In this document: positions 1 to 64,000 of the stretch, piece by piece
Layout: every line of letters begins with the position of its first letter
Position numbering within the stretch: position 1 is the stretch's first letter
Source of the DNA: an uncultured delta proteobacterium
GTDB lineage: Bacteria; Desulfobacterota; Binatia; UBA9968
Direction of reading: 5' to 3'
Assembly: GCA_963816145.1 (NCBI GenBank)
Contig: CAWFJP010000017.1
Span: forward strand, 128,001 to 192,000
DNA length: 64,000 nt
Notes under the pieces: generated by a model
Told to the model about the DNA's origin: nothing
The model's database searches: none
What the model saw: the letters and a program-made list of their open reading frames with translations, nothing else
Made by a program: the position numbers and the translations under genes

Positions 1-24
1 GTTATTGTAATTCCAAATCGTATA

Positions 25-37
25 TAAGTTATTGATA
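25..37. promoter_or_regulatory. Putative IHF binding site upstream of parA
   Basis: TAAGTTATTGATA is the reverse complement of the IHF consensus WATCAANNNNTTR, in AT-rich DNA. Confidence 0.4.
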
Positions 38-51
38 TTTAAGAGAATTTT

Positions 52-846
52 GTGAGCAAGATAATAGCCATAGCAAACCAGAAGGGCGGCGTAGGCAAGA
101 CTACGACGACGATAAATTTGGCAGCTTGCTTGGCGCTCGCATCAAAACGCACGTTATTGGTCGACATCGACCCACAGGGAAATAGCACTACAGGGCTTGG
201 GATCGACCGAGGACAAGTAACCGCTAGCTTGTATCATGTCTTGGATGGAACGCGATTCGTCGGTGAGGTGCTTTGTCAGACCGAGATTCCGGAACTACTG
301 CTCATTCCCGCAACAAAGGATCTGGTCGGGGCCGAGGTTGAGCTTGTCAGCGTTGAACGCCGCGAGTATCGCCTCAAAGATGCGCTCGCCTCGGTGGTCG
401 CCCATTACGATTACGTATTGCTCGATTGCCCACCATCCCTTGGTTTACTCACCCTCAATGCATTGACGGCAGCAGACTCACTGCTGATTCCGATTCAGAG
501 CGAGTATTACGCGCTCGAAGGTTTGAGCGCGATCCTGGAAACCATGAACCTGGTTCAAAAAGCTTTGAATCCGGCGCTGCACTTGGAGGGAATCGTCATC
601 ACCATGTTCGATAGCCGAAACCGGCTATCACATCAGGTTCTGGAAGAAATTCGCTCCCACTTTCCCGACAAACTGTTTAGCACCATCGTCCGTCGCAATG
701 TTAGGCTTAGCGAAAGCCCCAGCTACGGGAAACCGATCTGCATATACGATCCGACCTCGACTGGAGCACTGGACTACCAAGATTTAGCAAAGGAGTTGAT
801 CAATCGTGGAGAACACGATGCCAATGCAGAAAAAGGGCTTGGGTAG
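52..846 (+). CDS. parA: Chromosome partitioning ATPase ParA/Soj
   Basis: Deviant Walker A NQKGGVGKTTT, DIDPQGN, DCPPSLG, EYYALEG; overlaps parB. Confidence 0.97.
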   Translation: MSKIIAIANQKGGVGKTTTTINLAACLALASKRTLLVDIDPQGNSTTGLGIDRGQVTASLYHVLDGTRFVGEVLCQTEIPELLLIPATKDLVGAEVELVSVERREYRLKDALASVVAHYDYVLLDCPPSLGLLTLNALTAADSLLIPIQSEYYALEGLSAILETMNLVQKALNPALHLEGIVITMFDSRNRLSHQVLEEIRSHFPDKLFSTIVRRNVRLSESPSYGKPICIYDPTSTGALDYQDLAKELINRGEHDANAEKGLG

Positions 847-1702
847 AGGACTCAGCGCGCTTATTCCCGCTGTAGCGGAAGCCAAAAGCGAACCGTTACA
901 AGAGAATTCGCCCAAACAAGTTGCCGTTGACCGGATTACCGCCAGTCCGTTTCAGCCAAGACGCAGTTTCGACGACGCCAAGATCGACGAACTGGCGTCG
1001 TCGATTCGCAATCAAGGCATAATCCAACCGCTGATAGTTCGTCCCAAGAATGACGGTTTCGAGCTAATTGCCGGAGAACGGCGTTGGCGTGCCGCTATGC
1101 GCGCTGGCTTCAGCCAAGTGCCCGTCGTGGTCCGCGATGCGAGCGACCACGAGGCGATGCAAATCGCTCTGGTGGAAAATCTCCAGCGCGAAGATCTCAA
1201 CTCAATCGAGGAGGCGAACGGCTATCGCCGCTTACAGGAGGAATTCCATTGGAGTCAGGAAGAGATGGCCGAAAAGGTCGGCAAGAGCCGTCCGGCTATC
1301 GCCAACTCGCTGCGCCTCCTCACCTTGCCAAGCGAAGTCCAGCAAGAAGTAGCCGCGGGTAATTTGCCGGCCGGACAAGCGCGCGCCTTGCTCGGCTTGC
1401 ACACGGAACCTTTGATCATTTCAGCATGTCGAGAAGTCATTGCCAAAGGCTTGTCGACACGTGAAACGGAAAAAATGGTGCGCACGCTTTTGGTCGGACG
1501 TAGACGTCGAAGACAGGCGCCACTGCTCGATCCTGACCTCAAATCGGTTGTCGAAGAATTACAACGTACTTTGGGAACCCGCGTGCGCCTTCTGCCCAAA
1601 GCACGAACCGCCAAAGGCAAGCTTGAGATCGAGTATTATTCCGCAGCGGATCTCGAACGCATCGTCGAAACCATCACTAAAAAATGGATCGTCTCAGCAT
1701 AG
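818..1702 (+). CDS. parB: Chromosome partitioning protein ParB/Spo0J
   Basis: N-terminal GLGRGLSALI, QPR, GIIQPL, arginine patch AGERRWRAA, ALVENLQREDL, HTH. Start set at ATG 818 behind GGAG. Confidence 0.97.
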   Translation: MPMQKKGLGRGLSALIPAVAEAKSEPLQENSPKQVAVDRITASPFQPRRSFDDAKIDELASSIRNQGIIQPLIVRPKNDGFELIAGERRWRAAMRAGFSQVPVVVRDASDHEAMQIALVENLQREDLNSIEEANGYRRLQEEFHWSQEEMAEKVGKSRPAIANSLRLLTLPSEVQQEVAAGNLPAGQARALLGLHTEPLIISACREVIAKGLSTRETEKMVRTLLVGRRRRRQAPLLDPDLKSVVEELQRTLGTRVRLLPKARTAKGKLEIEYYSAADLERIVETITKKWIVSA

Positions 1703-1776
1703 TTCCAAACTCGCCATGCTCCAATTGCGAATGATGAAACTTGACGATTCGCTGAACCACGTCAAATGACCAACCG

Positions 1777-3834
1777 TTAACTTTCGATCAGCGGCCTTAA
1801 TTCATCCCAGCTCGTCGCTGGCGCTGAGCAAGTATAATTTTGGCAAACATACACGGTGGGATTGCCGCCGACTTGTGACTTACCGCGCAACAACGGTGAT
1901 CGGTTCTCCAACGGTTCACTTGGGGAGGCGAGCTGAATGGTCATATTCGGTTGGTAGACGGAATGAATTTTCATCAGCAATTCGTCGACTCTAGGTTCAC
2001 CGCGTTCACCGACAACCACGACTTCTTTCGCTTTCTCCAGATAAAAATCCAGCGCGCAGAGCAAATGCGCAAAACCGAACGGCTGACTCTCCATCGCGTC
2101 ATAGTATGAGCGCAATACTCTCTCCGCGTGCTGATTATATCGATCATCACCGGTCATATGGTACAAACGCAGCAAAAGCTGCGTCGCCATGGCGTTACCC
2201 GAAGGAATCGAGGCATCGAAGATCGGTTTGGCCCGGCTGATCAATTTCTCGTGTGAAACACCGGTGGAGAAAAATCCACCACCTTTTTCGTCCCAAAAAT
2301 CCCGCAGCATAATCCCGCCAAGCGCAATGGCGCGTTCCAGCGCGGAAGCATCGAAAAGCGCTTCGTACATATCGAGCAAACCGATGGCCGTGAACGCATA
2401 ATCGTCAAGAAAACCCAGCAGCTTCGCTTGGCCGTCTTTGTAGCTGTGCAAGAGAAGTCCATCGCGAAAACATTTTGCAAAGATGAAATCGATGGTACGC
2501 TTTGCCGCATCTATAAATAACGGCTGGGGCGAAATCTTGATCGCCTCGGCCAAGCCGGAAAGCATCAGGCCGTTCCATGCAGTGATGATTTTCTCATCGC
2601 GAAACGGCTTGATGCGTTTTTCTCTCTCGCCGAACAGTTTTTGCTTTGCCTTAGCGATGATCCGTTCGATTTCACTCGACTTCTTGCGGAAGTACTTACT
2701 CGCCTGATCGAGTGTCAGGATCGGATGCAAAATATTCTTGTCTTCGAAGTTGCCGGCCTCGCTCACGTCGTAAATCCGGCAGAAGATCGCGCCGTCGTCC
2801 TCACCAAGGATTCCCATCACCTCACCTTCGGTCCAAACAAAGAACTTTCCTTCTTCGCCTTCGCTATCAGCGTCTTGGGTGGAGTAAAACCCGCCTTCTG
2901 GCTGAAGCATCTCGCGCAGTAAATAAGTTAAACTTTCATCGACTACCGATTTGAACAACGGCTCCCCAGTAATCTTGTAGGCGTGAGCGTAGATGCGCAC
3001 AAGCTGCGCGTTGTCGTAGAGCATTTTTTCAAAATGCGGCACCAGCCATTTGGCATCTACGGAGTAGCGATGGAAGCCGCCGCCAAGATGATCATAGATC
3101 CCACCGCAAGCCATCTTAGTCAGCGTATGCGTTACCATTTCCAAATATCGCGCACTCTTAGAGCGATGGTAGTGACGCAAAAACAATTCGTAGACTCCGG
3201 CATTGGGAAACTTTGGTGCCTGGCCCAGACCGCCATTATCCACATCATAAGCCTGGGCAACTTTCGCCGCGCCTTCGGCAATGATCGTCTTCGAAAACAC
3301 CTGACCGGTTTCCGCAGATTCCGACATGCGCTGCAGGGCATTGAGAATCTGCGTCACGCTCTTCTCAACGTCCGCCGGACGCTCGCGATACGCCTGATTC
3401 ACTCCCTTGAGAATGCGCGGGAAACCCGGCATGCCACCGCGGTCCTCCGGTGGAAAATAAGTACCACCGTAAAATGGCTTTCTGTCCGGCGTGAGAAACA
3501 CGGTCATCGGCCAGCCGCCGCGCCCGGTGAGCATTTGCACTGCGCTCATATAGATCTCATCGAGGTCCGGGCGCTCTTCGCGGTCAACTTTGATATTGAC
3601 GAATAACTCGTTCATCAAGCGCGCAATCGCTTCGTTCTCAAATGACTCGCGCTCCATGACATGACACCAGTGGCAGGCCGAATAGCCGATACTCAGAAGG
3701 ATCGGTTTGTCTTCCGCCTTAGCTTTCTCGAATGCGTCCTCGCCCCAGGCATACCAGTCGACCGGATTATGCGCGTGTTGCAGCAAATAGGGACTAGTCT
3801 CGTGAATCAACCGATTGGTATGTTTGTGTTCCAT
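1777..3834 (-). CDS. Thioredoxin-domain protein, YyaL/SSP411 family (six-hairpin C-terminus)
   Basis: [54 protein letters not shown]. Confidence 0.93.
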
Positions 3835-3846
3835 CGAATAAAGCGT

Positions 3847-4050
3847 TCAGCGCACTTTCAGATCGAAAGCCACCGGGCCCTTATCGCCTTTGCGCGATTG
3901 AAACTGCACGGTATCACCCTCATTCAAGTCTTCAATCTGCCCGCGCGGCGCCAAACTTCCGCGGTGAAAAAACACATCCTCGCTGCCGTCATCCGGTTTA
4001 ATGAAACCAAAACCCTTTTGTCGCATGATCTTTTTGATCGTACCGGTCAT
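3847..4050 (-). CDS. Cold-shock domain protein
   Basis: 67 aa, RNP1 KGFGFI, RNP2 DVFFH, C-terminal KGP. GAGGAG RBS before ATG 4050. Confidence 0.92.
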   Translation of the reverse strand: MTGTIKKIMRQKGFGFIKPDDGSEDVFFHRGSLAPRGQIEDLNEGDTVQFQSRKGDKGPVAFDLKVR

Positions 4051-4153
4051 CGTCGGAACTCTCCTCTCTTGATTTGCCATCCAGCGCGCAAACTTGACAA
4101 GACCAACCACTCTCCATAGCCTACGTGATAAAATTCATATAACCAAAACAACC

Positions 4154-5239
4154 TTGAGTTCAATTCTCTATTACATAACCGGCCACGGCTTCGGCCATGC
4201 GGTGCGCGCGCAACAAGTGGTGCGCTCTCTGACGGCAATCCGGCCTAGCCTGCGCATTTACATCCGAACCACTGCGCCGGAATGGATTTTTCATAACTCA
4301 TCGAGGGCGGTCCGCTATTCTCATCAAGCGATCGATGCCGGCCTCGTCCAAGCCGATAGCCTGCACATGGACCTGGCCGAAACCCTCGCCGCCTGCCGTG
4401 CAATCTACGCCAGCCCGCAGCAGCTCATCGATCAGGAGCTGGCATACCTTAAGGCCAAAGAGATCGATCTCGTTATCGGCGACACACCGCCGTTGGCTTT
4501 TGAGATCGCCGCCCAAGCCGCTGTTCCCTCAGTGGCCATAGCCAACTTCACTTGGGATGTGATCTATCGCGCCTATTTAGCAACACATCCGGAGTTCGCG
4601 CCTTTACTCGATAGCATGACTCAATGCTACGGCAAAGCTACCGTCGCACTCACCCTGCCATATCCTTGCGACACCGCCATGTTTCCGCGCCAACAGCCGA
4701 TCCCCTGGATCACGCGAACCTCGGCTTTAACCAAGGAACAGGCGCGCAAAGCTTTCGCTTTACCGCCGAAGGCAACCATCGTCCTGATGAGCTTCGGTGG
4801 CTTGGGTCTCGAACGTTTGCCGTGGGAGCAACTCGCGCAGCAGCAGGACTATCTATATGTCACCACCAGTATAGCACGCGAACAAGAGGGTAATCTCCTT
4901 ACCTTGCCTGCAAGCCATACGCACTACGTAGACCTGTTGCGTGCGGTCGACGCCATCGTCACCAAGCCCGGCTATGGCATTGTCGCCGATGTCCTGGCGC
5001 ATCGAGTCCCGATCCTGTACACCGACCGCGGCGACTTTGCCGAATATCCGCGACTGGTGGCGGCCTTAAGCGACAGCGCCACGGCGGAATTTATTCCGCG
5101 GGCCGAACTTCTAGCGGGCAATCTACTGCCGTATCTCCGACGTCTGCTGTCCAAACCTCCGAACTGGCCCATCGTGGATTTGCACGGAGCCCAGGTCGCA
5201 GCCGAAACGATTCTCGCGATCCTAGATACACCGCGATGA
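4154..5239 (+). CDS. GT-B glycosyltransferase-like protein (similar to the L-arabinokinase N-terminal domain)
   Basis: YYITGHGFGHA, SFGGLG, DAIVTKPGYGIV motifs. Start uncertain (TTG 4154). Confidence 0.75.
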   Translation: MSSILYYITGHGFGHAVRAQQVVRSLTAIRPSLRIYIRTTAPEWIFHNSSRAVRYSHQAIDAGLVQADSLHMDLAETLAACRAIYASPQQLIDQELAYLKAKEIDLVIGDTPPLAFEIAAQAAVPSVAIANFTWDVIYRAYLATHPEFAPLLDSMTQCYGKATVALTLPYPCDTAMFPRQQPIPWITRTSALTKEQARKAFALPPKATIVLMSFGGLGLERLPWEQLAQQQDYLYVTTSIAREQEGNLLTLPASHTHYVDLLRAVDAIVTKPGYGIVADVLAHRVPILYTDRGDFAEYPRLVAALSDSATAEFIPRAELLAGNLLPYLRRLLSKPPNWPIVDLHGAQVAAETILAILDTPR

Positions 5240-5298
5240 CTTGCCGGACTTATGAGTTGACAGGCCAGCGTGATTCATCCAGACTCGAAAGTGACCCT

Positions 5299-6237
5299 AT
5301 GCCAATTGAAAAAGTGATTCTCGCCAAACCACGCGGCTTTTGTGCCGGCGTCGAAATGGCGATCGAGACCGTCGAGCGCGCCCTCAAGAAGCACGGTGCG
5401 CCGCTCTATGTGTTTCATGAGATCGTCCATAACCAATATGTCGTGAACGACTTCAAGCAAAAAGGCGTCGTGTTTGTAAACTCGATAGCCGAAGTGCCGC
5501 CACAATCCAATGTCATTTTCAGCGCCCACGGAGTGTCACCGGCAATCTGGCAGCAAGCCAAAGAAAAACACCTGCGATGGGCGATCGACGCCACCTGTCC
5601 GCTAGTCGACAAAGTCCACCGTGAAGTGCGCAAGTATGTCGCCCAAGGTTACTGGATAATCTTGGTTGGCCACCGTAATCACGATGAGATCGCCGGCACC
5701 AGCGGCGAGGCGCCAGAGCGTACATTGATAGTCGAGAACGTCAGCGAAGCCAGTGCAGTCATGCCGCCGACTACCGAGCAACTCGTCGTCCTCACCCAGA
5801 CGACCCTCAGCGTCGATGACACCCGAGAAGTCATCGAAGTACTCAAGCAACGGTTTCCTAAAATGATCACGCCAGCGAAAGAAGACATCTGTTATGCCAC
5901 GCAAAACCGTCAAGATGCGGTCAAGGAATTAACCAAGAAAGTGGACTTAGTCCTGGTCATCGGTTCGAAAAACAGTGAAAACTCCAATCAACTGGTAAAA
6001 GTCGCCCGTATTTTGGGTAAACCAGCATATCTAATCGACGATCACCGCGACATCGACGCGGAATGGCTGAAAGATGTTGCCACCGTTGGCATCACCTCCG
6101 GCGCCTCGGTGCCGGAACAGTTAGTTCAGGAATCCGTAGAGTTCTTTCAGCACCAAGGCGCGGCGGTGGAGCAAATAGGCTTAGTCGACGAGAACATCCA
6201 CTTCGCCCTACCCGGCGAAGTTACCGCCTTACAGTGA
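5299..6237 (+). CDS. ispH: 4-hydroxy-3-methylbut-2-enyl diphosphate reductase
   Basis: PRGFCAGV, EIVHN, SAHGV, DATCPLV, DICYATQNRQ, GITSGASVP: three Fe-S cysteines. Confidence 0.96.
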   Translation: MPIEKVILAKPRGFCAGVEMAIETVERALKKHGAPLYVFHEIVHNQYVVNDFKQKGVVFVNSIAEVPPQSNVIFSAHGVSPAIWQQAKEKHLRWAIDATCPLVDKVHREVRKYVAQGYWIILVGHRNHDEIAGTSGEAPERTLIVENVSEASAVMPPTTEQLVVLTQTTLSVDDTREVIEVLKQRFPKMITPAKEDICYATQNRQDAVKELTKKVDLVLVIGSKNSENSNQLVKVARILGKPAYLIDDHRDIDAEWLKDVATVGITSGASVPEQLVQESVEFFQHQGAAVEQIGLVDENIHFALPGEVTALQ

Positions 6238-6280
6238 CCGAATAGCGACTATCGATTGCTGGCGAAACTCAGGAGGCCCT

Positions 6281-6673
6281 ATGGCGCGCATCGTCCACAT
6301 CGCAGTCAAGGTAGACGATCTTGAAAAGGCGACGGAATTTTACGAAAACACTTTTGGCTTTGTCGAAGTACAAACCGGCCAAGTCCGCGACCATACTTCG
6401 CGCCACTTAAGCGACGGCACCATCGACCTGGCGTTGATCAAATATGATAGCGAAGATTCGGCGGAATCCCGCGCCGCAGGCCTGGGACCCTGTATCCACC
6501 ACTTCGGCATCGAAGTCGACGACCTGAAAGTGTCGGCGGCGGAGCTAGCAAAATACGGCTGTGAAATTATCAGCGCCCCCGGCGTCATCCCGATTAAATT
6601 TCGCGCCCCCGGAGGCACCGTCGCCGAAATATCGCCTAAGGCGCGTTACAAGCAGGCAAAAAGCAACTCATAG
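6281..6673 (+). CDS. VOC/glyoxalase family protein
   Basis: HIAVKVDDLEKATEFY, HHFGIEVDDL, terminal GTVAEI; AGGAGG RBS. Confidence 0.85.
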   Translation: MARIVHIAVKVDDLEKATEFYENTFGFVEVQTGQVRDHTSRHLSDGTIDLALIKYDSEDSAESRAAGLGPCIHHFGIEVDDLKVSAAELAKYGCEIISAPGVIPIKFRAPGGTVAEISPKARYKQAKSNS

Positions 6674-6691
6674 AGAGAAGGAGCATCAACG

Positions 6692-7162
6692 ATGACGCTT
6701 CATTGCAAGGCCGAAGATATTCCCAATCGCCAAGTCGTCCGCAGCGGTGAACAAGGGGTCGGATCGATGATCATCAAGCGCGCCTACGGTACCGAGTGTA
6801 GCCTGATGCACGCGGTGCGCGCGCCCGGCTATCATACCACACCCCATGCCCACGCCGCCGAACAGCTCAATCATGTCCTCCAAGGCGAGATTTGGTTCTT
6901 CGTCGAAAACCAAGGGTTTCTCTGCAAGACCGGCGACTTCCAGCGGGTGCCGTCGAACAAGATTCACTGGGCATGGAACCGCTCCAGTGCCGACGCTATT
7001 GTCGTCGAAGCGCACTCACCGGCGCTAGTCGCTGGGCCACAGAGCGAAGGCTCGATAGCTTTGTTTGGCGACGATGAGACAGCCGAGGCGAAAAATCCCT
7101 GCCAAAATAATTTCGTTTCCTTTGACTGGCAAAGCGTCGAACGAAAGATTTTTGGCAGCTGA
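6692..7162 (+). CDS. Cupin domain protein
   Basis: PHAHAAEQ motif 1 and GDFQRVPSNKIHWAWN motif 2. Confidence 0.85.
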   Translation: MTLHCKAEDIPNRQVVRSGEQGVGSMIIKRAYGTECSLMHAVRAPGYHTTPHAHAAEQLNHVLQGEIWFFVENQGFLCKTGDFQRVPSNKIHWAWNRSSADAIVVEAHSPALVAGPQSEGSIALFGDDETAEAKNPCQNNFVSFDWQSVERKIFGS

Positions 7163-7296
7163 CGAGGTCCCGCTTAGATACCGACCCTCCGGCGCCGTTT
7201 CCGAGCCTCATTTGCACTTTAGCTCTCGCCCATTTCGCTCCTCTTGTGAAAAGCTCACGTCGGGCGTAATAACGGCAATCACATCCGGCGCATTCT

Positions 7297-7758
7297 ATGG
7301 GCAGAGATAAAAGCAATCTCATCGCGGCTGCGTGCCTTGCGGCGTTCGGCATCTACGTTGTCTACGGCGGATCAAAGTTGTCCTACGTATCCGACGTGGG
7401 TCCCGGGCCGGGCTTTTTTCCTTTCTGGATCGGTATCGGCTTTTTGCTATTAGGCACTTATCAGATGGTTCTGAGCTATTCGTCGGCGCGGCGCCACTCC
7501 GGTCATATTGCTCCGCTTTGGTCGGGCTCTGGCAGAGCTCTTGGTGCATGGCTCGGATTAGCGGTTGTGATCGCGCTGTTTCGTTGGATCGGTTTTGTCC
7601 TCGGTTTTGTCTCGCTAACGATTTTTCTGATCGTCGTATTGGATCACCGTCCCGTAAAACTCGCCTGTGCTATCGGCGCCGGCCTTGCCCTGACATTTTA
7701 TCTTCTATTCGAGATTGCGCTCGGTGTTTCCCTTCCGGCGGGGCCTTGGGGATTTTGA
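7297..7758 (+). CDS. tctB: Tripartite tricarboxylate transporter TctB
   Basis: GPGPGFFP motif, 4-5 TM segments, terminal LGVSLPAG; precedes tctA. Confidence 0.88.
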   Translation: MGRDKSNLIAAACLAAFGIYVVYGGSKLSYVSDVGPGPGFFPFWIGIGFLLLGTYQMVLSYSSARRHSGHIAPLWSGSGRALGAWLGLAVVIALFRWIGFVLGFVSLTIFLIVVLDHRPVKLACAIGAGLALTFYLLFEIALGVSLPAGPWGF

Positions 7759-7781
7759 GTTAAGCTGAGGACGTTAATCTC

Positions 7782-9293
7782 ATGGACGCTCTGAACAATA
7801 TTCTGCTTGGATTCTCCGTCGCCCTGGCGCCAATAAATTTATTCTGGTGTTTCATCGGTGTGGTACTCGGCACCGTCGTCGGGGTGCTCCCTGGCCTCGG
7901 GCCGGCGGCCACCATCGCCATGCTGCTACCGCTCACACTCAAATTGGATCACACCACCGCAATCATCGCGCTGGCGGGCATTTTCTACGGAGCTCGCTAC
8001 GGCGGTTCGACGACGTCCATACTTCTCAATATGCCTGGGGAATCGTCGTCGGTTGCGACTTGTCTCGACGGTTACCAAATGGCGCGCAACGGTCGAGCCG
8101 GTGCCGCGTTGGGTATTTCCGCCATAGCTTCTTTTGTTGCCGGGACCGTTGGCGTGTTGGGACTGATGCTGATCTCCCCACCCTTGGCACGCTTCGCGTT
8201 GCGTTTCGCGCCGCCGGAATATTTCGCTCTGATGACCTTAGGTTTGGCGATGGTTGTGTTTCTCGCCGGCGACTCGATGGTTAAAGCGCTACTCGCGTTG
8301 TTCGTCGGTCTTTGGATCGCAACCATTGGCACTGATCTTTTCACTGCGGAGTCACGCTTCACTTTCGGACAGACTAAGCTGCTCGGCGGGGTTGATTTTA
8401 TCGCCGCAACGGTCGGCATTTTCGCGGTCGCCGAAGTGTTGATCAACTTGGAATCGCGCGGTGGCGGTGAGATCTTGAAAATACCCAAGGGCATCAAAAA
8501 TCTCCTACCGACGCTGCAAGATCTCAAAGACTGCCGTTTCGCATTTCTCAACGGCTCGGTGATCGGTTTCTTTGTCGGCGCCCTACCTGGCGCGGGAGCG
8601 ACGGTTGCGTCTTTTCTATCCTACGGGCTTGAAAAGGCGGTGTCGCGCCATCCGGAAAAGTTTGGCACGGGCGTCATTGAAGGCGTAGCGGCACCAGAGG
8701 GCGCGAACAATGCCGACGCCGGCGGCGCGCTGGTGCCTTTGCTGACTCTTGGCATTCCTGGCGGTAATACCACGGCGATTCTTCTCGGCGGCCTCATACT
8801 CTGGGGCTATAAACCCGGACCCCTCTTGATCCAAGAACACCCGGAGCTTTTTTGGGGACTGGTCGCGAGTATGTATGTAGGCAATTTTTTGTTGCTAGTT
8901 TTAAACCTGCCATTAGTCCCCTTGTTCGCGCAGATTTTGCGTTTGCCCAATTACATTCTCTATCCGTTCATTCTTGGCATCTCCGTTGTCGGAGTCTATA
9001 GCGTGAACAATAGCCTTTTCGATGTTTGGATGATGGCGCTATTTGGCCTGCTCGGCTATCTGATGCGCAAGCTCGATTTTCCCGCCGCGGCACTGATCTT
9101 AGGATTAGTTCTCGGCGATGTGCTCGAGCGGGCATTGCGCCAGTCCTTAATGATGTCACAGGGAAGTCTCTCGATTTTGGTCACCCGGCCGATCTCGGCA
9201 ACCTTGCTGTTCATCGCATTGGTGTTATTGTCTCTTCCCGCGATTCGCCGAGTGCGCGCCTGGCGGCTTGAGGCGGTGGAACAAGAGGTTTAG
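7782..9293 (+). CDS. tctA: Tripartite tricarboxylate transporter permease TctA
   Basis: GVLPGLG, YGGS, DGYQMAR, APEGANNA, LLTLGIPG. Confidence 0.95.
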   Translation: MDALNNILLGFSVALAPINLFWCFIGVVLGTVVGVLPGLGPAATIAMLLPLTLKLDHTTAIIALAGIFYGARYGGSTTSILLNMPGESSSVATCLDGYQMARNGRAGAALGISAIASFVAGTVGVLGLMLISPPLARFALRFAPPEYFALMTLGLAMVVFLAGDSMVKALLALFVGLWIATIGTDLFTAESRFTFGQTKLLGGVDFIAATVGIFAVAEVLINLESRGGGEILKIPKGIKNLLPTLQDLKDCRFAFLNGSVIGFFVGALPGAGATVASFLSYGLEKAVSRHPEKFGTGVIEGVAAPEGANNADAGGALVPLLTLGIPGGNTTAILLGGLILWGYKPGPLLIQEHPELFWGLVASMYVGNFLLLVLNLPLVPLFAQILRLPNYILYPFILGISVVGVYSVNNSLFDVWMMALFGLLGYLMRKLDFPAAALILGLVLGDVLERALRQSLMMSQGSLSILVTRPISATLLFIALVLLSLPAIRRVRAWRLEAVEQEV

Positions 9294-9337
9294 AAATTAA
9301 ATATAGGGTTAGACATTTTGCAAAAGGAGCATTGAAA

Positions 9338-10321
9338 ATGAAACGAGCTAGCTATTCATTACTAATCTTCGTGGTTGCAATTGCCGAGCTCTCGTCGAGT
9401 CGAGCCTGGAGCCAGGAATTCAAACCGACTAAGCAGATCGAAACCGTGGTCCATACGGGCCCTGGCGGCGGTTCTGATCTGTTCGCCCGCGCCATCGCCG
9501 AAATGCTGCAAAAAGAAAAACTGATCACGCAGCGCATGCAGGTGGTCAACAAATCCGGCGGCGGCCCGGCCGTCGCCATGGCTTACCTCGCCGAGAAAAA
9601 GGGCGAGAGCCACACCGTCGGCTTTTACACCGGCGTTTGGGTGACCAATCCTTTGACCACGGTCGAAGCGACCGTCACCATGAACGATCTAACACCGATC
9701 ACCCGTCTGGTTCTGGAGCCTGCGGTGATCGCTGTCAAAGCCGACTCGCCCTACAAGACTATGAAAGATTTCGTCGAGGCGGCAAAAAAAAGTCCCAAAC
9801 AATTGGCTCAGTCCGGCGGCTCGATCACCTCGCGCGATAATCTCATGCGCCTGTTGTTGCAAAAGGCCACCGGTGCGCAGTGGAATTTTATTTCCTTCCC
9901 CAGCGGTGGTGAGCGGCTGTCCAATCTGCTCGGCGGACATGTCCAGATGATGGTGATCGAACCCCAGGAAGCCGGCGAGCAAATTCGCGCCGGCAACCTG
10001 CGCGTGGTCGCCACCCTCACTGAAAAACGCTTAGCGTCGATGCCCAATGTGCCGACCATCAAAGAGCAAGGCATCGACGTGCCGTTGATTCCTCAGGCCC
10101 GAGGCTTGGTGGCGCCGCCGGCCGCGCCCAAGGAAGTCGTGCAGTATTGGGAGAGCGTTTTCGACGCCTTCGTGAAAACCCCGACTTGGAAACAGTACGT
10201 CGAACAGAATCAATTCGAAGATGGCTATCTCAAGGGCCCGGCGCTCAACAAATTTATCGACGCTCTGAAAGATCAAATGCGCGAAGTGCTCAAAGAAGCC
10301 GGCGCCAAAGTGGTTCGCTAG
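9338..10321 (+). CDS. tctC: Tripartite tricarboxylate transporter binding protein TctC/Bug
   Basis: Signal peptide, PGGGSDLFAR, VNKSGGG, PNVPTIKEQG. Confidence 0.92.
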   Translation: MKRASYSLLIFVVAIAELSSSRAWSQEFKPTKQIETVVHTGPGGGSDLFARAIAEMLQKEKLITQRMQVVNKSGGGPAVAMAYLAEKKGESHTVGFYTGVWVTNPLTTVEATVTMNDLTPITRLVLEPAVIAVKADSPYKTMKDFVEAAKKSPKQLAQSGGSITSRDNLMRLLLQKATGAQWNFISFPSGGERLSNLLGGHVQMMVIEPQEAGEQIRAGNLRVVATLTEKRLASMPNVPTIKEQGIDVPLIPQARGLVAPPAAPKEVVQYWESVFDAFVKTPTWKQYVEQNQFEDGYLKGPALNKFIDALKDQMREVLKEAGAKVVR

Positions 10322-10330
10322 GACACCGCA

Positions 10331-11698
10331 ATGAACGCAACCCAAACCCTAGCGCGCTATGCGCGTAAATTGCGCTACCGCGACATTCCTAGCGAAGTGA
10401 TCGAGCGCGCCAAGGCGTGCGTCCTCGACACCCTGGCCGTGTCGCTCTACGGCTCGACCAAGCCGTGGAGCAAGACCGTCAGCGAATTTGTCCGCAGCGC
10501 CGGCTCGAAAGGTAACGCCACTGTCCTCGGCGGCAAGCAAAAAGCGTCACCGGAACGCGCTGCGCTTGCCAATGGCACCATGGCTCATGCCTTCGAGCTC
10601 GACAACGTCCGTCAACCTGGCGCTGGCGTTCATCCCGGCGCCACGGCATTCCTGCCAGCCTTCGCTGTGGCGGAAAATGAAAATGCCGATGGTAAAGCCC
10701 TCCTCACCGCTTTCGTTGCCGGTTGCGAAGTCATGTCGCGCATCGGCGTCGCAGCGGGCAATTCGCTGGAGCGGCGCGGTTTCCATGCGCCCGGATTGAC
10801 CGGGACTTTCGGCGCCGCAATCGCCGCCGGCCGATTGTTAAAGCTGACTGAAAAACAGTTGGTCAACGCCTTGGGTATTGCCGGCTCCTATTCCGGCGGC
10901 TTGATCGAGTTCTCGCGCTGTCAGGAAGGCGCAATGATCAAGCGGCTTCATCTCGGCAAAGCAGCCGAGGGCGGCGTCACTGCAGCACAGTTGGCCGGCC
11001 GCGGCTTCGCCGGTCCGGAAAGCGTGCTCGAAGGCAAATTCGGTTTTTGCCAAAGTTTTTCCGATTCGCCCAAGCTCGACTATCTCACCCACCGCCTGGG
11101 AGAAGTATGGGAGACCATGAACATCTGTATCAAGCGCTGCGCCTGCCATATCAACGCCCACGCACCCATTGAAGCGCTGCAAAATCTTCGCGACGAACTT
11201 GGCGTCCGACCCGAGGACATTCGCTCCATCACCATCGGCGGCATAGAAAAATTGGTCACCCATCACGCCATTTACCAACCCACCGATCTGATGATGGCAC
11301 AGTACAGCATTCCCTTCTGCGTCGCCCTGAGCGTCTATTTCGATCCCACCGATCCGGCGAACTTCGACGCGCGCAGACTCAACGACAAAAGAATCGCCGC
11401 CCTGATGCGCAAGATTCACCTCGAAGTCGATCATGAGATCGAAGAGAAAGGCTGGGACCGTGCCGCGCGTGTAAGCGTCGATCTCGCCAATAAACGGAGT
11501 GAGTCGAAACTGGTTATCCATTTCAAAGGCACGCCGCATAATCCCCTCTCTGTCGACCAAGTAGAGGCCAAAGCGCGCAAGCTCACGCGCGGCATCCTCA
11601 CCGAGCGACAGTTGAATCGGCTTGTAAATTCGCTGAGCCAGTTGGAAAAAGTCGCTGACATTTCACAAATCGGCGACATGTTACGCCGCTCGTCATGA
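10331..11698 (+). CDS. MmgE/PrpD family protein
   Basis: AALANGTMAHAFELDN, VHPG, RGFH, K-R-C-A-C, FSIPF-like YSIPF, KGTPHNPLS. Confidence 0.9.
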   Translation: MNATQTLARYARKLRYRDIPSEVIERAKACVLDTLAVSLYGSTKPWSKTVSEFVRSAGSKGNATVLGGKQKASPERAALANGTMAHAFELDNVRQPGAGVHPGATAFLPAFAVAENENADGKALLTAFVAGCEVMSRIGVAAGNSLERRGFHAPGLTGTFGAAIAAGRLLKLTEKQLVNALGIAGSYSGGLIEFSRCQEGAMIKRLHLGKAAEGGVTAAQLAGRGFAGPESVLEGKFGFCQSFSDSPKLDYLTHRLGEVWETMNICIKRCACHINAHAPIEALQNLRDELGVRPEDIRSITIGGIEKLVTHHAIYQPTDLMMAQYSIPFCVALSVYFDPTDPANFDARRLNDKRIAALMRKIHLEVDHEIEEKGWDRAARVSVDLANKRSESKLVIHFKGTPHNPLSVDQVEAKARKLTRGILTERQLNRLVNSLSQLEKVADISQIGDMLRRSS

Positions 11699-12813
11699 AG
11701 ATCTCTACCATCGACACCTATGCGCTGATTCTGCCGGTCAAAGAACTCTACGGCGGTGCCGCCGGCTACCTTGAAGACTGCCGGACACTCATTATCAGAG
11801 TCGAGACCGACAACGGCATTGAGGGCTGGGGTGAAGCCACTCAAGGCCGCCCCGGCAACACCTATGAAACATTGGAAACCATGCAGATCATGGTGCGCCG
11901 CTATTTCGCACCGGCACTGATCGGCATGGACCTCGAAGAAACCGGTGCGGTGATCAATAAACTACAAGGCGTGCGTTATGGTCATCCGATCACCAAAGCC
12001 GGAGTGGAAATCGCGCTCTACGACGCCCTGGCGAAATTCTACAAGTTGCCGCTTTATCGCCTGCTTGGCGGACCCTACCGCCGCCGGATTGAACTGGTCG
12101 GCGGCCTCGGCATGGATTTGAGCGCCGATACCATCGGCGCGAAAGCTCAGGAGTTAAAACAAGACGGTTATCGCCAGTTCAAACTCAAGATTGGTCATAA
12201 AGAACTGCAAAAAGACATCGACCGCGTGCGCGCCGTCCGTGAGGCGGTGGGCGACGAGGCGACGATTCGCGTCGACGGTAATGCGACTTATTCATTCGCC
12301 GAGGCCCGCGAGTTGTTGAATGCCTTGAGCCGTTTCCATCTGTCCGACGCTGAACAGCCATTGGCGCGCGGGGATCTTAAGAGTCTAGCCGAACTGCGCC
12401 AAACGGTCGGTGTGCCCATCGCTGCCCAGGAAAGCGTTAGCTCCCCCGAAGATGCATTGGCCGTGCTCGATGCCGGAGCCGCCGATCTATTGAAGATTAA
12501 ACTCACCCATATCGGCGGCTTTCAACGGGCGTTGCAAGTTGCCGCCGTAGTCGGTGCCAAAGCTCTACCGGTGGTCATCGGCCAAGGTAGCGCCTGCACG
12601 CCGATACTTTCGGCTGCTGAGATGCACCTGCATACAGCTATGAAAAACGCCCAACCGGGCGGCGAAATGACTGGCTTCCTGCGTCTCGGCGAGCAAGCCA
12701 TTTTTGGTTACATCGAGGTCAAGCGAGCGACCGTGACACTCACCAACACAGCCGGTCTCGGCATCACGGTTAATCGCGAAAAGCTAGTCCAGCTGGCGAC
12801 CGACGACTTTTAG
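11695..12813 (+). CDS. Mandelate racemase/muconate lactonizing (enolase superfamily) enzyme
   Basis: GIEGWGE, LPLYRLLGG, FKLKIG, RVDGN, EQP, KIKLTHIGG; ATGA overlap with prpD-like gene. Confidence 0.9.
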   Translation: MKISTIDTYALILPVKELYGGAAGYLEDCRTLIIRVETDNGIEGWGEATQGRPGNTYETLETMQIMVRRYFAPALIGMDLEETGAVINKLQGVRYGHPITKAGVEIALYDALAKFYKLPLYRLLGGPYRRRIELVGGLGMDLSADTIGAKAQELKQDGYRQFKLKIGHKELQKDIDRVRAVREAVGDEATIRVDGNATYSFAEARELLNALSRFHLSDAEQPLARGDLKSLAELRQTVGVPIAAQESVSSPEDALAVLDAGAADLLKIKLTHIGGFQRALQVAAVVGAKALPVVIGQGSACTPILSAAEMHLHTAMKNAQPGGEMTGFLRLGEQAIFGYIEVKRATVTLTNTAGLGITVNREKLVQLATDDF

Positions 12814-12854
12814 CTCTTTGATCGAATCATTTTTGCTGGATCATTCCAACATCA

Positions 12855-12890
12855 TGCATATATTTTAAGCATATGCTTGAAAAATAGGCA
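12855..12890. promoter_or_regulatory. Tandem NtrC-type enhancer sites (2 x TGC-N11-GCA)
   Basis: TGCATATATTTTAAGCA (12855-12871) and TGCTTGAAAAATAGGCA (12874-12890), 17 bp each, ~75-110 bp upstream of a sigma54 box. Confidence 0.6.
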
Positions 12891-12962
12891 GCACCCAATT
12901 CGCCCAGATCTCCATTATTTCATAAGTAATTAATAAATAGTGATTTTTATATCATGCTTTAA

Positions 12963-12978
12963 TGGCATAACGGTTGCT
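12963..12978 (+). promoter_or_regulatory. Sigma54 (-24/-12) promoter of amtB-glnA-glnB
   Basis: TGGCATAACGGTTGCT, GG-N10-GC spacing exact. Confidence 0.8.
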
Positions 12979-13051
12979 CAGAGAAGGCTCATACGAGTTT
13001 AGCCAACGTATAGCACTTAAAATTATTGCAACTAAACGGGGAGGTTCGGTT

Positions 13052-14425
13052 GTGAAGCAGCGAAACAAATTTCACTCATTGTGGTTTTTCCTACCAGTGC
13101 TGCTGGCATTGTGGTTCGGACCTTCGGCGCAAGCTCAAGAAACAACGTCCGCGCCTGCCTCGGCACTCAGTGCGCCTGCTCCAACAACACCACCAGCAGC
13201 GCCGAAGGTCGACAAAGGTGATAACGCCTGGATGCTGACATCCTCAGCTCTCGTTCTGATGATGACGATCCCCGGCCTGTTTCTTTTCTATGGCGGTCTT
13301 GTCCGCAGCAAAAATATTCTCGGGACGATCATGCATAGTTTTATCATGGTCGGCATCGTTACGGTGCAATGGGTGTTATGGGGTTATTCGGTCGCCTTCG
13401 GACCGGATGTAGGCGGTCTGTTCGGTTCGCTTGCGTGGGTCGGATTGAATGGTGTTGGGGTCGAGCCAAATGCAGATTATGCCGCCACCATCCCTCATAT
13501 GACATTTATGGTTTATCAGATGATGTTCGCCATCATTACCCCAGCGCTCATCACCGGCGCGTTCGCCGAGCGGGCAAAGTTCGGCACATTTCTGGTGTTC
13601 ATGATTCTATGGACGACCATTGTTTACGATCCCCTGGCGCATTGGGTTTGGGGGGTCAAAGGCTGGATGCGTGAAATGGGAGCGTTAGATTTCGCCGGCG
13701 GCACCGTCGTACATATCAGTTCGGGGGCGTCGGCCCTGGTGGCAGCGATCATGTTCGGCCGCCGCATCGGCTACGGCCAAGAGGCGATGCCGCCACATAA
13801 TTTGCCGTTCAGTGTCATCGGTGCCGGTCTGCTTTGGGTCGGCTGGTTTGGCTTCAATGCCGGTAGCGCTCTGGCAGCCGATGGCTTAGCCACTTCCGCT
13901 TTCGTTGCAACCCATGTAGCAACCGCTGCTGCGGCGCTCGCATGGTTGGCGATGGACTGGATGCGCGGTAAACCGACTATGCTCGGTGCCGCCAGCGGTG
14001 CGGTCGCGGGACTCGTTGCGATCACGCCGGGGGCAGGCTTCGTTAGTCCGATGTCAGCGCTGGTGATTGGCGTGGGCGGCGGCATCCTGTGCTCTATTGC
14101 TTGCAGCCTAAAACCAAAATTTGGTTACGACGATTCGCTCGATGTCGTCGGCGTCCATGGAGTCGGCGGCACCTGGGGTGCCTTGGCGACCGGACTTTTC
14201 GCTTCGAAAGCCGTCAACGCAGCAGGTAACAACGGTCTGTTCTTCGGCAACCCTGGGCAACTCTGGATCCAGTTCGTGACTGTCGTAGTAACGATTGTCT
14301 TCGCGATGGTCGCAACTGCGGTCATTCTGGCGATTTTAAAAGCAACTATGGGGCTCCGTGTGGCTGATGATGAAGAGCGCATGGGCTTGGATTTGACCCA
14401 GCATAACGAGCGCGCCTACGAATGA
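13052..14425 (+). CDS. amtB: Ammonium transporter AmtB
   Basis: DFAGGTVVH, WVGWFGFNAGS, DDSLDVVGVHG, GLDLTQH. GTG start at 13052 after GGAGG. Confidence 0.96.
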   Translation: MKQRNKFHSLWFFLPVLLALWFGPSAQAQETTSAPASALSAPAPTTPPAAPKVDKGDNAWMLTSSALVLMMTIPGLFLFYGGLVRSKNILGTIMHSFIMVGIVTVQWVLWGYSVAFGPDVGGLFGSLAWVGLNGVGVEPNADYAATIPHMTFMVYQMMFAIITPALITGAFAERAKFGTFLVFMILWTTIVYDPLAHWVWGVKGWMREMGALDFAGGTVVHISSGASALVAAIMFGRRIGYGQEAMPPHNLPFSVIGAGLLWVGWFGFNAGSALAADGLATSAFVATHVATAAAALAWLAMDWMRGKPTMLGAASGAVAGLVAITPGAGFVSPMSALVIGVGGGILCSIACSLKPKFGYDDSLDVVGVHGVGGTWGALATGLFASKAVNAAGNNGLFFGNPGQLWIQFVTVVVTIVFAMVATAVILAILKATMGLRVADDEERMGLDLTQHNERAYE

Positions 14426-14519
14426 TCCAGCGCAGATGGGACTGGTTCTCGCTGGAAGAATGTGATAACTGGTGTGCGTTTTCAAAACTATTAAACACTC
14501 AGATGAGAGGAGCATATAG

Positions 14520-15935
14520 ATGTCCGTAAAAGACGTCCTAGAGATGGCGAAGAAGAACAAGGTGGAGATCGTCGATTTCAAGTTTATCGACGTGCCCGGG
14601 CTGTGGCAGCATTTTTCGATCCCGGCCACCGATCTCGACGCCGATAAGTTTGAATCGGGTTTGGGTTTCGACGGATCGAGTATCCGTGGCTTCCAGTCGA
14701 TCAACGAATCCGACATGATCCTTTTGCCCGACCCTGACACCGCCATGATGGATCCGTTCACCGAACACCCCACTCTTAGCTTTGTCTGTAACGTGCTCGA
14801 TGCGATCACCCGCCAGCCCTACTCCCGGGACCCGCGCTATATTACGCAGAAAGCCGAGAAGTACCTAAAGTCCACCGGTCTGGCCGACATCAGCTATTGG
14901 GGGCCCGAGATCGAGTTTTTTATCTTTGATAGTATCCGCTTCGATCAGAACCATCACGAAGGTTATTATCATATCGACTCCAGTGAAGGGTTCTGGAACT
15001 CCGGCAACGGCGACGGTGCCAATCTGGGCAACAAGATCAGATACAAAGAAGGCTACTTCCCGGTCCCGCCGATGGACCAGTACCAAGACCTCAGGTCAGA
15101 AATGGTCATGAACCTGGAGAAATGCGGCATCAAGATCGAAGTGCATCATCACGAAGTCGCCACCGGCGGTCAGACCGAGATCGACATGCGCTTTGACACC
15201 ATGACCAAGATGGCCGACAAGGTGTTGCTCTATAAGTATGTCGTCAAGAACACCGCCCGCAAACGCGGCAAAGTAGTGACCTGCATGCCCAAACCGCTGT
15301 TCCAAGACAATGGCTCCGGCATGCACTGCCACCAGAGTCTGTGGAAAGCCGGCAAGAATATCTTTTACGACAAGAAGGGCTACGGGCTGATCAGCGATAC
15401 TGCGAGATACTACATCGGCGGGCTGATCAAACATGCCCATGCGCTGTGCGCCTTTATCGCGCCAACGACCAATTCCTATAGAAGACTTGTTCCCGGCTAC
15501 GAAGCGCCGATCAATTTAGTCTACTCGGCGAGAAACCGCAGCGCTTGCGTCAGAATCCCTATGTACTCGACCAGCGAGAAGGCCAAGCGGTTGGAGTTCA
15601 GAACCCCTGATCCGAGTGCCAATCCGTACTTTGCCTTTCCGGCGATGATGATGGCCGGGTTGGACGGCATCCGCAATAAGATCGAGCCGCCCAAACCGAT
15701 CGACAAGAACTTGTATGAGCTGGAGCCTGAGGAAGCGGCCAAGGTTAAATCGATGCCGGGATCGTTAGATCAGGCCCTCGATGCGTTGGAGAAGGATCAT
15801 GACTTCCTGCTCAAGGGCGATGTGTTTACCAAGGACGTGATCGAGACCTGGCTCGAGTACAAGCGCAAGCATGAGGTCGATGCCATCCGGCTCCGTCCTC
15901 ATCCTTGGGAGTTCGCTCTCTATTTCGATATCTAA
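14520..15935 (+). CDS. glnA: Type I glutamine synthetase
   Basis: [38 protein letters not shown], adenylylation motif NLY. Confidence 0.98.
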
Positions 15936-15943
15936 AAATATAA

Positions 15944-16348
<405 letters not shown>

Positions 16349-16381
16349 AATTTTTACCTGCCCGCAACAACCGCATCGACG

Positions 16382-16423
16382 AAAAAGCCCTGGGCCCGGG
16401 TATAATCCGGCCTAGGGCTTGTT
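16382..16423. terminator. Rho-independent terminator after glnB
   Basis: AAAAAGCCCTGGGCCCGGG...TCCGGCCTAGGGCTTGTT. Confidence 0.65.
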
Positions 16424-16684
16424 GCTTGTGCAATTGGCTATCCACATTAAAGAGTTCCGCCGGAGGGAACTGCGCCGAAACTCAATAGACACTAAACTGT
16501 TCTCGAATAGAGTGATATCGAAGCATTGGCGGCGGCGTCCGCCACAGCTATCGAGTCTAACCCACAAGCTCCAACAATCGCTCGACAGCATTCCGTCCGT
16601 GCGCTTGAACCTTGAAATCCCATTGGCACGACTATCATTGCGCTAATGGGAACTGAAAGAGGGGTTGGATTTGGTGCCATTTCA

Positions 16685-16842
16685 TTGCTTCTTCAATACT
16701 ATTCACAGTTAATCAAGACAGCATCGGTCTGAAGCCCAATAACCGCGACATTACGGCTGCCGATTTTCGGCCGCATCTCCCCCGCTCAAAACGTCAAGGT
16801 CGGAACCTATATTGATACAATAACTGTGACTGAACTTATTGA
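16685..16842 (+). pseudogene. Eroded spore coat U (SCPU)/Csu-type pilin C-terminal fragment
   Basis: Frame reads LLLQYYSQLIKTASV*SPITATLRLPIFGRISPAQNVKVGTYIDTITVT, matching the SCPU signature (Y/F)GRI..GQ....G.Y.DTITVT; in-frame TGA at 16730-16732, no start. Confidence 0.65.
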
Positions 16843-16864
16843 TCGATCCGTAGTGCGCGATCGG

Positions 16865-18454
16865 CTAGTTCTTTTCTTCCCCAGGTTGTTTTCCGGGCTC
16901 GAAGCCGCCGACCTCGTGGTAGACCACATCTTTCTTTTCCTCGAATGCCCTGACTTCGGGAACCGTCCCTGGTAAGCCAAGCTTCTTCCATTCGCCGGCG
17001 ACCTTGTCATACATCTCTTTGCGCAGCGCAGTGCGTTTGGAAAACACCGGTAAGTAGCGGTGTTCTTTGCAGGCGTTAATCAACGCCTTCGAGCCGTAGG
17101 GCCGTTTTTCCGGAGGATTCTGCGTCGGGTCGAGCCAAGTCGACCAGGTGTTTCGTAAGATATCGACATCGTCGATCGGATTGCAGCGGCTACTCATGGC
17201 CCAGATCACCTGATCCATATCGGTCGGATCGATATCTTCGTCAACGGCAATGATCCACTTGGTGTAATAAGCGCCGCCGGGAACCTGGGCCGCCAAGGCG
17301 AGAGCCTGCGCCGCATGACCGGCATAGCGTTGTTCAAGGGCTATGACGGTCATACCAAAACCACCGGCACCGGCAGGATGGGCGTAAACGCCTTGAATGC
17401 CGGGAATGCCCAACTTGTCTAGGTCATCCCAAATACGCGCCGAGCGGATGACCGAGAAGAATCCGCTCTGCTCGTTGGATGGATAGTCCGCCATCAAAGC
17501 GTTGGTAAGGATCGGGTTGTTGCGATAGTGCACAGCGGTGATTTCAACCAGGGGGCAGCCCGCTTCGGGCCGGCCGTAATAGCCGGGAAATTCACCAAAG
17601 GGACCTTCACTTCTAACAGAGTTCGGCTTGATGACACCTTCGATCATAAACTCGGCGTTGGCCGGCAATAGCAAATTGGTCGTCTTGCCCTTTACCACCG
17701 GGATCGGCTCACCCTTGATGCCGCCCAAATACTCATATTCGGAGACATTCTTAGGAAAAGTCTGCGAGCCCAACACCATAAACAATGGATCGATGCCCCA
17801 GGCGGCCGCGACTTCAACAGGTTTGCCCTGCTGCCACGACCGGGTGATGTGCAAGCGCGCGTCTTTTCCGGGGGACAGGTAGAGGCCGCATTCGTTTTTC
17901 CCTTGCAGCATCATGCGATAAGTACCGACGTTTAAGTATCCGCTGTCGGGATCGCGGGTAATCACGCAGTCTGCCGTACCGGCATAGCGACCACCGTCCA
18001 ATGGCCAATGGCGTGGAATTGGCAACTGAGTGAGATCGATCTTATCGCCGGTCAGAGTGTTCTGATACATCGCGGCTTCAGACGCGGAAACCTCCCGCGG
18101 CGCCATGCGGTTTTTGAGTTTGTCTTTGGTGCGGCGAATCAACTCCACCGTCGGGGTGTCAGGGGGTTCTTCCATAGTTAAGGCGATGCGTGGAATACTT
18201 GGGCCCAAGATATTCCATAATGATTGCGCCTTATATGGGCTTTTTTCATAGCCTTTGATGTTGTCGAACAGGATCGCTGGCGACGGCTTCTGTTTTGCCA
18301 CTAGATAACCGATGGCGCTCATCTCTTCTTCGCAGCTCACCGCATCCGTGACCCGGATCAAATCGCCCAAAGCTTCGACGCGATTTAACCAATCGCGCAG
18401 GTCTTGGATCGGTTTTTTGCTGCTCTCGGTTACTTTTTCTTCTCGTTTAGCCAT
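16865..18454 (-). CDS. UbiD family (prFMN-dependent) decarboxylase
   Basis: DLRDWL, DGGRY, NVGTYR, EGPFGEFPGYY, IAVDEDIDP, VIWAMSSRC. Confidence 0.92.
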   Translation of the reverse strand: MAKREEKVTESSKKPIQDLRDWLNRVEALGDLIRVTDAVSCEEEMSAIGYLVAKQKPSPAILFDNIKGYEKSPYKAQSLWNILGPSIPRIALTMEEPPDTPTVELIRRTKDKLKNRMAPREVSASEAAMYQNTLTGDKIDLTQLPIPRHWPLDGGRYAGTADCVITRDPDSGYLNVGTYRMMLQGKNECGLYLSPGKDARLHITRSWQQGKPVEVAAAWGIDPLFMVLGSQTFPKNVSEYEYLGGIKGEPIPVVKGKTTNLLLPANAEFMIEGVIKPNSVRSEGPFGEFPGYYGRPEAGCPLVEITAVHYRNNPILTNALMADYPSNEQSGFFSVIRSARIWDDLDKLGIPGIQGVYAHPAGAGGFGMTVIALEQRYAGHAAQALALAAQVPGGAYYTKWIIAVDEDIDPTDMDQVIWAMSSRCNPIDDVDILRNTWSTWLDPTQNPPEKRPYGSKALINACKEHRYLPVFSKRTALRKEMYDKVAGEWKKLGLPGTVPEVRAFEEKKDVVYHEVGGFEPGKQPGEEKN

Positions 18455-18491
18455 CGGTTATCCTCCAAAGTTTTCACTGGCAAATTGAATT

Positions 18492-19238
18492 TTACAGACG
18501 GGCGCCTTTTGGAAGCTGTGCGCGAAAATAGGCGAAGGCGTCGTAGGATCGGAACATCATATTTTCTTTCATGTAATCGATCTCGGCCTGGGGCATGATC
18601 GCCGGTTTGCCAACGCAGCTGGCAATGAACTGCATGTAGGCGGTACGCTCCAGATAAATCGCGTGGACCGTAGCATATTCTAAGCTATCGCCGCACACAA
18701 TAATGCCATGGCCCTTGAGCAACATCGCCATGCGGTCTTGCAACGTCGCGCAGATCTCCCTACCGTCGCGCATAGTGTAAATCAAGCGCGGGCTCGGGAA
18801 AATCGGCGTTTCCGGGGCAAACACTGCGGCTTGGTTATAGATCGGCAGAATCGGTGTACCGGCCACCGAAAAAGCCGTCGCAATGGTCTGATGGGTATGG
18901 ACGACGGAATTGACCTCCGGCCGGGCGTTGTAGATCGCCGCGTGAATCATCGTTTCGCGCGGCGGATTCTTGATCTTGGTAACGGCGCGCTTATTGCCGG
19001 CCTTGGCGTAATTTGCCTCGCAAACTTCGAAGTACTGATCGATGTCGACCTCGATGATATGCTTGGGCGCCACTTCACCGAGCGGTGCCAACACCGGCTT
19101 GATAAAAAACTTTCTGGTACCGGGAATGCGCGCGCTGACATGACCGTGATAGTCGGCCAGGCCTTGATGGAACATGATGCGGTTGCCCAAGGCAACTTTC
19201 TTTTTTAACTCGTCTGTGTCCTTTTTGCTGATTTTCAC
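18492..19238 (-). CDS. Class II aldolase/adducin family protein
   Basis: GHVSARIP, ETMIHAAIYNARPEVNSVVHTH, LLKGHG. Confidence 0.9.
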   Translation of the reverse strand: MKISKKDTDELKKKVALGNRIMFHQGLADYHGHVSARIPGTRKFFIKPVLAPLGEVAPKHIIEVDIDQYFEVCEANYAKAGNKRAVTKIKNPPRETMIHAAIYNARPEVNSVVHTHQTIATAFSVAGTPILPIYNQAAVFAPETPIFPSPRLIYTMRDGREICATLQDRMAMLLKGHGIIVCGDSLEYATVHAIYLERTAYMQFIASCVGKPAIMPQAEIDYMKENMMFRSYDAFAYFRAQLPKGARL

Positions 19239-19262
19239 CGGTCAATCCCCTTTCCATCGATG

Positions 19263-20207
19263 CTAGTTAATCTCTTGCTTCGCTTGCGCTCCATTGCCCG
19301 TGCCGGCCGCCCACCAGTGGATGTTCATCCAGTTCCACTGCTCGGGATAGCTGCGCACCGTACGTTCGAGCCAGCGGGTGATTCTGATAGTATTTTCACG
19401 AATCGCCTCGGCGTTGCGTTCGCCTCGCTCCAACTCCAACTCCGGTTCGATAACCAGCCGCAAACTATCGTCCGCCTGACGCACCAAACACGCGGGAACC
19501 ACCGCCGCACCGGTGCGCAATGCCAAACTGACTGGGCCACGGCGGGCAATTACCGTCTTACCAAACAGCGGCACTTCAATGCCAGAGCCCCGACGATATT
19601 CGTCGGCAATGATGACCGCGACCTGATTGCGTCGCAGTACCTCAGAAAGCTCCCGCAGTGCCGTATGGCGCGGCCGCGCGTGAATCGTCTTCTGCCGCGC
19701 CTCAAGGCGATATTCATCCATCAGCGCGGCAAAACGGCCGTCACGCGGTTGATTGACTAGAACGAAAACCGGCAAACCGTCGACCGCGATGCGGCAGCCG
19801 ACTAGAAAAAAATTGCCTAAGTGCGCGCTTAGCAGCAACACCCCTTTGCCTTTAGCGAGTGCTGCATCAAGATATTTGCGACCGACAATTGGAATTTCCG
19901 CCTTAATGCGGTCATCGGAAGATTCCACCGTGACACCGATCTCCACACAAGCGCGCAAAAAATTACGCAGCGATTGGCGCGCAACACTGTCGATCTCACT
20001 GGCACTCAGCCGATCGCCCAAGGCGAGGCGAATATTGGCAATTGAACGAGTTCGAAATCCGCGAAATAGGTAATACCCGATCTTGGCTAGCCCATCCGAT
20101 AGTCGAAAAATCGCTCCTGGACATACCCGGACTGCCACGCAACCAATCCTGAAACCGAACCAAGTACCGAAATAGGCAAGTTTTCCCGAGAGCCAAGCGA
20201 TCATCAA
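19263..20207 (-). CDS. Lysophospholipid/lipid A late acyltransferase (LpxL/HtrB) family
   Basis: DAALAKGKGVLLLSAHLGNF, VPLFGK, LALRTGAAVVP, PEQWNWM. Confidence 0.85.
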   Translation of the reverse strand: MMIAWLSGKLAYFGTWFGFRIGCVAVRVCPGAIFRLSDGLAKIGYYLFRGFRTRSIANIRLALGDRLSASEIDSVARQSLRNFLRACVEIGVTVESSDDRIKAEIPIVGRKYLDAALAKGKGVLLLSAHLGNFFLVGCRIAVDGLPVFVLVNQPRDGRFAALMDEYRLEARQKTIHARPRHTALRELSEVLRRNQVAVIIADEYRRGSGIEVPLFGKTVIARRGPVSLALRTGAAVVPACLVRQADDSLRLVIEPELELERGERNAEAIRENTIRITRWLERTVRSYPEQWNWMNIHWWAAGTGNGAQAKQEIN

Positions 20208-20349
20208 TTATCGAGAGCTAACGATTCCGCACCGCTCTCCCGTGCCTTAAAGTACGCCAATCTACGCTACTTTCTTCACTGTCGCAACCGCCGAAACCAA
20301 CCTTCCCAGCGCTTTCAAACTTCGAACCTTTACAAGCAAATTAATTTAA

Positions 20350-20362
20350 TATCAACAACTTA
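20350..20362. promoter_or_regulatory. Putative IHF binding site
   Basis: TATCAACAACTTA matches WATCAANNNNTTR with an AT-rich 5' flank. Confidence 0.45.
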
Positions 20363-20458
20363 GAGAGTATCGACAACGCTGTTCCGGAGTCAGGGTTATT
20401 CCTATTGGTGACTAGGTATGTTAATAAATTCCGACTGCTGTGAACCCGGAAAAGATTT

Positions 20459-20836
20459 ATGCGCATGATTTTACCTTCGCTAAAGGAACGGCGGGCGATC
20501 GACCGTTTGCTGGCGGCCTTTTTCAACGAATGCAAAGCTTCCGACTTTAAGAAAGCAATTAGTTTGCTGTGCCGGTTTTATCATCTGAAGCAGCCGAAAA
20601 TAGAATGGTTTGAGTATATCGACTGGGGCAAAACCGCGGGAAAGACTTACGAGACCGGTCAGATTTATTTAGTCCACCCGGAGAATTGGAAGAAAGGCCG
20701 CAAATACAACACCGCAAGGCGCTGGATCAATCTGGTCTACCATGAGATGGGTCACTATGTTTTCTGGGCCGACGCGGAAAATAAGGCCGATATGTTTGCC
20801 ACGCGCATGGTGCGCGGTCTGAACAGCCAAAAATAA
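20459..20836 (+). CDS. Small hypothetical protein with HExxH zinc-metalloprotease motif
   Basis: LVYHEMGHYVFWADAENKADMFA; normal coding character; fills the gap before ileS. Confidence 0.7.
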   Translation: MRMILPSLKERRAIDRLLAAFFNECKASDFKKAISLLCRFYHLKQPKIEWFEYIDWGKTAGKTYETGQIYLVHPENWKKGRKYNTARRWINLVYHEMGHYVFWADAENKADMFATRMVRGLNSQK

Positions 20837-20894
20837 TGACCCAAATGGCGCCCGCACCGCAGCCGGGCAGGCGCCGTCGGACGTCTCCACTGCC

Positions 20895-23699
20895 ATGGAT
20901 TATAAAGACACCCTCAACTTACCGAAGACCGACTTTCCCATGCGCGGCAACCTGCCGCAAAACGAGCCGAAGCAGGTCGAAAAGTGGGACAAGGAACGAG
21001 CCTATTTCCAGATCCTTGAGGCGAATCAGGGCAAGCCCAGATTCATCTTGCATGACGGGCCACCTTACGCCAATGGCAACATCCACATCGGCCACGCGTT
21101 AAACAAAATCCTCAAAGACATCATCATCAAGTACAAAGCCATGACCGGCCACTCGGCGCCCTATGTGCCCGGCTGGGATTGCCATGGTCTGCCCATTGAG
21201 CTGCAAGTGGAAAAGAACGTCGGCCGGGCGAAAAAGCTGGCGATGAGCAAAGCAGAAATTCGCACGCTCTGTAAAGAATACGCGGAGAAATACATTTCGA
21301 TTCAACGCGAAGAGTTCAAACGCCTTGGAGTGCTCGGCGATTGGGAGAAACCTTACCGCACGTTGGAACCGCAATATGAAGCCCAGGAAGTGCGCGAATT
21401 GGGTAAATTCGTCGCCACCGGCGCGCTCTACCGCAAGAAGAAGCCGGTCTACTGGTGCGCCTCCTGTGTGACAGCGTTGGCGGAAGCTGAAGTCGAGTAC
21501 GAAGATCATACATCGACATCGGTGTACGTCAAGTTCGCCGTTAAGGATCCTAAAGGTTTGTTCGCTATCGATCCGGCACTCGGAACCTTTTTTGTAATTT
21601 GGACAACAACCCCGTGGACCTTACCGGCGAACCAGGCGATCGCGGTACATCCCAAGTTTACATACCGACGGGTTAAAACCGCGCAGGGTGAATTGATCAT
21701 AAACCAAGAATTGGTCGAGAGCGTGATGAAGGCTATCAGGTTGGAAGCCAAGGATTATGAAATTCTTCCCGGCGCCTGGACCGGCGCCGAACTCGAAGGC
21801 ATCGTTTGCCGTCATCCCTGGCTCGACCGTGAGTCGAAGATTGTGCTTGGCGACTACGTGACGCAGGATCAAGGCACCGGCGGCGTCCATATCGCCCCTG
21901 GTCATGGCCAGGAGGACTACGAAGTCGGCATGCGCTACGGCTTACCGGTCATGGCTCCGGTAGACCCAGAAGGAAGATTCACCGCGGAAGCCGGCGATTT
22001 ACAAGGCGAGTCGGTGTTCAAAGCTGACCCGCGCATTGTTCAAAAGTTAATCGAGCAAAACGCCCTGCTCAAAGAAGATAAACTGTCCCATAGCTATCCG
22101 CACTGTTGGCGCTGCAAAAAGCCGGTGATCTTTCGCGCCACCGAGCAGTGGTTTATCTCAATGGAGAAGAACGACCTGCGCAACCAGGCACTGCGCACGA
22201 TTGACGAGGTCAAATGGATTCCGCCCTGGGGTCGTGACCGCATTCGCGGCATGCTCGAAGCGCGTCCTGACTGGTGCATTTCGCGCCAGCGCTCCTGGGG
22301 CGTGCCCATTCCAGCGGTCTACTGCAAGCACTGCAATCAAGCAGTGTTGACACAGGCGATTTGCAATTATGTCGCGGCGATTTTCGAAAAGGAAGGCTCG
22401 GACGCTTGGTTCACCCGGCCGGTGAACGAACTCATGCCCGCCGATCTCAAGTGTCCCGATTGCGGTGGCCAGGACTTTTCCCGCGAAGAAGATATTCTCG
22501 ATGTCTGGTTCGATTCGGGGGTGAGCTATGCTGCGGTGGTCGAACTCGACCCGCGTCTCGGCGGCCGCGCCGATCTTTACCTCGAAGGCAGCGACCAACA
22601 TCGCGGCTGGTTTCACACCGCACTGCTGACGTCGCTGGCGACCCGCGATCGTGCGCCTTACCTCAGCGTGCTGACCCACGGCTTCACTTTGGACGGCAAA
22701 GGGCGAAAGATGTCCAAGTCGCTTGGCAATACCATCGCGCCGCAAGACATCGCGAAAAAATTCGGCGCCGAAATCCTGCGCCTATGGGTTTCCGCCGAAG
22801 ACTACCGCGAAGACGTGCGCATCTCGGATGAAATTTTGAATCGCCTGGTCGAAGCGTACCGGCGCGTGCGCAACACCGCACGCTTTCTGATCAGCAACCT
22901 TTATGATTTCGATCCATCGAAGGATCGCGTGCCGGCGGAAAAACTCGACGAGCTCGACCGCTGGATTCTCCAGCGCACGGAAAATGTACTCAGCCGCTGC
23001 CGCGATGCTTATGAGAAGTGCGAGTTCCATGTCGTCTATCACAGCATAAATAATTTCTGCGCGGTCGATCTGAGCGCGCAATATTTGGACATCGTCAAAG
23101 ACCGGCTTTACTGCGAAGGAACGAATTCGCGCGAACGGCGCGCGGCGCAGACGACTCTATCTAGAATTCTCGATGTGCTGGTGCATTTAACCGCGCCGAT
23201 CCTGTCGTTTACGGCCGAAGAAATCTGGAACTACCTACCGGGGAAAACCAATCGACCAAAGAGCGTTTTTCTTTCGACGATACCAGAGCCGGACACCAGG
23301 TCCGCCGATTCTTTACTCGCGGAGAAATGGGATCGGATTTTCGATGAGCGTAGCCTAGTCTTAAAGGCCCTGGAACAAGCACGGACAGCCGGGATAATCG
23401 GGCATTCCTTGGATGCAAAGGTCGTTCTTCATCATCGCCATCCACATCGATCCTCCCTTCACGAAATGATGACTGTTGATTCTCAACGGCTGGCTGATGT
23501 ACTGATTGTTTCCCAGGTTGCAGTTGACGCAGATCAAGGCCCTGATGATCTAAAAGAATTGCGATTTTCGGTCAGCAAAGCCGACGGCGCGAAATGCGAA
23601 CGCTGCTGGAAATACGATGTCAAAGTCGGCGCGGACCACAACCATCCGACCGTCTGCCCCCGCTGCGCTCGCGTGCTAAACGCTGGAGCAACAGTTTGA
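20895..23699 (+). CDS. ileS: Isoleucine--tRNA ligase (type 1)
   Basis: HDGPPYANGNIHIGH, WTTTPWT, EGSDQHRGWF, KMSKS, C-terminal CERCW...CPRC zinc finger. Confidence 0.98.
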   Translation: MDYKDTLNLPKTDFPMRGNLPQNEPKQVEKWDKERAYFQILEANQGKPRFILHDGPPYANGNIHIGHALNKILKDIIIKYKAMTGHSAPYVPGWDCHGLPIELQVEKNVGRAKKLAMSKAEIRTLCKEYAEKYISIQREEFKRLGVLGDWEKPYRTLEPQYEAQEVRELGKFVATGALYRKKKPVYWCASCVTALAEAEVEYEDHTSTSVYVKFAVKDPKGLFAIDPALGTFFVIWTTTPWTLPANQAIAVHPKFTYRRVKTAQGELIINQELVESVMKAIRLEAKDYEILPGAWTGAELEGIVCRHPWLDRESKIVLGDYVTQDQGTGGVHIAPGHGQEDYEVGMRYGLPVMAPVDPEGRFTAEAGDLQGESVFKADPRIVQKLIEQNALLKEDKLSHSYPHCWRCKKPVIFRATEQWFISMEKNDLRNQALRTIDEVKWIPPWGRDRIRGMLEARPDWCISRQRSWGVPIPAVYCKHCNQAVLTQAICNYVAAIFEKEGSDAWFTRPVNELMPADLKCPDCGGQDFSREEDILDVWFDSGVSYAAVVELDPRLGGRADLYLEGSDQHRGWFHTALLTSLATRDRAPYLSVLTHGFTLDGKGRKMSKSLGNTIAPQDIAKKFGAEILRLWVSAEDYREDVRISDEILNRLVEAYRRVRNTARFLISNLYDFDPSKDRVPAEKLDELDRWILQRTENVLSRCRDAYEKCEFHVVYHSINNFCAVDLSAQYLDIVKDRLYCEGTNSRERRAAQTTLSRILDVLVHLTAPILSFTAEEIWNYLPGKTNRPKSVFLSTIPEPDTRSADSLLAEKWDRIFDERSLVLKALEQARTAGIIGHSLDAKVVLHHRHPHRSSLHEMMTVDSQRLADVLIVSQVAVDADQGPDDLKELRFSVSKADGAKCERCWKYDVKVGADHNHPTVCPRCARVLNAGATV

Positions 23700-24199
23700 G
23701 CGGAAAATGGAAAAGCGTTGGCGGGTGGCTGGCCGCGATTGTCGTTCTCGATCAGTTGACCAAACTCATCGTCCACCGGACCATGGCGCTCCATCAGTCC
23801 ATTTCCATCGTCGACGGGCTGTTTAATCTCACTTATGTGCGCAACACCGGCGCCGCGTTCGGAATTTTCGCCGGCAGCGCGGAAATCTTTCGCCGGCCTT
23901 TTTTGATCTTGGTATCGATCCTGGCCAGCGGCTTTATCATCACTTTACTCAGACGGCTGGCGGACGGGGAAAGGGGATTGATTGCGGCACTGACTTTTAT
24001 CCTCGGCGGCGCCATCGGCAATCTCATCGACCGGGTTTTCTACGGGGAAGTCATCGACTTTCTCGACGTCTACTGGCGCAACTACCACTGGCCGGCATTC
24101 AATATCGCCGACAGCTTCATCACCATCGGCGTCGCCATCGCGCTTTTCTGCCTCTACAAACACCAGGGCGCCGATCCCTTCGCCGGCACACAAACTTAG
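23696..24199 (+). CDS. lspA: Signal peptidase II
   Basis: DQLTK, NTGAAFG, GGAIGNLIDR, VIDF, WPAFNIAD; TTG start overlaps the ileS stop. Confidence 0.95.
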   Translation: MSGKWKSVGGWLAAIVVLDQLTKLIVHRTMALHQSISIVDGLFNLTYVRNTGAAFGIFAGSAEIFRRPFLILVSILASGFIITLLRRLADGERGLIAALTFILGGAIGNLIDRVFYGEVIDFLDVYWRNYHWPAFNIADSFITIGVAIALFCLYKHQGADPFAGTQT

Positions 24200-24493
24200 C
24201 TTTTTAGAATAACTACCGTCGCACCCCAACTGCCCGCTTCGAGCGGTGCATCGTGAAACGATTCGACGTTGGCGTGATTCTCCAGTAACTTGCGAATGAT
24301 TATTGCGCTGGACACCTTTGCCTTTGCCGTGGATCAAACGCACTTCGTGAAAGCCGGCGTCTTTGCACTGGCGGAGATACTCATCGACGAGGCCGTGAAT
24401 TTCTTTGGCCTGAAATGGATGAAGATCGAGGTGATCCTCGATCGGAATTACGACCGGAACGGCAAATGGCGATTCATTCTCGCAGCTGGCCAT
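24196..24493 (-). pseudogene. Smr/MutS2-domain protein with a +1 frameshift (or sequencing error)
   Basis: LDLHPF...IHGKGKGVQRN, then one extra base at ~24301; the shifted frame continues IIRKLLENHANVESFHDAPLEAGSWGATVVILKS*. Confidence 0.8.
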
Positions 24494-24528
24494 GTCGCCG
24501 TTATTTTCTTTACTGCGATCGCCCATAC

Positions 24529-24559
24529 AAAAGAGGGCAAGAACAACGCTCTTGCCCTC
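24529..24559 (-). terminator. Rho-independent terminator at the end of the long minus-strand catabolic operon
   Basis: GAGGGCAAGA/TCTTGCCCTC 10-bp stem with TTTT tail on the minus strand. Confidence 0.7.
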
Positions 24560-24589
24560 GGTGGTCTTTTGGTTTTCCTCTGGTTGATT

Positions 24590-25606
24590 TCAGTCCCAGC
24601 GTTTATCGCCTTTTAACCGGCCGCCTACTTTGGTGAGAGCGGCTTCGATGATCGACAGATCCACAAGTTTCTCGTAGCTCGGTTTTTCCTGTGCTTTAAT
24701 GGTTCCAAGTTCCACTTGGCGGTTAATGGTCCACTCGACCATGTCCCTAGGCAGACCGTCATTAACCGGCCACGCTCCGACATTGGCGAGAATATCGTAG
24801 GTCTGCGACACGGCGTCGGCATCCTGCTGTGTGTATTTTACGCCGATCTCCACAACCTTAGCTTTGTTGTTGTAGATAAAACGATTGGCTTTAACCAGCG
24901 CCGTCATGATGTCAATGTAAAGCTGACGGTTTTCCTTGATCTCTTTCTCGGGCGCAATGTAGGCAGCGTAGAGCCATTTCGGCAGTGGCTCCCAGAGATT
25001 GACCAGAATATTCAAATCCGCCTTTTTCTTCTTGGCGACGATCGCTTGATCGACGTGTAGAATCGCCGTATCAATCTGGCCACTCAACAGTCCCGCCACG
25101 CGGCCTTTGGTGCTCACCGGCACGTATTCGACATCCTTCGGCGTCAGGCCGCAACTCGCCATCACGGCGCGGCTCATCACTTCATTGAACGCGCCTACTT
25201 CCTGGATGCCGATCTTTCGGCCTTTCAGATCTTTGCAAGTCTTAATGTCGCCCTGCACCAGCATCGATTGCGAAAGTTTGTGCGAATAGGTGCCAAGGAC
25301 TTTGGTGCCGGCTCCGCGCGCCGCGCCGATGATTGCCGGATCGGAACTGGTTCCGGTGATGTCGAGGCCGCCGGCGACACTGCCGCGCAATGTTTGAGTA
25401 CCGCCCTCGAAGGTGACCAGCTCGACATCGATGTTCACGTCATTAAAATAGCCCATCTCTTTGGCGATGTAAGGCGGCAGATGGACGACGTTGGGCGGAG
25501 TGACCGGCACGCCGAAGACGACTTTGCGCTTGGTTTGGGCGTCGGCCGTATATAATCCGAACGCCAGGCTGATCGCTGCAATGAGCAGCCAAATGGTTTT
25601 CTTCAT
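24590..25606 (-). CDS. ABC transporter substrate-binding protein, NitT/TauT family
   Basis: Signal peptide, PYIAKEMGYF, DLKGRKIGI, GLTPKDVEYV, LLSGQIDTA. Confidence 0.88.
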   Translation of the reverse strand: MKKTIWLLIAAISLAFGLYTADAQTKRKVVFGVPVTPPNVVHLPPYIAKEMGYFNDVNIDVELVTFEGGTQTLRGSVAGGLDITGTSSDPAIIGAARGAGTKVLGTYSHKLSQSMLVQGDIKTCKDLKGRKIGIQEVGAFNEVMSRAVMASCGLTPKDVEYVPVSTKGRVAGLLSGQIDTAILHVDQAIVAKKKKADLNILVNLWEPLPKWLYAAYIAPEKEIKENRQLYIDIMTALVKANRFIYNNKAKVVEIGVKYTQQDADAVSQTYDILANVGAWPVNDGLPRDMVEWTINRQVELGTIKAQEKPSYEKLVDLSIIEAALTKVGGRLKGDKRWD

Positions 25607-25626
25607 GATGCCCCCTTTTGTTAAGT

Positions 25627-26382
25627 TCAGTCTTTTTCAATTGCACTGCGCCACGGCGCGATACGTCCTTCGATCCATTTCGCCAACGACATGAGCCCCA
25701 CCCCTAATAACATAACCACGACGATGGGAACAAATAGCTTGTCGGTCTCAAGCGCATTGGCATAGCGGACGATCATGTAACCCAACCCCGTGACGGAAGT
25801 ATAGAACTCGGCGACGATCATTCCAACCAGACCTCGGCCGATGGCGAGTCGGATGCCGGCAACGATGAACGGGACCGCCGAAGGAATGATCAGATGGCGC
25901 CACAGCTGGCTTTCGTTCGAACAAAAGGAGCGCGCGACTTCTTGGAGATTGCGGTCGACGTTTTTTACTCCCTCGAAGGTGTTGAGCAGCACTGGAAATA
26001 CCATGAACGAGAAAACGATGACGACCTTGGCGGGAATTTTGAAACCGAACCATAAGACAATTAACGGCACCACCGCGACCATCGGGGTTGAATAAAGCGC
26101 GCTGACGTAAACATCCGCGGCCCATTCGACGATCGCGTACCGGCCCATGATCACACCGAGCAGCACGCCCACCACGATGGAAAGAATCGACGCGTACGTC
26201 AGCACCAAGAGGCTGCTGGTCATGTAACTCTGCAGCTCGCCGCTGGCGACCAAGGAGACGAAGGCCTGAGCAACCGCGGACGGATAGGTGAACAAGATCG
26301 GGTTAATTCGCCGGCCGAAGTATTCCCAAAGCGAGATGACGACGACGAACGAGATAAAGCGCACGACGAGTTTGCTGTTCAT
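25627..26382 (-). CDS. ABC transporter permease, NitT/TauT family
   Basis: PLIVLWFG, EAA-like QEVARSF, GIRLAIGRGLVGMIVAEF, GLGYMI. Confidence 0.92.
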   Translation of the reverse strand: MNSKLVVRFISFVVVISLWEYFGRRINPILFTYPSAVAQAFVSLVASGELQSYMTSSLLVLTYASILSIVVGVLLGVIMGRYAIVEWAADVYVSALYSTPMVAVVPLIVLWFGFKIPAKVVIVFSFMVFPVLLNTFEGVKNVDRNLQEVARSFCSNESQLWRHLIIPSAVPFIVAGIRLAIGRGLVGMIVAEFYTSVTGLGYMIVRYANALETDKLFVPIVVVMLLGVGLMSLAKWIEGRIAPWRSAIEKD

Positions 26383-27164
26383 GAAGCGGTACTCCCGACC
26401 GGAACGTGATCCAATTCGCGGGTGAGCATTTCCCAAAGCGAGCTGCGCAATTCGATATAGCGCGAATGGGCACGCACGGAAATAATCTTTCGCGGCCTGG
26501 GGATGTTGACCGATATAATTTCCCGAATACGGCCGGGGCGGCGTGACATCATGACGATGCGGTCGCCAAGCAAAATCGCTTCGTCGATGCTGTGGGTGAC
26601 GAAGATCATCGCCTTCTTTTCGCTTTCAAGAATCCGCAATAGTTCCTCTTGCATTAGCTCGCGGGTCTGCGCATCCAAAGCGCCGAAGGGCTCGTCCATG
26701 AGCAGCAGTGAAGGGTTGATCGCCAGCGCCCGCGCCAATCCCGCGCGTTGTTGCATGCCGCCGGAGAGTTGGTGCGGGTAGGATTTGGCGAATTCCTTAA
26801 GCCCCATGAGTTCGAGGTAGTGCCCAACGGCAGCATCAATCTCGACTTTGGACGATCCTCTCAGCTCCAGTCCGTAGGCGATGTTTTCATCGAGCCGTTT
26901 CCATGGAAATAGACCGAAGTGTTGAAACACCATCGCGACGTCGGGACGAGGTTGGGTGACTGCGCTACCATCCATCGTGATCTCGCCGCGGTCGCGGGAA
27001 ATCAGACAGTCGATGATGCGCAGCAGTGTCGTTTTGCCGCAACCGCTCGGGCCGAGAATGCACAGACTCTCATAGGGCTCGACTTCGAGGTTGATATCCT
27101 GGAGCGCCACCACATCGCCGCCGCTGTAAGTCTTGGTGAGGTTTCGAATGACGATCTTGGCCAT
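26379..27164 (-). CDS. ABC transporter ATP-binding protein, NitT/TauT family
   Basis: GPSGCGKTT, LSGGMQQR, LLMDEPFGALD, FVTHSIDEA. Confidence 0.95.
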   Translation of the reverse strand: MAKIVIRNLTKTYSGGDVVALQDINLEVEPYESLCILGPSGCGKTTLLRIIDCLISRDRGEITMDGSAVTQPRPDVAMVFQHFGLFPWKRLDENIAYGLELRGSSKVEIDAAVGHYLELMGLKEFAKSYPHQLSGGMQQRAGLARALAINPSLLLMDEPFGALDAQTRELMQEELLRILESEKKAMIFVTHSIDEAILLGDRIVMMSRRPGRIREIISVNIPRPRKIISVRAHSRYIELRSSLWEMLTRELDHVPVGSTAS

Positions 27165-27171
27165 TTGAGAA

Positions 27172-28377
27172 TTATACGGCTGGCTGCTCTAAAAGTTGTT
27201 TAACCGCTCCCAGGAAGCGGGCGGCGATGGCGCCGTCGACGCCTCTGTGATCGGCAGACAGCGTCGCCGTCATCATCGATTTGATCTCGATCCCGTCGCC
27301 ATCCGTCACCACGCGCGGCGCAACTCGGCCAACTGCTAGGATTGCCGCCTGTGGTGGATTGATTATGGCGGTGAAGCTATCGACACCGAGCATGCCAAGA
27401 TTCGACACGGTAAAAGTTCCGCCTTCGTAGTCGAGCGGAAAGAGTTTTTTATTTTGCGCCTTGTCGGCGAGCGCTCGGCTTTGCTCGGCCAATTCCGCCA
27501 AGCTAAGACGATCGGCGTTGCGAATCACCGGCACGACGAGTCCTTCGTCGAGGGCCACCGCCACACCGATGTTGATATCTGCATGCTGCCGGATTCCGTG
27601 TTCAGTGAAGCTTGAGTTCATAGACGTGAATTCTTTGAGCGCATGTGCCGACGCATGGAGAATAAAATCATTGATCGACGGGATCGATTCGTCGCCGCGC
27701 TCTTTCCAATCACTTCTAAGCCTACTCACCGCGCTCATGTCGATTTCCATGCTGATGTAGAAATGCGGCGCGCTCTGTTTGCTCTGCGTCATGCGTTCGC
27801 CGACGATTCGGCGCATAGGGGTGAGCGGTATTAAACCATGTGCTGTTGAAGTTGCGGGCCGTGCAACGTTTCCATTGCCGGGGCGCTGCACGTCCACGGC
27901 GAGAATACTGCCTTCAGGGCCGCTGCCTCGCAGCGAGCTCAGCTCGATTCCCTGCTCTTTGGCGATTCGCTTGGCTTTTGGCGAGGCGAGAATTCTTCCA
28001 GCCCGTGGGGCCGGAGCAATGGTAGGCGGTGGTGAGCTTGTCGTCTTCGCGCGGCCCTCACCCCTACCCTCTCCCGGGGGGAGAGGGGGTAAGAGAGGCG
28101 CTGCCGCGGGTGCTTGTTTTTTTGTCGGCAGGGCATCGCCCTCCGCCAAGATCAGTGCGATGGTCTGACCCACCGGCACTTCATCGCCAGGTTTGGCGCT
28201 AATCATTGTCAAGATTCCTGAAGCCGCCGCTTCGATCTCGACGGTGGCTTTGTCGGTTTCGATTTCCATCAACGGCTCGCCTTTGGTCACCGTTTGACCG
28301 TCGGTCTTGAGCCACCTGAGAAGCGTTCCGGTTTGCTGCGCCACGCCGAGGGCGGGCATGATTACATTAGTCGCCAA
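27172..28377 (-). CDS. Dihydrolipoamide acyltransferase E2 (AcoC/PdhC-like)
   Basis: Lipoyl domain IETDKA, PSBD ASPKAKRIA..GSGPEGSI, catalytic SADHRGVDGA. Confidence 0.93.
   Translation of the reverse strand: MATNVIMPALGVAQQTGTLLRWLKTDGQTVTKGEPLMEIETDKATVEIEAAASGILTMISAKPGDEVPVGQTIALILAEGDALPTKKQAPAAAPLLPPLPPGEGRGEGRAKTTSSPPPTIAPAPRAGRILASPKAKRIAKEQGIELSSLRGSGPEGSILAVDVQRPGNGNVARPATSTAHGLIPLTPMRRIVGERMTQSKQSAPHFYISMEIDMSAVSRLRSDWKERGDESIPSINDFILHASAHALKEFTSMNSSFTEHGIRQHADINIGVAVALDEGLVVPVIRNADRLSLAELAEQSRALADKAQNKKLFPLDYEGGTFTVSNLGMLGVDSFTAIINPPQAAILAVGRVAPRVVTDGDGIEIKSMMTATLSADHRGVDGAIAARFLGAVKQLLEQPAV
28054..28089. repeat. BoxC-like palindromic repeat inserted in frame in the E2 linker
   Basis: GCCCTCACCCCTACCCTCTCCC-GG-GGGAGAGGG; encodes PPLPPGEGRGEG. 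Confidence 0.6.
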
Positions 28378-28422
28378 AACATCCTCGGGTTAAATCTAAG
28401 TGTGTAATCCGGTTGAGCATGA

Positions 28423-29739
28423 TCAGCTTTTGACTCGCTCCAACGCTCCAGGGTTATTCAGATTCGATTGGGTTTCGCGAACGGTCGGCAGTTCGCCGCC
28501 GGCGGTGAAATAGTGAGTGCCGGCCACCAAGAGCTTTTCCGATGGGAAGCGAGTGATCACTTCGCAGCCGTCTTTGGTAACGACGACTTCTTCTTCGAGA
28601 CGCGCCGCGGACCAGCCGTCGGAAGCGGGCCAGTATGTCTCCAGCGCGAAGACCATGCCTTCTTCGATCACTTCCGGATGGTCGAGAGAAACCAGACGGC
28701 TGAAGATCGGTTTTTCCCAAATCGACAAGCCAACGCCGTGGCCGTATTGCAACGCGAAGGCGGCTTCTTCATTGGCGAAACCGAACTCTTGCGCTTTGGG
28801 CCAGAGCTTAACAACGTCGGCTGTGGTGATGCCTGGCTTGACGATGCTGATCGCCGCGTCCATATAGTCGCGGCTCCGTTTATAGGCGTCGACCATCGCC
28901 GGTGAGGCGCTCCCGACTGCGAAGGTGCGATAGTAGCAGGTGCGATAACCGTTGAAGCTGTGCAGAATATCGAAGAACGCCGGGTCGCCTGGGCGCAGCA
29001 CACGGTCAGTATAAACATGCGGATGGGGGCTGCAGCGCTCGCCGGAAATCGCGTTGACGCCTTCGACATGTTCGGAGCCCAAATCGTAGAGCACTTTGCT
29101 AACCACGCCGACGCATTCGTTTTCTTTTACGCCCGGTTTCATGAATTGATACAGCTCTTCGTAAGCGGCGTCGACCATCATAGTCGCGGTGTTGAGCAGC
29201 GTGATTTCGTCTTGGGTTTTGATTTTGCGAACTTCGTGCATCAGCTGCTGGCCATCGACGACTTTAATGCCTTGGGATTGGAGCGCGAACAGCACCGGTA
29301 TCTCGATGACATCGACACCGACCGGTTCGTTCTGCAGCTTGCGCATTTCCAATTCGAGCTTGATTTTTTTCGCGACATCTTCGGCCAAGCCCGAGCTAGG
29401 ACTGGTCGCGCCGCGCAAAGTCGAAATGCCGGCGCGCGAACGCTCGCCCAACCAGGGGCAGTAAATTTGGTGATGCCGCGCCGCCGACCCGAAGTCCCAG
29501 AGGATCGGCTCGTCATCTTGCGGCAGCAGCGAGAATCGCACGAGCTTGTCCATCGCCCAGGTGCCAATATGGGTCGCGGTGATGTAGCGGATGTTGTTCA
29601 TGTCGAAGCAGAGCAGCGCGCCGATCTCCGATTTCTTGAGCGCGCTTTTCACTCGCGCGAGACGCTCTTGGCGCAGCCGCTCGATGTTGACCCGCTCTTC
29701 CCAATCGACGGCCATCAGGCCGAAAGTTTTAAGTCCCAT
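28423..29739 (-). CDS. M24 (Xaa-Pro peptidase/creatinase fold) family protein, atypical
   Basis: Creatinase N-domain (NNIRYIT), RKIKTQDEI, GHGVGL, FALET, ARLEEEVVVT; GGAGG RBS before ATG 29739. Confidence 0.88.
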   Translation of the reverse strand: MGLKTFGLMAVDWEERVNIERLRQERLARVKSALKKSEIGALLCFDMNNIRYITATHIGTWAMDKLVRFSLLPQDDEPILWDFGSAARHHQIYCPWLGERSRAGISTLRGATSPSSGLAEDVAKKIKLELEMRKLQNEPVGVDVIEIPVLFALQSQGIKVVDGQQLMHEVRKIKTQDEITLLNTATMMVDAAYEELYQFMKPGVKENECVGVVSKVLYDLGSEHVEGVNAISGERCSPHPHVYTDRVLRPGDPAFFDILHSFNGYRTCYYRTFAVGSASPAMVDAYKRSRDYMDAAISIVKPGITTADVVKLWPKAQEFGFANEEAAFALQYGHGVGLSIWEKPIFSRLVSLDHPEVIEEGMVFALETYWPASDGWSAARLEEEVVVTKDGCEVITRFPSEKLLVAGTHYFTAGGELPTVRETQSNLNNPGALERVKS

Positions 29740-29764
29740 GACCAACCTCCTCGTTCAAAAACCC

Positions 29765-29863
29765 AAGCCGTTCCAGTTGTTCCAAATGTTCCAATCGTTC
29801 CAACCGATCGGTGTCTTCCAACGACTGGAACCACTGGAACGATTGGAACCTTTGGAACGGCTT
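29765..29863. repeat. Inverted array of ~9-nt units (GTTCCANNN)n ... (NNNTGGAAC)n
   Basis: Four GTTCCA units facing four TGGAAC units, closed by AAGCCGTTCCA/TGGAACGGCTT. Confidence 0.8.
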
Positions 29864-29866
29864 CAC

Positions 29867-30883
29867 TCATTGTCTATTGCACAGCTGCCTCGCTAATTCC
29901 GCCACCGACTCCGGCGTCGGCACAGTTTGATCTTCGAGCACGGGCGAGAACGGTACCGGCACGTCCATCGCGCCCATGCGTTTAACCGGCGCGTCGAGAT
30001 AGTAAAAAGCACCGTCGGCGATCACCGAAGCGATCTCCGCGGTGACGCCATAGCGCTCGTAGCCCTCGTCAATGACTATGGCTCGGCTGGTTTTCTTTGC
30101 CGAGTCGATGATTGTTTGTTTGTCGAGCGGCGCGGTGGTTCGGACATCGACCACTTCGGCGCTGATGTCGTTACTTACGAGTATTTCGGCCGCTGCGAGG
30201 GCAACCTGCACCATGCTACTGGTAGCGACCAGAGTGATGGCGCTGCCGGCGCGCTTCACGTCGGCGACGCCCAGCGGAATCGTATACTCCTCGTCTGGCA
30301 CCAGACCTTTGAGCTGATACATCATCTTGTCTTCGAAAAAAGCCACCGGGTTATCGTCGCGGATCGCCGACTTAAGCAATCCTTTGGCGTCGTATGGCGT
30401 TGATGGCACCACGACTTTCAGTCCGGGAATATGGCTCAGCCATGCGTGCAAGCTCTGGCTATGCTGCGCCGCCGAACGCCGCGCCGCCCCGAGAGTCGTG
30501 CGCAGGACCATGGGAACTTTGAGTTTGCCACCGGACATGTAATGAATCTTCGCCGCTTGGTTGACCATCTGGTCCATCGTCAGCGTGATGAAGTCACCGA
30601 ACATAATGTCGACCACGGGCCGCATGCCAGTCATCGCCGCGCCAACGCCGATACCGGTGATGCCCGCTTCGGAAATCGGCGAGTCGATCACCCGCGTCGT
30701 GCCGAACTCCTTTACCAGCCCGGAAAGAACTTTAAACGGCGTGCCTGCCTCGGCGACATCTTCGCCGATGATAAACACGGTCGGATCGCGGCGCATCTCT
30801 TCGGCGAGCGCTTCGTTGATCGCTTGGCCGAAGGTGATTTCGCGCGCACCAATCGTGGTACTCGTAGTGTTAGACGTAGACAT
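29867..30883 (-). CDS. TPP-dependent 2-oxoacid/acetoin dehydrogenase E1 beta
   Basis: GEDVA, RVIDSPISEAG, MFGDF, AAQHSQ, PYDAKGLL. Confidence 0.93.
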   Translation of the reverse strand: MSTSNTTSTTIGAREITFGQAINEALAEEMRRDPTVFIIGEDVAEAGTPFKVLSGLVKEFGTTRVIDSPISEAGITGIGVGAAMTGMRPVVDIMFGDFITLTMDQMVNQAAKIHYMSGGKLKVPMVLRTTLGAARRSAAQHSQSLHAWLSHIPGLKVVVPSTPYDAKGLLKSAIRDDNPVAFFEDKMMYQLKGLVPDEEYTIPLGVADVKRAGSAITLVATSSMVQVALAAAEILVSNDISAEVVDVRTTAPLDKQTIIDSAKKTSRAIVIDEGYERYGVTAEIASVIADGAFYYLDAPVKRMGAMDVPVPFSPVLEDQTVPTPESVAELARQLCNRQ

Positions 30884-31877
30884 GCTGATCCACTTCACTC
30901 GGTTCCGGGAATGGCGCATTGAGCGCGAAATTCACCGCGCCTTTGATTTCCGTGGCGACTTCGTTTTCGATGCGCTGGAATACCATGCCGTCCGCCAATT
31001 TACTCTTTTCGAGCCAAGCTGCGAGCAACTGCACCGGGTCGCGCGTCGATTTCCACTCGGCTTCTTCGGCTTTCGAGCGGTAGTAGGCACGGTCGATGTC
31101 GCCGACATGGTGGCCATGGAAGCGATAGGTGAGACATTCTAAAAAAGCCGGGCCGCCGCCGCGTCGTGCGCGCTCGACTAGTTTCTGCGCCGTGGCATGG
31201 AGCGCGCGCACGTCTTGGCCGTCCAACGACTCGACGTGAATACCGAAGGCTTTGGCTCGGCCGGTAACTTCGCCGGCAGTGGTTTCGCGATAGTGGGTGT
31301 ACTCGTTGTACTGATTGTTCTCGCAGACGTAGATGACCGGCAGTTTCCAAAGCGACGCCATGTTCATAGTTTCGTAAAGCAGCCCTTGACCGAGGGCGCC
31401 GTCGCCGAAAAAACAAGCTGCCACTTGATCGCTGCCGCGCATCCTGATCGACATCGCCGCACCAGTAGCGATGCCGGCGCTGCCGCCAACGATGGCGTTA
31501 GCGCCCAAATTGCCGGTGTCCTGGTCGGCAATATGCATGGAGCCGCCTTTGCCGCGGCAGTAGCCGGCTTCCTTACCGAGCAGCTCGGCGAACATTCGGT
31601 CGACGGATGCGCCCTTGGCAATACAATGGCCATGGCCGCGGTGTGTACTGGTGATGTAATCGTCTTGGCGCAACGCCTCACAGACACCGACCGCGACCGC
31701 TTCTTCGCCGATATAAAGATGCGCCAGTCCAGGCATTTTGGCGCCGAGATAAAGTTGATTGACCTCTTCTTCGAACAGCCGGATCTTCAGCATCTGCCGG
31801 TAGAAATGGAGCCAGCGCTCGTCGTGAGCGAGAACGCTCTTGGCCGCTTTCGTTTTGGTCTTCTTGGGTTGGGCCAT
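30870..31877 (-). CDS. TPP-dependent 2-oxoacid/acetoin dehydrogenase E1 alpha
   Basis: HLYIGEEA, THRGHGH, GKGGSMH, TPP motif FGDGA...ENNQY, TYRFHGH. Confidence 0.93.
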   Translation of the reverse strand: MAQPKKTKTKAAKSVLAHDERWLHFYRQMLKIRLFEEEVNQLYLGAKMPGLAHLYIGEEAVAVGVCEALRQDDYITSTHRGHGHCIAKGASVDRMFAELLGKEAGYCRGKGGSMHIADQDTGNLGANAIVGGSAGIATGAAMSIRMRGSDQVAACFFGDGALGQGLLYETMNMASLWKLPVIYVCENNQYNEYTHYRETTAGEVTGRAKAFGIHVESLDGQDVRALHATAQKLVERARRGGGPAFLECLTYRFHGHHVGDIDRAYYRSKAEEAEWKSTRDPVQLLAAWLEKSKLADGMVFQRIENEVATEIKGAVNFALNAPFPEPSEVDQHVYV

Positions 31878-31932
31878 TAGAGTTTCACCGTGACAAACTG
31901 GGGTCATGGAGTGTCGGGTTTTCCTGAACCCA

Positions 31933-32826
31933 TCACTGCATCACTCCAGTTTTTACTCCTGCCATTCTAGCCAATACCTCGAAGACGATGGCGAAGTCTT
32001 TGTCCGCCAATCTCATGCCGCGGGCGGCGGTGAGAAATTCGTTGGTAACTGCCGTTGTCGGCAGCGGCACGTCGAGTTGACGGCCCATTTCCAATGCGAG
32101 GAGCAAATCTTTTTGCATCATGTTGACGTCGAACAGCGCTTCCTCCGGCATGTTGAGCACGAACGGGCCACGATATTTCACCATCGGCGACGCGATCACG
32201 CTGTTGAACAAAACTTCGGCGGCGGTCGCGCGGGCGATGCCGCTCTTTTCGGCGAGCAGTAAGCCTTCGCTGAACGCCAGCATCTGCACCGCCAGACTCA
32301 AATTGGTGGCGACTTTCATCGCCGCCGCTAAGCCATGACCGCCGACGTAGATCGCCCTAGGTCCGATCACTTGAAGATAAGGCAGGACTTTTTCAAAGAC
32401 TTCCGGTTTGCCGCCGACCATGAACGAGAGCTTTCCTTCTTCCAAAGTAATCGAACTGCCGGACACCGGCGCATCGAGCATCTCGGCGCCGGTGGCTTCA
32501 ACTTGCTTGGCGATTTCGCGGATGGCGGCCGGGCTCACCGTGCTCATTTCGATGTAGATTTTTCCCGTGCTCAGTCCGGCCAAAATTCCCTCTTTGCCCT
32601 CGGTGACGGCGCGCAACGCGCTATTATTGGCGATCATGGAAAATACCGCTTCGGACGATTCTATTGCAGCGCGCGGACTGTCGGCCCACTTCATTCCGGC
32701 GTCGAGGAGCCACTGCGCCTTGGGCTTGGTCCGGTTGTAACCCGTGACGCTGTGGCCGGCATCGAGCAGCCGTTTCGCCATGCGGCTGCCCATTACTCCC
32801 AGACCGACAAAACCGAGATTCGCCAT
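31933..32826 (-). CDS. NAD(P)-dependent beta-hydroxyacid dehydrogenase (3-hydroxyisobutyrate/tartronate semialdehyde reductase family)
   Basis: GFVGLGVMG, DAPVSG, MVGG, catalytic K in MKVATN, KDL. Confidence 0.92.
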   Translation of the reverse strand: MANLGFVGLGVMGSRMAKRLLDAGHSVTGYNRTKPKAQWLLDAGMKWADSPRAAIESSEAVFSMIANNSALRAVTEGKEGILAGLSTGKIYIEMSTVSPAAIREIAKQVEATGAEMLDAPVSGSSITLEEGKLSFMVGGKPEVFEKVLPYLQVIGPRAIYVGGHGLAAAMKVATNLSLAVQMLAFSEGLLLAEKSGIARATAAEVLFNSVIASPMVKYRGPFVLNMPEEALFDVNMMQKDLLLALEMGRQLDVPLPTTAVTNEFLTAARGMRLADKDFAIVFEVLARMAGVKTGVMQ

Positions 32827-32884
32827 GGTAACTCCAAAAAAAACTAAATACCTTCGTCTCAGCGCTAGCGTGCGAACGGATCGA

Positions 32885-33898
32885 CTAACCTTCCGCCTTG
32901 ATATATTTGCCCATTTCACGCAGCGTCTCGGGCGTTTGATTGAGCAGCACGGTAAAATCTTTGAGCACCTGTTCGGGCGAGATGTAAGAAAAATCGATTT
33001 TGGCCTTTTTCGCTTCGGCCAAAAGTTCAGGGTCCTTGATCGCCTTGGCAAGCGCATCGCGCAGCAGAACGACGCGATCGCTCGGCGTATTGGGGTGAAC
33101 CGCAAAGGCACGGCCGATCGCTTGCGGAATCGATTTGATCGACATCAATGATTTACCTAAGGCGGACGTGGCCAAATCTTCATCCACCGGCAGATTCTCG
33201 TAACCCGCCAGCGCCACGCGGCCGCGCACGAGCGGGCGCACCGCGCCGCGGTCAGCGGCGAGTTTGATCGTCGTCGCCAGCGCCGACCAGGAATCGACTT
33301 CCTTGCGTTCGATGGCCAAGAGTACATCGCTGTTGGCCGGATAACCCGGCACGAGTTTCAATTTGGCGCCGGCGAATTCTTTTAACAGCAACGGAAAGTC
33401 ATGCGCGTTGGAACCGGGGCCCGTGGTGCCAGCGACCAACTCGCGGTCAGCTTTCTTGAGATCGTCAAATGTTTTGTACGGCAAGTCGGGGCGGATCGAT
33501 AACATTACACCGTCGGAGCCGGAAGAGCCGAGCCAAATAAACTTGCGCACGTCGAAGCGCGCTTGTTCAACCTTTGATAGCTGGGCGATGGCGACATTGG
33601 GGTTGGCAGCGAGAATCGTCAGGCCGTCGGGTTTGGCAACGTTGTAGACATTGTTGGTCGCCAGCAGATGGGCTGCACCGGGCATATGTTGCAAGATCAC
33701 TGCCGGCTTGCCGGGGAGGTATTTGCCCAGATGATGCGCGACGATCTGGGCGGCGATTTCGAGACTGCCACTCTTGGCGCCGATCAGCATGTTGATCGTT
33801 TTACCTTCGTAAAAATTTGCTTGTGCCCAAACTGGTCCCGTCGAAAAAGTCACCCAGGTTAGCAATGCAACCCATCGGAATGCGCATGTCTTTTGCAC
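32885..33898 (-). CDS. TctC/Bug family binding protein
   Basis: Signal peptide, NFYEGKTI, LGKYLPGKP, MPGA, KPDGLT, LAIERKEVD. Confidence 0.85.
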   Translation of the reverse strand: MQKTCAFRWVALLTWVTFSTGPVWAQANFYEGKTINMLIGAKSGSLEIAAQIVAHHLGKYLPGKPAVILQHMPGAAHLLATNNVYNVAKPDGLTILAANPNVAIAQLSKVEQARFDVRKFIWLGSSGSDGVMLSIRPDLPYKTFDDLKKADRELVAGTTGPGSNAHDFPLLLKEFAGAKLKLVPGYPANSDVLLAIERKEVDSWSALATTIKLAADRGAVRPLVRGRVALAGYENLPVDEDLATSALGKSLMSIKSIPQAIGRAFAVHPNTPSDRVVLLRDALAKAIKDPELLAEAKKAKIDFSYISPEQVLKDFTVLLNQTPETLREMGKYIKAEG

Positions 33899-34123
33899 AA
33901 AAACCTCCTTGTTAAAGGTAGAAATTTGCTGACGCCACCGGCAACGTTATTAAGTCGACTCTATCCATCTTACTTTCGCAGACGTGAGCGCAAGGTTATT
34001 TGATTCGATCGATATCCGTCAAGAGACGTTGACGAATCCTCGAGCGATTCATTGACCCGGTGCGGTGGCAACCAGCCGCCGGGAATTACCTGCTTCACAA
34101 GCGAACCGTGATTCTCCCACTCC

Positions 34124-34600
34124 TCATAGCCCGAGCCAAGCTTGGATAACGCCGTCTTCGAATTGGATGTGGACCAACCACTGAAATAATCCATAGAAGC
34201 AACCCCAGGTGATCACCGTCGCCACAACGGTTCCTAGCCAACCGACGTCGCTCTGGAATTTGAGATAGCTGAAAATGAATAAGGGAACTGTCAGCGGAAA
34301 GCCGATCAGAAAAACTGAGAGAATGAAGCCGATAATCCAGGCGAAAGTGCCGATCACGCGGCGCCGTTCAATCTCGGGCGGCACGTCACTTGAAAACTCC
34401 ACATCGACCGCCGCCCCGCTGTCAACTTCTGTTTTGCCGAAAATGATCTGGACCAGCTGGATCGTTAGGAGGGCGAGCAGCGGAATGCTGACCGCGAGTG
34501 GAAAGAGCGCGGTCTTAAAGCTCCAGCCGGAAGCCTGATAAATCGCATAGCCGGCGACGAAGAGTAAAAAGACACAGTAGAGTATGCGGCCGTTACGCAT
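34124..34600 (-). CDS. tctB: TctB family membrane protein
   Basis: LFP motif, 4 TM segments, overlaps tctA stop. Confidence 0.8.
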   Translation of the reverse strand: MRNGRILYCVFLLFVAGYAIYQASGWSFKTALFPLAVSIPLLALLTIQLVQIIFGKTEVDSGAAVDVEFSSDVPPEIERRRVIGTFAWIIGFILSVFLIGFPLTVPLFIFSYLKFQSDVGWLGTVVATVITWGCFYGLFQWLVHIQFEDGVIQAWLGL

Positions 34601-36104
34601 CGTCCGAACTCCCATCGCGCCAGCGCCGTTTCTGCATATATGGATAGACAATCACGAACGCCATGACAGCGATCAGGAAGATTACCGTCGGGTGCGTGAG
34701 CCAGCTGAAGCCGTAACGGGTCATGGAAATAAACAAATAGGTTTCGATCACTTTGCCCAAGACAAAGCCCAAGACAAACGGCGGCCGGGGCCAGCCGAAT
34801 AGCACCATGAAGTAGCTGATCGCGCCAAAAATCGCAGTGACGACCAGGTCGGCGATCTGGTTGTTGGCGGTATAGCTGCCGACGAAAACCAACAAAAGAA
34901 TGAAGGGAATGATCAAGCTGCCGCGCACGTAGGTAACTTTGGCAATTTGATCGAGAATCGTCAGGCACAACAGCACGGTAACGATGTTGGCGATTGCCAA
35001 GGTCCAGACCATCGAGAAGGTGATTGCCAGATGTTTGGTCAACATATCCGGCCCCGGCGTGAGTCCCATGATCAAAAAGCCGCTGAGTAGGATCGCCATG
35101 GCGCCGCTACCAGGGACACCGAAGGCCACCGTCGGGATCAGCTCGCCGCCTTCTTTCGAATTGTTCGCAGCCCCTGGTCCTAATACGCCCCGCACGTCGC
35201 CTTTGCCGAAACGCTCGCGATCTTTGGCATCCTTGGCGCTCTGCACCGCGTGAGCATAAGCCATCCATTGAGCGACGCCGCCGCCGGCGCCGGGCAGAAT
35301 TCCGACGAATACGCCAATAACCGAACAGCGGAAGACCAACCAAAAATGGCGAAAGGTGTCTTTGATCCCGTCCATCACGCCGCTGCTCAATTTTTCCTGG
35401 GGTTGATCACCGGCGATGGCGGTGCCGCGCACCGCAAGATCGATGATTTCCGGAATCGCAAAGACACCGACCAAAACCGGTACGAAATCGAGCCCCTCCC
35501 AGAGGTACATCATGCCCATGTCGAATCGGAGCGTACCGGATTGGCGCTCCTGACCGATGGTTGAAACCAGTAGGCCGAAAAGACCCATAGCAAAGCCTTT
35601 GATCTGCCCGCGCGCCCCTTCACCGCTCAGCGAAGTGATGCACGAGATGCCGATCACCGATAACATGAAGAGTTCCGGTGAACCGAAGGCGAGCACCAAC
35701 GGGCGGACAATCGGGATCGCCAGCGCGAGCGCCACCGCGCCGATGAGTGCGCCAAGCAGAGAACTCATCAACGCCGCGCCGAGGGCGCGTCCGGCTTCAC
35801 CCTTTTTCGCCATCGGATAGCCATCGACGACGGTCGCGGCGGAAATCGCCTCGCCGGGCACGCCGAAGAGAACCGAAGTGATATCACCGGTAGTCGCCGC
35901 CACCGAATGCATGCCGAGCAAAAAGGCGAACGCCTCGGCAGGCTGCATTTTGAAAACAAAGGGGATCATCAAGGCGAGGGTCGCCGCGCCGCCGATACCC
36001 GGCAGCAGACCGACGCAGAAGCCAAGCCCCATGCCGACCAGCATCAAGCTGAAAGCTTTCCACTGAAGAACTAGGAAAAGTCCGTCGATGAATGCGTCGA
36101 GCAT
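34593..36104 (-). CDS. tctA: Tripartite tricarboxylate transporter permease TctA
   Basis: GLLPGIGG, VDGYPMAKKG, GAANNSKEGG, PTVAFGVPG, PFVLGFVLG. Confidence 0.93.
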   Translation of the reverse strand: MLDAFIDGLFLVLQWKAFSLMLVGMGLGFCVGLLPGIGGAATLALMIPFVFKMQPAEAFAFLLGMHSVAATTGDITSVLFGVPGEAISAATVVDGYPMAKKGEAGRALGAALMSSLLGALIGAVALALAIPIVRPLVLAFGSPELFMLSVIGISCITSLSGEGARGQIKGFAMGLFGLLVSTIGQERQSGTLRFDMGMMYLWEGLDFVPVLVGVFAIPEIIDLAVRGTAIAGDQPQEKLSSGVMDGIKDTFRHFWLVFRCSVIGVFVGILPGAGGGVAQWMAYAHAVQSAKDAKDRERFGKGDVRGVLGPGAANNSKEGGELIPTVAFGVPGSGAMAILLSGFLIMGLTPGPDMLTKHLAITFSMVWTLAIANIVTVLLCLTILDQIAKVTYVRGSLIIPFILLLVFVGSYTANNQIADLVVTAIFGAISYFMVLFGWPRPPFVLGFVLGKVIETYLFISMTRYGFSWLTHPTVIFLIAVMAFVIVYPYMQKRRWRDGSSDDA

Positions 36105-36397
36105 TGCCTGGCTGCCTCTACCGCTCCAACTTATGCCGGTTGCGAAACTGAAAACGTAATCGGCAAACGAATCCCCGCGCGACTATATGGGACCGTCGAT
36201 TTTAGTGTCAAGCAGAGAATCTTAATACGACCGACAAACTAAAAAATAACGCTCTAGCGGCAGTTCTTTGCAGGGCCGAGAGTTAGAAGCCGCGCTGTCG
36301 GTGCCACGGTTTTGGCGCGCTTATTCACTGAGCAACTCTTGAGGTCACTAAAATGATGCGAAGATTTTGCTGAGAAGTTTTCGCTTCGAAGACTTAT

Positions 36398-38860
36398 CTA
36401 GTTCGGTAGGCTGTGACTTACGACGTCCGTAGGCGAATTGGCGAGATTGGTCAGTAAAGTCATGATGGCATCGTAATTGACCGGCTTGGTGAGATGGGCG
36501 TCGAATCCGGCCTCTTGAGTGCGCCGCCGGTCCTGTTGCTGCCCCCAACCGGTGAGCGCGATGAGAATCATGTGTTTGCCCCAGGGCTGCTGGCGGATCC
36601 TTTTCGCCGCTTGATAGCCGTCCAGTCTCGGCATGGCAATGTCCATCAGTACCACGTCCGGCAAAAATTCCGCGGCAGCTTCCACCGCCGCGACTCCGTC
36701 CTCGGCAATCTGCACTTCGTGACCATCTTTTTCCAGCAAGCGCGCCAGCGTCTCTGCGGACTGGGGAAAATCGTCCGCCACCAAGATGCGCCGAGTCCGC
36801 ACCGGCAGGAGACTGTCATCCACTAAATCCTGCGCCAGGCTCTCGAACTCCGAACCATGGGCGGTCACCGGCAACTGCACCGTGAACTCGCTGCCGCGGT
36901 TCATGCCGTCGCTGCGGACCTCCACTTTGCCACCATGCAGTTCGACCAACCGGTGCACCAGCGTCAGCCCCAAGCCCAGACCGCCTTCGCTACGGGTATA
37001 GGACCGATCCACTTGGTAGAAAAGCTCGAATACATGCGGCAAGCTCTCCGCCGCGATGCCGACTCCGGTGTCTTTGACTCGAATCACCACGGTATCGCCT
37101 GCCTGCTCGACATTGAGCCAAATATGACCGGGCTCCGGAGTGTACTTGGCAGCGTTGTTTAAAAGATTCATGAAGACTTGGGTGAGCCGAAGCCGATCGG
37201 CGTCAACGTAAATCGAGTCCTGTGACATAGTCACGGTCAGTTCATGCTGCCGCTGGTCGATCAGCGGCCGGCTCGATTCCACCGCCGCTTTGATGATCTC
37301 GGACAGGTCGAGCGTTTCCTTCTGCAAAACCAACTTTTCTCGAGTAATGCGGCTGACATCGAAGAGATCGTCGGTCAAGCGCGTAAGATACTTGACTTGC
37401 CGATCGATGATGTCCTGACCCCAGTGGGGGTCGGGTAACGGGTTATTTGGGTTCTGCTGCAGAGTTACGACGTTGCGAACCAGGGACAAGGGATTGCGCA
37501 GCTCATGGGCGAGGGTGGCCAAGAACTCATCTTTGCGCCGGTCGGCTTCGCGCAACGCCTCGCCGCTGGCTTGCAGGGCCTCATCCAGTCTCAGCTTTTC
37601 CACCGCCAGCCAAGTCCGTTCGGCGACCATGTTAATCAGCGAGACTTCACGCTCGCTCCACTCACGCGGCTCTGTGATCGCCATGGCCAAGGCGGAGACC
37701 GGCGTACCGTCGCGTAACAAGGGCGCCGCGATAAAAGCACGAATGCCGACCCGCTGGTACGAGTTGATATGCACAAGGGTTCGCTCGTCGCGGGCGACAT
37801 CCGAGATCGTGATGGTTTGACCGGCGCGGCCGACGTCGATCAAAAACATTCCGAACGATTCCAGTGGATAGCTACCAACCAACGATGCGACATGCGGGTG
37901 ATAATCACGCTGAACGATGAACTGATTTCGTTCCGTATCGATCTCGAGAAAGGCGCAGCGGTTGACCTTGGCATGCTCGCCCAAGGCCACGGCGACAGCC
38001 CAGGTGAGTTCTTCGGCATTGGCCGCGAAGCGAATGCATTCAGCGAGGTCTAACAGAAAAAGCGTATCGGCCTCGGCCTGTTTGCGCGCCGTAATATCGC
38101 GCACCGCGACATTAACTCCAAGTAATTCGCCGCTCGGGTTGTGCACCGGAAAATAACTCGCCAACCAATAACGGCCTTCATCGGGCCGCGCTGCAGTGGC
38201 GCCTTTGATTTCGACATCCAAGATCGGCTTACCGCTTTCGATGACGCGCCGGTAATGTACTTCAACGGTATCGGCCAGCTCTGGAATAGTATCCCGAACC
38301 GTCTTACCGATGTAATACTCCGGCGCCCGGCCGTTCATCTCGGCCAAAGCTGCGTTCATCGACAGATAGCGCAGGTTGAGATCGACAAAACATAAACCTA
38401 CCGGCGCCGAGGTATAGATGGTATTGAGCAGCGCGAGCCGTTCGTTGGCGATACGTTCGCTATCGCGCCGGTCTTGTTCGACAGTCCGGTGCCGAAGTCC
38501 TAACGTCGTCACACTCCAGATCATCAATAGGGCGAACCCTTGATTCGCCAATCCGGCCCATGCCGGTAAGCCTGAATCGGAGCGGCTGAGAAAAATATCC
38601 GCCACGAGCATCACCGTACAGGCAACCGCCACGGCAATCTTTTCCCGCTTTCCGGGTAGCGCTACGGCTAACACTAAAGCCGCCGCGTAGCAGATCGGAA
38701 TCGCTAAATGCGCCGGAATCCACAGGTCAATAAGAAAGAAAAATCCGACCAACAGAACCGCCAGAACGCAAAAGAATCGCGAACCAAAACCGAAGTTCAC
38801 CTCTGGAGATGAGGGGCTGTTAGCCAAACTGGGGAGAGGATCGGATTGCTTGATGTTCAT
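36398..38860 (-). CDS. Membrane-bound hybrid histidine kinase (TM-PAS-GAF-HisKA-HATPase-REC)
   Basis: FLATLAHELRNPL, NLLNNAAKYT, DTGVGI, GGLGLGL, REC VADD..DIAMP..KP. Start uncertain. Confidence 0.93.
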   Translation of the reverse strand: MNIKQSDPLPSLANSPSSPEVNFGFGSRFFCVLAVLLVGFFFLIDLWIPAHLAIPICYAAALVLAVALPGKREKIAVAVACTVMLVADIFLSRSDSGLPAWAGLANQGFALLMIWSVTTLGLRHRTVEQDRRDSERIANERLALLNTIYTSAPVGLCFVDLNLRYLSMNAALAEMNGRAPEYYIGKTVRDTIPELADTVEVHYRRVIESGKPILDVEIKGATAARPDEGRYWLASYFPVHNPSGELLGVNVAVRDITARKQAEADTLFLLDLAECIRFAANAEELTWAVAVALGEHAKVNRCAFLEIDTERNQFIVQRDYHPHVASLVGSYPLESFGMFLIDVGRAGQTITISDVARDERTLVHINSYQRVGIRAFIAAPLLRDGTPVSALAMAITEPREWSEREVSLINMVAERTWLAVEKLRLDEALQASGEALREADRRKDEFLATLAHELRNPLSLVRNVVTLQQNPNNPLPDPHWGQDIIDRQVKYLTRLTDDLFDVSRITREKLVLQKETLDLSEIIKAAVESSRPLIDQRQHELTVTMSQDSIYVDADRLRLTQVFMNLLNNAAKYTPEPGHIWLNVEQAGDTVVIRVKDTGVGIAAESLPHVFELFYQVDRSYTRSEGGLGLGLTLVHRLVELHGGKVEVRSDGMNRGSEFTVQLPVTAHGSEFESLAQDLVDDSLLPVRTRRILVADDFPQSAETLARLLEKDGHEVQIAEDGVAAVEAAAEFLPDVVLMDIAMPRLDGYQAAKRIRQQPWGKHMILIALTGWGQQQDRRRTQEAGFDAHLTKPVNYDAIMTLLTNLANSPTDVVSHSLPN

Positions 38861-39044
38861 GAGCGCTGTGCAGGCCGTAAATCTACGACAATAAGGCCAT
38901 AGTGTACCAGACCCACTCCAGGTCAAACAAGGATTTTCCGCCACCATTGACGGGTGCCTCATGTATGAACACGCGCTGGAACGCTTGACAACCTCGGTGG
39001 CCCAGACAATAGATGACGGAAGCACCAAGGACAGGGAGAAATCG

Positions 39045-40643
39045 ATGGCCAATCCGGCAAAGTATTATCGTGACTTTCGTGAGCACTTAAAGGCGCTTGA
39101 GGAGCGCGGCAAACTGGTCCGCATTCAACGGGAAATCAACAAAGATACCGAACTGATGCCGCTCGTGCGTTGGCAGTTTCGCGGGCTCGAGGAGCAAGAC
39201 CGCAAAGCGTTCATGTTCGAGAAGATCATTGATTCCAAGGGCAAACGTTATGCGATGCCGGTGACTGTAGGAACCTTAGCCGCGACCACGGAAATCTATG
39301 CCATCGGCATGATGTGCGAACCCGCGCAAATCGCCGAACGCTGGAACCAGGCACAATTGAATCCCTTCGAGCCTACCAAGGTGACTTCGGCACCCGTCCA
39401 TGAGGTCGTCTGGCAAGGCCAAGACCTGCTCAATGGCCATGGGCTGGACATGATCCCAGTGCCGATCTCGACACCGGGCTTCGATAACGCGCCGTATTTA
39501 ACTTCGGCTAATTGGATTACCAAAGACCCCGAAACCGGTATTTACAACATCGGCAACTACCGTAGCCAAATCAAGTCGGCGAACCGCACCGGCGGTCTGT
39601 TCACCACACAGCATATGGGACAGCATTGGCGCAAGGCGAAGACCAAGGGTCAGCGGTTGGAGGCGTGCATCGCCATCGGCGTGGTGCCGAGCATCGCCTA
39701 CTCGGCGACCGCCAAAATCCCTTACGATTTCGACGAATACCGTCTAGCTGGCGGTTTGGCCGGCGCGCCAGTGGAGGTCGTGCAAGCGAAAACCGTCAAC
39801 TTGCTCGTGCCCGCCACCGCGGAAATCATCATCGAAGGGACGATTCCCACCGATATCGTCGAGCCGGAAGGCCCGTTCGGCGAATATCCAGGCTACATGG
39901 GCCACCGCACCGAATCGCCGTTTCTCGAAGTCACCTGCATCACGCACCGACGCGACGCAATATACACCGCGCTGATGAGCCAGTTCCCGCCCAGCGAATC
40001 GAGCAAGATCAAGCACACCGGCACGGAAAAGATCATCTACAAACTGCTGCGCCACGACAGCGGCAACTCGGCGGTACTCGACGTCGCCCTGCATGACGAA
40101 GTCAGCGGCAGTGGTCAGGCCTATTGCGTGATCAAAATGCGCAATGCCACTAAGGCCGAAGCCTGGCGCGCGCTCCACGCCACCGCCGGCTTTACCGGCA
40201 GCTACGCCAAGGTCTGCGTCGCGGTGGATGAAGACATCGATATTCACGATCCGGCGATGATCAATTGGGCGATCTGCTACAACATGCGCCCCGATGAAGA
40301 TGTGGTGATTTCCAAAGGGAAAATGGCCGGACTCGATCCGTCGACCTACCCGCCGGGAATGGAAAAGGAAGACCGCCGCGCCACTTCAACCTCCGCGTTG
40401 CTGATCAATGCGATCCGACCCTGGCCCTACACGCCGGTGTCGCTGCCAAAACGAGAATTTATGGAGCGCTCCAAGCAGATTTGGGAAGAACTCGAGCTCC
40501 CGCCGCTTAAGCCGCGCATGCCTTGGTACGGCTACAGTTTGGGCGCCTGGACCCAGCAAGACGAAGAGGAAGCGGAACTAGCCGTCAAAGGTGATTACTT
40601 CGAAACCGGCAAAAAGCAGACCGGGCAGAGAAAAAAGTCCTAA
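39045..40643 (+). CDS. UbiD family (prFMN-dependent) decarboxylase
   Basis: DFREHL, NIGNYR, VPATAEIIIEG, EGPFGEYPGY, VAVDEDID; GGAG RBS before ATG 39045. Confidence 0.92.
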   Translation: MANPAKYYRDFREHLKALEERGKLVRIQREINKDTELMPLVRWQFRGLEEQDRKAFMFEKIIDSKGKRYAMPVTVGTLAATTEIYAIGMMCEPAQIAERWNQAQLNPFEPTKVTSAPVHEVVWQGQDLLNGHGLDMIPVPISTPGFDNAPYLTSANWITKDPETGIYNIGNYRSQIKSANRTGGLFTTQHMGQHWRKAKTKGQRLEACIAIGVVPSIAYSATAKIPYDFDEYRLAGGLAGAPVEVVQAKTVNLLVPATAEIIIEGTIPTDIVEPEGPFGEYPGYMGHRTESPFLEVTCITHRRDAIYTALMSQFPPSESSKIKHTGTEKIIYKLLRHDSGNSAVLDVALHDEVSGSGQAYCVIKMRNATKAEAWRALHATAGFTGSYAKVCVAVDEDIDIHDPAMINWAICYNMRPDEDVVISKGKMAGLDPSTYPPGMEKEDRRATSTSALLINAIRPWPYTPVSLPKREFMERSKQIWEELELPPLKPRMPWYGYSLGAWTQQDEEEAELAVKGDYFETGKKQTGQRKKS

Positions 40644-40700
40644 GGTGAACTGGTTACGAGTTGGAGGTACCAGGCGACCCGAAACTCGAAATTTTCGGTC

Positions 40701-41153
40701 TTAGAAGAGCCCCGGTATCCAGCGGTGCACCGAAGATAAATAATCGACATACGGCTGACCGAGCGTTTGTACAAGTTTTTTCTCGTCACCGACCACTCGG
40801 GTGTGGAACCAAACCGCAGTGCCAATCGTGATCAACGCAGCGAACCAGGACTTTAGCGTCAGGGTAAGGCCGATGAGAAAAATGATGTGGCCCAGATACA
40901 TGGGATTGCGCGTATAGGCGTAAAACCCGGTTGTCACCAAGCGCTCGGGCGGGGCGTCCAGTCCCGGACCGCCGCCGCCACGGATACCCCGATAGCGGCC
41001 GCAGAGTCGATACTGCAAATAACCCCAGACCATCAGCGGTGCGAAGTAATACGCTGGCCGCAGTCGAGCACCGTGGACCGCTAGTTCCCAAGCGACGGTA
41101 ACGGCTGGATAGAGTACAAATGTTCGCACCGGGGTGCGGCTAAAAAATCGCAT
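40701..41153 (-). CDS. Isoprenylcysteine carboxylmethyltransferase/PEMT family membrane protein
   Basis: LVTTGFYAYTRNPMYLG, E..L...G..Y..Y...V.RWIP. Confidence 0.85.
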   Translation of the reverse strand: MRFFSRTPVRTFVLYPAVTVAWELAVHGARLRPAYYFAPLMVWGYLQYRLCGRYRGIRGGGGPGLDAPPERLVTTGFYAYTRNPMYLGHIIFLIGLTLTLKSWFAALITIGTAVWFHTRVVGDEKKLVQTLGQPYVDYLSSVHRWIPGLF

Positions 41154-41170
41154 TGTATTAGCAAAAAAGT

Positions 41171-41926
41171 ATGGCCCTGGATTTAACACATATTCTTGTC
41201 GGCGTCGCCTTGTTACTTGCCGCCTTCGTCAAAGGCGCTACCGGCCTCGGCTTCCCGCTCATCGCAACGCCGATGGTCGCGTTACTATTGGACATACGCA
41301 TCGCCGTGACGATCCTCATCCTGCCCAATCTTTTGATGGATATAACCCAGGTGTTTCGCAATGGCTTTCCCTACGCGATCCTGCAGCGCTTCAAATCGAT
41401 GATCGGCCTGACCATCATCGGGGTATTCATCGGGACCATGGTGTTAGTGATGTTGCCCCTATGGGCGCTCAATCTGAGCTTGGGAATCATGGTATTGATC
41501 TTCGTGACCTCGAACCTGCTAAAGTTCGAATTTACGATTTCTGCCGGGGCAGAAAAATTCCTCTCGCCGCTCTTTGGGCTGCTGAGCGGTTTTCTCAATG
41601 GCATGACCAATGCGGCGGGACCTACTCTAGCGATTTATTTCTACAGCTTGAAGCTTGAGAAGCGCGACTTCGTCAAATCCGTCGCGTCGATCTTCATGAT
41701 CACCAAGGCGACGCAATTGATCGCCGTGTCGACCTGGAATCTGTTCAATTGGAATACCCTCACCCTATCTCTGCAAGTGGTGCTTTTCACCTTGGTCGGT
41801 TTCTTCGCCGGCCTGAAAACTCAGGATCGGGTGAACCAAAAAACCTTTAGCCGGGGATTGATGGTGCTGCTGTCGATGGTCGGGTTAATCCTGATCGCGC
41901 GGGCGCTCAGCCAAGCGCTCAAGTGA
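41171..41926 (+). CDS. Sulfite exporter TauE/SafE family
   Basis: FVKGATGLGF, LSGFLNGMTNAAGP, ~8 TM segments. Confidence 0.88.
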   Translation: MALDLTHILVGVALLLAAFVKGATGLGFPLIATPMVALLLDIRIAVTILILPNLLMDITQVFRNGFPYAILQRFKSMIGLTIIGVFIGTMVLVMLPLWALNLSLGIMVLIFVTSNLLKFEFTISAGAEKFLSPLFGLLSGFLNGMTNAAGPTLAIYFYSLKLEKRDFVKSVASIFMITKATQLIAVSTWNLFNWNTLTLSLQVVLFTLVGFFAGLKTQDRVNQKTFSRGLMVLLSMVGLILIARALSQALK

Positions 41927-41970
41927 CTTGCCACGGGTTCTGCGAAGTCGCAGAGCGCGGTAAATATGCT

Positions 41971-42693
41971 TCACAGGGCCGGGGCGTACAAATTGTTCGG
42001 CAAAGCGCGGACGTAGTCGAGCGCCTCTTTGAGCGGGATCACGTCGGCATACTTCATCGCCATGTCGAATAGATTGATCTTGTGCGAAGCCTGGCCGCGG
42101 TCGAAAACACACTCTTCGACCACCGAGACTTTCAAGTTATAGGAGAACGCGTCGATGACGCTGGCGCGCACGCAGCCGCTGGTGGTGGTGCCGCAGACAA
42201 GCAAGCTGTCAGCATGGACTTCGGTCAGCATGCTCATAAGCGGCGTGCCGAAAAAAGCGCTGGGCTTTTGCTTGCGCACGACGATATCCCCGGGCTGGGG
42301 AGCGATCTCTTCGACGATCTGATTGGCTTTCTCCCATTGCTCGGTCATGTCTTCCGTGGTGCGGTTGCTTTTGGCCGCCCAACCGCCAACCAAAACCGTG
42401 CTGTTAGCGCGATTCTCCTCGGCGGTGGTATAAAACGTCGGCACATGCTTTTTGCGAGCATCGCCGAGCAACTGGCCAATCGCATGGACACCGTCCCAAC
42501 CTTCTTCACCGCAGCTGGTACGAAAACGCTTCACCGACTCGAGGATCGGTTCGGGTTTATCGCCGGTAAAATTGTAATTGACGTCGATAATCAACAGCGC
42601 CGGCCGCTGCCCCAACCCGGCTTTCTTACCGAAACCCGATAGCGCGAAAACTTCTTTGTCGCGCGGCGTCAAGATATCGTCCCAGCTCGCCAT
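41971..42693 (-). CDS. Isochorismatase-family cysteine hydrolase (maleamate amidohydrolase/N-carbamoylsarcosine amidase-like)
   Basis: PALLIIDV, KQKPSAFFGT, GTTTSGCVRAS, FDR, LFDMAMKYADV. Confidence 0.9.
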   Translation of the reverse strand: MASWDDILTPRDKEVFALSGFGKKAGLGQRPALLIIDVNYNFTGDKPEPILESVKRFRTSCGEEGWDGVHAIGQLLGDARKKHVPTFYTTAEENRANSTVLVGGWAAKSNRTTEDMTEQWEKANQIVEEIAPQPGDIVVRKQKPSAFFGTPLMSMLTEVHADSLLVCGTTTSGCVRASVIDAFSYNLKVSVVEECVFDRGQASHKINLFDMAMKYADVIPLKEALDYVRALPNNLYAPAL

Positions 42694-42845
42694 GAGAGAC
42701 CCTCCCCAATTGCACGTTTGCCGGATGTTCATAACAATTCGCAGGCGATGTCAAGTCGATATCGCCGCCGACACATTGACCCCAGGTCAACTGACGCCTA
42801 TAACGAGGGAAGCTCGGCAAACTAGAAAAGGGAATTTCGCCCACG

Positions 42846-43397
42846 ATGACGCAAATCGGCAAAACTCTTAAGCTAATCTTGGTATTTTTGCTCTTAACCG
42901 GCTGCGGTTCGTCCGTAGCGGTGTGGACCGATGGCGAAGTGCCGTTTGTCCGATCGACACCGGAAGTTATCGAGCGCATGCTCGATCTCGCGCAGGTGAA
43001 ACCAGGCGATGTCATCTACGATATCGGCAGCGGCGACGGCGCGATCATCATCTATGCGGCAAAAAAATACGGCATCAAAGGCGTCGGTATAGAAATCGAT
43101 GAGGGCTTGGTCGAGCGCGCGCGCCGCAGCGCATATGTCGAAAACGTCCAGCATCTGGTCGAGTTTCGCGCCCAGGACGCCTTCACCGTCGACATCTCTC
43201 CCGCCACCGTCGTAACGCTCTACATGCTGCCGGAATTCAACGCCAAACTGCGGCCGATCATGGATCGCCAGCTCAAGCCTGGCACGCGAGTCGTCTCCCA
43301 CGACTATCCGGTTGAAGGGTGGGTGCCGGACCGCATGGAGCCGGTTCGCGGTGACTTCCTCCATGACCACACAGTTCTGCTCTTTGAGATTCGTTAG
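42846..43397 (+). CDS. Class I SAM-dependent methyltransferase with a lipobox-like N-terminus
   Basis: VPFV pre-motif, YDIGSGDG motif I, GVGIEID, TVVTLY, RVVSHD; LLLTGC. Confidence 0.88.
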   Translation: MTQIGKTLKLILVFLLLTGCGSSVAVWTDGEVPFVRSTPEVIERMLDLAQVKPGDVIYDIGSGDGAIIIYAAKKYGIKGVGIEIDEGLVERARRSAYVENVQHLVEFRAQDAFTVDISPATVVTLYMLPEFNAKLRPIMDRQLKPGTRVVSHDYPVEGWVPDRMEPVRGDFLHDHTVLLFEIR

Positions 43398-43414
43398 AAT
43401 AAGCAACCGATCCA

Positions 43415-43586
43415 GCAAAGGGTAAGCCCGAAGCAGGGAAGCCAGCTAATTGTGCCGTCGCAAAATCTTATTTCATGCGTGGCTTTGAGCAATCGTAAAC
43501 TAGCCGGGAAACCCGGTTGCACCCTAGTCAACTTTCGTCTCAGAGGCAGAGGCCCATTGGCTTCACCGCGGAGGGTTACCCTTTGC
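43415..43586 (+). ncRNA. Putative structured non-coding RNA (~172 nt; 6S-like dimensions, family unassigned)
   Basis: Ends pair: GCAAAGGGTAA/TTACCCTTTGC and GAAGCCA/TGGCTTC; inner stems CTTTGAG/CTCAGAG and GCCGGG-AAA-CCCGGT; wobble pairs favour the + strand; terminator follows. Confidence 0.5.
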
Positions 43587-43626
43587 CACGCTCTAACTGC
43601 CAAACGCGCAATTCGCGCTAAAACGC

Positions 43627-43654
43627 AAAAGGCCCCGCATAAGCGAGGCCTTTT
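43627..43654. terminator. Bidirectional rho-independent terminator
   Basis: AAAAGGCCCCGC-ATAA-GCGAGGCCTTTT between convergent units. Confidence 0.75.
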
Positions 43655-43678
43655 AAGAATCACACACTTGAATAGATC

Positions 43679-45223
43679 TTAGTCGCTTGCGGTCGTCGGA
43701 AACATCAGCGACTTAACAGTGACTGGAATGACTTCGGTGATACCCAAGCATTCACCGATATCGATATAGTCCAAATCGCCCACTTCGATGCCGTCAATCG
43801 CAATAATATCCCGAGAAACTTGAAGCTCCTCCCGCAGGATGGCGCCGAGTGACTTGGCGATATCCAAATCCAGGGTCAAATAAAGCGGACACTTTGAATC
43901 GTCGGCTTCTTTGAGAATCTTCGCCACGCCTTCGGCAATGCGCCGGACCGATTGATAGTCCGGCACGCCACTCACGGTTAACGACAAAGCTAACCCGGAA
44001 GTGAAGCAGCTCAGGTCAAACTTTCTGAGCGCCTGTTTGATCGCTTCGGCCACCGACTCGCCGGCGCGGATCGGCGCTTGAATGACCTTTAGACCATGCA
44101 CCGGCAGGGCTTTCTCGTTGGAGACATAGCTGGTGTTGCCGCTCGCTTGGATGGTGTACTCGCCGGCGCCGATGACCGTGGCGCGAATACCTTCGATGGG
44201 CTCGCGCAGGACATCCTTAGGGAGCTTTTTTAAATAGTCGCGCATGTTCTTGCCGAGCACCGGCCCGATGTCGCCGTACGCTTTCGGATCGCGGTCGTAG
44301 ACATGCTCGGAAACGCCACCGGAAAAAACCAGGTGCTGCACTTGCTTGAAACCGGCGTAGTTGACGAACGGCGGCGTCACCATCAGTGAACTCGCCATCG
44401 GCGACTTTGGGCCTTGTTCGATGACCTCGAAGAGAATCTTCGCCATATAGGCGCCGAAGTCTTCTTTCATTTTCTCACTGATCTTCTGGCCGAGCGCAAC
44501 TTTATGGCCGAGCTCATTCATCATGATTCGCCCCGGCTCTTCGATACGCGTTATCTGGTCCTTTTCATCGAAAGCGATGAGCCGCGCCCCGATGCTGATC
44601 GAGGCCGTTTGCGTCACGACGCCTTCTTCGACAAGCGAAAATTTGGTCGTGCCACCACCCATATCGACATTGAGCACGGTCTTGTGCTCGCCCTTCGACA
44701 GATCCACCGCGCCACAACCGTAAGCAGCTAATAGCGCTTCGTGGTTATGCCCCGCCGCCGCGCAGATAAACTTACCGGAGTATTTGGCGAAGTTCTCAAC
44801 GATCGGCTGCGCGTTTTCTTTTTTCAAAGCTTCGCCAGTGATGATCACCGCGCCGGTATCGACATCTTCCGGCGTCAAGCCCGCCTCCTTATAAGCGTTG
44901 TGGATGAAGTCATTCACCTTATCAGTGTCGATCTTGGTCGCCGAGATATAGGGCGTCAGCATAATCGGCGAGCGGTAGAGCACCTCGCGACCGGTGACCC
45001 GGAACTTACCCGATAACGACGCGCCTTCGCGCCGCAGCGTTATGTGCGAAAAAATCAAATGCGATGTGGAAGAACCGATGTCGATGCCCACGCTTTTCAG
45101 CGAAAACATCTCCAACCCCTCGATGTCGGTGACGATCTCATCCTCTTTAATAATGAAATTGTCGGGATGGTCGTGATCGTAGATATCGTCGTGCATCTGT
45201 AGCCTCTGTATAGTATCCGCCAT
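43679..45223 (-). CDS. EutA-like (ethanolamine ammonia-lyase reactivase family) ASKHA ATPase
   Basis: SVGIDIGSSTSHLIFS, TGAVIITGE..KKENA, NVDMGGGTTK, FSGGVS, IRATVIGAG, DYIDIG, VIPVTVKSLMF. Confidence 0.85.
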   Translation of the reverse strand: MADTIQRLQMHDDIYDHDHPDNFIIKEDEIVTDIEGLEMFSLKSVGIDIGSSTSHLIFSHITLRREGASLSGKFRVTGREVLYRSPIMLTPYISATKIDTDKVNDFIHNAYKEAGLTPEDVDTGAVIITGEALKKENAQPIVENFAKYSGKFICAAAGHNHEALLAAYGCGAVDLSKGEHKTVLNVDMGGGTTKFSLVEEGVVTQTASISIGARLIAFDEKDQITRIEEPGRIMMNELGHKVALGQKISEKMKEDFGAYMAKILFEVIEQGPKSPMASSLMVTPPFVNYAGFKQVQHLVFSGGVSEHVYDRDPKAYGDIGPVLGKNMRDYLKKLPKDVLREPIEGIRATVIGAGEYTIQASGNTSYVSNEKALPVHGLKVIQAPIRAGESVAEAIKQALRKFDLSCFTSGLALSLTVSGVPDYQSVRRIAEGVAKILKEADDSKCPLYLTLDLDIAKSLGAILREELQVSRDIIAIDGIEVGDLDYIDIGECLGITEVIPVTVKSLMFPTTASD

Positions 45224-45243
45224 TTTCTCCTACCCTAATAACA

Positions 45244-45273
45244 GGAATCCCCGCTCCTTGGAGCGGGGATTCC
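45244..45273. terminator. Near-perfect 30-nt palindrome between the cupin and EutA-like genes
   Basis: GGAATCCCCGCTCC-TT-GGAGCGGGGATTCC. Confidence 0.55.
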
Positions 45274-45304
45274 GTAATCAAACTTTTAAGTCGTTACAGT
45301 TAAT

Positions 45305-46438
45305 CTATTGCTTGCCCATCGCTTTGGACCATTCGTAGTCCGGGTTGCTGTAGCATTCGTCGGGCATGATGCTCTTGATGCCGCGTTTGCCCAACTCCTC
45401 TTCAAACTTCTTACGAATAAACGGATCCTCGTTGGGATACTCGATCTGATCCTTGGCGCGATCTTCGACCTTTTCCGCATGGCCATGGAACTGCATCGGT
45501 GGATGAAGTGCCAAATAACGCGCCATATCACCGCCGGCATTGAAATGCTGGTGGAACCACTTATCCGGCGGAGTAATCATGCTGCATTCATGCCATGGGC
45601 AAACGATCTTTTCTTTGCCCTCTTCCCACATGATTGAATAGCCTTCGCCGGCGGGAATGATGATCGCGCGGCCCGGGCCATGGCGATGCGCTTTCTTGTA
45701 GGTCTTAGGCGCGAACACCGACATGTGAGCGGTAAGTTCGGAATTGGGGAACTGCATGAACACGCTCTTGCCGCCGGCGCCGCGCCGTTCGTTGGCATCG
45801 AGCTTGTTCCAGGCACGCATGTCCGGGAAGAAGTTACCGTACCAGAAGGCGCGCATGCCCAACCCTTCGTCGGCATCCTTCGCCTGAACCATTTTGGCTT
45901 CCGAATAGAAATCGCCCTGGTCGGCGGTGATTTTAGGCTCGTAAGGATTGTTGAAATACATATCGGGTTCCGGCAACGCTGACATCGCCATCGGCATGTA
46001 GCTGTAGTGGAACAAGCGGATCGGCTTGTCGCCCGTCATATTGCTGAAGACATGCCAATGATTGCGCGGCACGAGAAACATCGAGTGCTCTTGCCATTCG
46101 AAATTCTTCTTCGCTTTGCCTTCACCTGCCCATACGGTGGTCAATCCGCGGCCGGAGCAAACGTAAACGACCTCATCCAAGGCGAACTTTACCGGCGGCA
46201 ACGACTTACCGGGAGGTACTTCAGTGACACGCGCGGCGCTGACACCTTCTTGCCCCCACAACTGAATGAAGGCGGCCTTGCAGCCTCTTTCTTCCCACCA
46301 TTCCAATTCAACGGTGCGGAGATCTGGGATAAAATAACCCTTGTGGATTGGGATGCCCTTGGATTTCATCCACCGGTCATAGGTGAATTCCTTGCTCCAC
46401 ATCGTGATTACGGGTTCTTGATTCGCCGTTTCGGCCAT
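45305..46438 (-). CDS. Bicupin protein (gentisate 1,2-dioxygenase-like architecture), function unknown
   Basis: Two cupin repeats: DEVVYVCSGRG..FLVPRNHWH and KKAHRHGPG..PPDKWFHQHFN; AAGGAGG RBS. Confidence 0.82.
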   Translation of the reverse strand: MAETANQEPVITMWSKEFTYDRWMKSKGIPIHKGYFIPDLRTVELEWWEERGCKAAFIQLWGQEGVSAARVTEVPPGKSLPPVKFALDEVVYVCSGRGLTTVWAGEGKAKKNFEWQEHSMFLVPRNHWHVFSNMTGDKPIRLFHYSYMPMAMSALPEPDMYFNNPYEPKITADQGDFYSEAKMVQAKDADEGLGMRAFWYGNFFPDMRAWNKLDANERRGAGGKSVFMQFPNSELTAHMSVFAPKTYKKAHRHGPGRAIIIPAGEGYSIMWEEGKEKIVCPWHECSMITPPDKWFHQHFNAGGDMARYLALHPPMQFHGHAEKVEDRAKDQIEYPNEDPFIRKKFEEELGKRGIKSIMPDECYSNPDYEWSKAMGKQ

Positions 46439-46476
46439 AAAACTTCCTCCTTACTGCGTTCTCTTTTGCTATTTAC

Positions 46477-46893
46477 TTATCTTCTTGTCTCTTTACTAGC
46501 AACCTGGAGCCGGGCCAATGCGCGCCGTTGCGCCTCTTCAAGTTGCCCATACTCGGGGTCCTCGAAATTGACCTCGCCCATACGCTTTTCAGCTCGTTCC
46601 TTAGCCCTCTGCGCGCGCGCCGTATCGATCTCGGCGGGAAACTCGGCCGCCGGGGCGAGCACGGTCATGACATTATCCAATACCTCGGCATAGCCACCGC
46701 CGATGACCAAGGAATGACGGGCAGCGCCTTGTTTGTAGCTCATCTCTCCGGCGACCAATGTCGACAAGAAGGAAATATGATTGGGCAGGACGCCAAACTC
46801 GCCCAATTCGCCCGGCGCGCTGACCTCGTCGACTTCCTCTTCAAGTACCAGCCGGCTCGGGGTTACGACTCTTAGTTTAATCTTGTCTGCCAT
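46477..46893 (-). CDS. atpC: ATP synthase F1 epsilon
   Basis: LRVVTP, PGELGEFGVLPNH, GGYAEV, IDTARA. Confidence 0.95.
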   Translation of the reverse strand: MADKIKLRVVTPSRLVLEEEVDEVSAPGELGEFGVLPNHISFLSTLVAGEMSYKQGAARHSLVIGGGYAEVLDNVMTVLAPAAEFPAEIDTARAQRAKERAEKRMGEVNFEDPEYGQLEEAQRRALARLQVASKETRR

Positions 46894-46905
46894 GGTAAAT
46901 ACCAA

Positions 46906-46968
46906 GGCGTGAGGCGATGGGCGCGAGTCCGGAATCTGACTCATGCCTCATGACTCACGCCCCATGCC
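46906..46968. repeat. Inverted array of ~7-nt units between atpD and atpC
   Basis: GGCGTGA/GGCGATG/GGCGCGAGTC facing GACTCAT/GCCTCAT/GACTCAC/GCCCCAT/GCC. Confidence 0.6.
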
Positions 46969-46972
46969 TAAC

Positions 46973-48400
<1,428 letters not shown>

Positions 48401-48405
48401 TCATA

Positions 48406-48483
48406 TCGTGTTCGTGCCCGTGGTTCGTGCTCGTAAATCCATATTCCGAGTCTCCCCGAACACGATCACGAGCCACGGTCACG
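48406..48483. repeat. Inverted array of ~6-nt units between atpG and atpD
   Basis: (NNCGTG)n facing (CACGNN)n. Confidence 0.65.
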
Positions 48484-48487
48484 TCTT

Positions 48488-49354
<867 letters not shown>

Positions 49355-49365
49355 CGCTGCAAAAA

Positions 49366-49424
49366 TTTCTAGCTTCTAGTCGGATCTTTCTAGCTACGAC
49401 GAACTAGAAACATGAAACTAGGAA

Positions 49425-49428
<4 letters not shown>
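49366..49428. repeat. Inverted array of ~7-nt units between atpA and atpG
   Basis: TTTCTAG/CTTCTAG/TTTCTAG facing CTAGAAA/CATGAAA/CTAGGAA. Confidence 0.6.
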
Positions 49429-50933
<1,505 letters not shown>

Positions 50934-50943
50934 CTCTTGCTCC

Positions 50944-51486
50944 TTAATAACCGCGCGCGATGCGCTGTTTCATCTTTTCCAATTGCGTTCGCAAGCTGCC
51001 GTCGTAGATCTTTCCTTCAAGCTCCACTTGGAGGCCGCCAAGTAAATCCGGCTCGACTACCTGTTGGAGGATGACTTCTTTGCCGGAAATAGCGCGCAGC
51101 TGACCGCGCACCCGCTCGACCATCGCCGGCTCGAGCGCATTCGCGCTGACCACTTTGGCATCGACGCGGCCTTTGGCATCATTGAGCAAGCGGCGATAAC
51201 AACTGACGATACCAGGCAGGTGGCCCAAGCGGTCGCGCTCCAGGAGCAGCGACAGAAACCTGACGGTCAATGACGACAGGCGCTCGCTCTGCGCAACTTG
51301 GTTCAGTATCCGTTTTCGCGTGTCAACAGGAAATGCGGGATTGGTCAGTACTGGCTGCAGGTCGGATCGGCTATACTCCGAATGAAATTGTTCGATCTCG
51401 ACGCCGACCGCCTCTTCCTGGCCGCCGTCGCGCGCCAATTGAAAAATCGCCTTGGTGTATCTGCGTGCTAAACTGCCTTCGGTCAT
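50944..51486 (-). CDS. atpH: ATP synthase F1 delta
   Basis: [25 protein letters not shown]. Confidence 0.95.
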
Positions 51487-52049
51487 CGCGCCTGTCCAAT
51501 GCTTTGAATAAATTCATCCGCCAGGCGGTTTTGATCGTCCACCGACAAGTTGCGTTGGAGCAATGCCCGCGCCGTGGCTTCTGCCTGGATCGCCATTTCC
51601 TCGCGAATTTTCTGCCGCGCCATTTTGACTTCTTGATCGGCAAGAATCCTGGCGTCATCTTTGACCTTTGCCGCCATGGCATTGGCGTCGGCGAGCAGTT
51701 TGGCTTTGTCGCGCTCGCCTTCGTCGCGAAGGGTCGCTTGTAAGGTTTGCACTTCTCGGTCCACCGCGGCGAGTTTGGCTTGATATTCGTCAACCATGCC
51801 CTGGGCGGCGGCCATTTTTGCCGAAGCTTGCGACATCGTCGCAATCACTTCTTCGCGCCGGCTTTTTAGAAAACTGCGCACCGCCGGAAGCGCGTACTTG
51901 ACGATAATAAAGGCGTAGATCAGAAAATTGAGGGCAGGGAAAATGACATCGGTGATCGGCGGCGCGTGATGCTCGGCGCCATGACTGGCAGCTTCCGAAG
52001 CCCACAACTGTGCCGTGGTGAAAAGATCGAGAAAATCCTGGCTGCTCAC
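51483..52049 (-). CDS. atpF: ATP synthase F0 subunit b
   Basis: TM with LNFLI, FLKSRREEV, long coiled coil; position in operon. Confidence 0.9.
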   Translation of the reverse strand: MSSQDFLDLFTTAQLWASEAASHGAEHHAPPITDVIFPALNFLIYAFIIVKYALPAVRSFLKSRREEVIATMSQASAKMAAAQGMVDEYQAKLAAVDREVQTLQATLRDEGERDKAKLLADANAMAAKVKDDARILADQEVKMARQKIREEMAIQAEATARALLQRNLSVDDQNRLADEFIQSIGQAR

Positions 52050-52474
52050 CCGACTCTCCTCCCGAGAACTTTGTTCACCATGTCCGCAGCCACTACGCTG
52101 ACTTCCGCCGCCACAAGCCGTTTTTCCTGTTCCATGGCGGCGGCTACCTGCTGTCTAACCTGTTCGAGGCTACGGCCGGCCTCATCGCGGGCTTGGCCGA
52201 GAATCTTTTCGCGCTGCTGGCGCGCGTCCTGGTTGATCGCCTCTTTAGCCGCGTAACCTGCCGCTTGCCCTTGGGCCATCTTCTCGTCGAATTGGGCCTT
52301 TAGCCTGGCACCCTCATGCTCGAGGTCGACCGAATCATGTTGAGCTCCGGTGGTCTTGCGCTCGCGCTCTTCCAACAAGCGCAAATACGGTTGAAAAAGC
52401 AGCTTATTGAGAATCAGCCACAGGACGACGAACAGAACGATTTGATAGACGATGCTGTAATCAAGTTGAATCAT
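52046..52474 (-). CDS. ATP synthase F0 subunit b'
   Basis: QIVLFVVLWLILNKLLFQP..LEERE, coiled coil, VLGR. Confidence 0.9.
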   Translation of the reverse strand: MIQLDYSIVYQIVLFVVLWLILNKLLFQPYLRLLEERERKTTGAQHDSVDLEHEGARLKAQFDEKMAQGQAAGYAAKEAINQDARQQREKILGQARDEAGRSLEQVRQQVAAAMEQEKRLVAAEVSVVAADMVNKVLGRRVG

Positions 52475-52637
52475 GATCAACGACCGCTAACAGTTATACT
52501 TTCACCCTACTTCGCCCAACTCGGAATGGCGAAATGCAGCTCCCAAATAATAAAAAACCCACATTCTTTTGCGAACGTAGGATCGAGGATCGGGAAGATG
52601 ACGGACAACGAACCGAGGTCTATTTCTTACAATCGAG

Positions 52638-53195
52638 CTACAGCTTAGGCGCGGAAGCCGCCGCCGATTTATCAGCGCTTTGGCTGTGCGAACCTGCGAC
52701 TCCACCCTTTTGCTTCGCAACTCCCATGGAGCAGTCCCCGTCAAACACCACGCCTTCAGTAATAATCAACTGGGGAGCATCGATGTTACCGATCAAGCGG
52801 GCCGGCGCCAACAGCTCAATCCGTTCCTTTGCGCTGACATTGCCTTCAACCTTGCCGCGGATAACCACGATTTGGCCGGTGATCTTGGCCTTCACTTCCG
52901 CACCCTCGCCGATGGTAAGGGTTCCCTGACAATTCACTTCGCCATCGACGATGCCGTCGATACGCGCCGGCCCGTGAAAACTTAACTGACCGGTGACGCG
53001 ACTCCCTTTAAATAGATAACCAACCAAACCCGCCGTTGAAGGCTGAGGCGGCGGAACCTCTATTTTTTCCGCGGGCGGCGTCGGGGGAGCCGCTATTGTT
53101 GCAGTGGGCTCTGGCGCCGGATTCGGTGCTTGTGCCACGCTTTGCGCTTCTGTTTCGGTTTTTTTTCCGCCAGGGTTTTTATCAAACCAAGCCAT
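52638..53195 (-). CDS. Bactofilin (polymer-forming cytoskeletal protein, CcmA family)
   Basis: Beta-helix repeats RIDGIVDGEV, LTIGEGAEVKAKI, GKVEGNV, EGVVFDGDCSM; Pro-rich N-terminus. Confidence 0.92.
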   Translation of the reverse strand: MAWFDKNPGGKKTETEAQSVAQAPNPAPEPTATIAAPPTPPAEKIEVPPPQPSTAGLVGYLFKGSRVTGQLSFHGPARIDGIVDGEVNCQGTLTIGEGAEVKAKITGQIVVIRGKVEGNVSAKERIELLAPARLIGNIDAPQLIITEGVVFDGDCSMGVAKQKGGVAGSHSQSADKSAAASAPKL

Positions 53196-53439
53196 TTTCC
53201 GGTTCTCCCCGTGCCTGGGCAGAGTTTCCTATAACATCCGAGAATCTCATTGTCAAAACGCCGCTGACAAAACCAACCAGGCTCGCGTCGATGCTGCAAG
53301 TGAGCGCTTAAACCGCAAATCAAGTGATTCGCGAAAACCGCAAATGGACAACCTCGCTCATCCTACAAACGCGACAATATTAGTTCAGTCCTTGACCGTT
53401 TAGATCACATTGTTTAGCTTAACACCAGCTGATCTATAT

Positions 53440-54399
53440 ATGACCCATCTCCGCCTGCTCACCAAGCTCGCACTGCTGATTCTTCTATCGCTGTCCCAAC
53501 CAGCCGCCGCGCAAACTCTGTTACGGGTCGCTACTCCCGGCGCGCTCACCGGGGCTTTGCCAATCTACCTCGGCGCCAAAAGGGGCGTTTTTCAGAGATA
53601 CGGATTGACCGTCGAAGTCATAGCCACGCGCAACGAACAAATGAACATGCAGGCACTGATGTCCGACAGCGTGCAGTTCCTGACTTCAAGCTCCACCGGC
53701 CTATTTTACTTGGGCAAGCAGGGCTTGGATGCGGTTGGCGTCGCATCCTGGAATAATGCTTCGCCCTATAGCCTCGGCAGCCGCTTCAAGATCAAAGCAC
53801 TCAAGGAATTGAAAGGCAAAAAGATCGCCTCCAGCGGCGCCGGCGGCCGCGCGGATGCGTTTATCAATTTCATGCTCACCAAAGCCGGCTTGAACCCGAA
53901 AACCGACGTGCAGATACTTCCGCTCTCCGGCGGCTCGCCAGTGCGCCTGGCCGCCGTGGTCTCCGGCAATCTTGACGCCACCTTGATCTCATCCTTGCAA
54001 GGCCGCCACGCTGAAAAGCTTGGCCTCACGGTGCTGCCGATCCCGCTCGAATATATCTGGGGCATTAATTTGACCCGGCGATCCTATCTGACCAAGAACC
54101 GCGAGACCGTGAAGAATTACCTACGCGGTTTAGCCGATTCGGTCCGTCTGATGATGGCGGACAAAGAATCCACCCTTGCGGTGATGGCGCAGGTGCTAAA
54201 AATCGACGACCGAGACAGCCTTGAATACTCCTATCGGATCATGAAAGCCGATGCCCGGCCTGATCTATTTCCGAGCGAAGAAGCGATTGTCAACGTTTTG
54301 AAGACCATGGTCTATGAAGATCCGGCCTTCGGCCAGATCCCGCCATACAAGTTTTTCGACCTATCGTTGATTCAAGAACTCAAGTCGGAAGCCCGCTAA
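53440..54399 (+). CDS. NitT/TauT-family ABC substrate-binding protein
   Basis: Signal peptide, GVFQRYGLTVE, ELKGKKI, GLNPKTDV, FDLSLIQEL. Confidence 0.85.
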   Translation: MTHLRLLTKLALLILLSLSQPAAAQTLLRVATPGALTGALPIYLGAKRGVFQRYGLTVEVIATRNEQMNMQALMSDSVQFLTSSSTGLFYLGKQGLDAVGVASWNNASPYSLGSRFKIKALKELKGKKIASSGAGGRADAFINFMLTKAGLNPKTDVQILPLSGGSPVRLAAVVSGNLDATLISSLQGRHAEKLGLTVLPIPLEYIWGINLTRRSYLTKNRETVKNYLRGLADSVRLMMADKESTLAVMAQVLKIDDRDSLEYSYRIMKADARPDLFPSEEAIVNVLKTMVYEDPAFGQIPPYKFFDLSLIQELKSEAR

Positions 54400-54414
54400 A
54401 CAAGAGGAAGGGTT

Positions 54415-55362
54415 ATGAAACTGCTCATCGGCTTAATCGCGGCCTGGCTCGCGGGTGCCAGCGCAAGCGTCAGCGCGGAGGTCGTCCGCGGCACCTACCC
54501 ATCGGCCAACGTGCAATTTCTGCCGGCGTTCGTTGACCTGGAGAAAGGCATCTATAAGCGCGAGGGTGTGGACGCCGAGTTGATCTCCGTGCGCAACCAC
54601 GTTACGGCAGTGCAGGCACTGCTCGGCAATCAGTTCCATTTCATCTTTTCCGTCGGCCCGCAGATGCCGTCGATCGGGGAAGACGGCGATATCGTCCTGC
54701 TCGCCCAGCAAATCGGCCGGCCGACCTTTTCCATGATGGTGACCCCAGATATTAAAACCGTCGCCGATTTGAAGGGCAAAAAAATCGGCCTCAGCTTCGG
54801 CGGCTCGACCTTCGCCGGCACCAAGGCGCTCTTGGAGCTTTACAAAATGAATCCCGACAAAGATGTTCAGTACGTCAGCATTCCCGGCAGTCAACCGAAG
54901 ATTGCCGCCATGCAGCAGGGCATCATACAAGCCGCGCTGCTCGCGCCGCCGTCGGACTATGTCGCCTTGAAGGCGGGCTTCAAGCGGCTGGCCAATCTGG
55001 CCGACCTGTTCAAAGACACGTCGTTTACCGGCCTTGCCGCCACTGGCAAGACCATCAAAGAAAACCCGCAGTTCGTCAAATGCATGGTGTGCGCCATCGT
55101 CCGCAGCGTGATCCATACCCGAGACTACCCTGAAGACGCGATTGGTACCATGATGAAACATTGGCGCATGGAGCACGATGTCTCGGTGGACGCGTACAAC
55201 TTAATCAAGGAAGCGCTGCAACCGGTGCCGACGGAGAAGGGCGTCGAACTAATGTCCCAGTGACAGGCGGTGGCGCTGAATACCAAGTCCAAGCGGCCCG
55301 TGCGCGAATATATGGACCTGCGCTTCGTCAACGAAGTGATGGTTGAATTAACTCAGAAATAA
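54415..55362 (+). pseudogene. NitT/TauT-family substrate-binding protein with a premature TGA
   Basis: TGA at 55261-55263; the same frame continues [32 protein letters not shown] to 55362, giving the family-typical C-terminus. Confidence 0.75.
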
Positions 55363-55372
55363 TCAACAGGAG

Positions 55373-55975
55373 GTGAGAGTGAAAAAATTATTTATCGTCG
55401 CAATGCTATGCGCCGTATTTGGATGGGGCGCGAATGCCAATAGCCAGGAAAAAAAGGGACCGCTTTACGCCACCTTTAAAACCAGCATGGGCGACATCGT
55501 CGTACAACTATTCGAGGAGAAAGCGCCTAAGACCGTCGCCAACTTCGTCGGCCTCGCCAGCGGCACCAAGGAATGGACCGATCCTAAGACCGGTGAGAAA
55601 GTGAAGAAGCCGCTCTATAATGGCACGATCTTTCACCGGGTCATCCCTGGTTTCATGATTCAAGGCGGCGATCCCTTGGGCAACGGCACCGGCGGACCCG
55701 GTTATCGTTTCGAAGATGAATTCCATCCCGACCTGCGCCACACCAAAGGCGGCATCCTGTCGATGGCCAACGCAGGGCCGAACACGAACGGCAGCCAGTT
55801 TTTCATTACCCTCGCGCCCACGCTGCATTTGGACAACCGTCACAGCGTGTTTGGCGAAGTAATCAAGGGACAAGAAGTAGTCGTCGCCATCGGCGCCACC
55901 CCGCGCGACGGGCGTGACCGGCCGACCAAAGACGTCGTGATCAAAGAAATCGTTATCAGCCGCGGCAGTTACTGA
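55373..55975 (+). CDS. Cyclophilin-type peptidyl-prolyl isomerase with signal peptide
   Basis: [40 protein letters not shown]. Confidence 0.95.
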
Positions 55976-56009
55976 TTCTGACGCCGCCAACCAAACGCGG
56001 GAGGCACCG

Positions 56010-56987
56010 ATGCGATTCGCTAAGGTCACTATGCTATGGACATTGGTTTTCGTTTCGGTCCTCTTCGCCCGCGCGATTAAGGCCGCGGAAATTCCGTTAC
56101 CGCAAGCCACCGCGGTGTATGGCGTCATCGCCACTGATCCGATTTATCTTTGGATCGCCCAGGAGAGAGGCTTCTTCAAAAAGAACGGTCTCAATATCGA
56201 TCTTACCCATATTCCGACCAACCAGGCGGTGCAGGCGTTGGTCGGCGGCAAGATTCAATTCACCACCGCCGGACCGCAAATCATTGAAGCCAATCTCGCC
56301 GGCGCCGACACGGTTTACATCTTGAGCCCGGTCAACACTTTTGTCTTTTCCATCTATAGCAAACCGGAAATCACCAGCATAAAAGGCCTAGCTGGAAAAA
56401 CCATCGGCGCGACCAACAAGGGAACACCCACCGACATTGCCGGACACATGGTTGTCACCCAGAGCGGTTTGAAGCCGGATGTCGATGTAAAGTTCGCTTA
56501 TCTGAAGGAAATCCCCGCCCTGGTCGCCGCCTTGCAGCAAGGCATCATCGATGCGGCGATTCTTTCGGCGCCCAGCACACTCACCGCGCGCAATTTCGGC
56601 TTAAAAGAACTGCTCAACGTCACCGCCCTGAAAATTCCCTTCGTGCAGCATGGCATCGGCACAACCCGCTCATTCATCAACACCTACCAAGATCTGGTGC
56701 GGCGCTTTGTCCGCAGCGCAGCCGAAGGAATCGACTACGCGCGCAAGAACCGGGGTGACACCATTGCGATCCTGTCTAAATACACCAAGATCACCGACCC
56801 GGCCCAGCTACAAGAATCACTGTCCACCAACGAGCCGGCCTGGGAACGAATTCCCACACCAAACCAGCAGGCCATCGAAGCCGTGCTGGCCGCCTCGGAA
56901 AATCCCAAAGCCAAAGCTGCGAAGTGGGATCAGTTCGTCGACGATCGGTTTGTTAAGGAATTGGTGGCGGCGGGAGTGTTCAAGTAG
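56010..56987 (+). CDS. NitT/TauT-family ABC substrate-binding protein
   Basis: WIAQERGFFKKNGL, GLKPDVDV, GIIDAA, FVDDRFVKEL. Confidence 0.88.
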   Translation: MRFAKVTMLWTLVFVSVLFARAIKAAEIPLPQATAVYGVIATDPIYLWIAQERGFFKKNGLNIDLTHIPTNQAVQALVGGKIQFTTAGPQIIEANLAGADTVYILSPVNTFVFSIYSKPEITSIKGLAGKTIGATNKGTPTDIAGHMVVTQSGLKPDVDVKFAYLKEIPALVAALQQGIIDAAILSAPSTLTARNFGLKELLNVTALKIPFVQHGIGTTRSFINTYQDLVRRFVRSAAEGIDYARKNRGDTIAILSKYTKITDPAQLQESLSTNEPAWERIPTPNQQAIEAVLAASENPKAKAAKWDQFVDDRFVKELVAAGVFK

Positions 56988-57010
56988 GGGGCAGACCCCC
57001 GTGCCTGCCC
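56984..57010. repeat. GTAG-type REP-like hairpin
   Basis: GTAG followed by GGGCAG..CTGCCC stem, at the junction of convergent genes. Confidence 0.5.
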
Positions 57011-57035
57011 ATAATCCCATTGAACACTGAACCAG

Positions 57036-58109
57036 TCATTCCAAATCATACGGCACGCCCAATTCCATACCGACATCGCGTAAACCTTTGAGAACGGAAC
57101 TGTGCAGCGGAATGCCGCGCTCGGATCTTTCCTCGGCAGTTTCGAATTCAATTTCCCCGGCCACATAGACACGGCTTTCGCCCTCAACCGGCGGCGTCGA
57201 TTTCAATTCGCGAATCAGTCGATCCATGTCGGCTTTGAATTCCGCGGCTGGGCGAAACGCCGACGGATCGATGGCACCGAAAAAATGGCCGCGCGGTTCT
57301 TGATTGGGATTTAAAGCCGTGACTGTGCCGGTGAGCACACCGCAGAGAATTTCCACGAGAATTCCTAAGCCGTAGCCTTTGTGACTGCCGCTTTCGCGCG
57401 AGCCGCCAAGCGGTAACAAACGGCGCGCCTGCTGCGCCACTTTGGGATCCGTCGTCGGTTCGGCTTTCTCGTTCAATGCCCAGCCCGTAGGAACCGGCTT
57501 TCCGAGGCGTATCGCTAATTCCAATTTGCCCGCTGCCGCTGTGGTGGTCGCCATGTCGAGGACGAAGGGTTGTTCATCTTTTGCCGGGATCGCGAAGGAG
57601 ATTGGATTCGTACCGAAGCGCGCTTCGCGGCCGAAGGTCGGCACCACTTGCCGGCTCGCGTTGGTCATGGCGATGCCGATCATGTCATAGGGCAACGCGA
57701 GCATGGAATAATACGCTGACATGCCGTAGTGGCGGCTGTTACGAACCGTGACGATGCCAACACCCGACTGTTTGGCTTTTTTGATCGCCAGCTCCATCGC
57801 CCGGTGACCGGCGACGAAGCCCATGCCGTTGTCAGCATCGAGCAGCGCGGTGGACGCGTGCTCCGTGACGATGCGAATATTCGGCTTGGCCGTCATCGCG
57901 CCGTCGCGCAACCACTTCACATACCAGGCATGCGGGTTGAAACGAATCACGCCGTGAGTATCGACACCGCGCAGGTCCGATGCGACCAAGACATTGGCGG
58001 CGATCTCGGCATCGCTGGCCGGCACGCCAAGATTTTCAAACGAACGGCTGACGAAGCGAATTAACTTTTCGTGATTGATACGGGTCATGCCGGTTGTATC
58101 GGTCGCCAT
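57036..58109 (-). CDS. Ldh2 family (malate/L-lactate/ureidoglycolate dehydrogenase-like) oxidoreductase
   Basis: SDLRGVDTHG, RNSRHYG, FGTNPISFA, LDMATT, HKGYGL. Confidence 0.92.
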   Translation of the reverse strand: MATDTTGMTRINHEKLIRFVSRSFENLGVPASDAEIAANVLVASDLRGVDTHGVIRFNPHAWYVKWLRDGAMTAKPNIRIVTEHASTALLDADNGMGFVAGHRAMELAIKKAKQSGVGIVTVRNSRHYGMSAYYSMLALPYDMIGIAMTNASRQVVPTFGREARFGTNPISFAIPAKDEQPFVLDMATTTAAAGKLELAIRLGKPVPTGWALNEKAEPTTDPKVAQQARRLLPLGGSRESGSHKGYGLGILVEILCGVLTGTVTALNPNQEPRGHFFGAIDPSAFRPAAEFKADMDRLIRELKSTPPVEGESRVYVAGEIEFETAEERSERGIPLHSSVLKGLRDVGMELGVPYDLE

Positions 58110-58225
58110 GAAATCCTCCGAGGCTGTGATGGGCCCAGCTAACTTCGATGCGGTTCATCTGTCAACCCCACTTGACGCTCCAGCCGCGTTTCCCTATGTT
58201 ACCGGCAGCCGAAGGAGTGGCGGTG

Positions 58226-58296
58226 AGGTTTCCGCTAGGCGATTCGTTCAGGAATTGGCCAAGAGCGGTTTTTTTGCGGAGCTAAACCAGGCGTAA
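58226..58296 (+). pseudogene. 3' remnant of a NitT/TauT substrate-binding gene
   Basis: EVSARRFVQELAKSGFFAELNQA* resembles C-termini of the neighbouring SBPs (DDRFVKELVAAGVF; LEKSPFY). Confidence 0.5.
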
Positions 58297-58334
58297 TGAC
58301 GTTTCTCCACCGACGCGTAAAGAGGTTTCTATCG

Positions 58335-59366
58335 ATGAAATCGATCCGATTACCGTCCGGAAAGTTTATTTCACTAGTGTGCGCTACATTGCTATTGATA
58401 GCGCTTGCAGCGAACACCCAGGCCGCCGAGCTGCCGTTGGTCCGCATCGCCCACGGCGCGTTTAGCGAAAAAGTCGTTGCCTTATGGCTTGGCGCCGAAC
58501 AAGGCCTGTTCCGCAAGCACGGCGTCAACATTGAAGTCATCAATATACGCAGCGGCCCACAGACCATGGCGGCGCTGGTTTCGGGCGACATTCAGGTTGC
58601 CTACACCATTCCTGGATCGGTGGTCAGCGCGGCAACCAGCGGTTTGGACGTCGCGTTCTTCGCCGGCATCGTCAATAAAGCCGACGGCGATTTCATCGCT
58701 GGGCCGAGCATCCACACTCCGGAAGACTTAAAAGGAAAACGGATCGGAGTGCAGAGCATCGGCGGTGGGGTCTGGTCGATGGCGATGCTCGCCATCGAGC
58801 ATCTAGGTTTGGAACCGAACCGCGACAAAATGACCGTGATGATCGTCGGCGACTCGCCGGTGCTGGCGCAATCGCTGGAGCAGGGCGGCATTGAGGCGAC
58901 TTATCTCAATTACACCCACAGCCGGGCGCTAAAAGAGAAAGGGTTTCCGGTTCTATTGGATTTGGGCAAGGCGCCGATTCCCTATCAAGGGCTCGCAGCG
59001 GCGACCCGGCGCGGCTATCTCAGGCAAAATCCCCAGATCGTCGATTCTTTGATGCGCGGCTTTGTCGAAACCGTGGCGTTCATTCACAAACCTGGAAATA
59101 AGGAAACAGTCATCAAATCGCTGGTGAAAAATCTCCGGCTCAAAAGCGCCCAGGACGCCGAGATCGGCTACGCCGCGCTGCAATGGCTATACAACATCGA
59201 TATCAAACCGACGATCCCCGGGATTCAAAACATGGCGCGTTTCCTCGCTCTCACCAACCCCAAAGTTAAGAGCGTAAAAAGCGAAGAGGTGGTCGACGAA
59301 GCGCCCTGGCAACGTTTGGAGAAAAGCCCGTTTTACCGGGAAGTGCTGGCAGCGGCTAAAAAGTAG
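58335..59366 (+). CDS. NitT/TauT-family ABC substrate-binding protein
   Basis: Signal peptide, GLFRKHGVNIE, ALVSGDIQ, DLKGKRIGV, GLEPNRD. Confidence 0.88.
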   Translation: MKSIRLPSGKFISLVCATLLLIALAANTQAAELPLVRIAHGAFSEKVVALWLGAEQGLFRKHGVNIEVINIRSGPQTMAALVSGDIQVAYTIPGSVVSAATSGLDVAFFAGIVNKADGDFIAGPSIHTPEDLKGKRIGVQSIGGGVWSMAMLAIEHLGLEPNRDKMTVMIVGDSPVLAQSLEQGGIEATYLNYTHSRALKEKGFPVLLDLGKAPIPYQGLAAATRRGYLRQNPQIVDSLMRGFVETVAFIHKPGNKETVIKSLVKNLRLKSAQDAEIGYAALQWLYNIDIKPTIPGIQNMARFLALTNPKVKSVKSEEVVDEAPWQRLEKSPFYREVLAAAKK

Positions 59367-59409
59367 CGCGGCGTTGTCGCCGGTCTACCCACAGACCACT
59401 ATTGCGAGT

Positions 59410-60414
59410 TTACCTGATCCCCAGATACTCGTTGTAAAGCTTCATGTATTTGTCGTAGCTACCCTCAGCGCGTATGACATGTGGGTTGCCGCTTTCCATG
59501 AGCTGATCGATGTCCTTCGACTGGCTTCTGACCCCGTTTCTGAGCGGAATTTTTCCCGCAGCTGCTAATGCTCGTTGCCCTTCAGGGGAGAGATAGAAAT
59601 CGATGAGGATCTGCGCCGCCGCCGGATGCAGCGGATTTTTCACCATGGCGATCGTGGAAATGGTCGCCAGGGTCTGCGCGGCCGGCAACCAATCCACCGG
59701 CGCCTCTTTGCGTTTCATGGCATCAAGTTTGGAGACCTGCATGAATCCGGTGAGCGGGTATTCCCCCGCCGCCATCATGTTGATGGTGTGGCTATAGCCT
59801 TCCACTAACTTTAAGTCTTGTTGGCTGAGTTTTTTGAAATAGGCCATGCCTTGCTCTTCACCGCGCAGCGATACCATGCCGGTGAGGGGATAAGGCACGC
59901 CACGGTTCACGGCAATTTGACTCTTGAACTGCGGCCGCAGGTACTCGTCATAATTCTTCGGCACCGCAGACTTGGAAAGCAGCCGGGGATTGAAGCCGGT
60001 CACGAGCAAATCGGTGGTGATGCCGGACCAGAAACCATCGTTGTCCCACGCCCCTGGTAGCAGATTCTTGGTTTCCGCCGATCGATACTGCCCCAGCACG
60101 CCTTGTTGCTTGAGATAAAGCAGCGGCTCGGGACTATTGCCCAAAACATCACCCTGGACGCGGCCGGCGCGAAACTCTTGCATCACCCGCGCGGTTTGCC
60201 GCGACGAACTCAGGTAAACATGGCGCAGGTTCAGACCGGGATATTTTTCATTGAAGGCTTTGCTGAAATGGGTGAAGTCCCCGACGGTCATCGTCGTGTA
60301 GAGTATGACTTCACCCTCTTTCTTTGCCTGATTGATAACCTCCTGGCTCTGCGCAAAGCAAAACGCGGGAGCGACCAATAAAAACGACAGCAATAAAATG
60401 GCCCGGATTTTCAT
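59410..60414 (-). CDS. Extracellular solute-binding protein (AfuA/FutA-like cluster)
   Basis: AKKEGEVILYT, FNEKYP, AAGEY, HPAAAQILIDFYLSPEGQ. Confidence 0.85.
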   Translation of the reverse strand: MKIRAILLLSFLLVAPAFCFAQSQEVINQAKKEGEVILYTTMTVGDFTHFSKAFNEKYPGLNLRHVYLSSSRQTARVMQEFRAGRVQGDVLGNSPEPLLYLKQQGVLGQYRSAETKNLLPGAWDNDGFWSGITTDLLVTGFNPRLLSKSAVPKNYDEYLRPQFKSQIAVNRGVPYPLTGMVSLRGEEQGMAYFKKLSQQDLKLVEGYSHTINMMAAGEYPLTGFMQVSKLDAMKRKEAPVDWLPAAQTLATISTIAMVKNPLHPAAAQILIDFYLSPEGQRALAAAGKIPLRNGVRSQSKDIDQLMESGNPHVIRAEGSYDKYMKLYNEYLGIR

Positions 60415-60697
60415 GAGTGACCTCGTTCTGCACTTCTGCCGCAGTCATCAGCGGCGTCAGCGGGTAAATAGGCGGCACTCGTGGTAAACCGTTGCTATCC
60501 AGATTGACCTTCTAATCGCCTTCAAAGACATACTTCTAACGATTTTACCGGCACCTTATCAACGGTGGAAGAAGTTTGCTAGCTGAAAATTGTGCTTCTT
60601 ATTTCCATGATATAGTTGGCACATGTGCCTTTGCGCGCTCGACACGCTTATATCGATCGATTGACTTTTGTTAGCTGAGAACCATCGCTGACGATCC

Positions 60698-61618
60698 ATG
60701 CTCGATTATCTTACACTTGCGTTAGGGGTCCTGCTCGCCGGAGCAGGCGGTGAAATTTTTATCCGGGGGGCCGTTGGCTTGGCCCATTGGGCCCGGGTTT
60801 CACCGGGCATTATTGCTTGCACCGTGGTGGCGTTCGCGACATCGAGCCCCGAGTTGGCTGTCTCGATCAGCGCCGCACTGGCAGGTACACCACAGATAGC
60901 GCTCGGCGACGCCTTAGGAAGTAACGTGGTCAACGTCGCGCTCATCCTCGCCTCTGCGGTCGCTATCTCTGGTTTGCATACGCCGCGCAGGAATCTGACC
61001 CGGGATTTTCCGGTGGCCCTGTTGATTCCAGTGATCACCCTGGTCTTGCTGCTAGACGGCGTAGTGTCTCGAATTGACGGTTGTTTGCTAGTTGGAATGT
61101 TCACGTGTTGGTTATGCGCCGTCATCATCGAAGCCCGCAAACAACGAAGCTCAGCCGACAAAATCCTAGGAGAACAGCGCGGCATGGTCGCGGCAGTGTT
61201 TAGCATCGCTGGCCTTGCCATGCTAATCGCAGCTGGTCGGCTAGTCGTCCATGGAGCCAAAGGCATTGCCATTGCCTTCGGTCTCGACGAATTCACCATC
61301 GGCGCCACGGTGGTGGCTGTGGGAACGTCGGTCCCAGAACTAGCGACTACGATCATTGCCAAACTCCGCGGCCACGAGGAAATCGGTCTCGGCACCATAC
61401 TCGGCAGCAACATTTTCAACGGTCTGTTGATCATTGGCGTCGCAGCGATCATCTCTCCGATCTCTGTCGATTGGCGGGAAGTTGCGGGTGTTCTTACTTT
61501 CGGTATCCTGACGGTGGCCCTTACATTCCCAAACAGCCGTGGTCTCATCGAGCGAAGACGCGGCGCGCTGCTGTTAACTCTATACGCCGCCTACCTGATC
61601 TCAATCCTTCAGCGGTAG
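60698..61618 (+). CDS. Calcium/sodium antiporter (YrbG/CaCA family)
   Basis: Alpha repeats ATSSPEL..GSNVVN and GTSVPEL..GSNIFN. Confidence 0.93.
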   Translation: MLDYLTLALGVLLAGAGGEIFIRGAVGLAHWARVSPGIIACTVVAFATSSPELAVSISAALAGTPQIALGDALGSNVVNVALILASAVAISGLHTPRRNLTRDFPVALLIPVITLVLLLDGVVSRIDGCLLVGMFTCWLCAVIIEARKQRSSADKILGEQRGMVAAVFSIAGLAMLIAAGRLVVHGAKGIAIAFGLDEFTIGATVVAVGTSVPELATTIIAKLRGHEEIGLGTILGSNIFNGLLIIGVAAIISPISVDWREVAGVLTFGILTVALTFPNSRGLIERRRGALLLTLYAAYLISILQR

Positions 61619-61693
61619 CCTTGGATCAGCAAAGCATGTACCCGTGCGTCCCCGAGAAATCACCGCGCTCCCATCCCAAGTTAGCGCTTTTAG

Positions 61694-63538
61694 TTAGTGC
61701 AGCAAAGGGAGCAGCGCGCTTTCGATATAGAGAATAACCGTTATCACCACCATCATTTCCAGGATCACTGGCGTCATCTCCTTGATCCACTGTACCGGGG
61801 TGTAGCGGTCATCGATATCGCGCTGAATGAACGCAAAAGCGACCACCGATTGCGCCGACCCGATATGTGTCCAACAGCCGCCCAAAGCGTAGCCGGCGAT
61901 CTGCGCCATGGCGAACAGGTGCAAAATTGAAATATCCAAATTTTTCAGCGTGCGCGAGGCAAAGTCCGCGACGACGTTGTTATCCAGGATCGCCGAAAGA
62001 AAGGTGCAACCCAGGAATTTCACAAATGCGAGATGCGCATATCCGAGTGTTTCGATTCCCTGCTGGATTAAACTTTGCAGTTGATCGAAGAAACCCGCCT
62101 TGGTCAACAAGGAAATCGATACAAAGAGCGGGAAAAGAAAATAATATTCGGCGAATTCATGCTTCGCGTCGCGCAGCGCCAAGTTGCGCATTTTGGCCAA
62201 CTTGACAATTCCCAGCAGCGCCACACCGAACCCCGCAAAGGAAGCCAAAAACAGCGGCACGCTATGATCGATGCCATGCCAGATGAGCATGCCGATGAAC
62301 GGCACCAGAGCCAGAGCGCCAAACTTCTGCGCCACTTGGCGTTGGCGTCCGGTGGCGGCGATCGCGTCGTCGACAGCTCTTTCGGCTGCGAGCGCGCCAT
62401 GATGGTCGCCGGCGGCGTCAAGCACATAGTGGCGATCCAAGGTTTCGGCCAACTCGTCGCTGACAAAATGACCGAGCAGTTTCTTGCGCAGCGCGTCGGG
62501 AACGCCCGCGTGGAGCAGCGCGATGCCCAGAGACTCACCCTCGCGTAACCGCGCCCGCACGACATCCGCCTTGTCGCCCAACTCGTTCTCGTAATCTTCG
62601 ACAAGTTCGAGGGAAGTGGCCACTTTGCCGTGGCGCAAGGCCTGGAGGAAGCGCACATCTTCGGCGTTGGCGTCGATGACATCTAACTTTTCCAGTTCAA
62701 TCCGCTCGCCGCGCAACTTCTTGCGCAGATTCCAGGCGATCACCAGATAACAGGCGACCGCCGCCGGCGCGCAGTAGCGCAGAAAAAAAGCGTTGTCGAT
62801 ATGGGGGTAGAGATTGGCCTTCATGATCAGATTGGGCGGCTCGCCATAGGCCAGCCAAATCCCGCATACCGTCGTCACCGTCGTGCAGACCATTACCGAA
62901 TAACGCACCACCGCTATCGGCGCGGCGGCGAGCAGCATGATGATGACCAGCGTGCGGATGGTCAGACCGATCATCGACACCCCATCGAGAATGCCCGAGG
63001 CGAACGCCACCACCGCGGTCACCGCGATCACGGTCGGCAGCACCGCACCGCGAAACCGGTGCAGTAAGAAAAAGGTCAAGCCCTCAAGCAGTCGAGTCTG
63101 TGCAATCACTGAGACAAAAAAAGTCAGGCCGAGGATAAACAGCATAGTGTCGGCGTGGACAAGCTGGTCCAAACCGTGAAACGAAAGCAAGTTATCCGCG
63201 ACCCACACCCCCCAGCCATTCTTGTTAATCTCGCTATGCCAGTCTGAACTGGGCAATCCGCAAAACGTTGCAATGATGATCAGCAGCATGCCGTAGGTCA
63301 GGGCATTTTTGTGAATTTGAAATCTAAACGAGCCGAATAGAAACAAACCTAAAATTGTCGCGAAGACTTCCGCCGCGAGTAAACCTGCAGGCAAAGTGGT
63401 CTGCTGCCCCAGGATCAGGAAAACGAGAGCAATCGCCGCACAAGCCAATAAGAACTTTCTTCCGGACAGCATGATCACGGCCGGGTTCTCGTCGTGGTAA
63501 TTTACCGGGGAAGTTGGATTAACCGCATCAGTACTCAC
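61694..63538 (-). CDS. IT-superfamily permease (SLC13/ArsB/NhaB-NhaD-like)
   Basis: SGILDGV, GEPPNLIM, LSAILDNNV, GGCWTHIGSA; many TM segments. Confidence 0.8.
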   Translation of the reverse strand: MSTDAVNPTSPVNYHDENPAVIMLSGRKFLLACAAIALVFLILGQQTTLPAGLLAAEVFATILGLFLFGSFRFQIHKNALTYGMLLIIIATFCGLPSSDWHSEINKNGWGVWVADNLLSFHGLDQLVHADTMLFILGLTFFVSVIAQTRLLEGLTFFLLHRFRGAVLPTVIAVTAVVAFASGILDGVSMIGLTIRTLVIIMLLAAAPIAVVRYSVMVCTTVTTVCGIWLAYGEPPNLIMKANLYPHIDNAFFLRYCAPAAVACYLVIAWNLRKKLRGERIELEKLDVIDANAEDVRFLQALRHGKVATSLELVEDYENELGDKADVVRARLREGESLGIALLHAGVPDALRKKLLGHFVSDELAETLDRHYVLDAAGDHHGALAAERAVDDAIAATGRQRQVAQKFGALALVPFIGMLIWHGIDHSVPLFLASFAGFGVALLGIVKLAKMRNLALRDAKHEFAEYYFLFPLFVSISLLTKAGFFDQLQSLIQQGIETLGYAHLAFVKFLGCTFLSAILDNNVVADFASRTLKNLDISILHLFAMAQIAGYALGGCWTHIGSAQSVVAFAFIQRDIDDRYTPVQWIKEMTPVILEMMVVITVILYIESALLPLLH

Positions 63539-63764
63539 AACAAGCGCGCTCCTTCGGTTGTTAGCCGGGCAGCAATTTTCGACCGTGCGACACTCGTATA
63601 AATTGAGGTCTCGCTAGCCAATAGGGATAACATTTCGCACGACTATATAAGCGGCAAGCACGAATTCAATATGGATAATTGCGATTTTGAACGGCGCTGC
63701 ATCAGCGCGCTCTATATCGCGCGCTTGTCGAACGACCATGATTCAGGGATACATAGTGCAGAGC

Positions 63765-64000
63765 TCAGGCTTTTTCCGAAGCGATTGTCGCTTCAAGGCA
63801 GCGCAAAAACTCGATGACCTCGGCGACGTTGCGAATGTTGAATTGCGCCTGGGTGCCGGCAATACCAACGCGGATGGTTACGGCTGATGCGGGCAGCGCT
63901 TTGAACATATCCTCGTCGGTAATATCGTCGCCGATGGCCAGAATGAAATCATGCGCGCGCTCGCCCAGCCAAACGCTGCTGGCGCTGCCTTTATCCACGC
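63765..64000 (-). CDS. Trehalose-6-phosphate phosphatase (HAD) C-terminus, probably of a bifunctional TPS/TPP; partial
   Basis: DKG, FILAIGDDITDEDMF, TIRVG...A; runs off the window edge. Confidence 0.8.
   Translation of the reverse strand, partial: VDKGSASSVWLGERAHDFILAIGDDITDEDMFKALPASAVTIRVGIAGTQAQFNIRNVAEVIEFLRCLEATIASEKA

Follow-up and report, generated by a model that had tools for sequence, protein, structure and literature searches.

Short repeats that are intergenic, palindromic, present in many copies and structured as RNA are known from several bacteria, among them the Correia (NEMIS) elements of Neisseria, the ERIC (IRU) elements of enterobacteria and the BOX and RUP elements of pneumococci. 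They often lie at gene ends, where they are co-transcribed into mRNAs and form long hairpins, and effects on RNA processing or mRNA stability have been shown experimentally for families of this type. Wobble pairs that favour one strand have served as an argument that such elements act as RNA. The Correia elements target TA and, to our knowledge, families of this kind are moved by transposases other than the one discussed below, or by none that we know of. Among insertion sequences, the IS1380 family appears in ISfinder with target duplications of 4-5 bp and ends beginning with CC, and the ends of ISEcp1 resemble CCnnnATTCCnC. The family is also reported to pick up and mobilise neighbouring foreign DNA by using one true end together with a look-alike end, which gives 'transposable modules' (PMC9330008). 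TIMEs, which derive from Tn3, are non-autonomous elements of a few hundred bp with AT-rich targets and duplications of 5 or 6 bp (PMC4133298).

The locus considered here lies in a 64-kb stretch of DNA, which as a whole is called the window. An earlier note, made from the letters of this DNA, had described a structured RNA candidate of ~170 nt with a downstream terminator and had suggested either a divergent or second 6S-like RNA or a new class of non-coding RNA. Our analysis indicates with good confidence that window 43399-43617 holds the decayed and no longer mobile remains of a miniature inverted-repeat transposable element (MITE), a non-autonomous DNA transposon, and no stand-alone RNA gene.

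The insertion between the methyltransferase and EutA genes

The window contains a gene for a SAM-dependent methyltransferase (183 aa; 42846..43397, + strand), assigned from the list of open reading frames and Pfam methyltransferase families, and a convergent EutA-family gene (514 aa; 43679..45223, - strand; Pfam PF06277, E = 4e-122). From the stop of the first at 43397 to that of the second at 43679 we measured 281 nt, in agreement with the gap of ~280 nt in which the RNA candidate had been placed. When genomes of the genus were searched with window 42846-44400 as the query, four of them (G019:C7, G003:C29, G022:C653 and G004:C9) had the methyltransferase and EutA genes adjacent, without query positions 555-770, which are window 43400-43615; homology to these genomes runs up to 43399 and again from 43616. 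In the empty sites the methyltransferase gene ends ...GAGATCCGC-TAA within CTAAA and the junction reads ...GAGATCCG-CTAAA-ACGCAAAAGGCCCCGC..., with the TAA stop inside CTAAA and the terminator hairpin directly after it. The junctions in the window read ...GAGATTCG-TTAGA-A-(linker remnant, core, linker, CAAACGCGCAATTCGCG)-CTAAA-ACGCAAAAGGCCCCGC. The left copy of the 5-bp target duplication is now TTAGA (43394..43398), where the empty site and the right copy have CTAAA; the right copy (43618..43622) is recognised from the empty sites, GAGATCCG-CTAAA-ACGCAAAAGG, and the two copies agree at 3/5 positions. The methyltransferase stop codon, TAG at 43395-43397, is inside the left copy and the element begins 2 nt past it. 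Because the empty sites put TAA inside CTAAA, it follows that the element landed on the stop codon and that the duplication kept a stop, which is now TAG.

Between the two duplicated sites the window copy is incomplete. It starts with a remnant of the MITE 5' linker (43399..43411, + strand), which resembles the 5' linker of other copies, and the left terminal inverted repeat of ~18 nt is missing. The conserved core of 176 nt follows (43412..43587, + strand); this is the segment formerly taken for a structured RNA, and it is delimited by covariance model, nhmmer, fold and covariation, scoring 144.2 bits with the covariance model R1 and 137.8 bits with nhmmer. The 3' linker (43588..43600, + strand) was assigned by flank alignment and empty-site comparison. 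The right terminal inverted repeat (43601..43617) is degenerate, CAAACGCGCAATTCGCG against the family consensus CAACTGCGGAATCCGGG, about 12/17 by eye, and it forms the last bases of the segment that the empty sites lack. The whole insert measures 219 bp, compared with 237-239 bp for intact copies. The loss of the left repeat and the mutations in the right end and the duplication have made the window copy a fossil unable to move. As its duplication is imperfect and its left end missing, it is assigned to the family by its core, by its right end and by the empty sites. We also considered whether the left flank GAGATTCGTTAG could be a degenerate left end; this was ruled out, as the empty sites identify it as the native end of the methyltransferase gene.

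What, then, is the terminator that had been assigned to the candidate? A hairpin does exist at 43627..43656, with A and U runs on both sides, but it is not the candidate's own. It is a native, bidirectional intrinsic terminator outside the element, found beside the stop codon in 4/4 empty-site genomes; because the stop codon is directly followed by it there, it belongs to the host locus, where it is common to the methyltransferase and EutA genes. The same hairpin is found next to EutA in further congeners. A stricter terminator scan did not list the hairpin at ~43627-43656, because it has only 4 T.

The methyltransferase/EutA locus is represented by four empty and two filled sites. A segment of G021:C3 (L007/L080, 54500-54950) is orthologous to window 43380-43660, and as its left junction is truncated in the same way and its right end is homologous, both copies go back to the same insertion event. 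The core in G021:C3, however, is in the opposite orientation and has 138 nt, ~38 nt having been lost; from the alignment this may be read as an inversion between the arms together with a deletion. In the same spacer of another genome (L079, G010:C361:8450-8780), ~100 nt of unrelated sequence occupy the site of the MITE in the window and may be a different insertion at the same spot.

We propose the following history. In an ancestor of the source genome (G000) and G021, one copy inserted into the CTAAA that held the TAA stop of the methyltransferase gene, between the gene and its terminator. The duplication kept a stop codon, and later the left end was lost and the right end and the duplication mutated. 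Most likely the window copy is now a passenger in the 3' untranslated region of the methyltransferase mRNA, of no use to its host.

The MITE family and its IS1380-type partner

A BLAST search with window 43405-43660 against 41 related genomes gave matches in 11 of them, several with 3-7 copies, at 68-90% identity. The neighbouring genes are unrelated from copy to copy; often a copy closely follows a gene of its own orientation and stands where two genes converge. In flanks of 70-110 nt, an outer inverted repeat CCCGGATTCCGCAGTT...AACTGCGGAATCCGGG lies ~15 nt beyond the core on each side, and direct 5-bp repeats stand immediately outside it. An intact copy consists of a terminal repeat (~16-19 bp), a linker of ~15 nt, the 176-nt core, a second linker and the other repeat, ~237-239 bp altogether; 81/94 elements are 230-240 bp long. 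The end motif, with at most two mismatches, was found in 27/31 genomes of the genus, with as many as 37 occurrences in a single one, while the reversed control gave 0-3; plus/minus pairs of the motif lie ~220 bp apart, and their sequences confirm elements of 237-239 bp. Among 94 distinct elements bounded by such ends, the 5-bp duplication is perfect in 58, has one mismatch in 21 and two to four in 15, and unrelated flanks match in 4.5% of pairs. Short, non-coding and bounded by terminal inverted repeats and duplications, and found at many sites with filled and empty alleles, the element is a MITE. The candidate had been viewed as a stand-alone unit, its reader having noticed neither the terminal inverted repeats nor the target duplications; in fact it is a transposon. 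A search for an open reading frame running through the element, in which only frame 0 was adequately tested, found one in 15/78 copies on the + strand and 29/78 on the - strand; no frame stays open throughout the copies, and a small ORF is unsupported.

The duplicated site is (T/A)-T-N-A-(A/T), or TTNAA-like, with T2 and A4 present in 58/58 perfect duplications. Its TNA centre is TGA or TAA in 29/58 of these, and at several loci (L024, L016 and the window) the duplication contains or touches a host stop codon, so that the reading frame keeps its end after insertion. Since stop codons are frequent within TTNAA sites, insertions fall on gene ends and leave the genes intact. After de-duplication, 133 insertion sites were available for study.

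Some elements depart from this layout. One of 195 bp (L049, G004:C8:630965-631359) has the same terminal repeats, an unrelated interior and a perfect TTTAT duplication. Two in G044 (L056 and L057; 68-69 bp) are little more than two ends with no core, and their 5-bp flanks do not match exactly. In a further copy (L059, G044:C10:78659-82100, at about 283-1588) an insertion of ~1.3 kb interrupts the core at model position ~125-131; the first open reading frame of this insertion starts like what we take, by eye, to be an IS110-family (DEDD) transposase. Insertion sequences of the IS110 type are known to target repeated palindromes.

The distribution of the core was examined with R1, a covariance model of 177 positions and 26 pairs. 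Matches were found in 70/123 genomes of the order, at least ~720 in number and at least 22 in each of 12 genomes; by family, with the source genome left out, they occur in 66/89 genomes of f1, in 3/5 of the sister family f2, where they are weak (E ~1e-4), and in 0/28 of f3. In the source genome R1 matches at 5 places with E ≤ 1e-4 and at 7 with E ≤ 1e-3, and decay is visible in most of these copies. None of 150 other genomes sampled from the phylum had the core, and a source gene that would hold it outside the MITE was likewise sought in vain in these 150, the weak f2 matches being otherwise all that was found. In metagenomes, a degenerate motif of 37 nt occurs in at least 120 contigs; all 80 loci taken from the metagenome matches listed had a core match by nhmmer, and nearly all the full-length ones had the end motif on at least one side. 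The unpublished genomes G005, G085 and G093 are counted in the figures given here, and no statement depends on these alone. Homologues of the candidate thus exist, but in a form that does not suit an RNA gene: they are multi-copy, at unrelated loci and bounded by transposon ends.

Which transposase could move these elements? A search of the genus with the IS1380-family model NF033539 of NCBIfam gave matches in 13/31 genomes, 6 of them over the cut-off. At 5 of 12 loci examined (L111-L115) the transposase gene is framed by CCGGATTCCGCAGTA...TACTGCGGAATCCGG, 1544-1546 bp apart; the transposase is over the cut-off in L111-L114, and L115, with 178 bits, is just under the cut-off of 180 bits. Perfect 5-bp duplications surround the IS in L113 (TTGAA/TTGAA) and L114 (TTAAG/TTAAG). 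We suggest from these shared ends that the MITEs are moved in trans by the DDE transposase of this 1.54-kb IS, with insertion at TTNAA-like sites leading to the 5-bp duplication. Beyond ~16-19 nt the ends of the IS and of the MITE have nothing in common and, because the likeness stops there, a simple internal deletion fails as an explanation and the core is cargo, not a remnant of the IS. The capture of foreign DNA by a look-alike end, as described for IS1380-family elements, would explain how a core unrelated to the IS was acquired.

The IS partner was found only via the transposase model. Co-occurrence of the MITE and the IS is weak in the draft genomes: among the five with the IS (G043, G006, G024, G011 and G045), R1 matches the core in G006 only. 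At 40 loci with a single end motif in MITE-rich genomes we saw no transposase with these ends; 32 of them had a second end within 450 bp and were ordinary MITEs or short forms, and the other 8, L059 included, were truncated or bare ends. The source genome has two IS1380-like frames, at C17:112943-113968, before the start of the window, and at C11:421454-422461, with 161 and 146 bits, below the family cut-off; beside L117, the one of these sub-cut-off frames that was examined, no MITE ends were found.

The conserved fold and what may select it

The minimum free energy fold of window 43405-43660 (+ strand) has an 11-bp stem, a bulge, CCC/GGG, a 3x3 internal loop and a second stem of 10-12 bp, which enclose a GCCGTCGCA..TGCGTGGC hairpin and a CTTTGAG/CTCAGAG arm with the tip GCCGGG-AAA-CCCGGT. 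The stems and arms formerly listed by eye are hereby reproduced, with an energy of -93.1 kcal/mol compared with a shuffle mean of -74.8 (sd 5; z = -3.66) and none of 200 shuffles equal to it. The - strand of the same segment reaches -108.9 kcal/mol (z = -4.52), and because its fold is equally significant, a single sequence does not decide the strand. In the family the constant part is a rod, in the window 43415-43445 paired with 43558-43586, made of helix P1, a 3x3 internal loop CGA(A)/GGA and helix P2; it encloses an interior that is branched, variable and deleted in some copies. Across the family the rod is 28-31 bp long.

Across the copies the rod is conserved, with compensatory changes. 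RNAalifold places 34 pairs in 24 well-aligned copies (A1), 19 of them with compensatory changes. In 34 copies (A2), 92.3% of the cells are paired compared with 82.4% in shuffles and 35-45% in slid controls, 17/26 pairs change on both sides compared with 9.1 in shuffles, and 0/500 shuffles reach any of five measures; the fold put forward from one sequence does covary. The impression that G-U pairs favour the + strand also holds family-wide. In 21 rod pairs of 105 non-redundant copies (<96% identical) we counted 1898 Watson-Crick cells, 172 G-U, 38 A-C and 97 others. With two columns left out in which G-U is a common state there are still 93 G-U and 37 A-C, and by column G-U exceeds A-C in 13, A-C exceeds G-U in 3 and the two are tied in 3. 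As the copies lie in both genomic orientations, a strand-biased mutation should cancel. These counts point to selection on the single-stranded form of the + strand, RNA or DNA, at the level of the element, and since neutral junk would neither covary nor favour G-U, some selection must act on the fold, at any rate in multiplying lineages. The unpaired blocks next to P2 (GGAG, CAAAGUC, AGAGG and CCCAUUG) are at least 90% conserved. Inside the rod, RNAalifold and an exhaustive scan for stacked pairs found no family-wide helix in the 105 copies, where the alignment of the interior is unreliable and subfamily-specific hairpins are possible.

For copies already resident in a genome the picture is different. 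In an orthologous trio (L020, L026 and L005) the core is 0.83-0.86 identical, compared with 0.78-0.94 for third codon positions of the flanking genes, so orthologous copies drift at a neutral rate and no constraint is seen at the level of the host. P1 differs between the orthologous copies in the source genome and in G021 at two positions, both of them on both arms and thus compensated; this could reflect continued selection, and it could equally come from conversion between arms or between copies. The orientation of host genes was called with a codon-usage model that found the right frame in 275/300 test segments: among the 133 sites, 13 are convergent, 3 divergent, 10 co-directional with the element in sense and 13 co-directional in antisense, and 94 have flanks that are short or uncalled. 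Towards co-directional genes of the host the element thus has a random orientation (p = 0.68). On balance the fold is important in the lineages that multiply, but its importance for the resident copy is not demonstrable.

Could the core be a functional RNA that rides on the MITE, so that a + strand transcript folded into the rod helps the element or its host and the copy in the window stays active as RNA although it cannot move? Possible roles would be a module bound by RNase III or another protein, a stabiliser or insulator at mRNA 3' ends, or a small RNA acting on the transposase. The covariation in 17/26 rod pairs, the excess of G-U over A-C in copies of both orientations and the conserved blocks by P2 all speak for such a cargo, and the core keeps its orientation relative to its two different linkers, as 58 of 99 other copies have the usual arrangement, none is flipped and 41 are ambiguous. 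Against this stand the neutral drift of orthologous copies, the indifference to the direction of host transcription, the lack of a family-wide helix inside the rod, the inverted and shortened core at the same insertion in G021, and elements with the same ends that have no core (68 bp, L056) or an unrelated interior (L049). The flanks upstream of the copies are not conserved either, and a promoter scan revealed no promoter-like site in or before the element; a search for sigma-54 and sigma-70 promoters in the linker or the core, by eye and by scan, gave nothing convincing. Eleven RNA runs hold small shares of the locus, and among the low-depth assembled contigs of the four examined none spans 43146-43691, which indicates neither absence nor presence of a transcript. 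We consider a working RNA cargo possible but doubtful. A stronger form would make the core a true structured RNA, absent from the catalogues and carried by IS1380-type ends like a bacterial SINE, with its + strand fold selected because the RNA itself promotes the spread or persistence of the element; this seems unlikely to us. Of the proposed new RNA class there remains a fold that is real, uncatalogued and covarying, possible as a class only as the cargo of a MITE.

The rod might instead be selected as DNA. As a single strand or cruciform the palindrome would bring the ends together, or its arms would serve the transposase as subterminal binding sites, a situation known from piggyBac-like elements; a well-formed rod would then raise the rate at which a copy transposes, with no RNA involved. 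It would fit that selection is visible only in multiplying lineages and not in resident orthologous copies, and that the inverted-repeat arms alone covary, with no local hairpin. G-T wobble stabilises DNA hairpins too, for which reason the G-U/A-C asymmetry cannot separate RNA from single-stranded DNA. The single copy in G021 with its interior inverted between the arms suggests that these interact as DNA. However, the autonomous IS copies lack the arms, so the transposase does not need them, and the minimal elements and those with a foreign interior but the same ends also carry target duplications. Binding sites in double-stranded DNA, moreover, would give no excess of G-T over A-C, and PMC9330008 describes the transposition pathway of the IS1380 family as not known. 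A role as DNA is improbable in our estimation.

6S RNA and other known systems

The suggestion of a divergent or second 6S-like RNA, or of another stand-alone small RNA gene with its own terminator, has in its favour the length of ~176 nt and a long interrupted stem that joins the two ends. In addition, RF00013 finds no 6S RNA in the source genome or in 24 congeners (0/25), which leaves the housekeeping 6S of these genomes unaccounted for; in the sister family f2 the model finds it in 5/5 genomes in the arrangement zapA-6S-ygfA. Yet Rfam does not support the suggestion at this locus. The 64-kb window has no match to any family at gathering score, in keeping with the earlier note, which had seen no tmRNA, RNase P, SRP or familiar riboswitch motifs in the candidate, and 6S (RF00013) gives no signal in the window. 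With E up to 10 over 43300-43750 nothing falls on 43412-43587, 6S included, and five weak terminator-like matches all lie in 43592-43750, the region of the terminator hairpin. Four congeners keep the terminator and lack the element at the orthologous site, and the element is multi-copy at unrelated loci with transposon ends around it. Its interior is branched, variable and sometimes deleted, with no evident conserved central bubble. The flanking genes encode a methyltransferase and EutA, so the zapA/ygfA context is indeed missing here, and the canonical zapA-ygfA pair lies elsewhere in the genome, on contig C31, with a spacer of 357 nt. A core that is mobile, multi-copy and dispensable cannot be 6S, and we regard the 6S-like reading as extremely improbable. 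A stand-alone small RNA gene of any other kind is equally improbable, as no promoter-like site is found and the terminator pre-exists in the empty sites.

Outside the window, the 357-nt zapA-ygfA spacer of the source genome (C31:87618-87992, locus L245 at ~1126-1490) folds into a long irregular rod with z = -1.3. Rfam has no match in this spacer, which is a candidate site for a divergent 6S RNA.

For annotation, the outcome is that a false lead for 6S or a new small RNA has been removed. The core of a MITE beside a host terminator can pass for an RNA gene, and comparison with empty sites is a quick discriminator. The analysis also documents a family-wide, high-copy MITE with TTNAA targets in an uncultured lineage of soil and sediment. 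Its interior does not come from the IS, its helix is compensated and its wobble favours one strand, which raises the question of what the passenger fold does, as RNA or as DNA. A literature search on IS1380 and miniature inverted-repeat transposable elements returned no description of this MITE family.

How does it compare with the systems already described? With 6S RNA (RF00013) the core shares its length and a long interrupted helix that pairs the ends, but it has no match to the model, no zapA-ygfA context and no evident conserved central bubble, and it is multi-copy, mobile and dispensable. It resembles Correia, ERIC, BOX and RUP in kind, with ends and target sites that differ. The TIMEs have ends of the Tn3 type (PMC4133298), where these are of the IS1380 family. 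The nearest relatives are the IS1380-family elements (IS1380, ISEcp1, ISPme1): the MITE has its terminal repeats in common with the 1.54-kb IS of the NF033539 type, and both the IS and the MITE make a 5-bp AT-rich target duplication. In contrast to deletion derivatives of IS1380, this MITE has a conserved, covarying rod of 176 nt as its interior, and its range is a single bacterial family within an uncultured lineage. We conclude that these copies form a new family within a familiar class of elements, in which the point of interest is the strand-biased conservation of the passenger fold.

Follow-up and report, generated by a model that had tools for sequence, protein, structure and literature searches.

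A conserved bicupin and EutA-family ATPase gene pair downstream of atpC in an uncultured Binatia bacterium, a candidate B12-independent enzyme and helper unit

Organization of the bicupin-ATPase locus

The window analysed comprises 64,000 nucleotides of DNA from an uncultured delta proteobacterium (GTDB lineage Bacteria; Desulfobacterota; Binatia; UBA9968; contig CAWFJP010000017.1 of assembly GCA_963816145.1). It contains the genes for a bicupin and for an ASKHA ATPase of the EutA family, which follow atpC on the same strand in the order atpC, bicupin, ATPase. The features of the locus are the following:

46439..46476, minus strand: atpC-bicupin spacer (stop to start), 38 nt, with an AGGAGG ribosome-binding site and without a terminator-like site
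45305..46438, minus strand: bicupin gene, 377 amino acids, product predicted to be cytoplasmic and to have a gentisate/salicylate-dioxygenase-like fold
45989..46351, minus strand: N-terminal cupin barrel with a degenerate metal site (approximately residues 30-150; F85, D88, E89, H129, F131, N133)
45545..45727, minus strand: C-terminal cupin metal-site region (H238, H251-x-H253, H296-x-H298; N300 just beyond)
45244..45273, minus strand: hairpin in the bicupin-ATPase spacer, 13 bp, GC-rich, with a weak T tail (from the terminator-like scan and the sequence)
43679..45223, minus strand: EutA-family ASKHA ATPase gene, open reading frame of 514 amino acids, or 505 from the conserved start at 45196
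45101..45196, minus strand: acidic His-rich tail of the ATPase, MHDDIYDHDHPDNF...IEGLEMF, predicted to be disordered and missing from EutB-linked EutA
44150..45106, minus strand: ASKHA ATPase core (actin/Hsp70/sugar-kinase-type), residues approximately 31-349 of the 505-amino-acid form
43682..44149, minus strand: C-terminal alpha/beta domain of the EutA family, residues approximately 350-505; the Pfam and E. coli EutA alignments reach the C-terminus
43620..43650, minus strand: terminator-like hairpin, GGCCTCGC-TTAT-GCGGGGCC followed by TTTTGCGTTTT, 29 nt past the ATPase stop codon

Both open reading frames of the two-gene unit described in the first-pass annotation are present on the minus strand, with a spacer of 81 nt between them. 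The hairpin in this spacer is possibly an attenuator or a transcript-stabilising element. The hairpin that follows the ATPase gene, the stem of which includes one G-U pair, was read from the sequence and was not listed by the consensus terminator scan. As read from the DNA, the unit is not free-standing, being located directly downstream of atpC and closed by this terminator-like hairpin. The order atp operon, bicupin, ATPase is kept in six of the eight loci fetched from relatives and in 15 of 26 Binatia-like loci.

A scan for sigma-70 promoters between 43200 and 47200 gave no sites, compared with 2.8 expected by chance, and the promoter type of the phylum may differ. Contigs from the RNA libraries of four studies matched both genes with 0-3 mismatches, although carry-over of DNA is possible; they covered both genes partially, and none spanned the atpC-bicupin or the bicupin-ATPase junction. 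Genes for a UbiD decarboxylase, an isochorismatase-like hydrolase, a TauE exporter and methyltransferases (38961-43397) were considered as members of the unit and rejected, since none of them recurs beside the pair in relatives.

Sequence and predicted structure of the two proteins

The AlphaFold2 model of the bicupin (pLDDT 90.8) has two strand-rich halves, and structures of bicupins align with it over 240-280 residues, in agreement with a two-barrel architecture. The closest folds were those of gentisate and salicylate 1,2-dioxygenases (3bu7, 2phd and 2d40; VIA-align). Foldseek searches against the PDB returned generic bicupins (MncA, vicilins, oxalate decarboxylase) at a non-discriminating TM of approximately 0.45, and the sequence search against solved structures gave one marginal match, to the gentisate dioxygenase 3bu7 (E 0.0055). 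The score with the curated NCBIfam model (MabB or similar) was 18.8 bits, below the cut-off of 650, and relatives scored 31.7-41.7 bits. The public names of close homologues are generic only, such as 'cupin domain-containing protein', and the ESM Atlas returned only cupin clusters and no structure.

The HxH...H motif had been assigned in the first-pass annotation to the C-terminal barrel only, and this was borne out: H251-x-H253...H296 is kept there, and the N-terminal barrel has F85 and F131 in place of His. An alignment of 70 family members shows no variation at H251 and H296 and conservation of at least 90 % at H238, H253, H298 and N300; the columns of the C-terminal site read HHHHHN in all 52 EutA-adjacent bicupins. 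At the N-terminal site most paralogues have H85/E88/H129 or H131, whereas the protein of the window reads FDEHFN. The conserved motif thus lies in the opposite barrel from that of gentisate 1,2-dioxygenase, the 3-His Fe(II) site of which is in the N-terminal cupin barrel. Approximately 24 bicupin paralogues were found in the 7.8 Mb genome, about 21 of them without an adjoining ATPase, so that these paralogues either need none or share one ATPase which serves many. In one Chloroflexota genome the number of first-look bicupin candidates was as high as 117.

The ATPase matched the Pfam family EutA (PF06277) with 408.9 bits (cut-off 27) through residues 42-508 and positions 3-474 of the 475 of the profile, and has 34 % amino acid sequence identity with E. 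coli EutA (b2451) over 469 residues (33-501 of the 505-amino-acid form). It shares with EutA the end-to-end domain architecture and the ASKHA nucleotide-binding motifs, which had been reported as intact from the sequence: GxDxG (phosphate-1), DxGGGT (phosphate-2) and SGGxxE (adenosine) are invariant among 40 clade members. The ATPase is nevertheless below the cut-offs of all four NCBIfam EutA equivalogs (350.9/598, 275.6/769, 247/952 and 241.8/799 bits). Its structure model had a pLDDT of 84.3, and the sequence search against solved structures gave no useful match. Four EutA paralogues are encoded in the genome.

The acidic, His-containing N-terminal tail pointed out earlier, MHDDIYDHDHPD, is real and conserved across the order. 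It is an extension of approximately 32 His/Asp-rich amino acids relative to EutA, is absent from canonical EutAs, and has a pLDDT below 50 at residues 1-27 of the structure model. The pattern of the tail is MH[D/E]...HxH, and the protein of the window reads MHD at the conserved start. An MH[DEQ] head is present in 62 of 84 clade open reading frames, compared with 17 of 5175 background ones; seven further clade members have L/V-H-[DE], for which alternative start codons are possible, and the His-rich tail is missing in only five of the 84. Orthologues begin at the methionine of the tail, which is M10 of the open reading frame (45196), and the preceding nine residues are unconserved. In this genome, however, a good AGGAG ribosome-binding site accompanies the ATG further upstream, at 45223, so that translation may begin at either position; if it begins at 45223, MHD is not N-terminal in this organism.

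An N-terminal Met-His-acidic motif of this kind is known from the nickel metallochaperone HypA, which together with HypB serves [NiFe]-hydrogenase and urease, working with a nucleotide-hydrolysing partner and inserting metal into the client enzyme. The terminal amine and His2 of the N-terminal MHE of HypA are reported to be the groups that bind Ni (PMC7055735). Any resemblance of the ATPase to HypA is confined to these three residues; it has no HypA Pfam match, and its alignment of 40 sequences contains no invariant Cys, which makes a zinc CxxC site of the HypA type unlikely. Furthermore, the NTPase is here an ASKHA ATPase fused to the motif, whereas the partner of HypA is a separate G3E GTPase. 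In sequence, the ATPase resembles HypA in the motif only and is not a HypA member.

Distribution of the pair and of B12-dependent enzymes

Two of the four EutA paralogues in the genome directly follow a bicupin gene, the one in the window (C17) and one on contig C30, and a third is 1.7 kb from one (C14); for any single gene, the chance that a bicupin lies within 2 kb was estimated in this analysis at approximately 1 % (about 24 genes in 7.8 Mb). In 55 of 60 related genomes the two orthologous genes adjoin each other on the same strand, the bicupin preceding the ATPase; with the unpublished genomes G005 and G035 left out, this holds for 53 of 58. A wider set of 80 loci was drawn from Binatia-like bacteria, Chloroflexota, Alpha- and Betaproteobacteria, Armatimonadota, Actinomycetota, Bacillota and Heimdallarchaeota. 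In 49 of these loci, from at least six phyla, the bicupin directly precedes the ATPase, and in one it lies downstream; it is not adjacent in 23, and seven are at a contig edge and not assessable. Spacers of 3-17 nt separate the two genes in several lineages. In two close Binatia-like relatives (L030 and L035) atpC runs straight into the ATPase; these and the other bicupin-less loci among the 23 indicate that the ATPase can persist without a bicupin neighbour.

The identity matrices of the ATPase and the bicupin were correlated with a Mantel r of 0.93, which none of 999 permutations reached (48 pairs, of which 45 were from the loci and three from this genome). Orthologous pairs from different phyla, with 54-58 % (ATPase) and 55-63 % (bicupin) identity, are closer to each other than paralogous pairs within the genome, with 38-40 % and 30-34 %, respectively. 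The pairing is old and specific, although the counts overstate the support for it, as related genomes are not independent.

Phylogenetic profiling, which had been proposed as a check, supported the pairing in 151 Chloroflexota genomes: both families were present in nine, the ATPase only in two, the bicupin only in one and neither in 139. Both of the ATPase-only genomes have EutB directly adjacent, and EutB is missing from three bicupin-rich genomes. With the root of the tree placed on three EutB-linked EutAs (G136, G172 and E. coli), the bicupin-linked members form a separate large clade.

Searches with EutB, EutC, PduC, GlmE and KamD gave no matches in the 99.47 %-complete genome; the PduC and KamD searches matched no control genome either, so that these two absences are weak. 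EutB was found in none of 61 related genomes of the order, all of which carry both families of the pair. In the window, no eutB, eutC, microcompartment or cobalamin genes were present among the 58 called open reading frames (50 scanned with Pfam, and the eight of the atp operon at 46477-52480 judged by eye to encode ATP synthase subunits), as had been stated in the first-pass annotation. The ParA gene (52-846) matches the CbiA/ParA nucleotide-binding domain, but it adjoins ParB and was rejected as a cobalamin gene. One Acidocella genome with the pair also has EutB, on its contig C8.

Of the refuting findings named in the first-pass annotation, neither EutBC in the genome nor a lack of conservation of the cupin link was found. 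The proposal that the ATPase serves the cupin is well supported by comparative genomics, through adjacency across phyla and co-divergence. Equally well supported is a role that does not depend on EutBC, and hence probably not on B12 either, by the absence of EutB from the 61 relatives and by the clean separation of EutB-linked and bicupin-linked members in Chloroflexota. The annotation given everywhere to proteins of the EutA family is that of ethanolamine ammonia-lyase reactivases. The genome comparison shows this to be the wrong name for the large bicupin-linked clade across many phyla: the genomes lack EutBC, and gene order and co-divergence tie the clade to the bicupin.

Possible roles of the ATPase

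Like EutA, the ATPase is presumably of the chaperone type and acts on a partner enzyme encoded alongside; unlike in EutA, the partner would be the bicupin. The reactivase DdrAB of diol and glycerol dehydratases differs in that it acts on cobalamin enzymes and that DdrA needs a beta subunit. GlmL, of glutamate mutase, is likewise an adenosylcobalamin reactivase which acts on a cobalamin enzyme. The explanation proposed here, which we hold at about even chances, is that the bicupin is a metalloenzyme of the cytoplasm, belonging structurally with the gentisate/salicylate 1,2-dioxygenases, and the ATPase a B12-independent accessory protein which loads or restores its metal centre. The substrate of the bicupin is probably a hydroxylated aromatic acid.

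The pair would then be a conserved, B12-independent unit of enzyme and helper. The working metal site would be that of the C-terminal barrel, made up of H251, H253 and H296 with H238 and H298 in support, and the N-terminal barrel would have lost its own. In common with the adenosylcobalamin reactivases, the EutA-family protein would keep an ASKHA ATPase of the chaperone type, and it would have gained the disordered tail with its Met-His-Asp/Glu...His-x-His pattern, which may capture a divalent metal, Ni or Co being the most suggestive and Fe(II) also possible. The metal-carrying ATPase would bind the bicupin, and binding and hydrolysis of ATP would open the barrel, so that metal is inserted or a spent or mis-metallated centre exchanged. 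We infer the metal, the direction in which the unit acts and its requirement for ATP. A precedent for a dedicated accessory protein is the XylT-type ferredoxin, which is encoded beside catechol 2,3-dioxygenase and restores the metal centre of the dioxygenase; XylT is, however, a small [2Fe-2S] electron donor and not an ATPase, and the fold of its client differs.

Prediction of the complex, another check suggested in the first-pass annotation, yielded ipSAE values (the interface-confidence score of the predictor) of 0.65, 0.58 and 0.59, compared with 0.00 for the best control, with at least 49 % contact agreement between runs and a partner pLDDT of at least 79. The verdict was 'weak support', without a predicted interface. 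Physical binding between the two proteins is possible. None of the seven longer relatives returned was a bicupin-ATPase fusion, an absence that is weak evidence; they were tandem bicupins and unrelated fusions.

Genes of the NicO family (PF03824, a nickel/cobalt-transporter family) are present in three of the 80 loci, spread over three phyla or classes. In Alicyclobacillus herbarius the NicO gene is directly after the ATPase and scores 347.6 with TIGR00802, the model for nickel/cobalt transporters of the HoxN/HupN/NixA family (cut-off 333). No NicO-type open reading frame was found in the genome studied here (phmmer with two NicO queries, open reading frames of at least 250 amino acids). The HypA-like MH[D/E] motif and these NicO genes favour metal loading circumstantially, and the hint of nickel or cobalt is thin. 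Two Amidohydro_2 genes take the place of the bicupin ahead of the ATPase in L068; Amidohydro_2 is likewise a metal-dependent family. A narrower form of the proposal, considered doubtful, is that the bicupin-linked EutA clade is a new class of metallochaperone, an ATPase of the Hsp70/actin fold with a HypA-like N-terminal hook, which would deliver Ni(II) or Co(II) to the large and heavily expanded family of gentisate-dioxygenase-like bicupins.

The ATPase could instead be purely a reactivase, using ATP, like EutA on ethanolamine ammonia-lyase, to pry open an inactivated bicupin and release a dead-end ligand or oxidised metal and carrying no metal itself, with the His-rich tail as a docking or regulatory element. 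This is an unlikely reading, as it leaves unexplained a HypA-like tail that was gained and is kept in at least 62 of 84 members and missing from EutB-linked EutAs, as well as the NicO genes beside the pair.

Coupling of ATP to catalysis, with the ASKHA protein as a kinase or an ATP-dependent activator of substrate or product in a two-component enzyme with the bicupin, might be imagined by analogy with ATP-dependent carboxylases and hydrolases that contain ASKHA modules, and is rather improbable. The full-length homology is to EutA and not to a kinase, a disordered tail of a metal-binding type is atypical of kinases, the ATPase is present without the bicupin in some loci, and the many bicupin paralogues without an ATPase (about 21 of 24) would be odd for an enzyme with an obligate subunit.

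The position of the pair raises the question of whether it is co-transcribed with the atp operon and serves the ATP synthase or energy metabolism, in assembly or metal supply. The short atpC-bicupin spacer without a terminator-like site is in line with this, as are the gene order, which is found in two families of the order as well as in the 15 Binatia-like loci, the retention of atpC next to the ATPase in the bicupin-less L030 and L035, and the conservation of both proteins, which is about that of the ATP synthase gamma subunit. Elsewhere, however, the pair never adjoins atp genes, its neighbours being Rieske oxygenases, IclR regulators, transporters and hydrolases, and a third family of the order (L015 and L019) has no nearby atp genes. 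The link to the atp operon is accounted for by inherited gene order, and a role in ATP synthase function is very improbable.

The reading as an ordinary B12 reactivase, with an adenosylcobalamin client elsewhere or missed and a coincidental cupin neighbour, agrees with the Pfam and public classification as EutA and with the EutB of the Acidocella genome, but is close to refuted by the lack of matches to all five client proteins and of EutB in the relatives, the equivalog scores (best 350.9 vs 598), adjacency and co-divergence far beyond chance, and the separate grouping of EutB-linked EutAs.

No paper on a EutA homologue paired with a cupin was found in a literature search outside subscription journals; papers that name both EutA and a cupin concerned the EutQ cupin of the eut microcompartment or 'eut' genes of ectoine metabolism. 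Known metallochaperone NTPases are mostly G3E GTPases and not ASKHA proteins, which counts against the proposed role, as do the loci in which the ATPase has no adjoining bicupin and the many bicupin paralogues without an ATPase neighbour. If the ATPase matures or repairs the metal centre of the bicupin, this would be the first case of an ASKHA-type helper that serves a cupin enzyme and would represent a new route of metal-centre maturation, apart from the G3E GTPases. It would also offer a handle on a heavily expanded, unstudied enzyme family, of which abundant uncultured bacteria of the soil have tens of paralogues in each genome. Should the metallochaperone reading be correct, Ni- or Co-dependent oxygenases, ring-cleaving or related, that undergo a dedicated maturation step driven by ATP would be widespread in Binatia, Chloroflexota and Proteobacteria of soil and sediment, and the B12 reactivase EutA would be one specialised offshoot of a larger family of maturases for metal centres.

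LigXa-like Rieske oxygenases are encoded in 12 of the 80 loci, a hint from gene context at O2-dependent cleavage of a hydroxybenzoate by the bicupin. The cultured carriers include Alicyclobacillus herbarius DSM 13609 and a Micromonospora strain.

Layout of the bicupin-ATPase pair

The bicupin ORF and the ORF of the EutA-family ATPase follow the ATP synthase epsilon gene on the minus strand.

Features of the pair and its spacer (window positions)
46477-46944, minus strand: ATP synthase epsilon gene (atpC), directly 5' of the bicupin ORF
45305-46438, minus strand: bicupin ORF, 377 amino acids, after atpC and before the ATPase ORF
45244-45273: perfect 13-bp hairpin (GGAATCCCCGCTCC...) in the bicupin-ATPase spacer
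43679-45223, minus strand: EutA-family ATPase ORF, 514 amino acids, after the bicupin ORF

The atpC-bicupin spacer is 38 nt long, with an AGGAGG ribosome-binding site and without a terminator-like site, and a hairpin and a T run are found 3' of the ATPase stop codon, so that in the lineage of the window the pair looks like the end of the atp transcript. The hairpin between the two genes may set the ratio of bicupin to ATPase protein. RNA contigs matching both genes with 0-3 mismatches were found in four libraries from four studies (sediment, freshwater sediment and soil), in which carry-over of DNA is possible, and none of the contigs from these libraries spanned a gene junction.

The bicupin ORF matched only generic cupin models of Pfam, and these only with its N-terminal half; its close homologues are publicly named only 'cupin domain-containing protein'. 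The ATPase ORF matched the Pfam EutA model over its whole length (408.9 bits, cut-off 27) and scored below the cut-offs of all four NCBIfam 'EutA equivalog' models (at best 350.9, against 598). It has 34 % identity with E. coli EutA across residues 33-501 of its 505-amino-acid form. The alignment of orthologues (62-95 % identity) opens at a Met-His-Asp corresponding to M10 of the ORF (window position 45196), and the residues before M10 are not conserved among them, so the protein most likely consists of 505 amino acids and starts at 45196. In this genome, however, the upstream ATG at 45223 has a better Shine-Dalgarno sequence and may be the start instead.

Conservation of the pairing

The first-pass annotation had proposed that the ATPase may serve the bicupin, which presupposed a conserved cupin link and a genome without EutBC. 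The link proved to be conserved. An orthologous pair in which the bicupin directly precedes the ATPase in the same orientation was found by coordinate comparison in 55 of 60 related genomes (53 of 58 when the unpublished G005 and G035 are left out), the exceptions (G002, G009, G017, G031 and G055) having contig-end cuts or no orthologue. A second bicupin (66-69 % identical) closely follows the ATPase in many related genomes, and one or two EamA transporter genes frequently intervene.

A pattern scan with one genome per species gave 80 ATPase loci, from Binatia-like MAGs, Chloroflexota, Alpha- and Betaproteobacteria, Armatimonadota, Micromonospora, Alicyclobacillus herbarius and Heimdallarchaeota. 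The bicupin was immediately upstream of the ATPase on the same strand in 49/80, immediately downstream in 1/80, not assessable in 7/80, where the contig ends upstream, and not adjacent in 23/80. Two of the 23 (L040 and L057) are frameshift artefacts with the bicupin really upstream, four have it at 1.3-5 kb or on the opposite strand, and the remaining ones, including all three Heimdallarchaeota loci, are truly without bicupin. Two close Binatia-like relatives (L030 and L035) have no bicupin, and the ATPase comes straight after atpC. A bicupin was found within 6 kb on either side of the ATPase in 56 of the 80 loci. At L047:5185-9491 (Rhizobiales) and L099:5082-10707 (Acidocella) a bicupin stands between two different EutA-family genes, one belonging to an 'SSGTQ' subclade whose His-rich tail is long and the other to an 'SSTSH' subclade, a layout which hints at a heteromeric ATPase.

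The identity matrices of ATPases and adjacent bicupins correlated with r = 0.93, a value reached in 0 of 999 permutations (48 pairs, 45 from the loci and three from the window genome), although kinship inflates such statistics. The orthologous pairs from Chloroflexota and one alphaproteobacterial MAG have 54-58 % (ATPase) and 55-63 % (bicupin) identity with the window pair, whereas the paralogous pairs within the window genome have 38-40 and 30-34 %, a contrast which is independent of the inflated statistics. Correlation and contrast together argue that the pair has been inherited, duplicated or transferred as one unit.

The ATPase profile matched 11 and the bicupin profile 10 of 151 Chloroflexota genomes with a completeness of 80 % or more; nine have both families, two the ATPase only, one the bicupin only and 139 neither. 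In the two ATPase-only genomes (G136 and G172) EutB directly adjoins the ATPase, and EutB was not found in three bicupin-rich Chloroflexota genomes. In an ATPase tree rooted with three EutB-linked EutAs, all without a His tail, the Heimdallarchaeota proteins (L070, L093 and L096), which have neither tail nor bicupin, form the first branch, and all others fall into a single large clade with bicupin-adjacent members throughout. A gamma-glutamyltransferase gene stands tail-to-tail with the Heimdallarchaeota ATPase gene and also recurs near the pair in Chloroflexota.

Structure prediction of the complex, which the first-pass annotation had suggested, gave ipSAE values of 0.65, 0.58 and 0.59, with contacts at least 49 % alike between runs and partner pLDDT of at least 79. 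All three controls scored 0.00, and the verdict of the tool was 'weak support'. At an ipSAE of at most 0.60 only 18 of 157 solved complexes passed; the two mismatched pairs that got through fell in this range too. No bicupin-ATPase fusion protein was found among seven longer relatives.

Metal site, tail and genomic neighbours

Across 70 family members the C-terminal barrel of the bicupin contains H251 and H296 in every case, with H238, H253, H298 and N300 conserved to at least 90 %, and all six are kept in 52/52 ATPase-adjacent bicupins. The fourth position, where cupins usually have a ligand, holds no Glu, so the site is of the 3-His type. The His/Glu/His set of the N-terminal barrel is kept in most paralogues of the window genome; its first His (position 85) is missing from 38 of the 52 ATPase-adjacent bicupins. 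The window bicupin is one of those without His85 (FDEHFN), confirming the KFA noticed earlier in this barrel.

The His- and acidic-rich N-terminal tail of the ATPase begins with MH[D/E/Q] in 62 of 84 assessable clade ORFs and with L/V-H-[D/E], possibly at an alternative start codon, in seven more, and a His-rich tail is missing in only five. As background, MH[DE] occurred anywhere in the first 75 residues in 17 of 5175 ORFs. The head of the tail resembles the N-terminal MHE of HypA, a nickel chaperone for hydrogenase and urease, which according to PMC7055735 binds Ni(II) via the terminal amine and His2.

NicO-family genes (PF03824, nickel/cobalt transporters) were present in 3/80 loci. In A. 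herbarius the gene comes directly 3' of the ATPase and its product exceeds the TIGR00802 (HoxN/HupN/NixA) cut-off; a Rhizobiales genome has a NicO gene in the vicinity of the pair, and in a Herminiimonas MAG one separates two ATPase genes. No NicO-type ORF was found among those of at least 250 amino acids in the window genome. As a pointer to Ni or Co these genes are suggestive, not strong. In a Chloroflexota locus (L068) two genes of another metal-dependent family, Amidohydro_2, precede the ATPase in place of the bicupin. Among the 80 loci the other neighbours differ from lineage to lineage (NMT1/THI5-like proteins 20, gamma-glutamyltransferases 15, LigXa-like Rieske oxygenases 12, dienelactone hydrolases 12, class-III aminotransferases 12, luciferase-like oxidoreductases 11, EamA transporters 8, and IclR regulators and TctA transporters at several), which suggests that small aromatic or nitrogenous molecules are broken down. 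The core of ATPase and bicupin is the one constant part.

The window genome has four full EutA-family genes (38-46 % mutual identity) and, by family profile matches, about 24 bicupin-family genes, some in tandem (for example C4:543107-545477, C14:64670-65815 and C3:472424-473587). On contig C30 a bicupin directly precedes the ATPase. Downstream of the ATPase on contig C14 lie two haem-oxygenase-like (PF14518) genes and, beyond them, a bicupin. This locus (C14:335843-344102), in which three haem-oxygenase-like/TENA 'iron-containing redox enzyme' genes (PF14518/PF03070) accompany an NMT1-like protein and the bicupin, shows the ATPase family in another kind of metal-enzyme setting. On contig C2 there is no bicupin near the ATPase (tail LHEGHDEDFDD), which at C2:165863-176321 is divergent from a cluster judged by eye to encode a MoxR ATPase, a DUF58 protein and a membrane protein of ~1100 amino acids; the same type occurs at L049. 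By our arithmetic, 24 bicupin genes in 7.8 Mb would place one less than 2 kb from any single gene about 1 % of the time. Single Chloroflexota genomes gave 55-117 bicupin candidates at first look, 13 per genome being scored, and G091, G155, G182, G191 and G200 are expanded in this way. Most bicupin copies lack an ATPase neighbour.

Candidate role of the ATPase

To our knowledge, the EutA family is known for a chaperone-like activity only. Both the tail and the NicO genes suggest that metal is handled, and a shared or conditional helper fits better than an obligate catalytic subunit, since most bicupin paralogues stand without ATPase. That the ATPase is a metal-centre maturase or reactivase, in the likeliest version with its tail bringing metal to the bicupin, is given an about even chance. 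A reactivase working independently of the tail, which nearly the whole clade keeps, is improbable, and ATP-coupled catalysis somewhat more so, the bicupins without ATPase being a poor fit to it. A link to ATP synthase, beside whose genes the pair lies in the lineage of the window, receives a small part of what remains.

Reactivation of a B12 enzyme has a similarly small share. EutB, EutC and glutamate mutase E had no match in the window genome (7.8 Mb, 31 contigs, 99.47 % complete), nor had the diol dehydratase large subunit and lysine aminomutase, absences which are weak since neither model matched any control genome. EutB was found in none of 61 genomes of the same order and was absent in four of five pair-holding genomes from other phyla, the fifth, Acidocella, having it on contig C8 of its own genome. 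The earlier statement that the window has no eut, microcompartment or cobalamin gene held for its 58 called ORFs, of which 50 were scanned with Pfam and eight, the atp operon (46477-52480), were judged by eye to be ATP synthase subunits. With no EutBC and a strongly conserved cupin link, the pair is very probably a B12-independent unit.

No published account of a EutA homologue paired with a cupin was found in the full-text literature outside subscription journals. The ATPase may be a EutA-type reactivase that has acquired a cupin as its client; should it prove to be a metallochaperone, the pair would represent a maturation system of a new kind.

Elsewhere in the window are two UbiD-family decarboxylase genes (38961-40643 and 16865-18454), one at a distance of 3 kb from the pair and one adjoining a class II aldolase gene, neither of which accompanies the pair in relatives. 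Four NMT1/THI5-like solute-binding-type genes are grouped around an Ldh_2 dehydrogenase (53410-59366), three TctABC-type transporter sets are present (7297-10321 and 32885-36104), and parA and parB lie at the window start (52-1702), ~45-50 kb from the atp operon.
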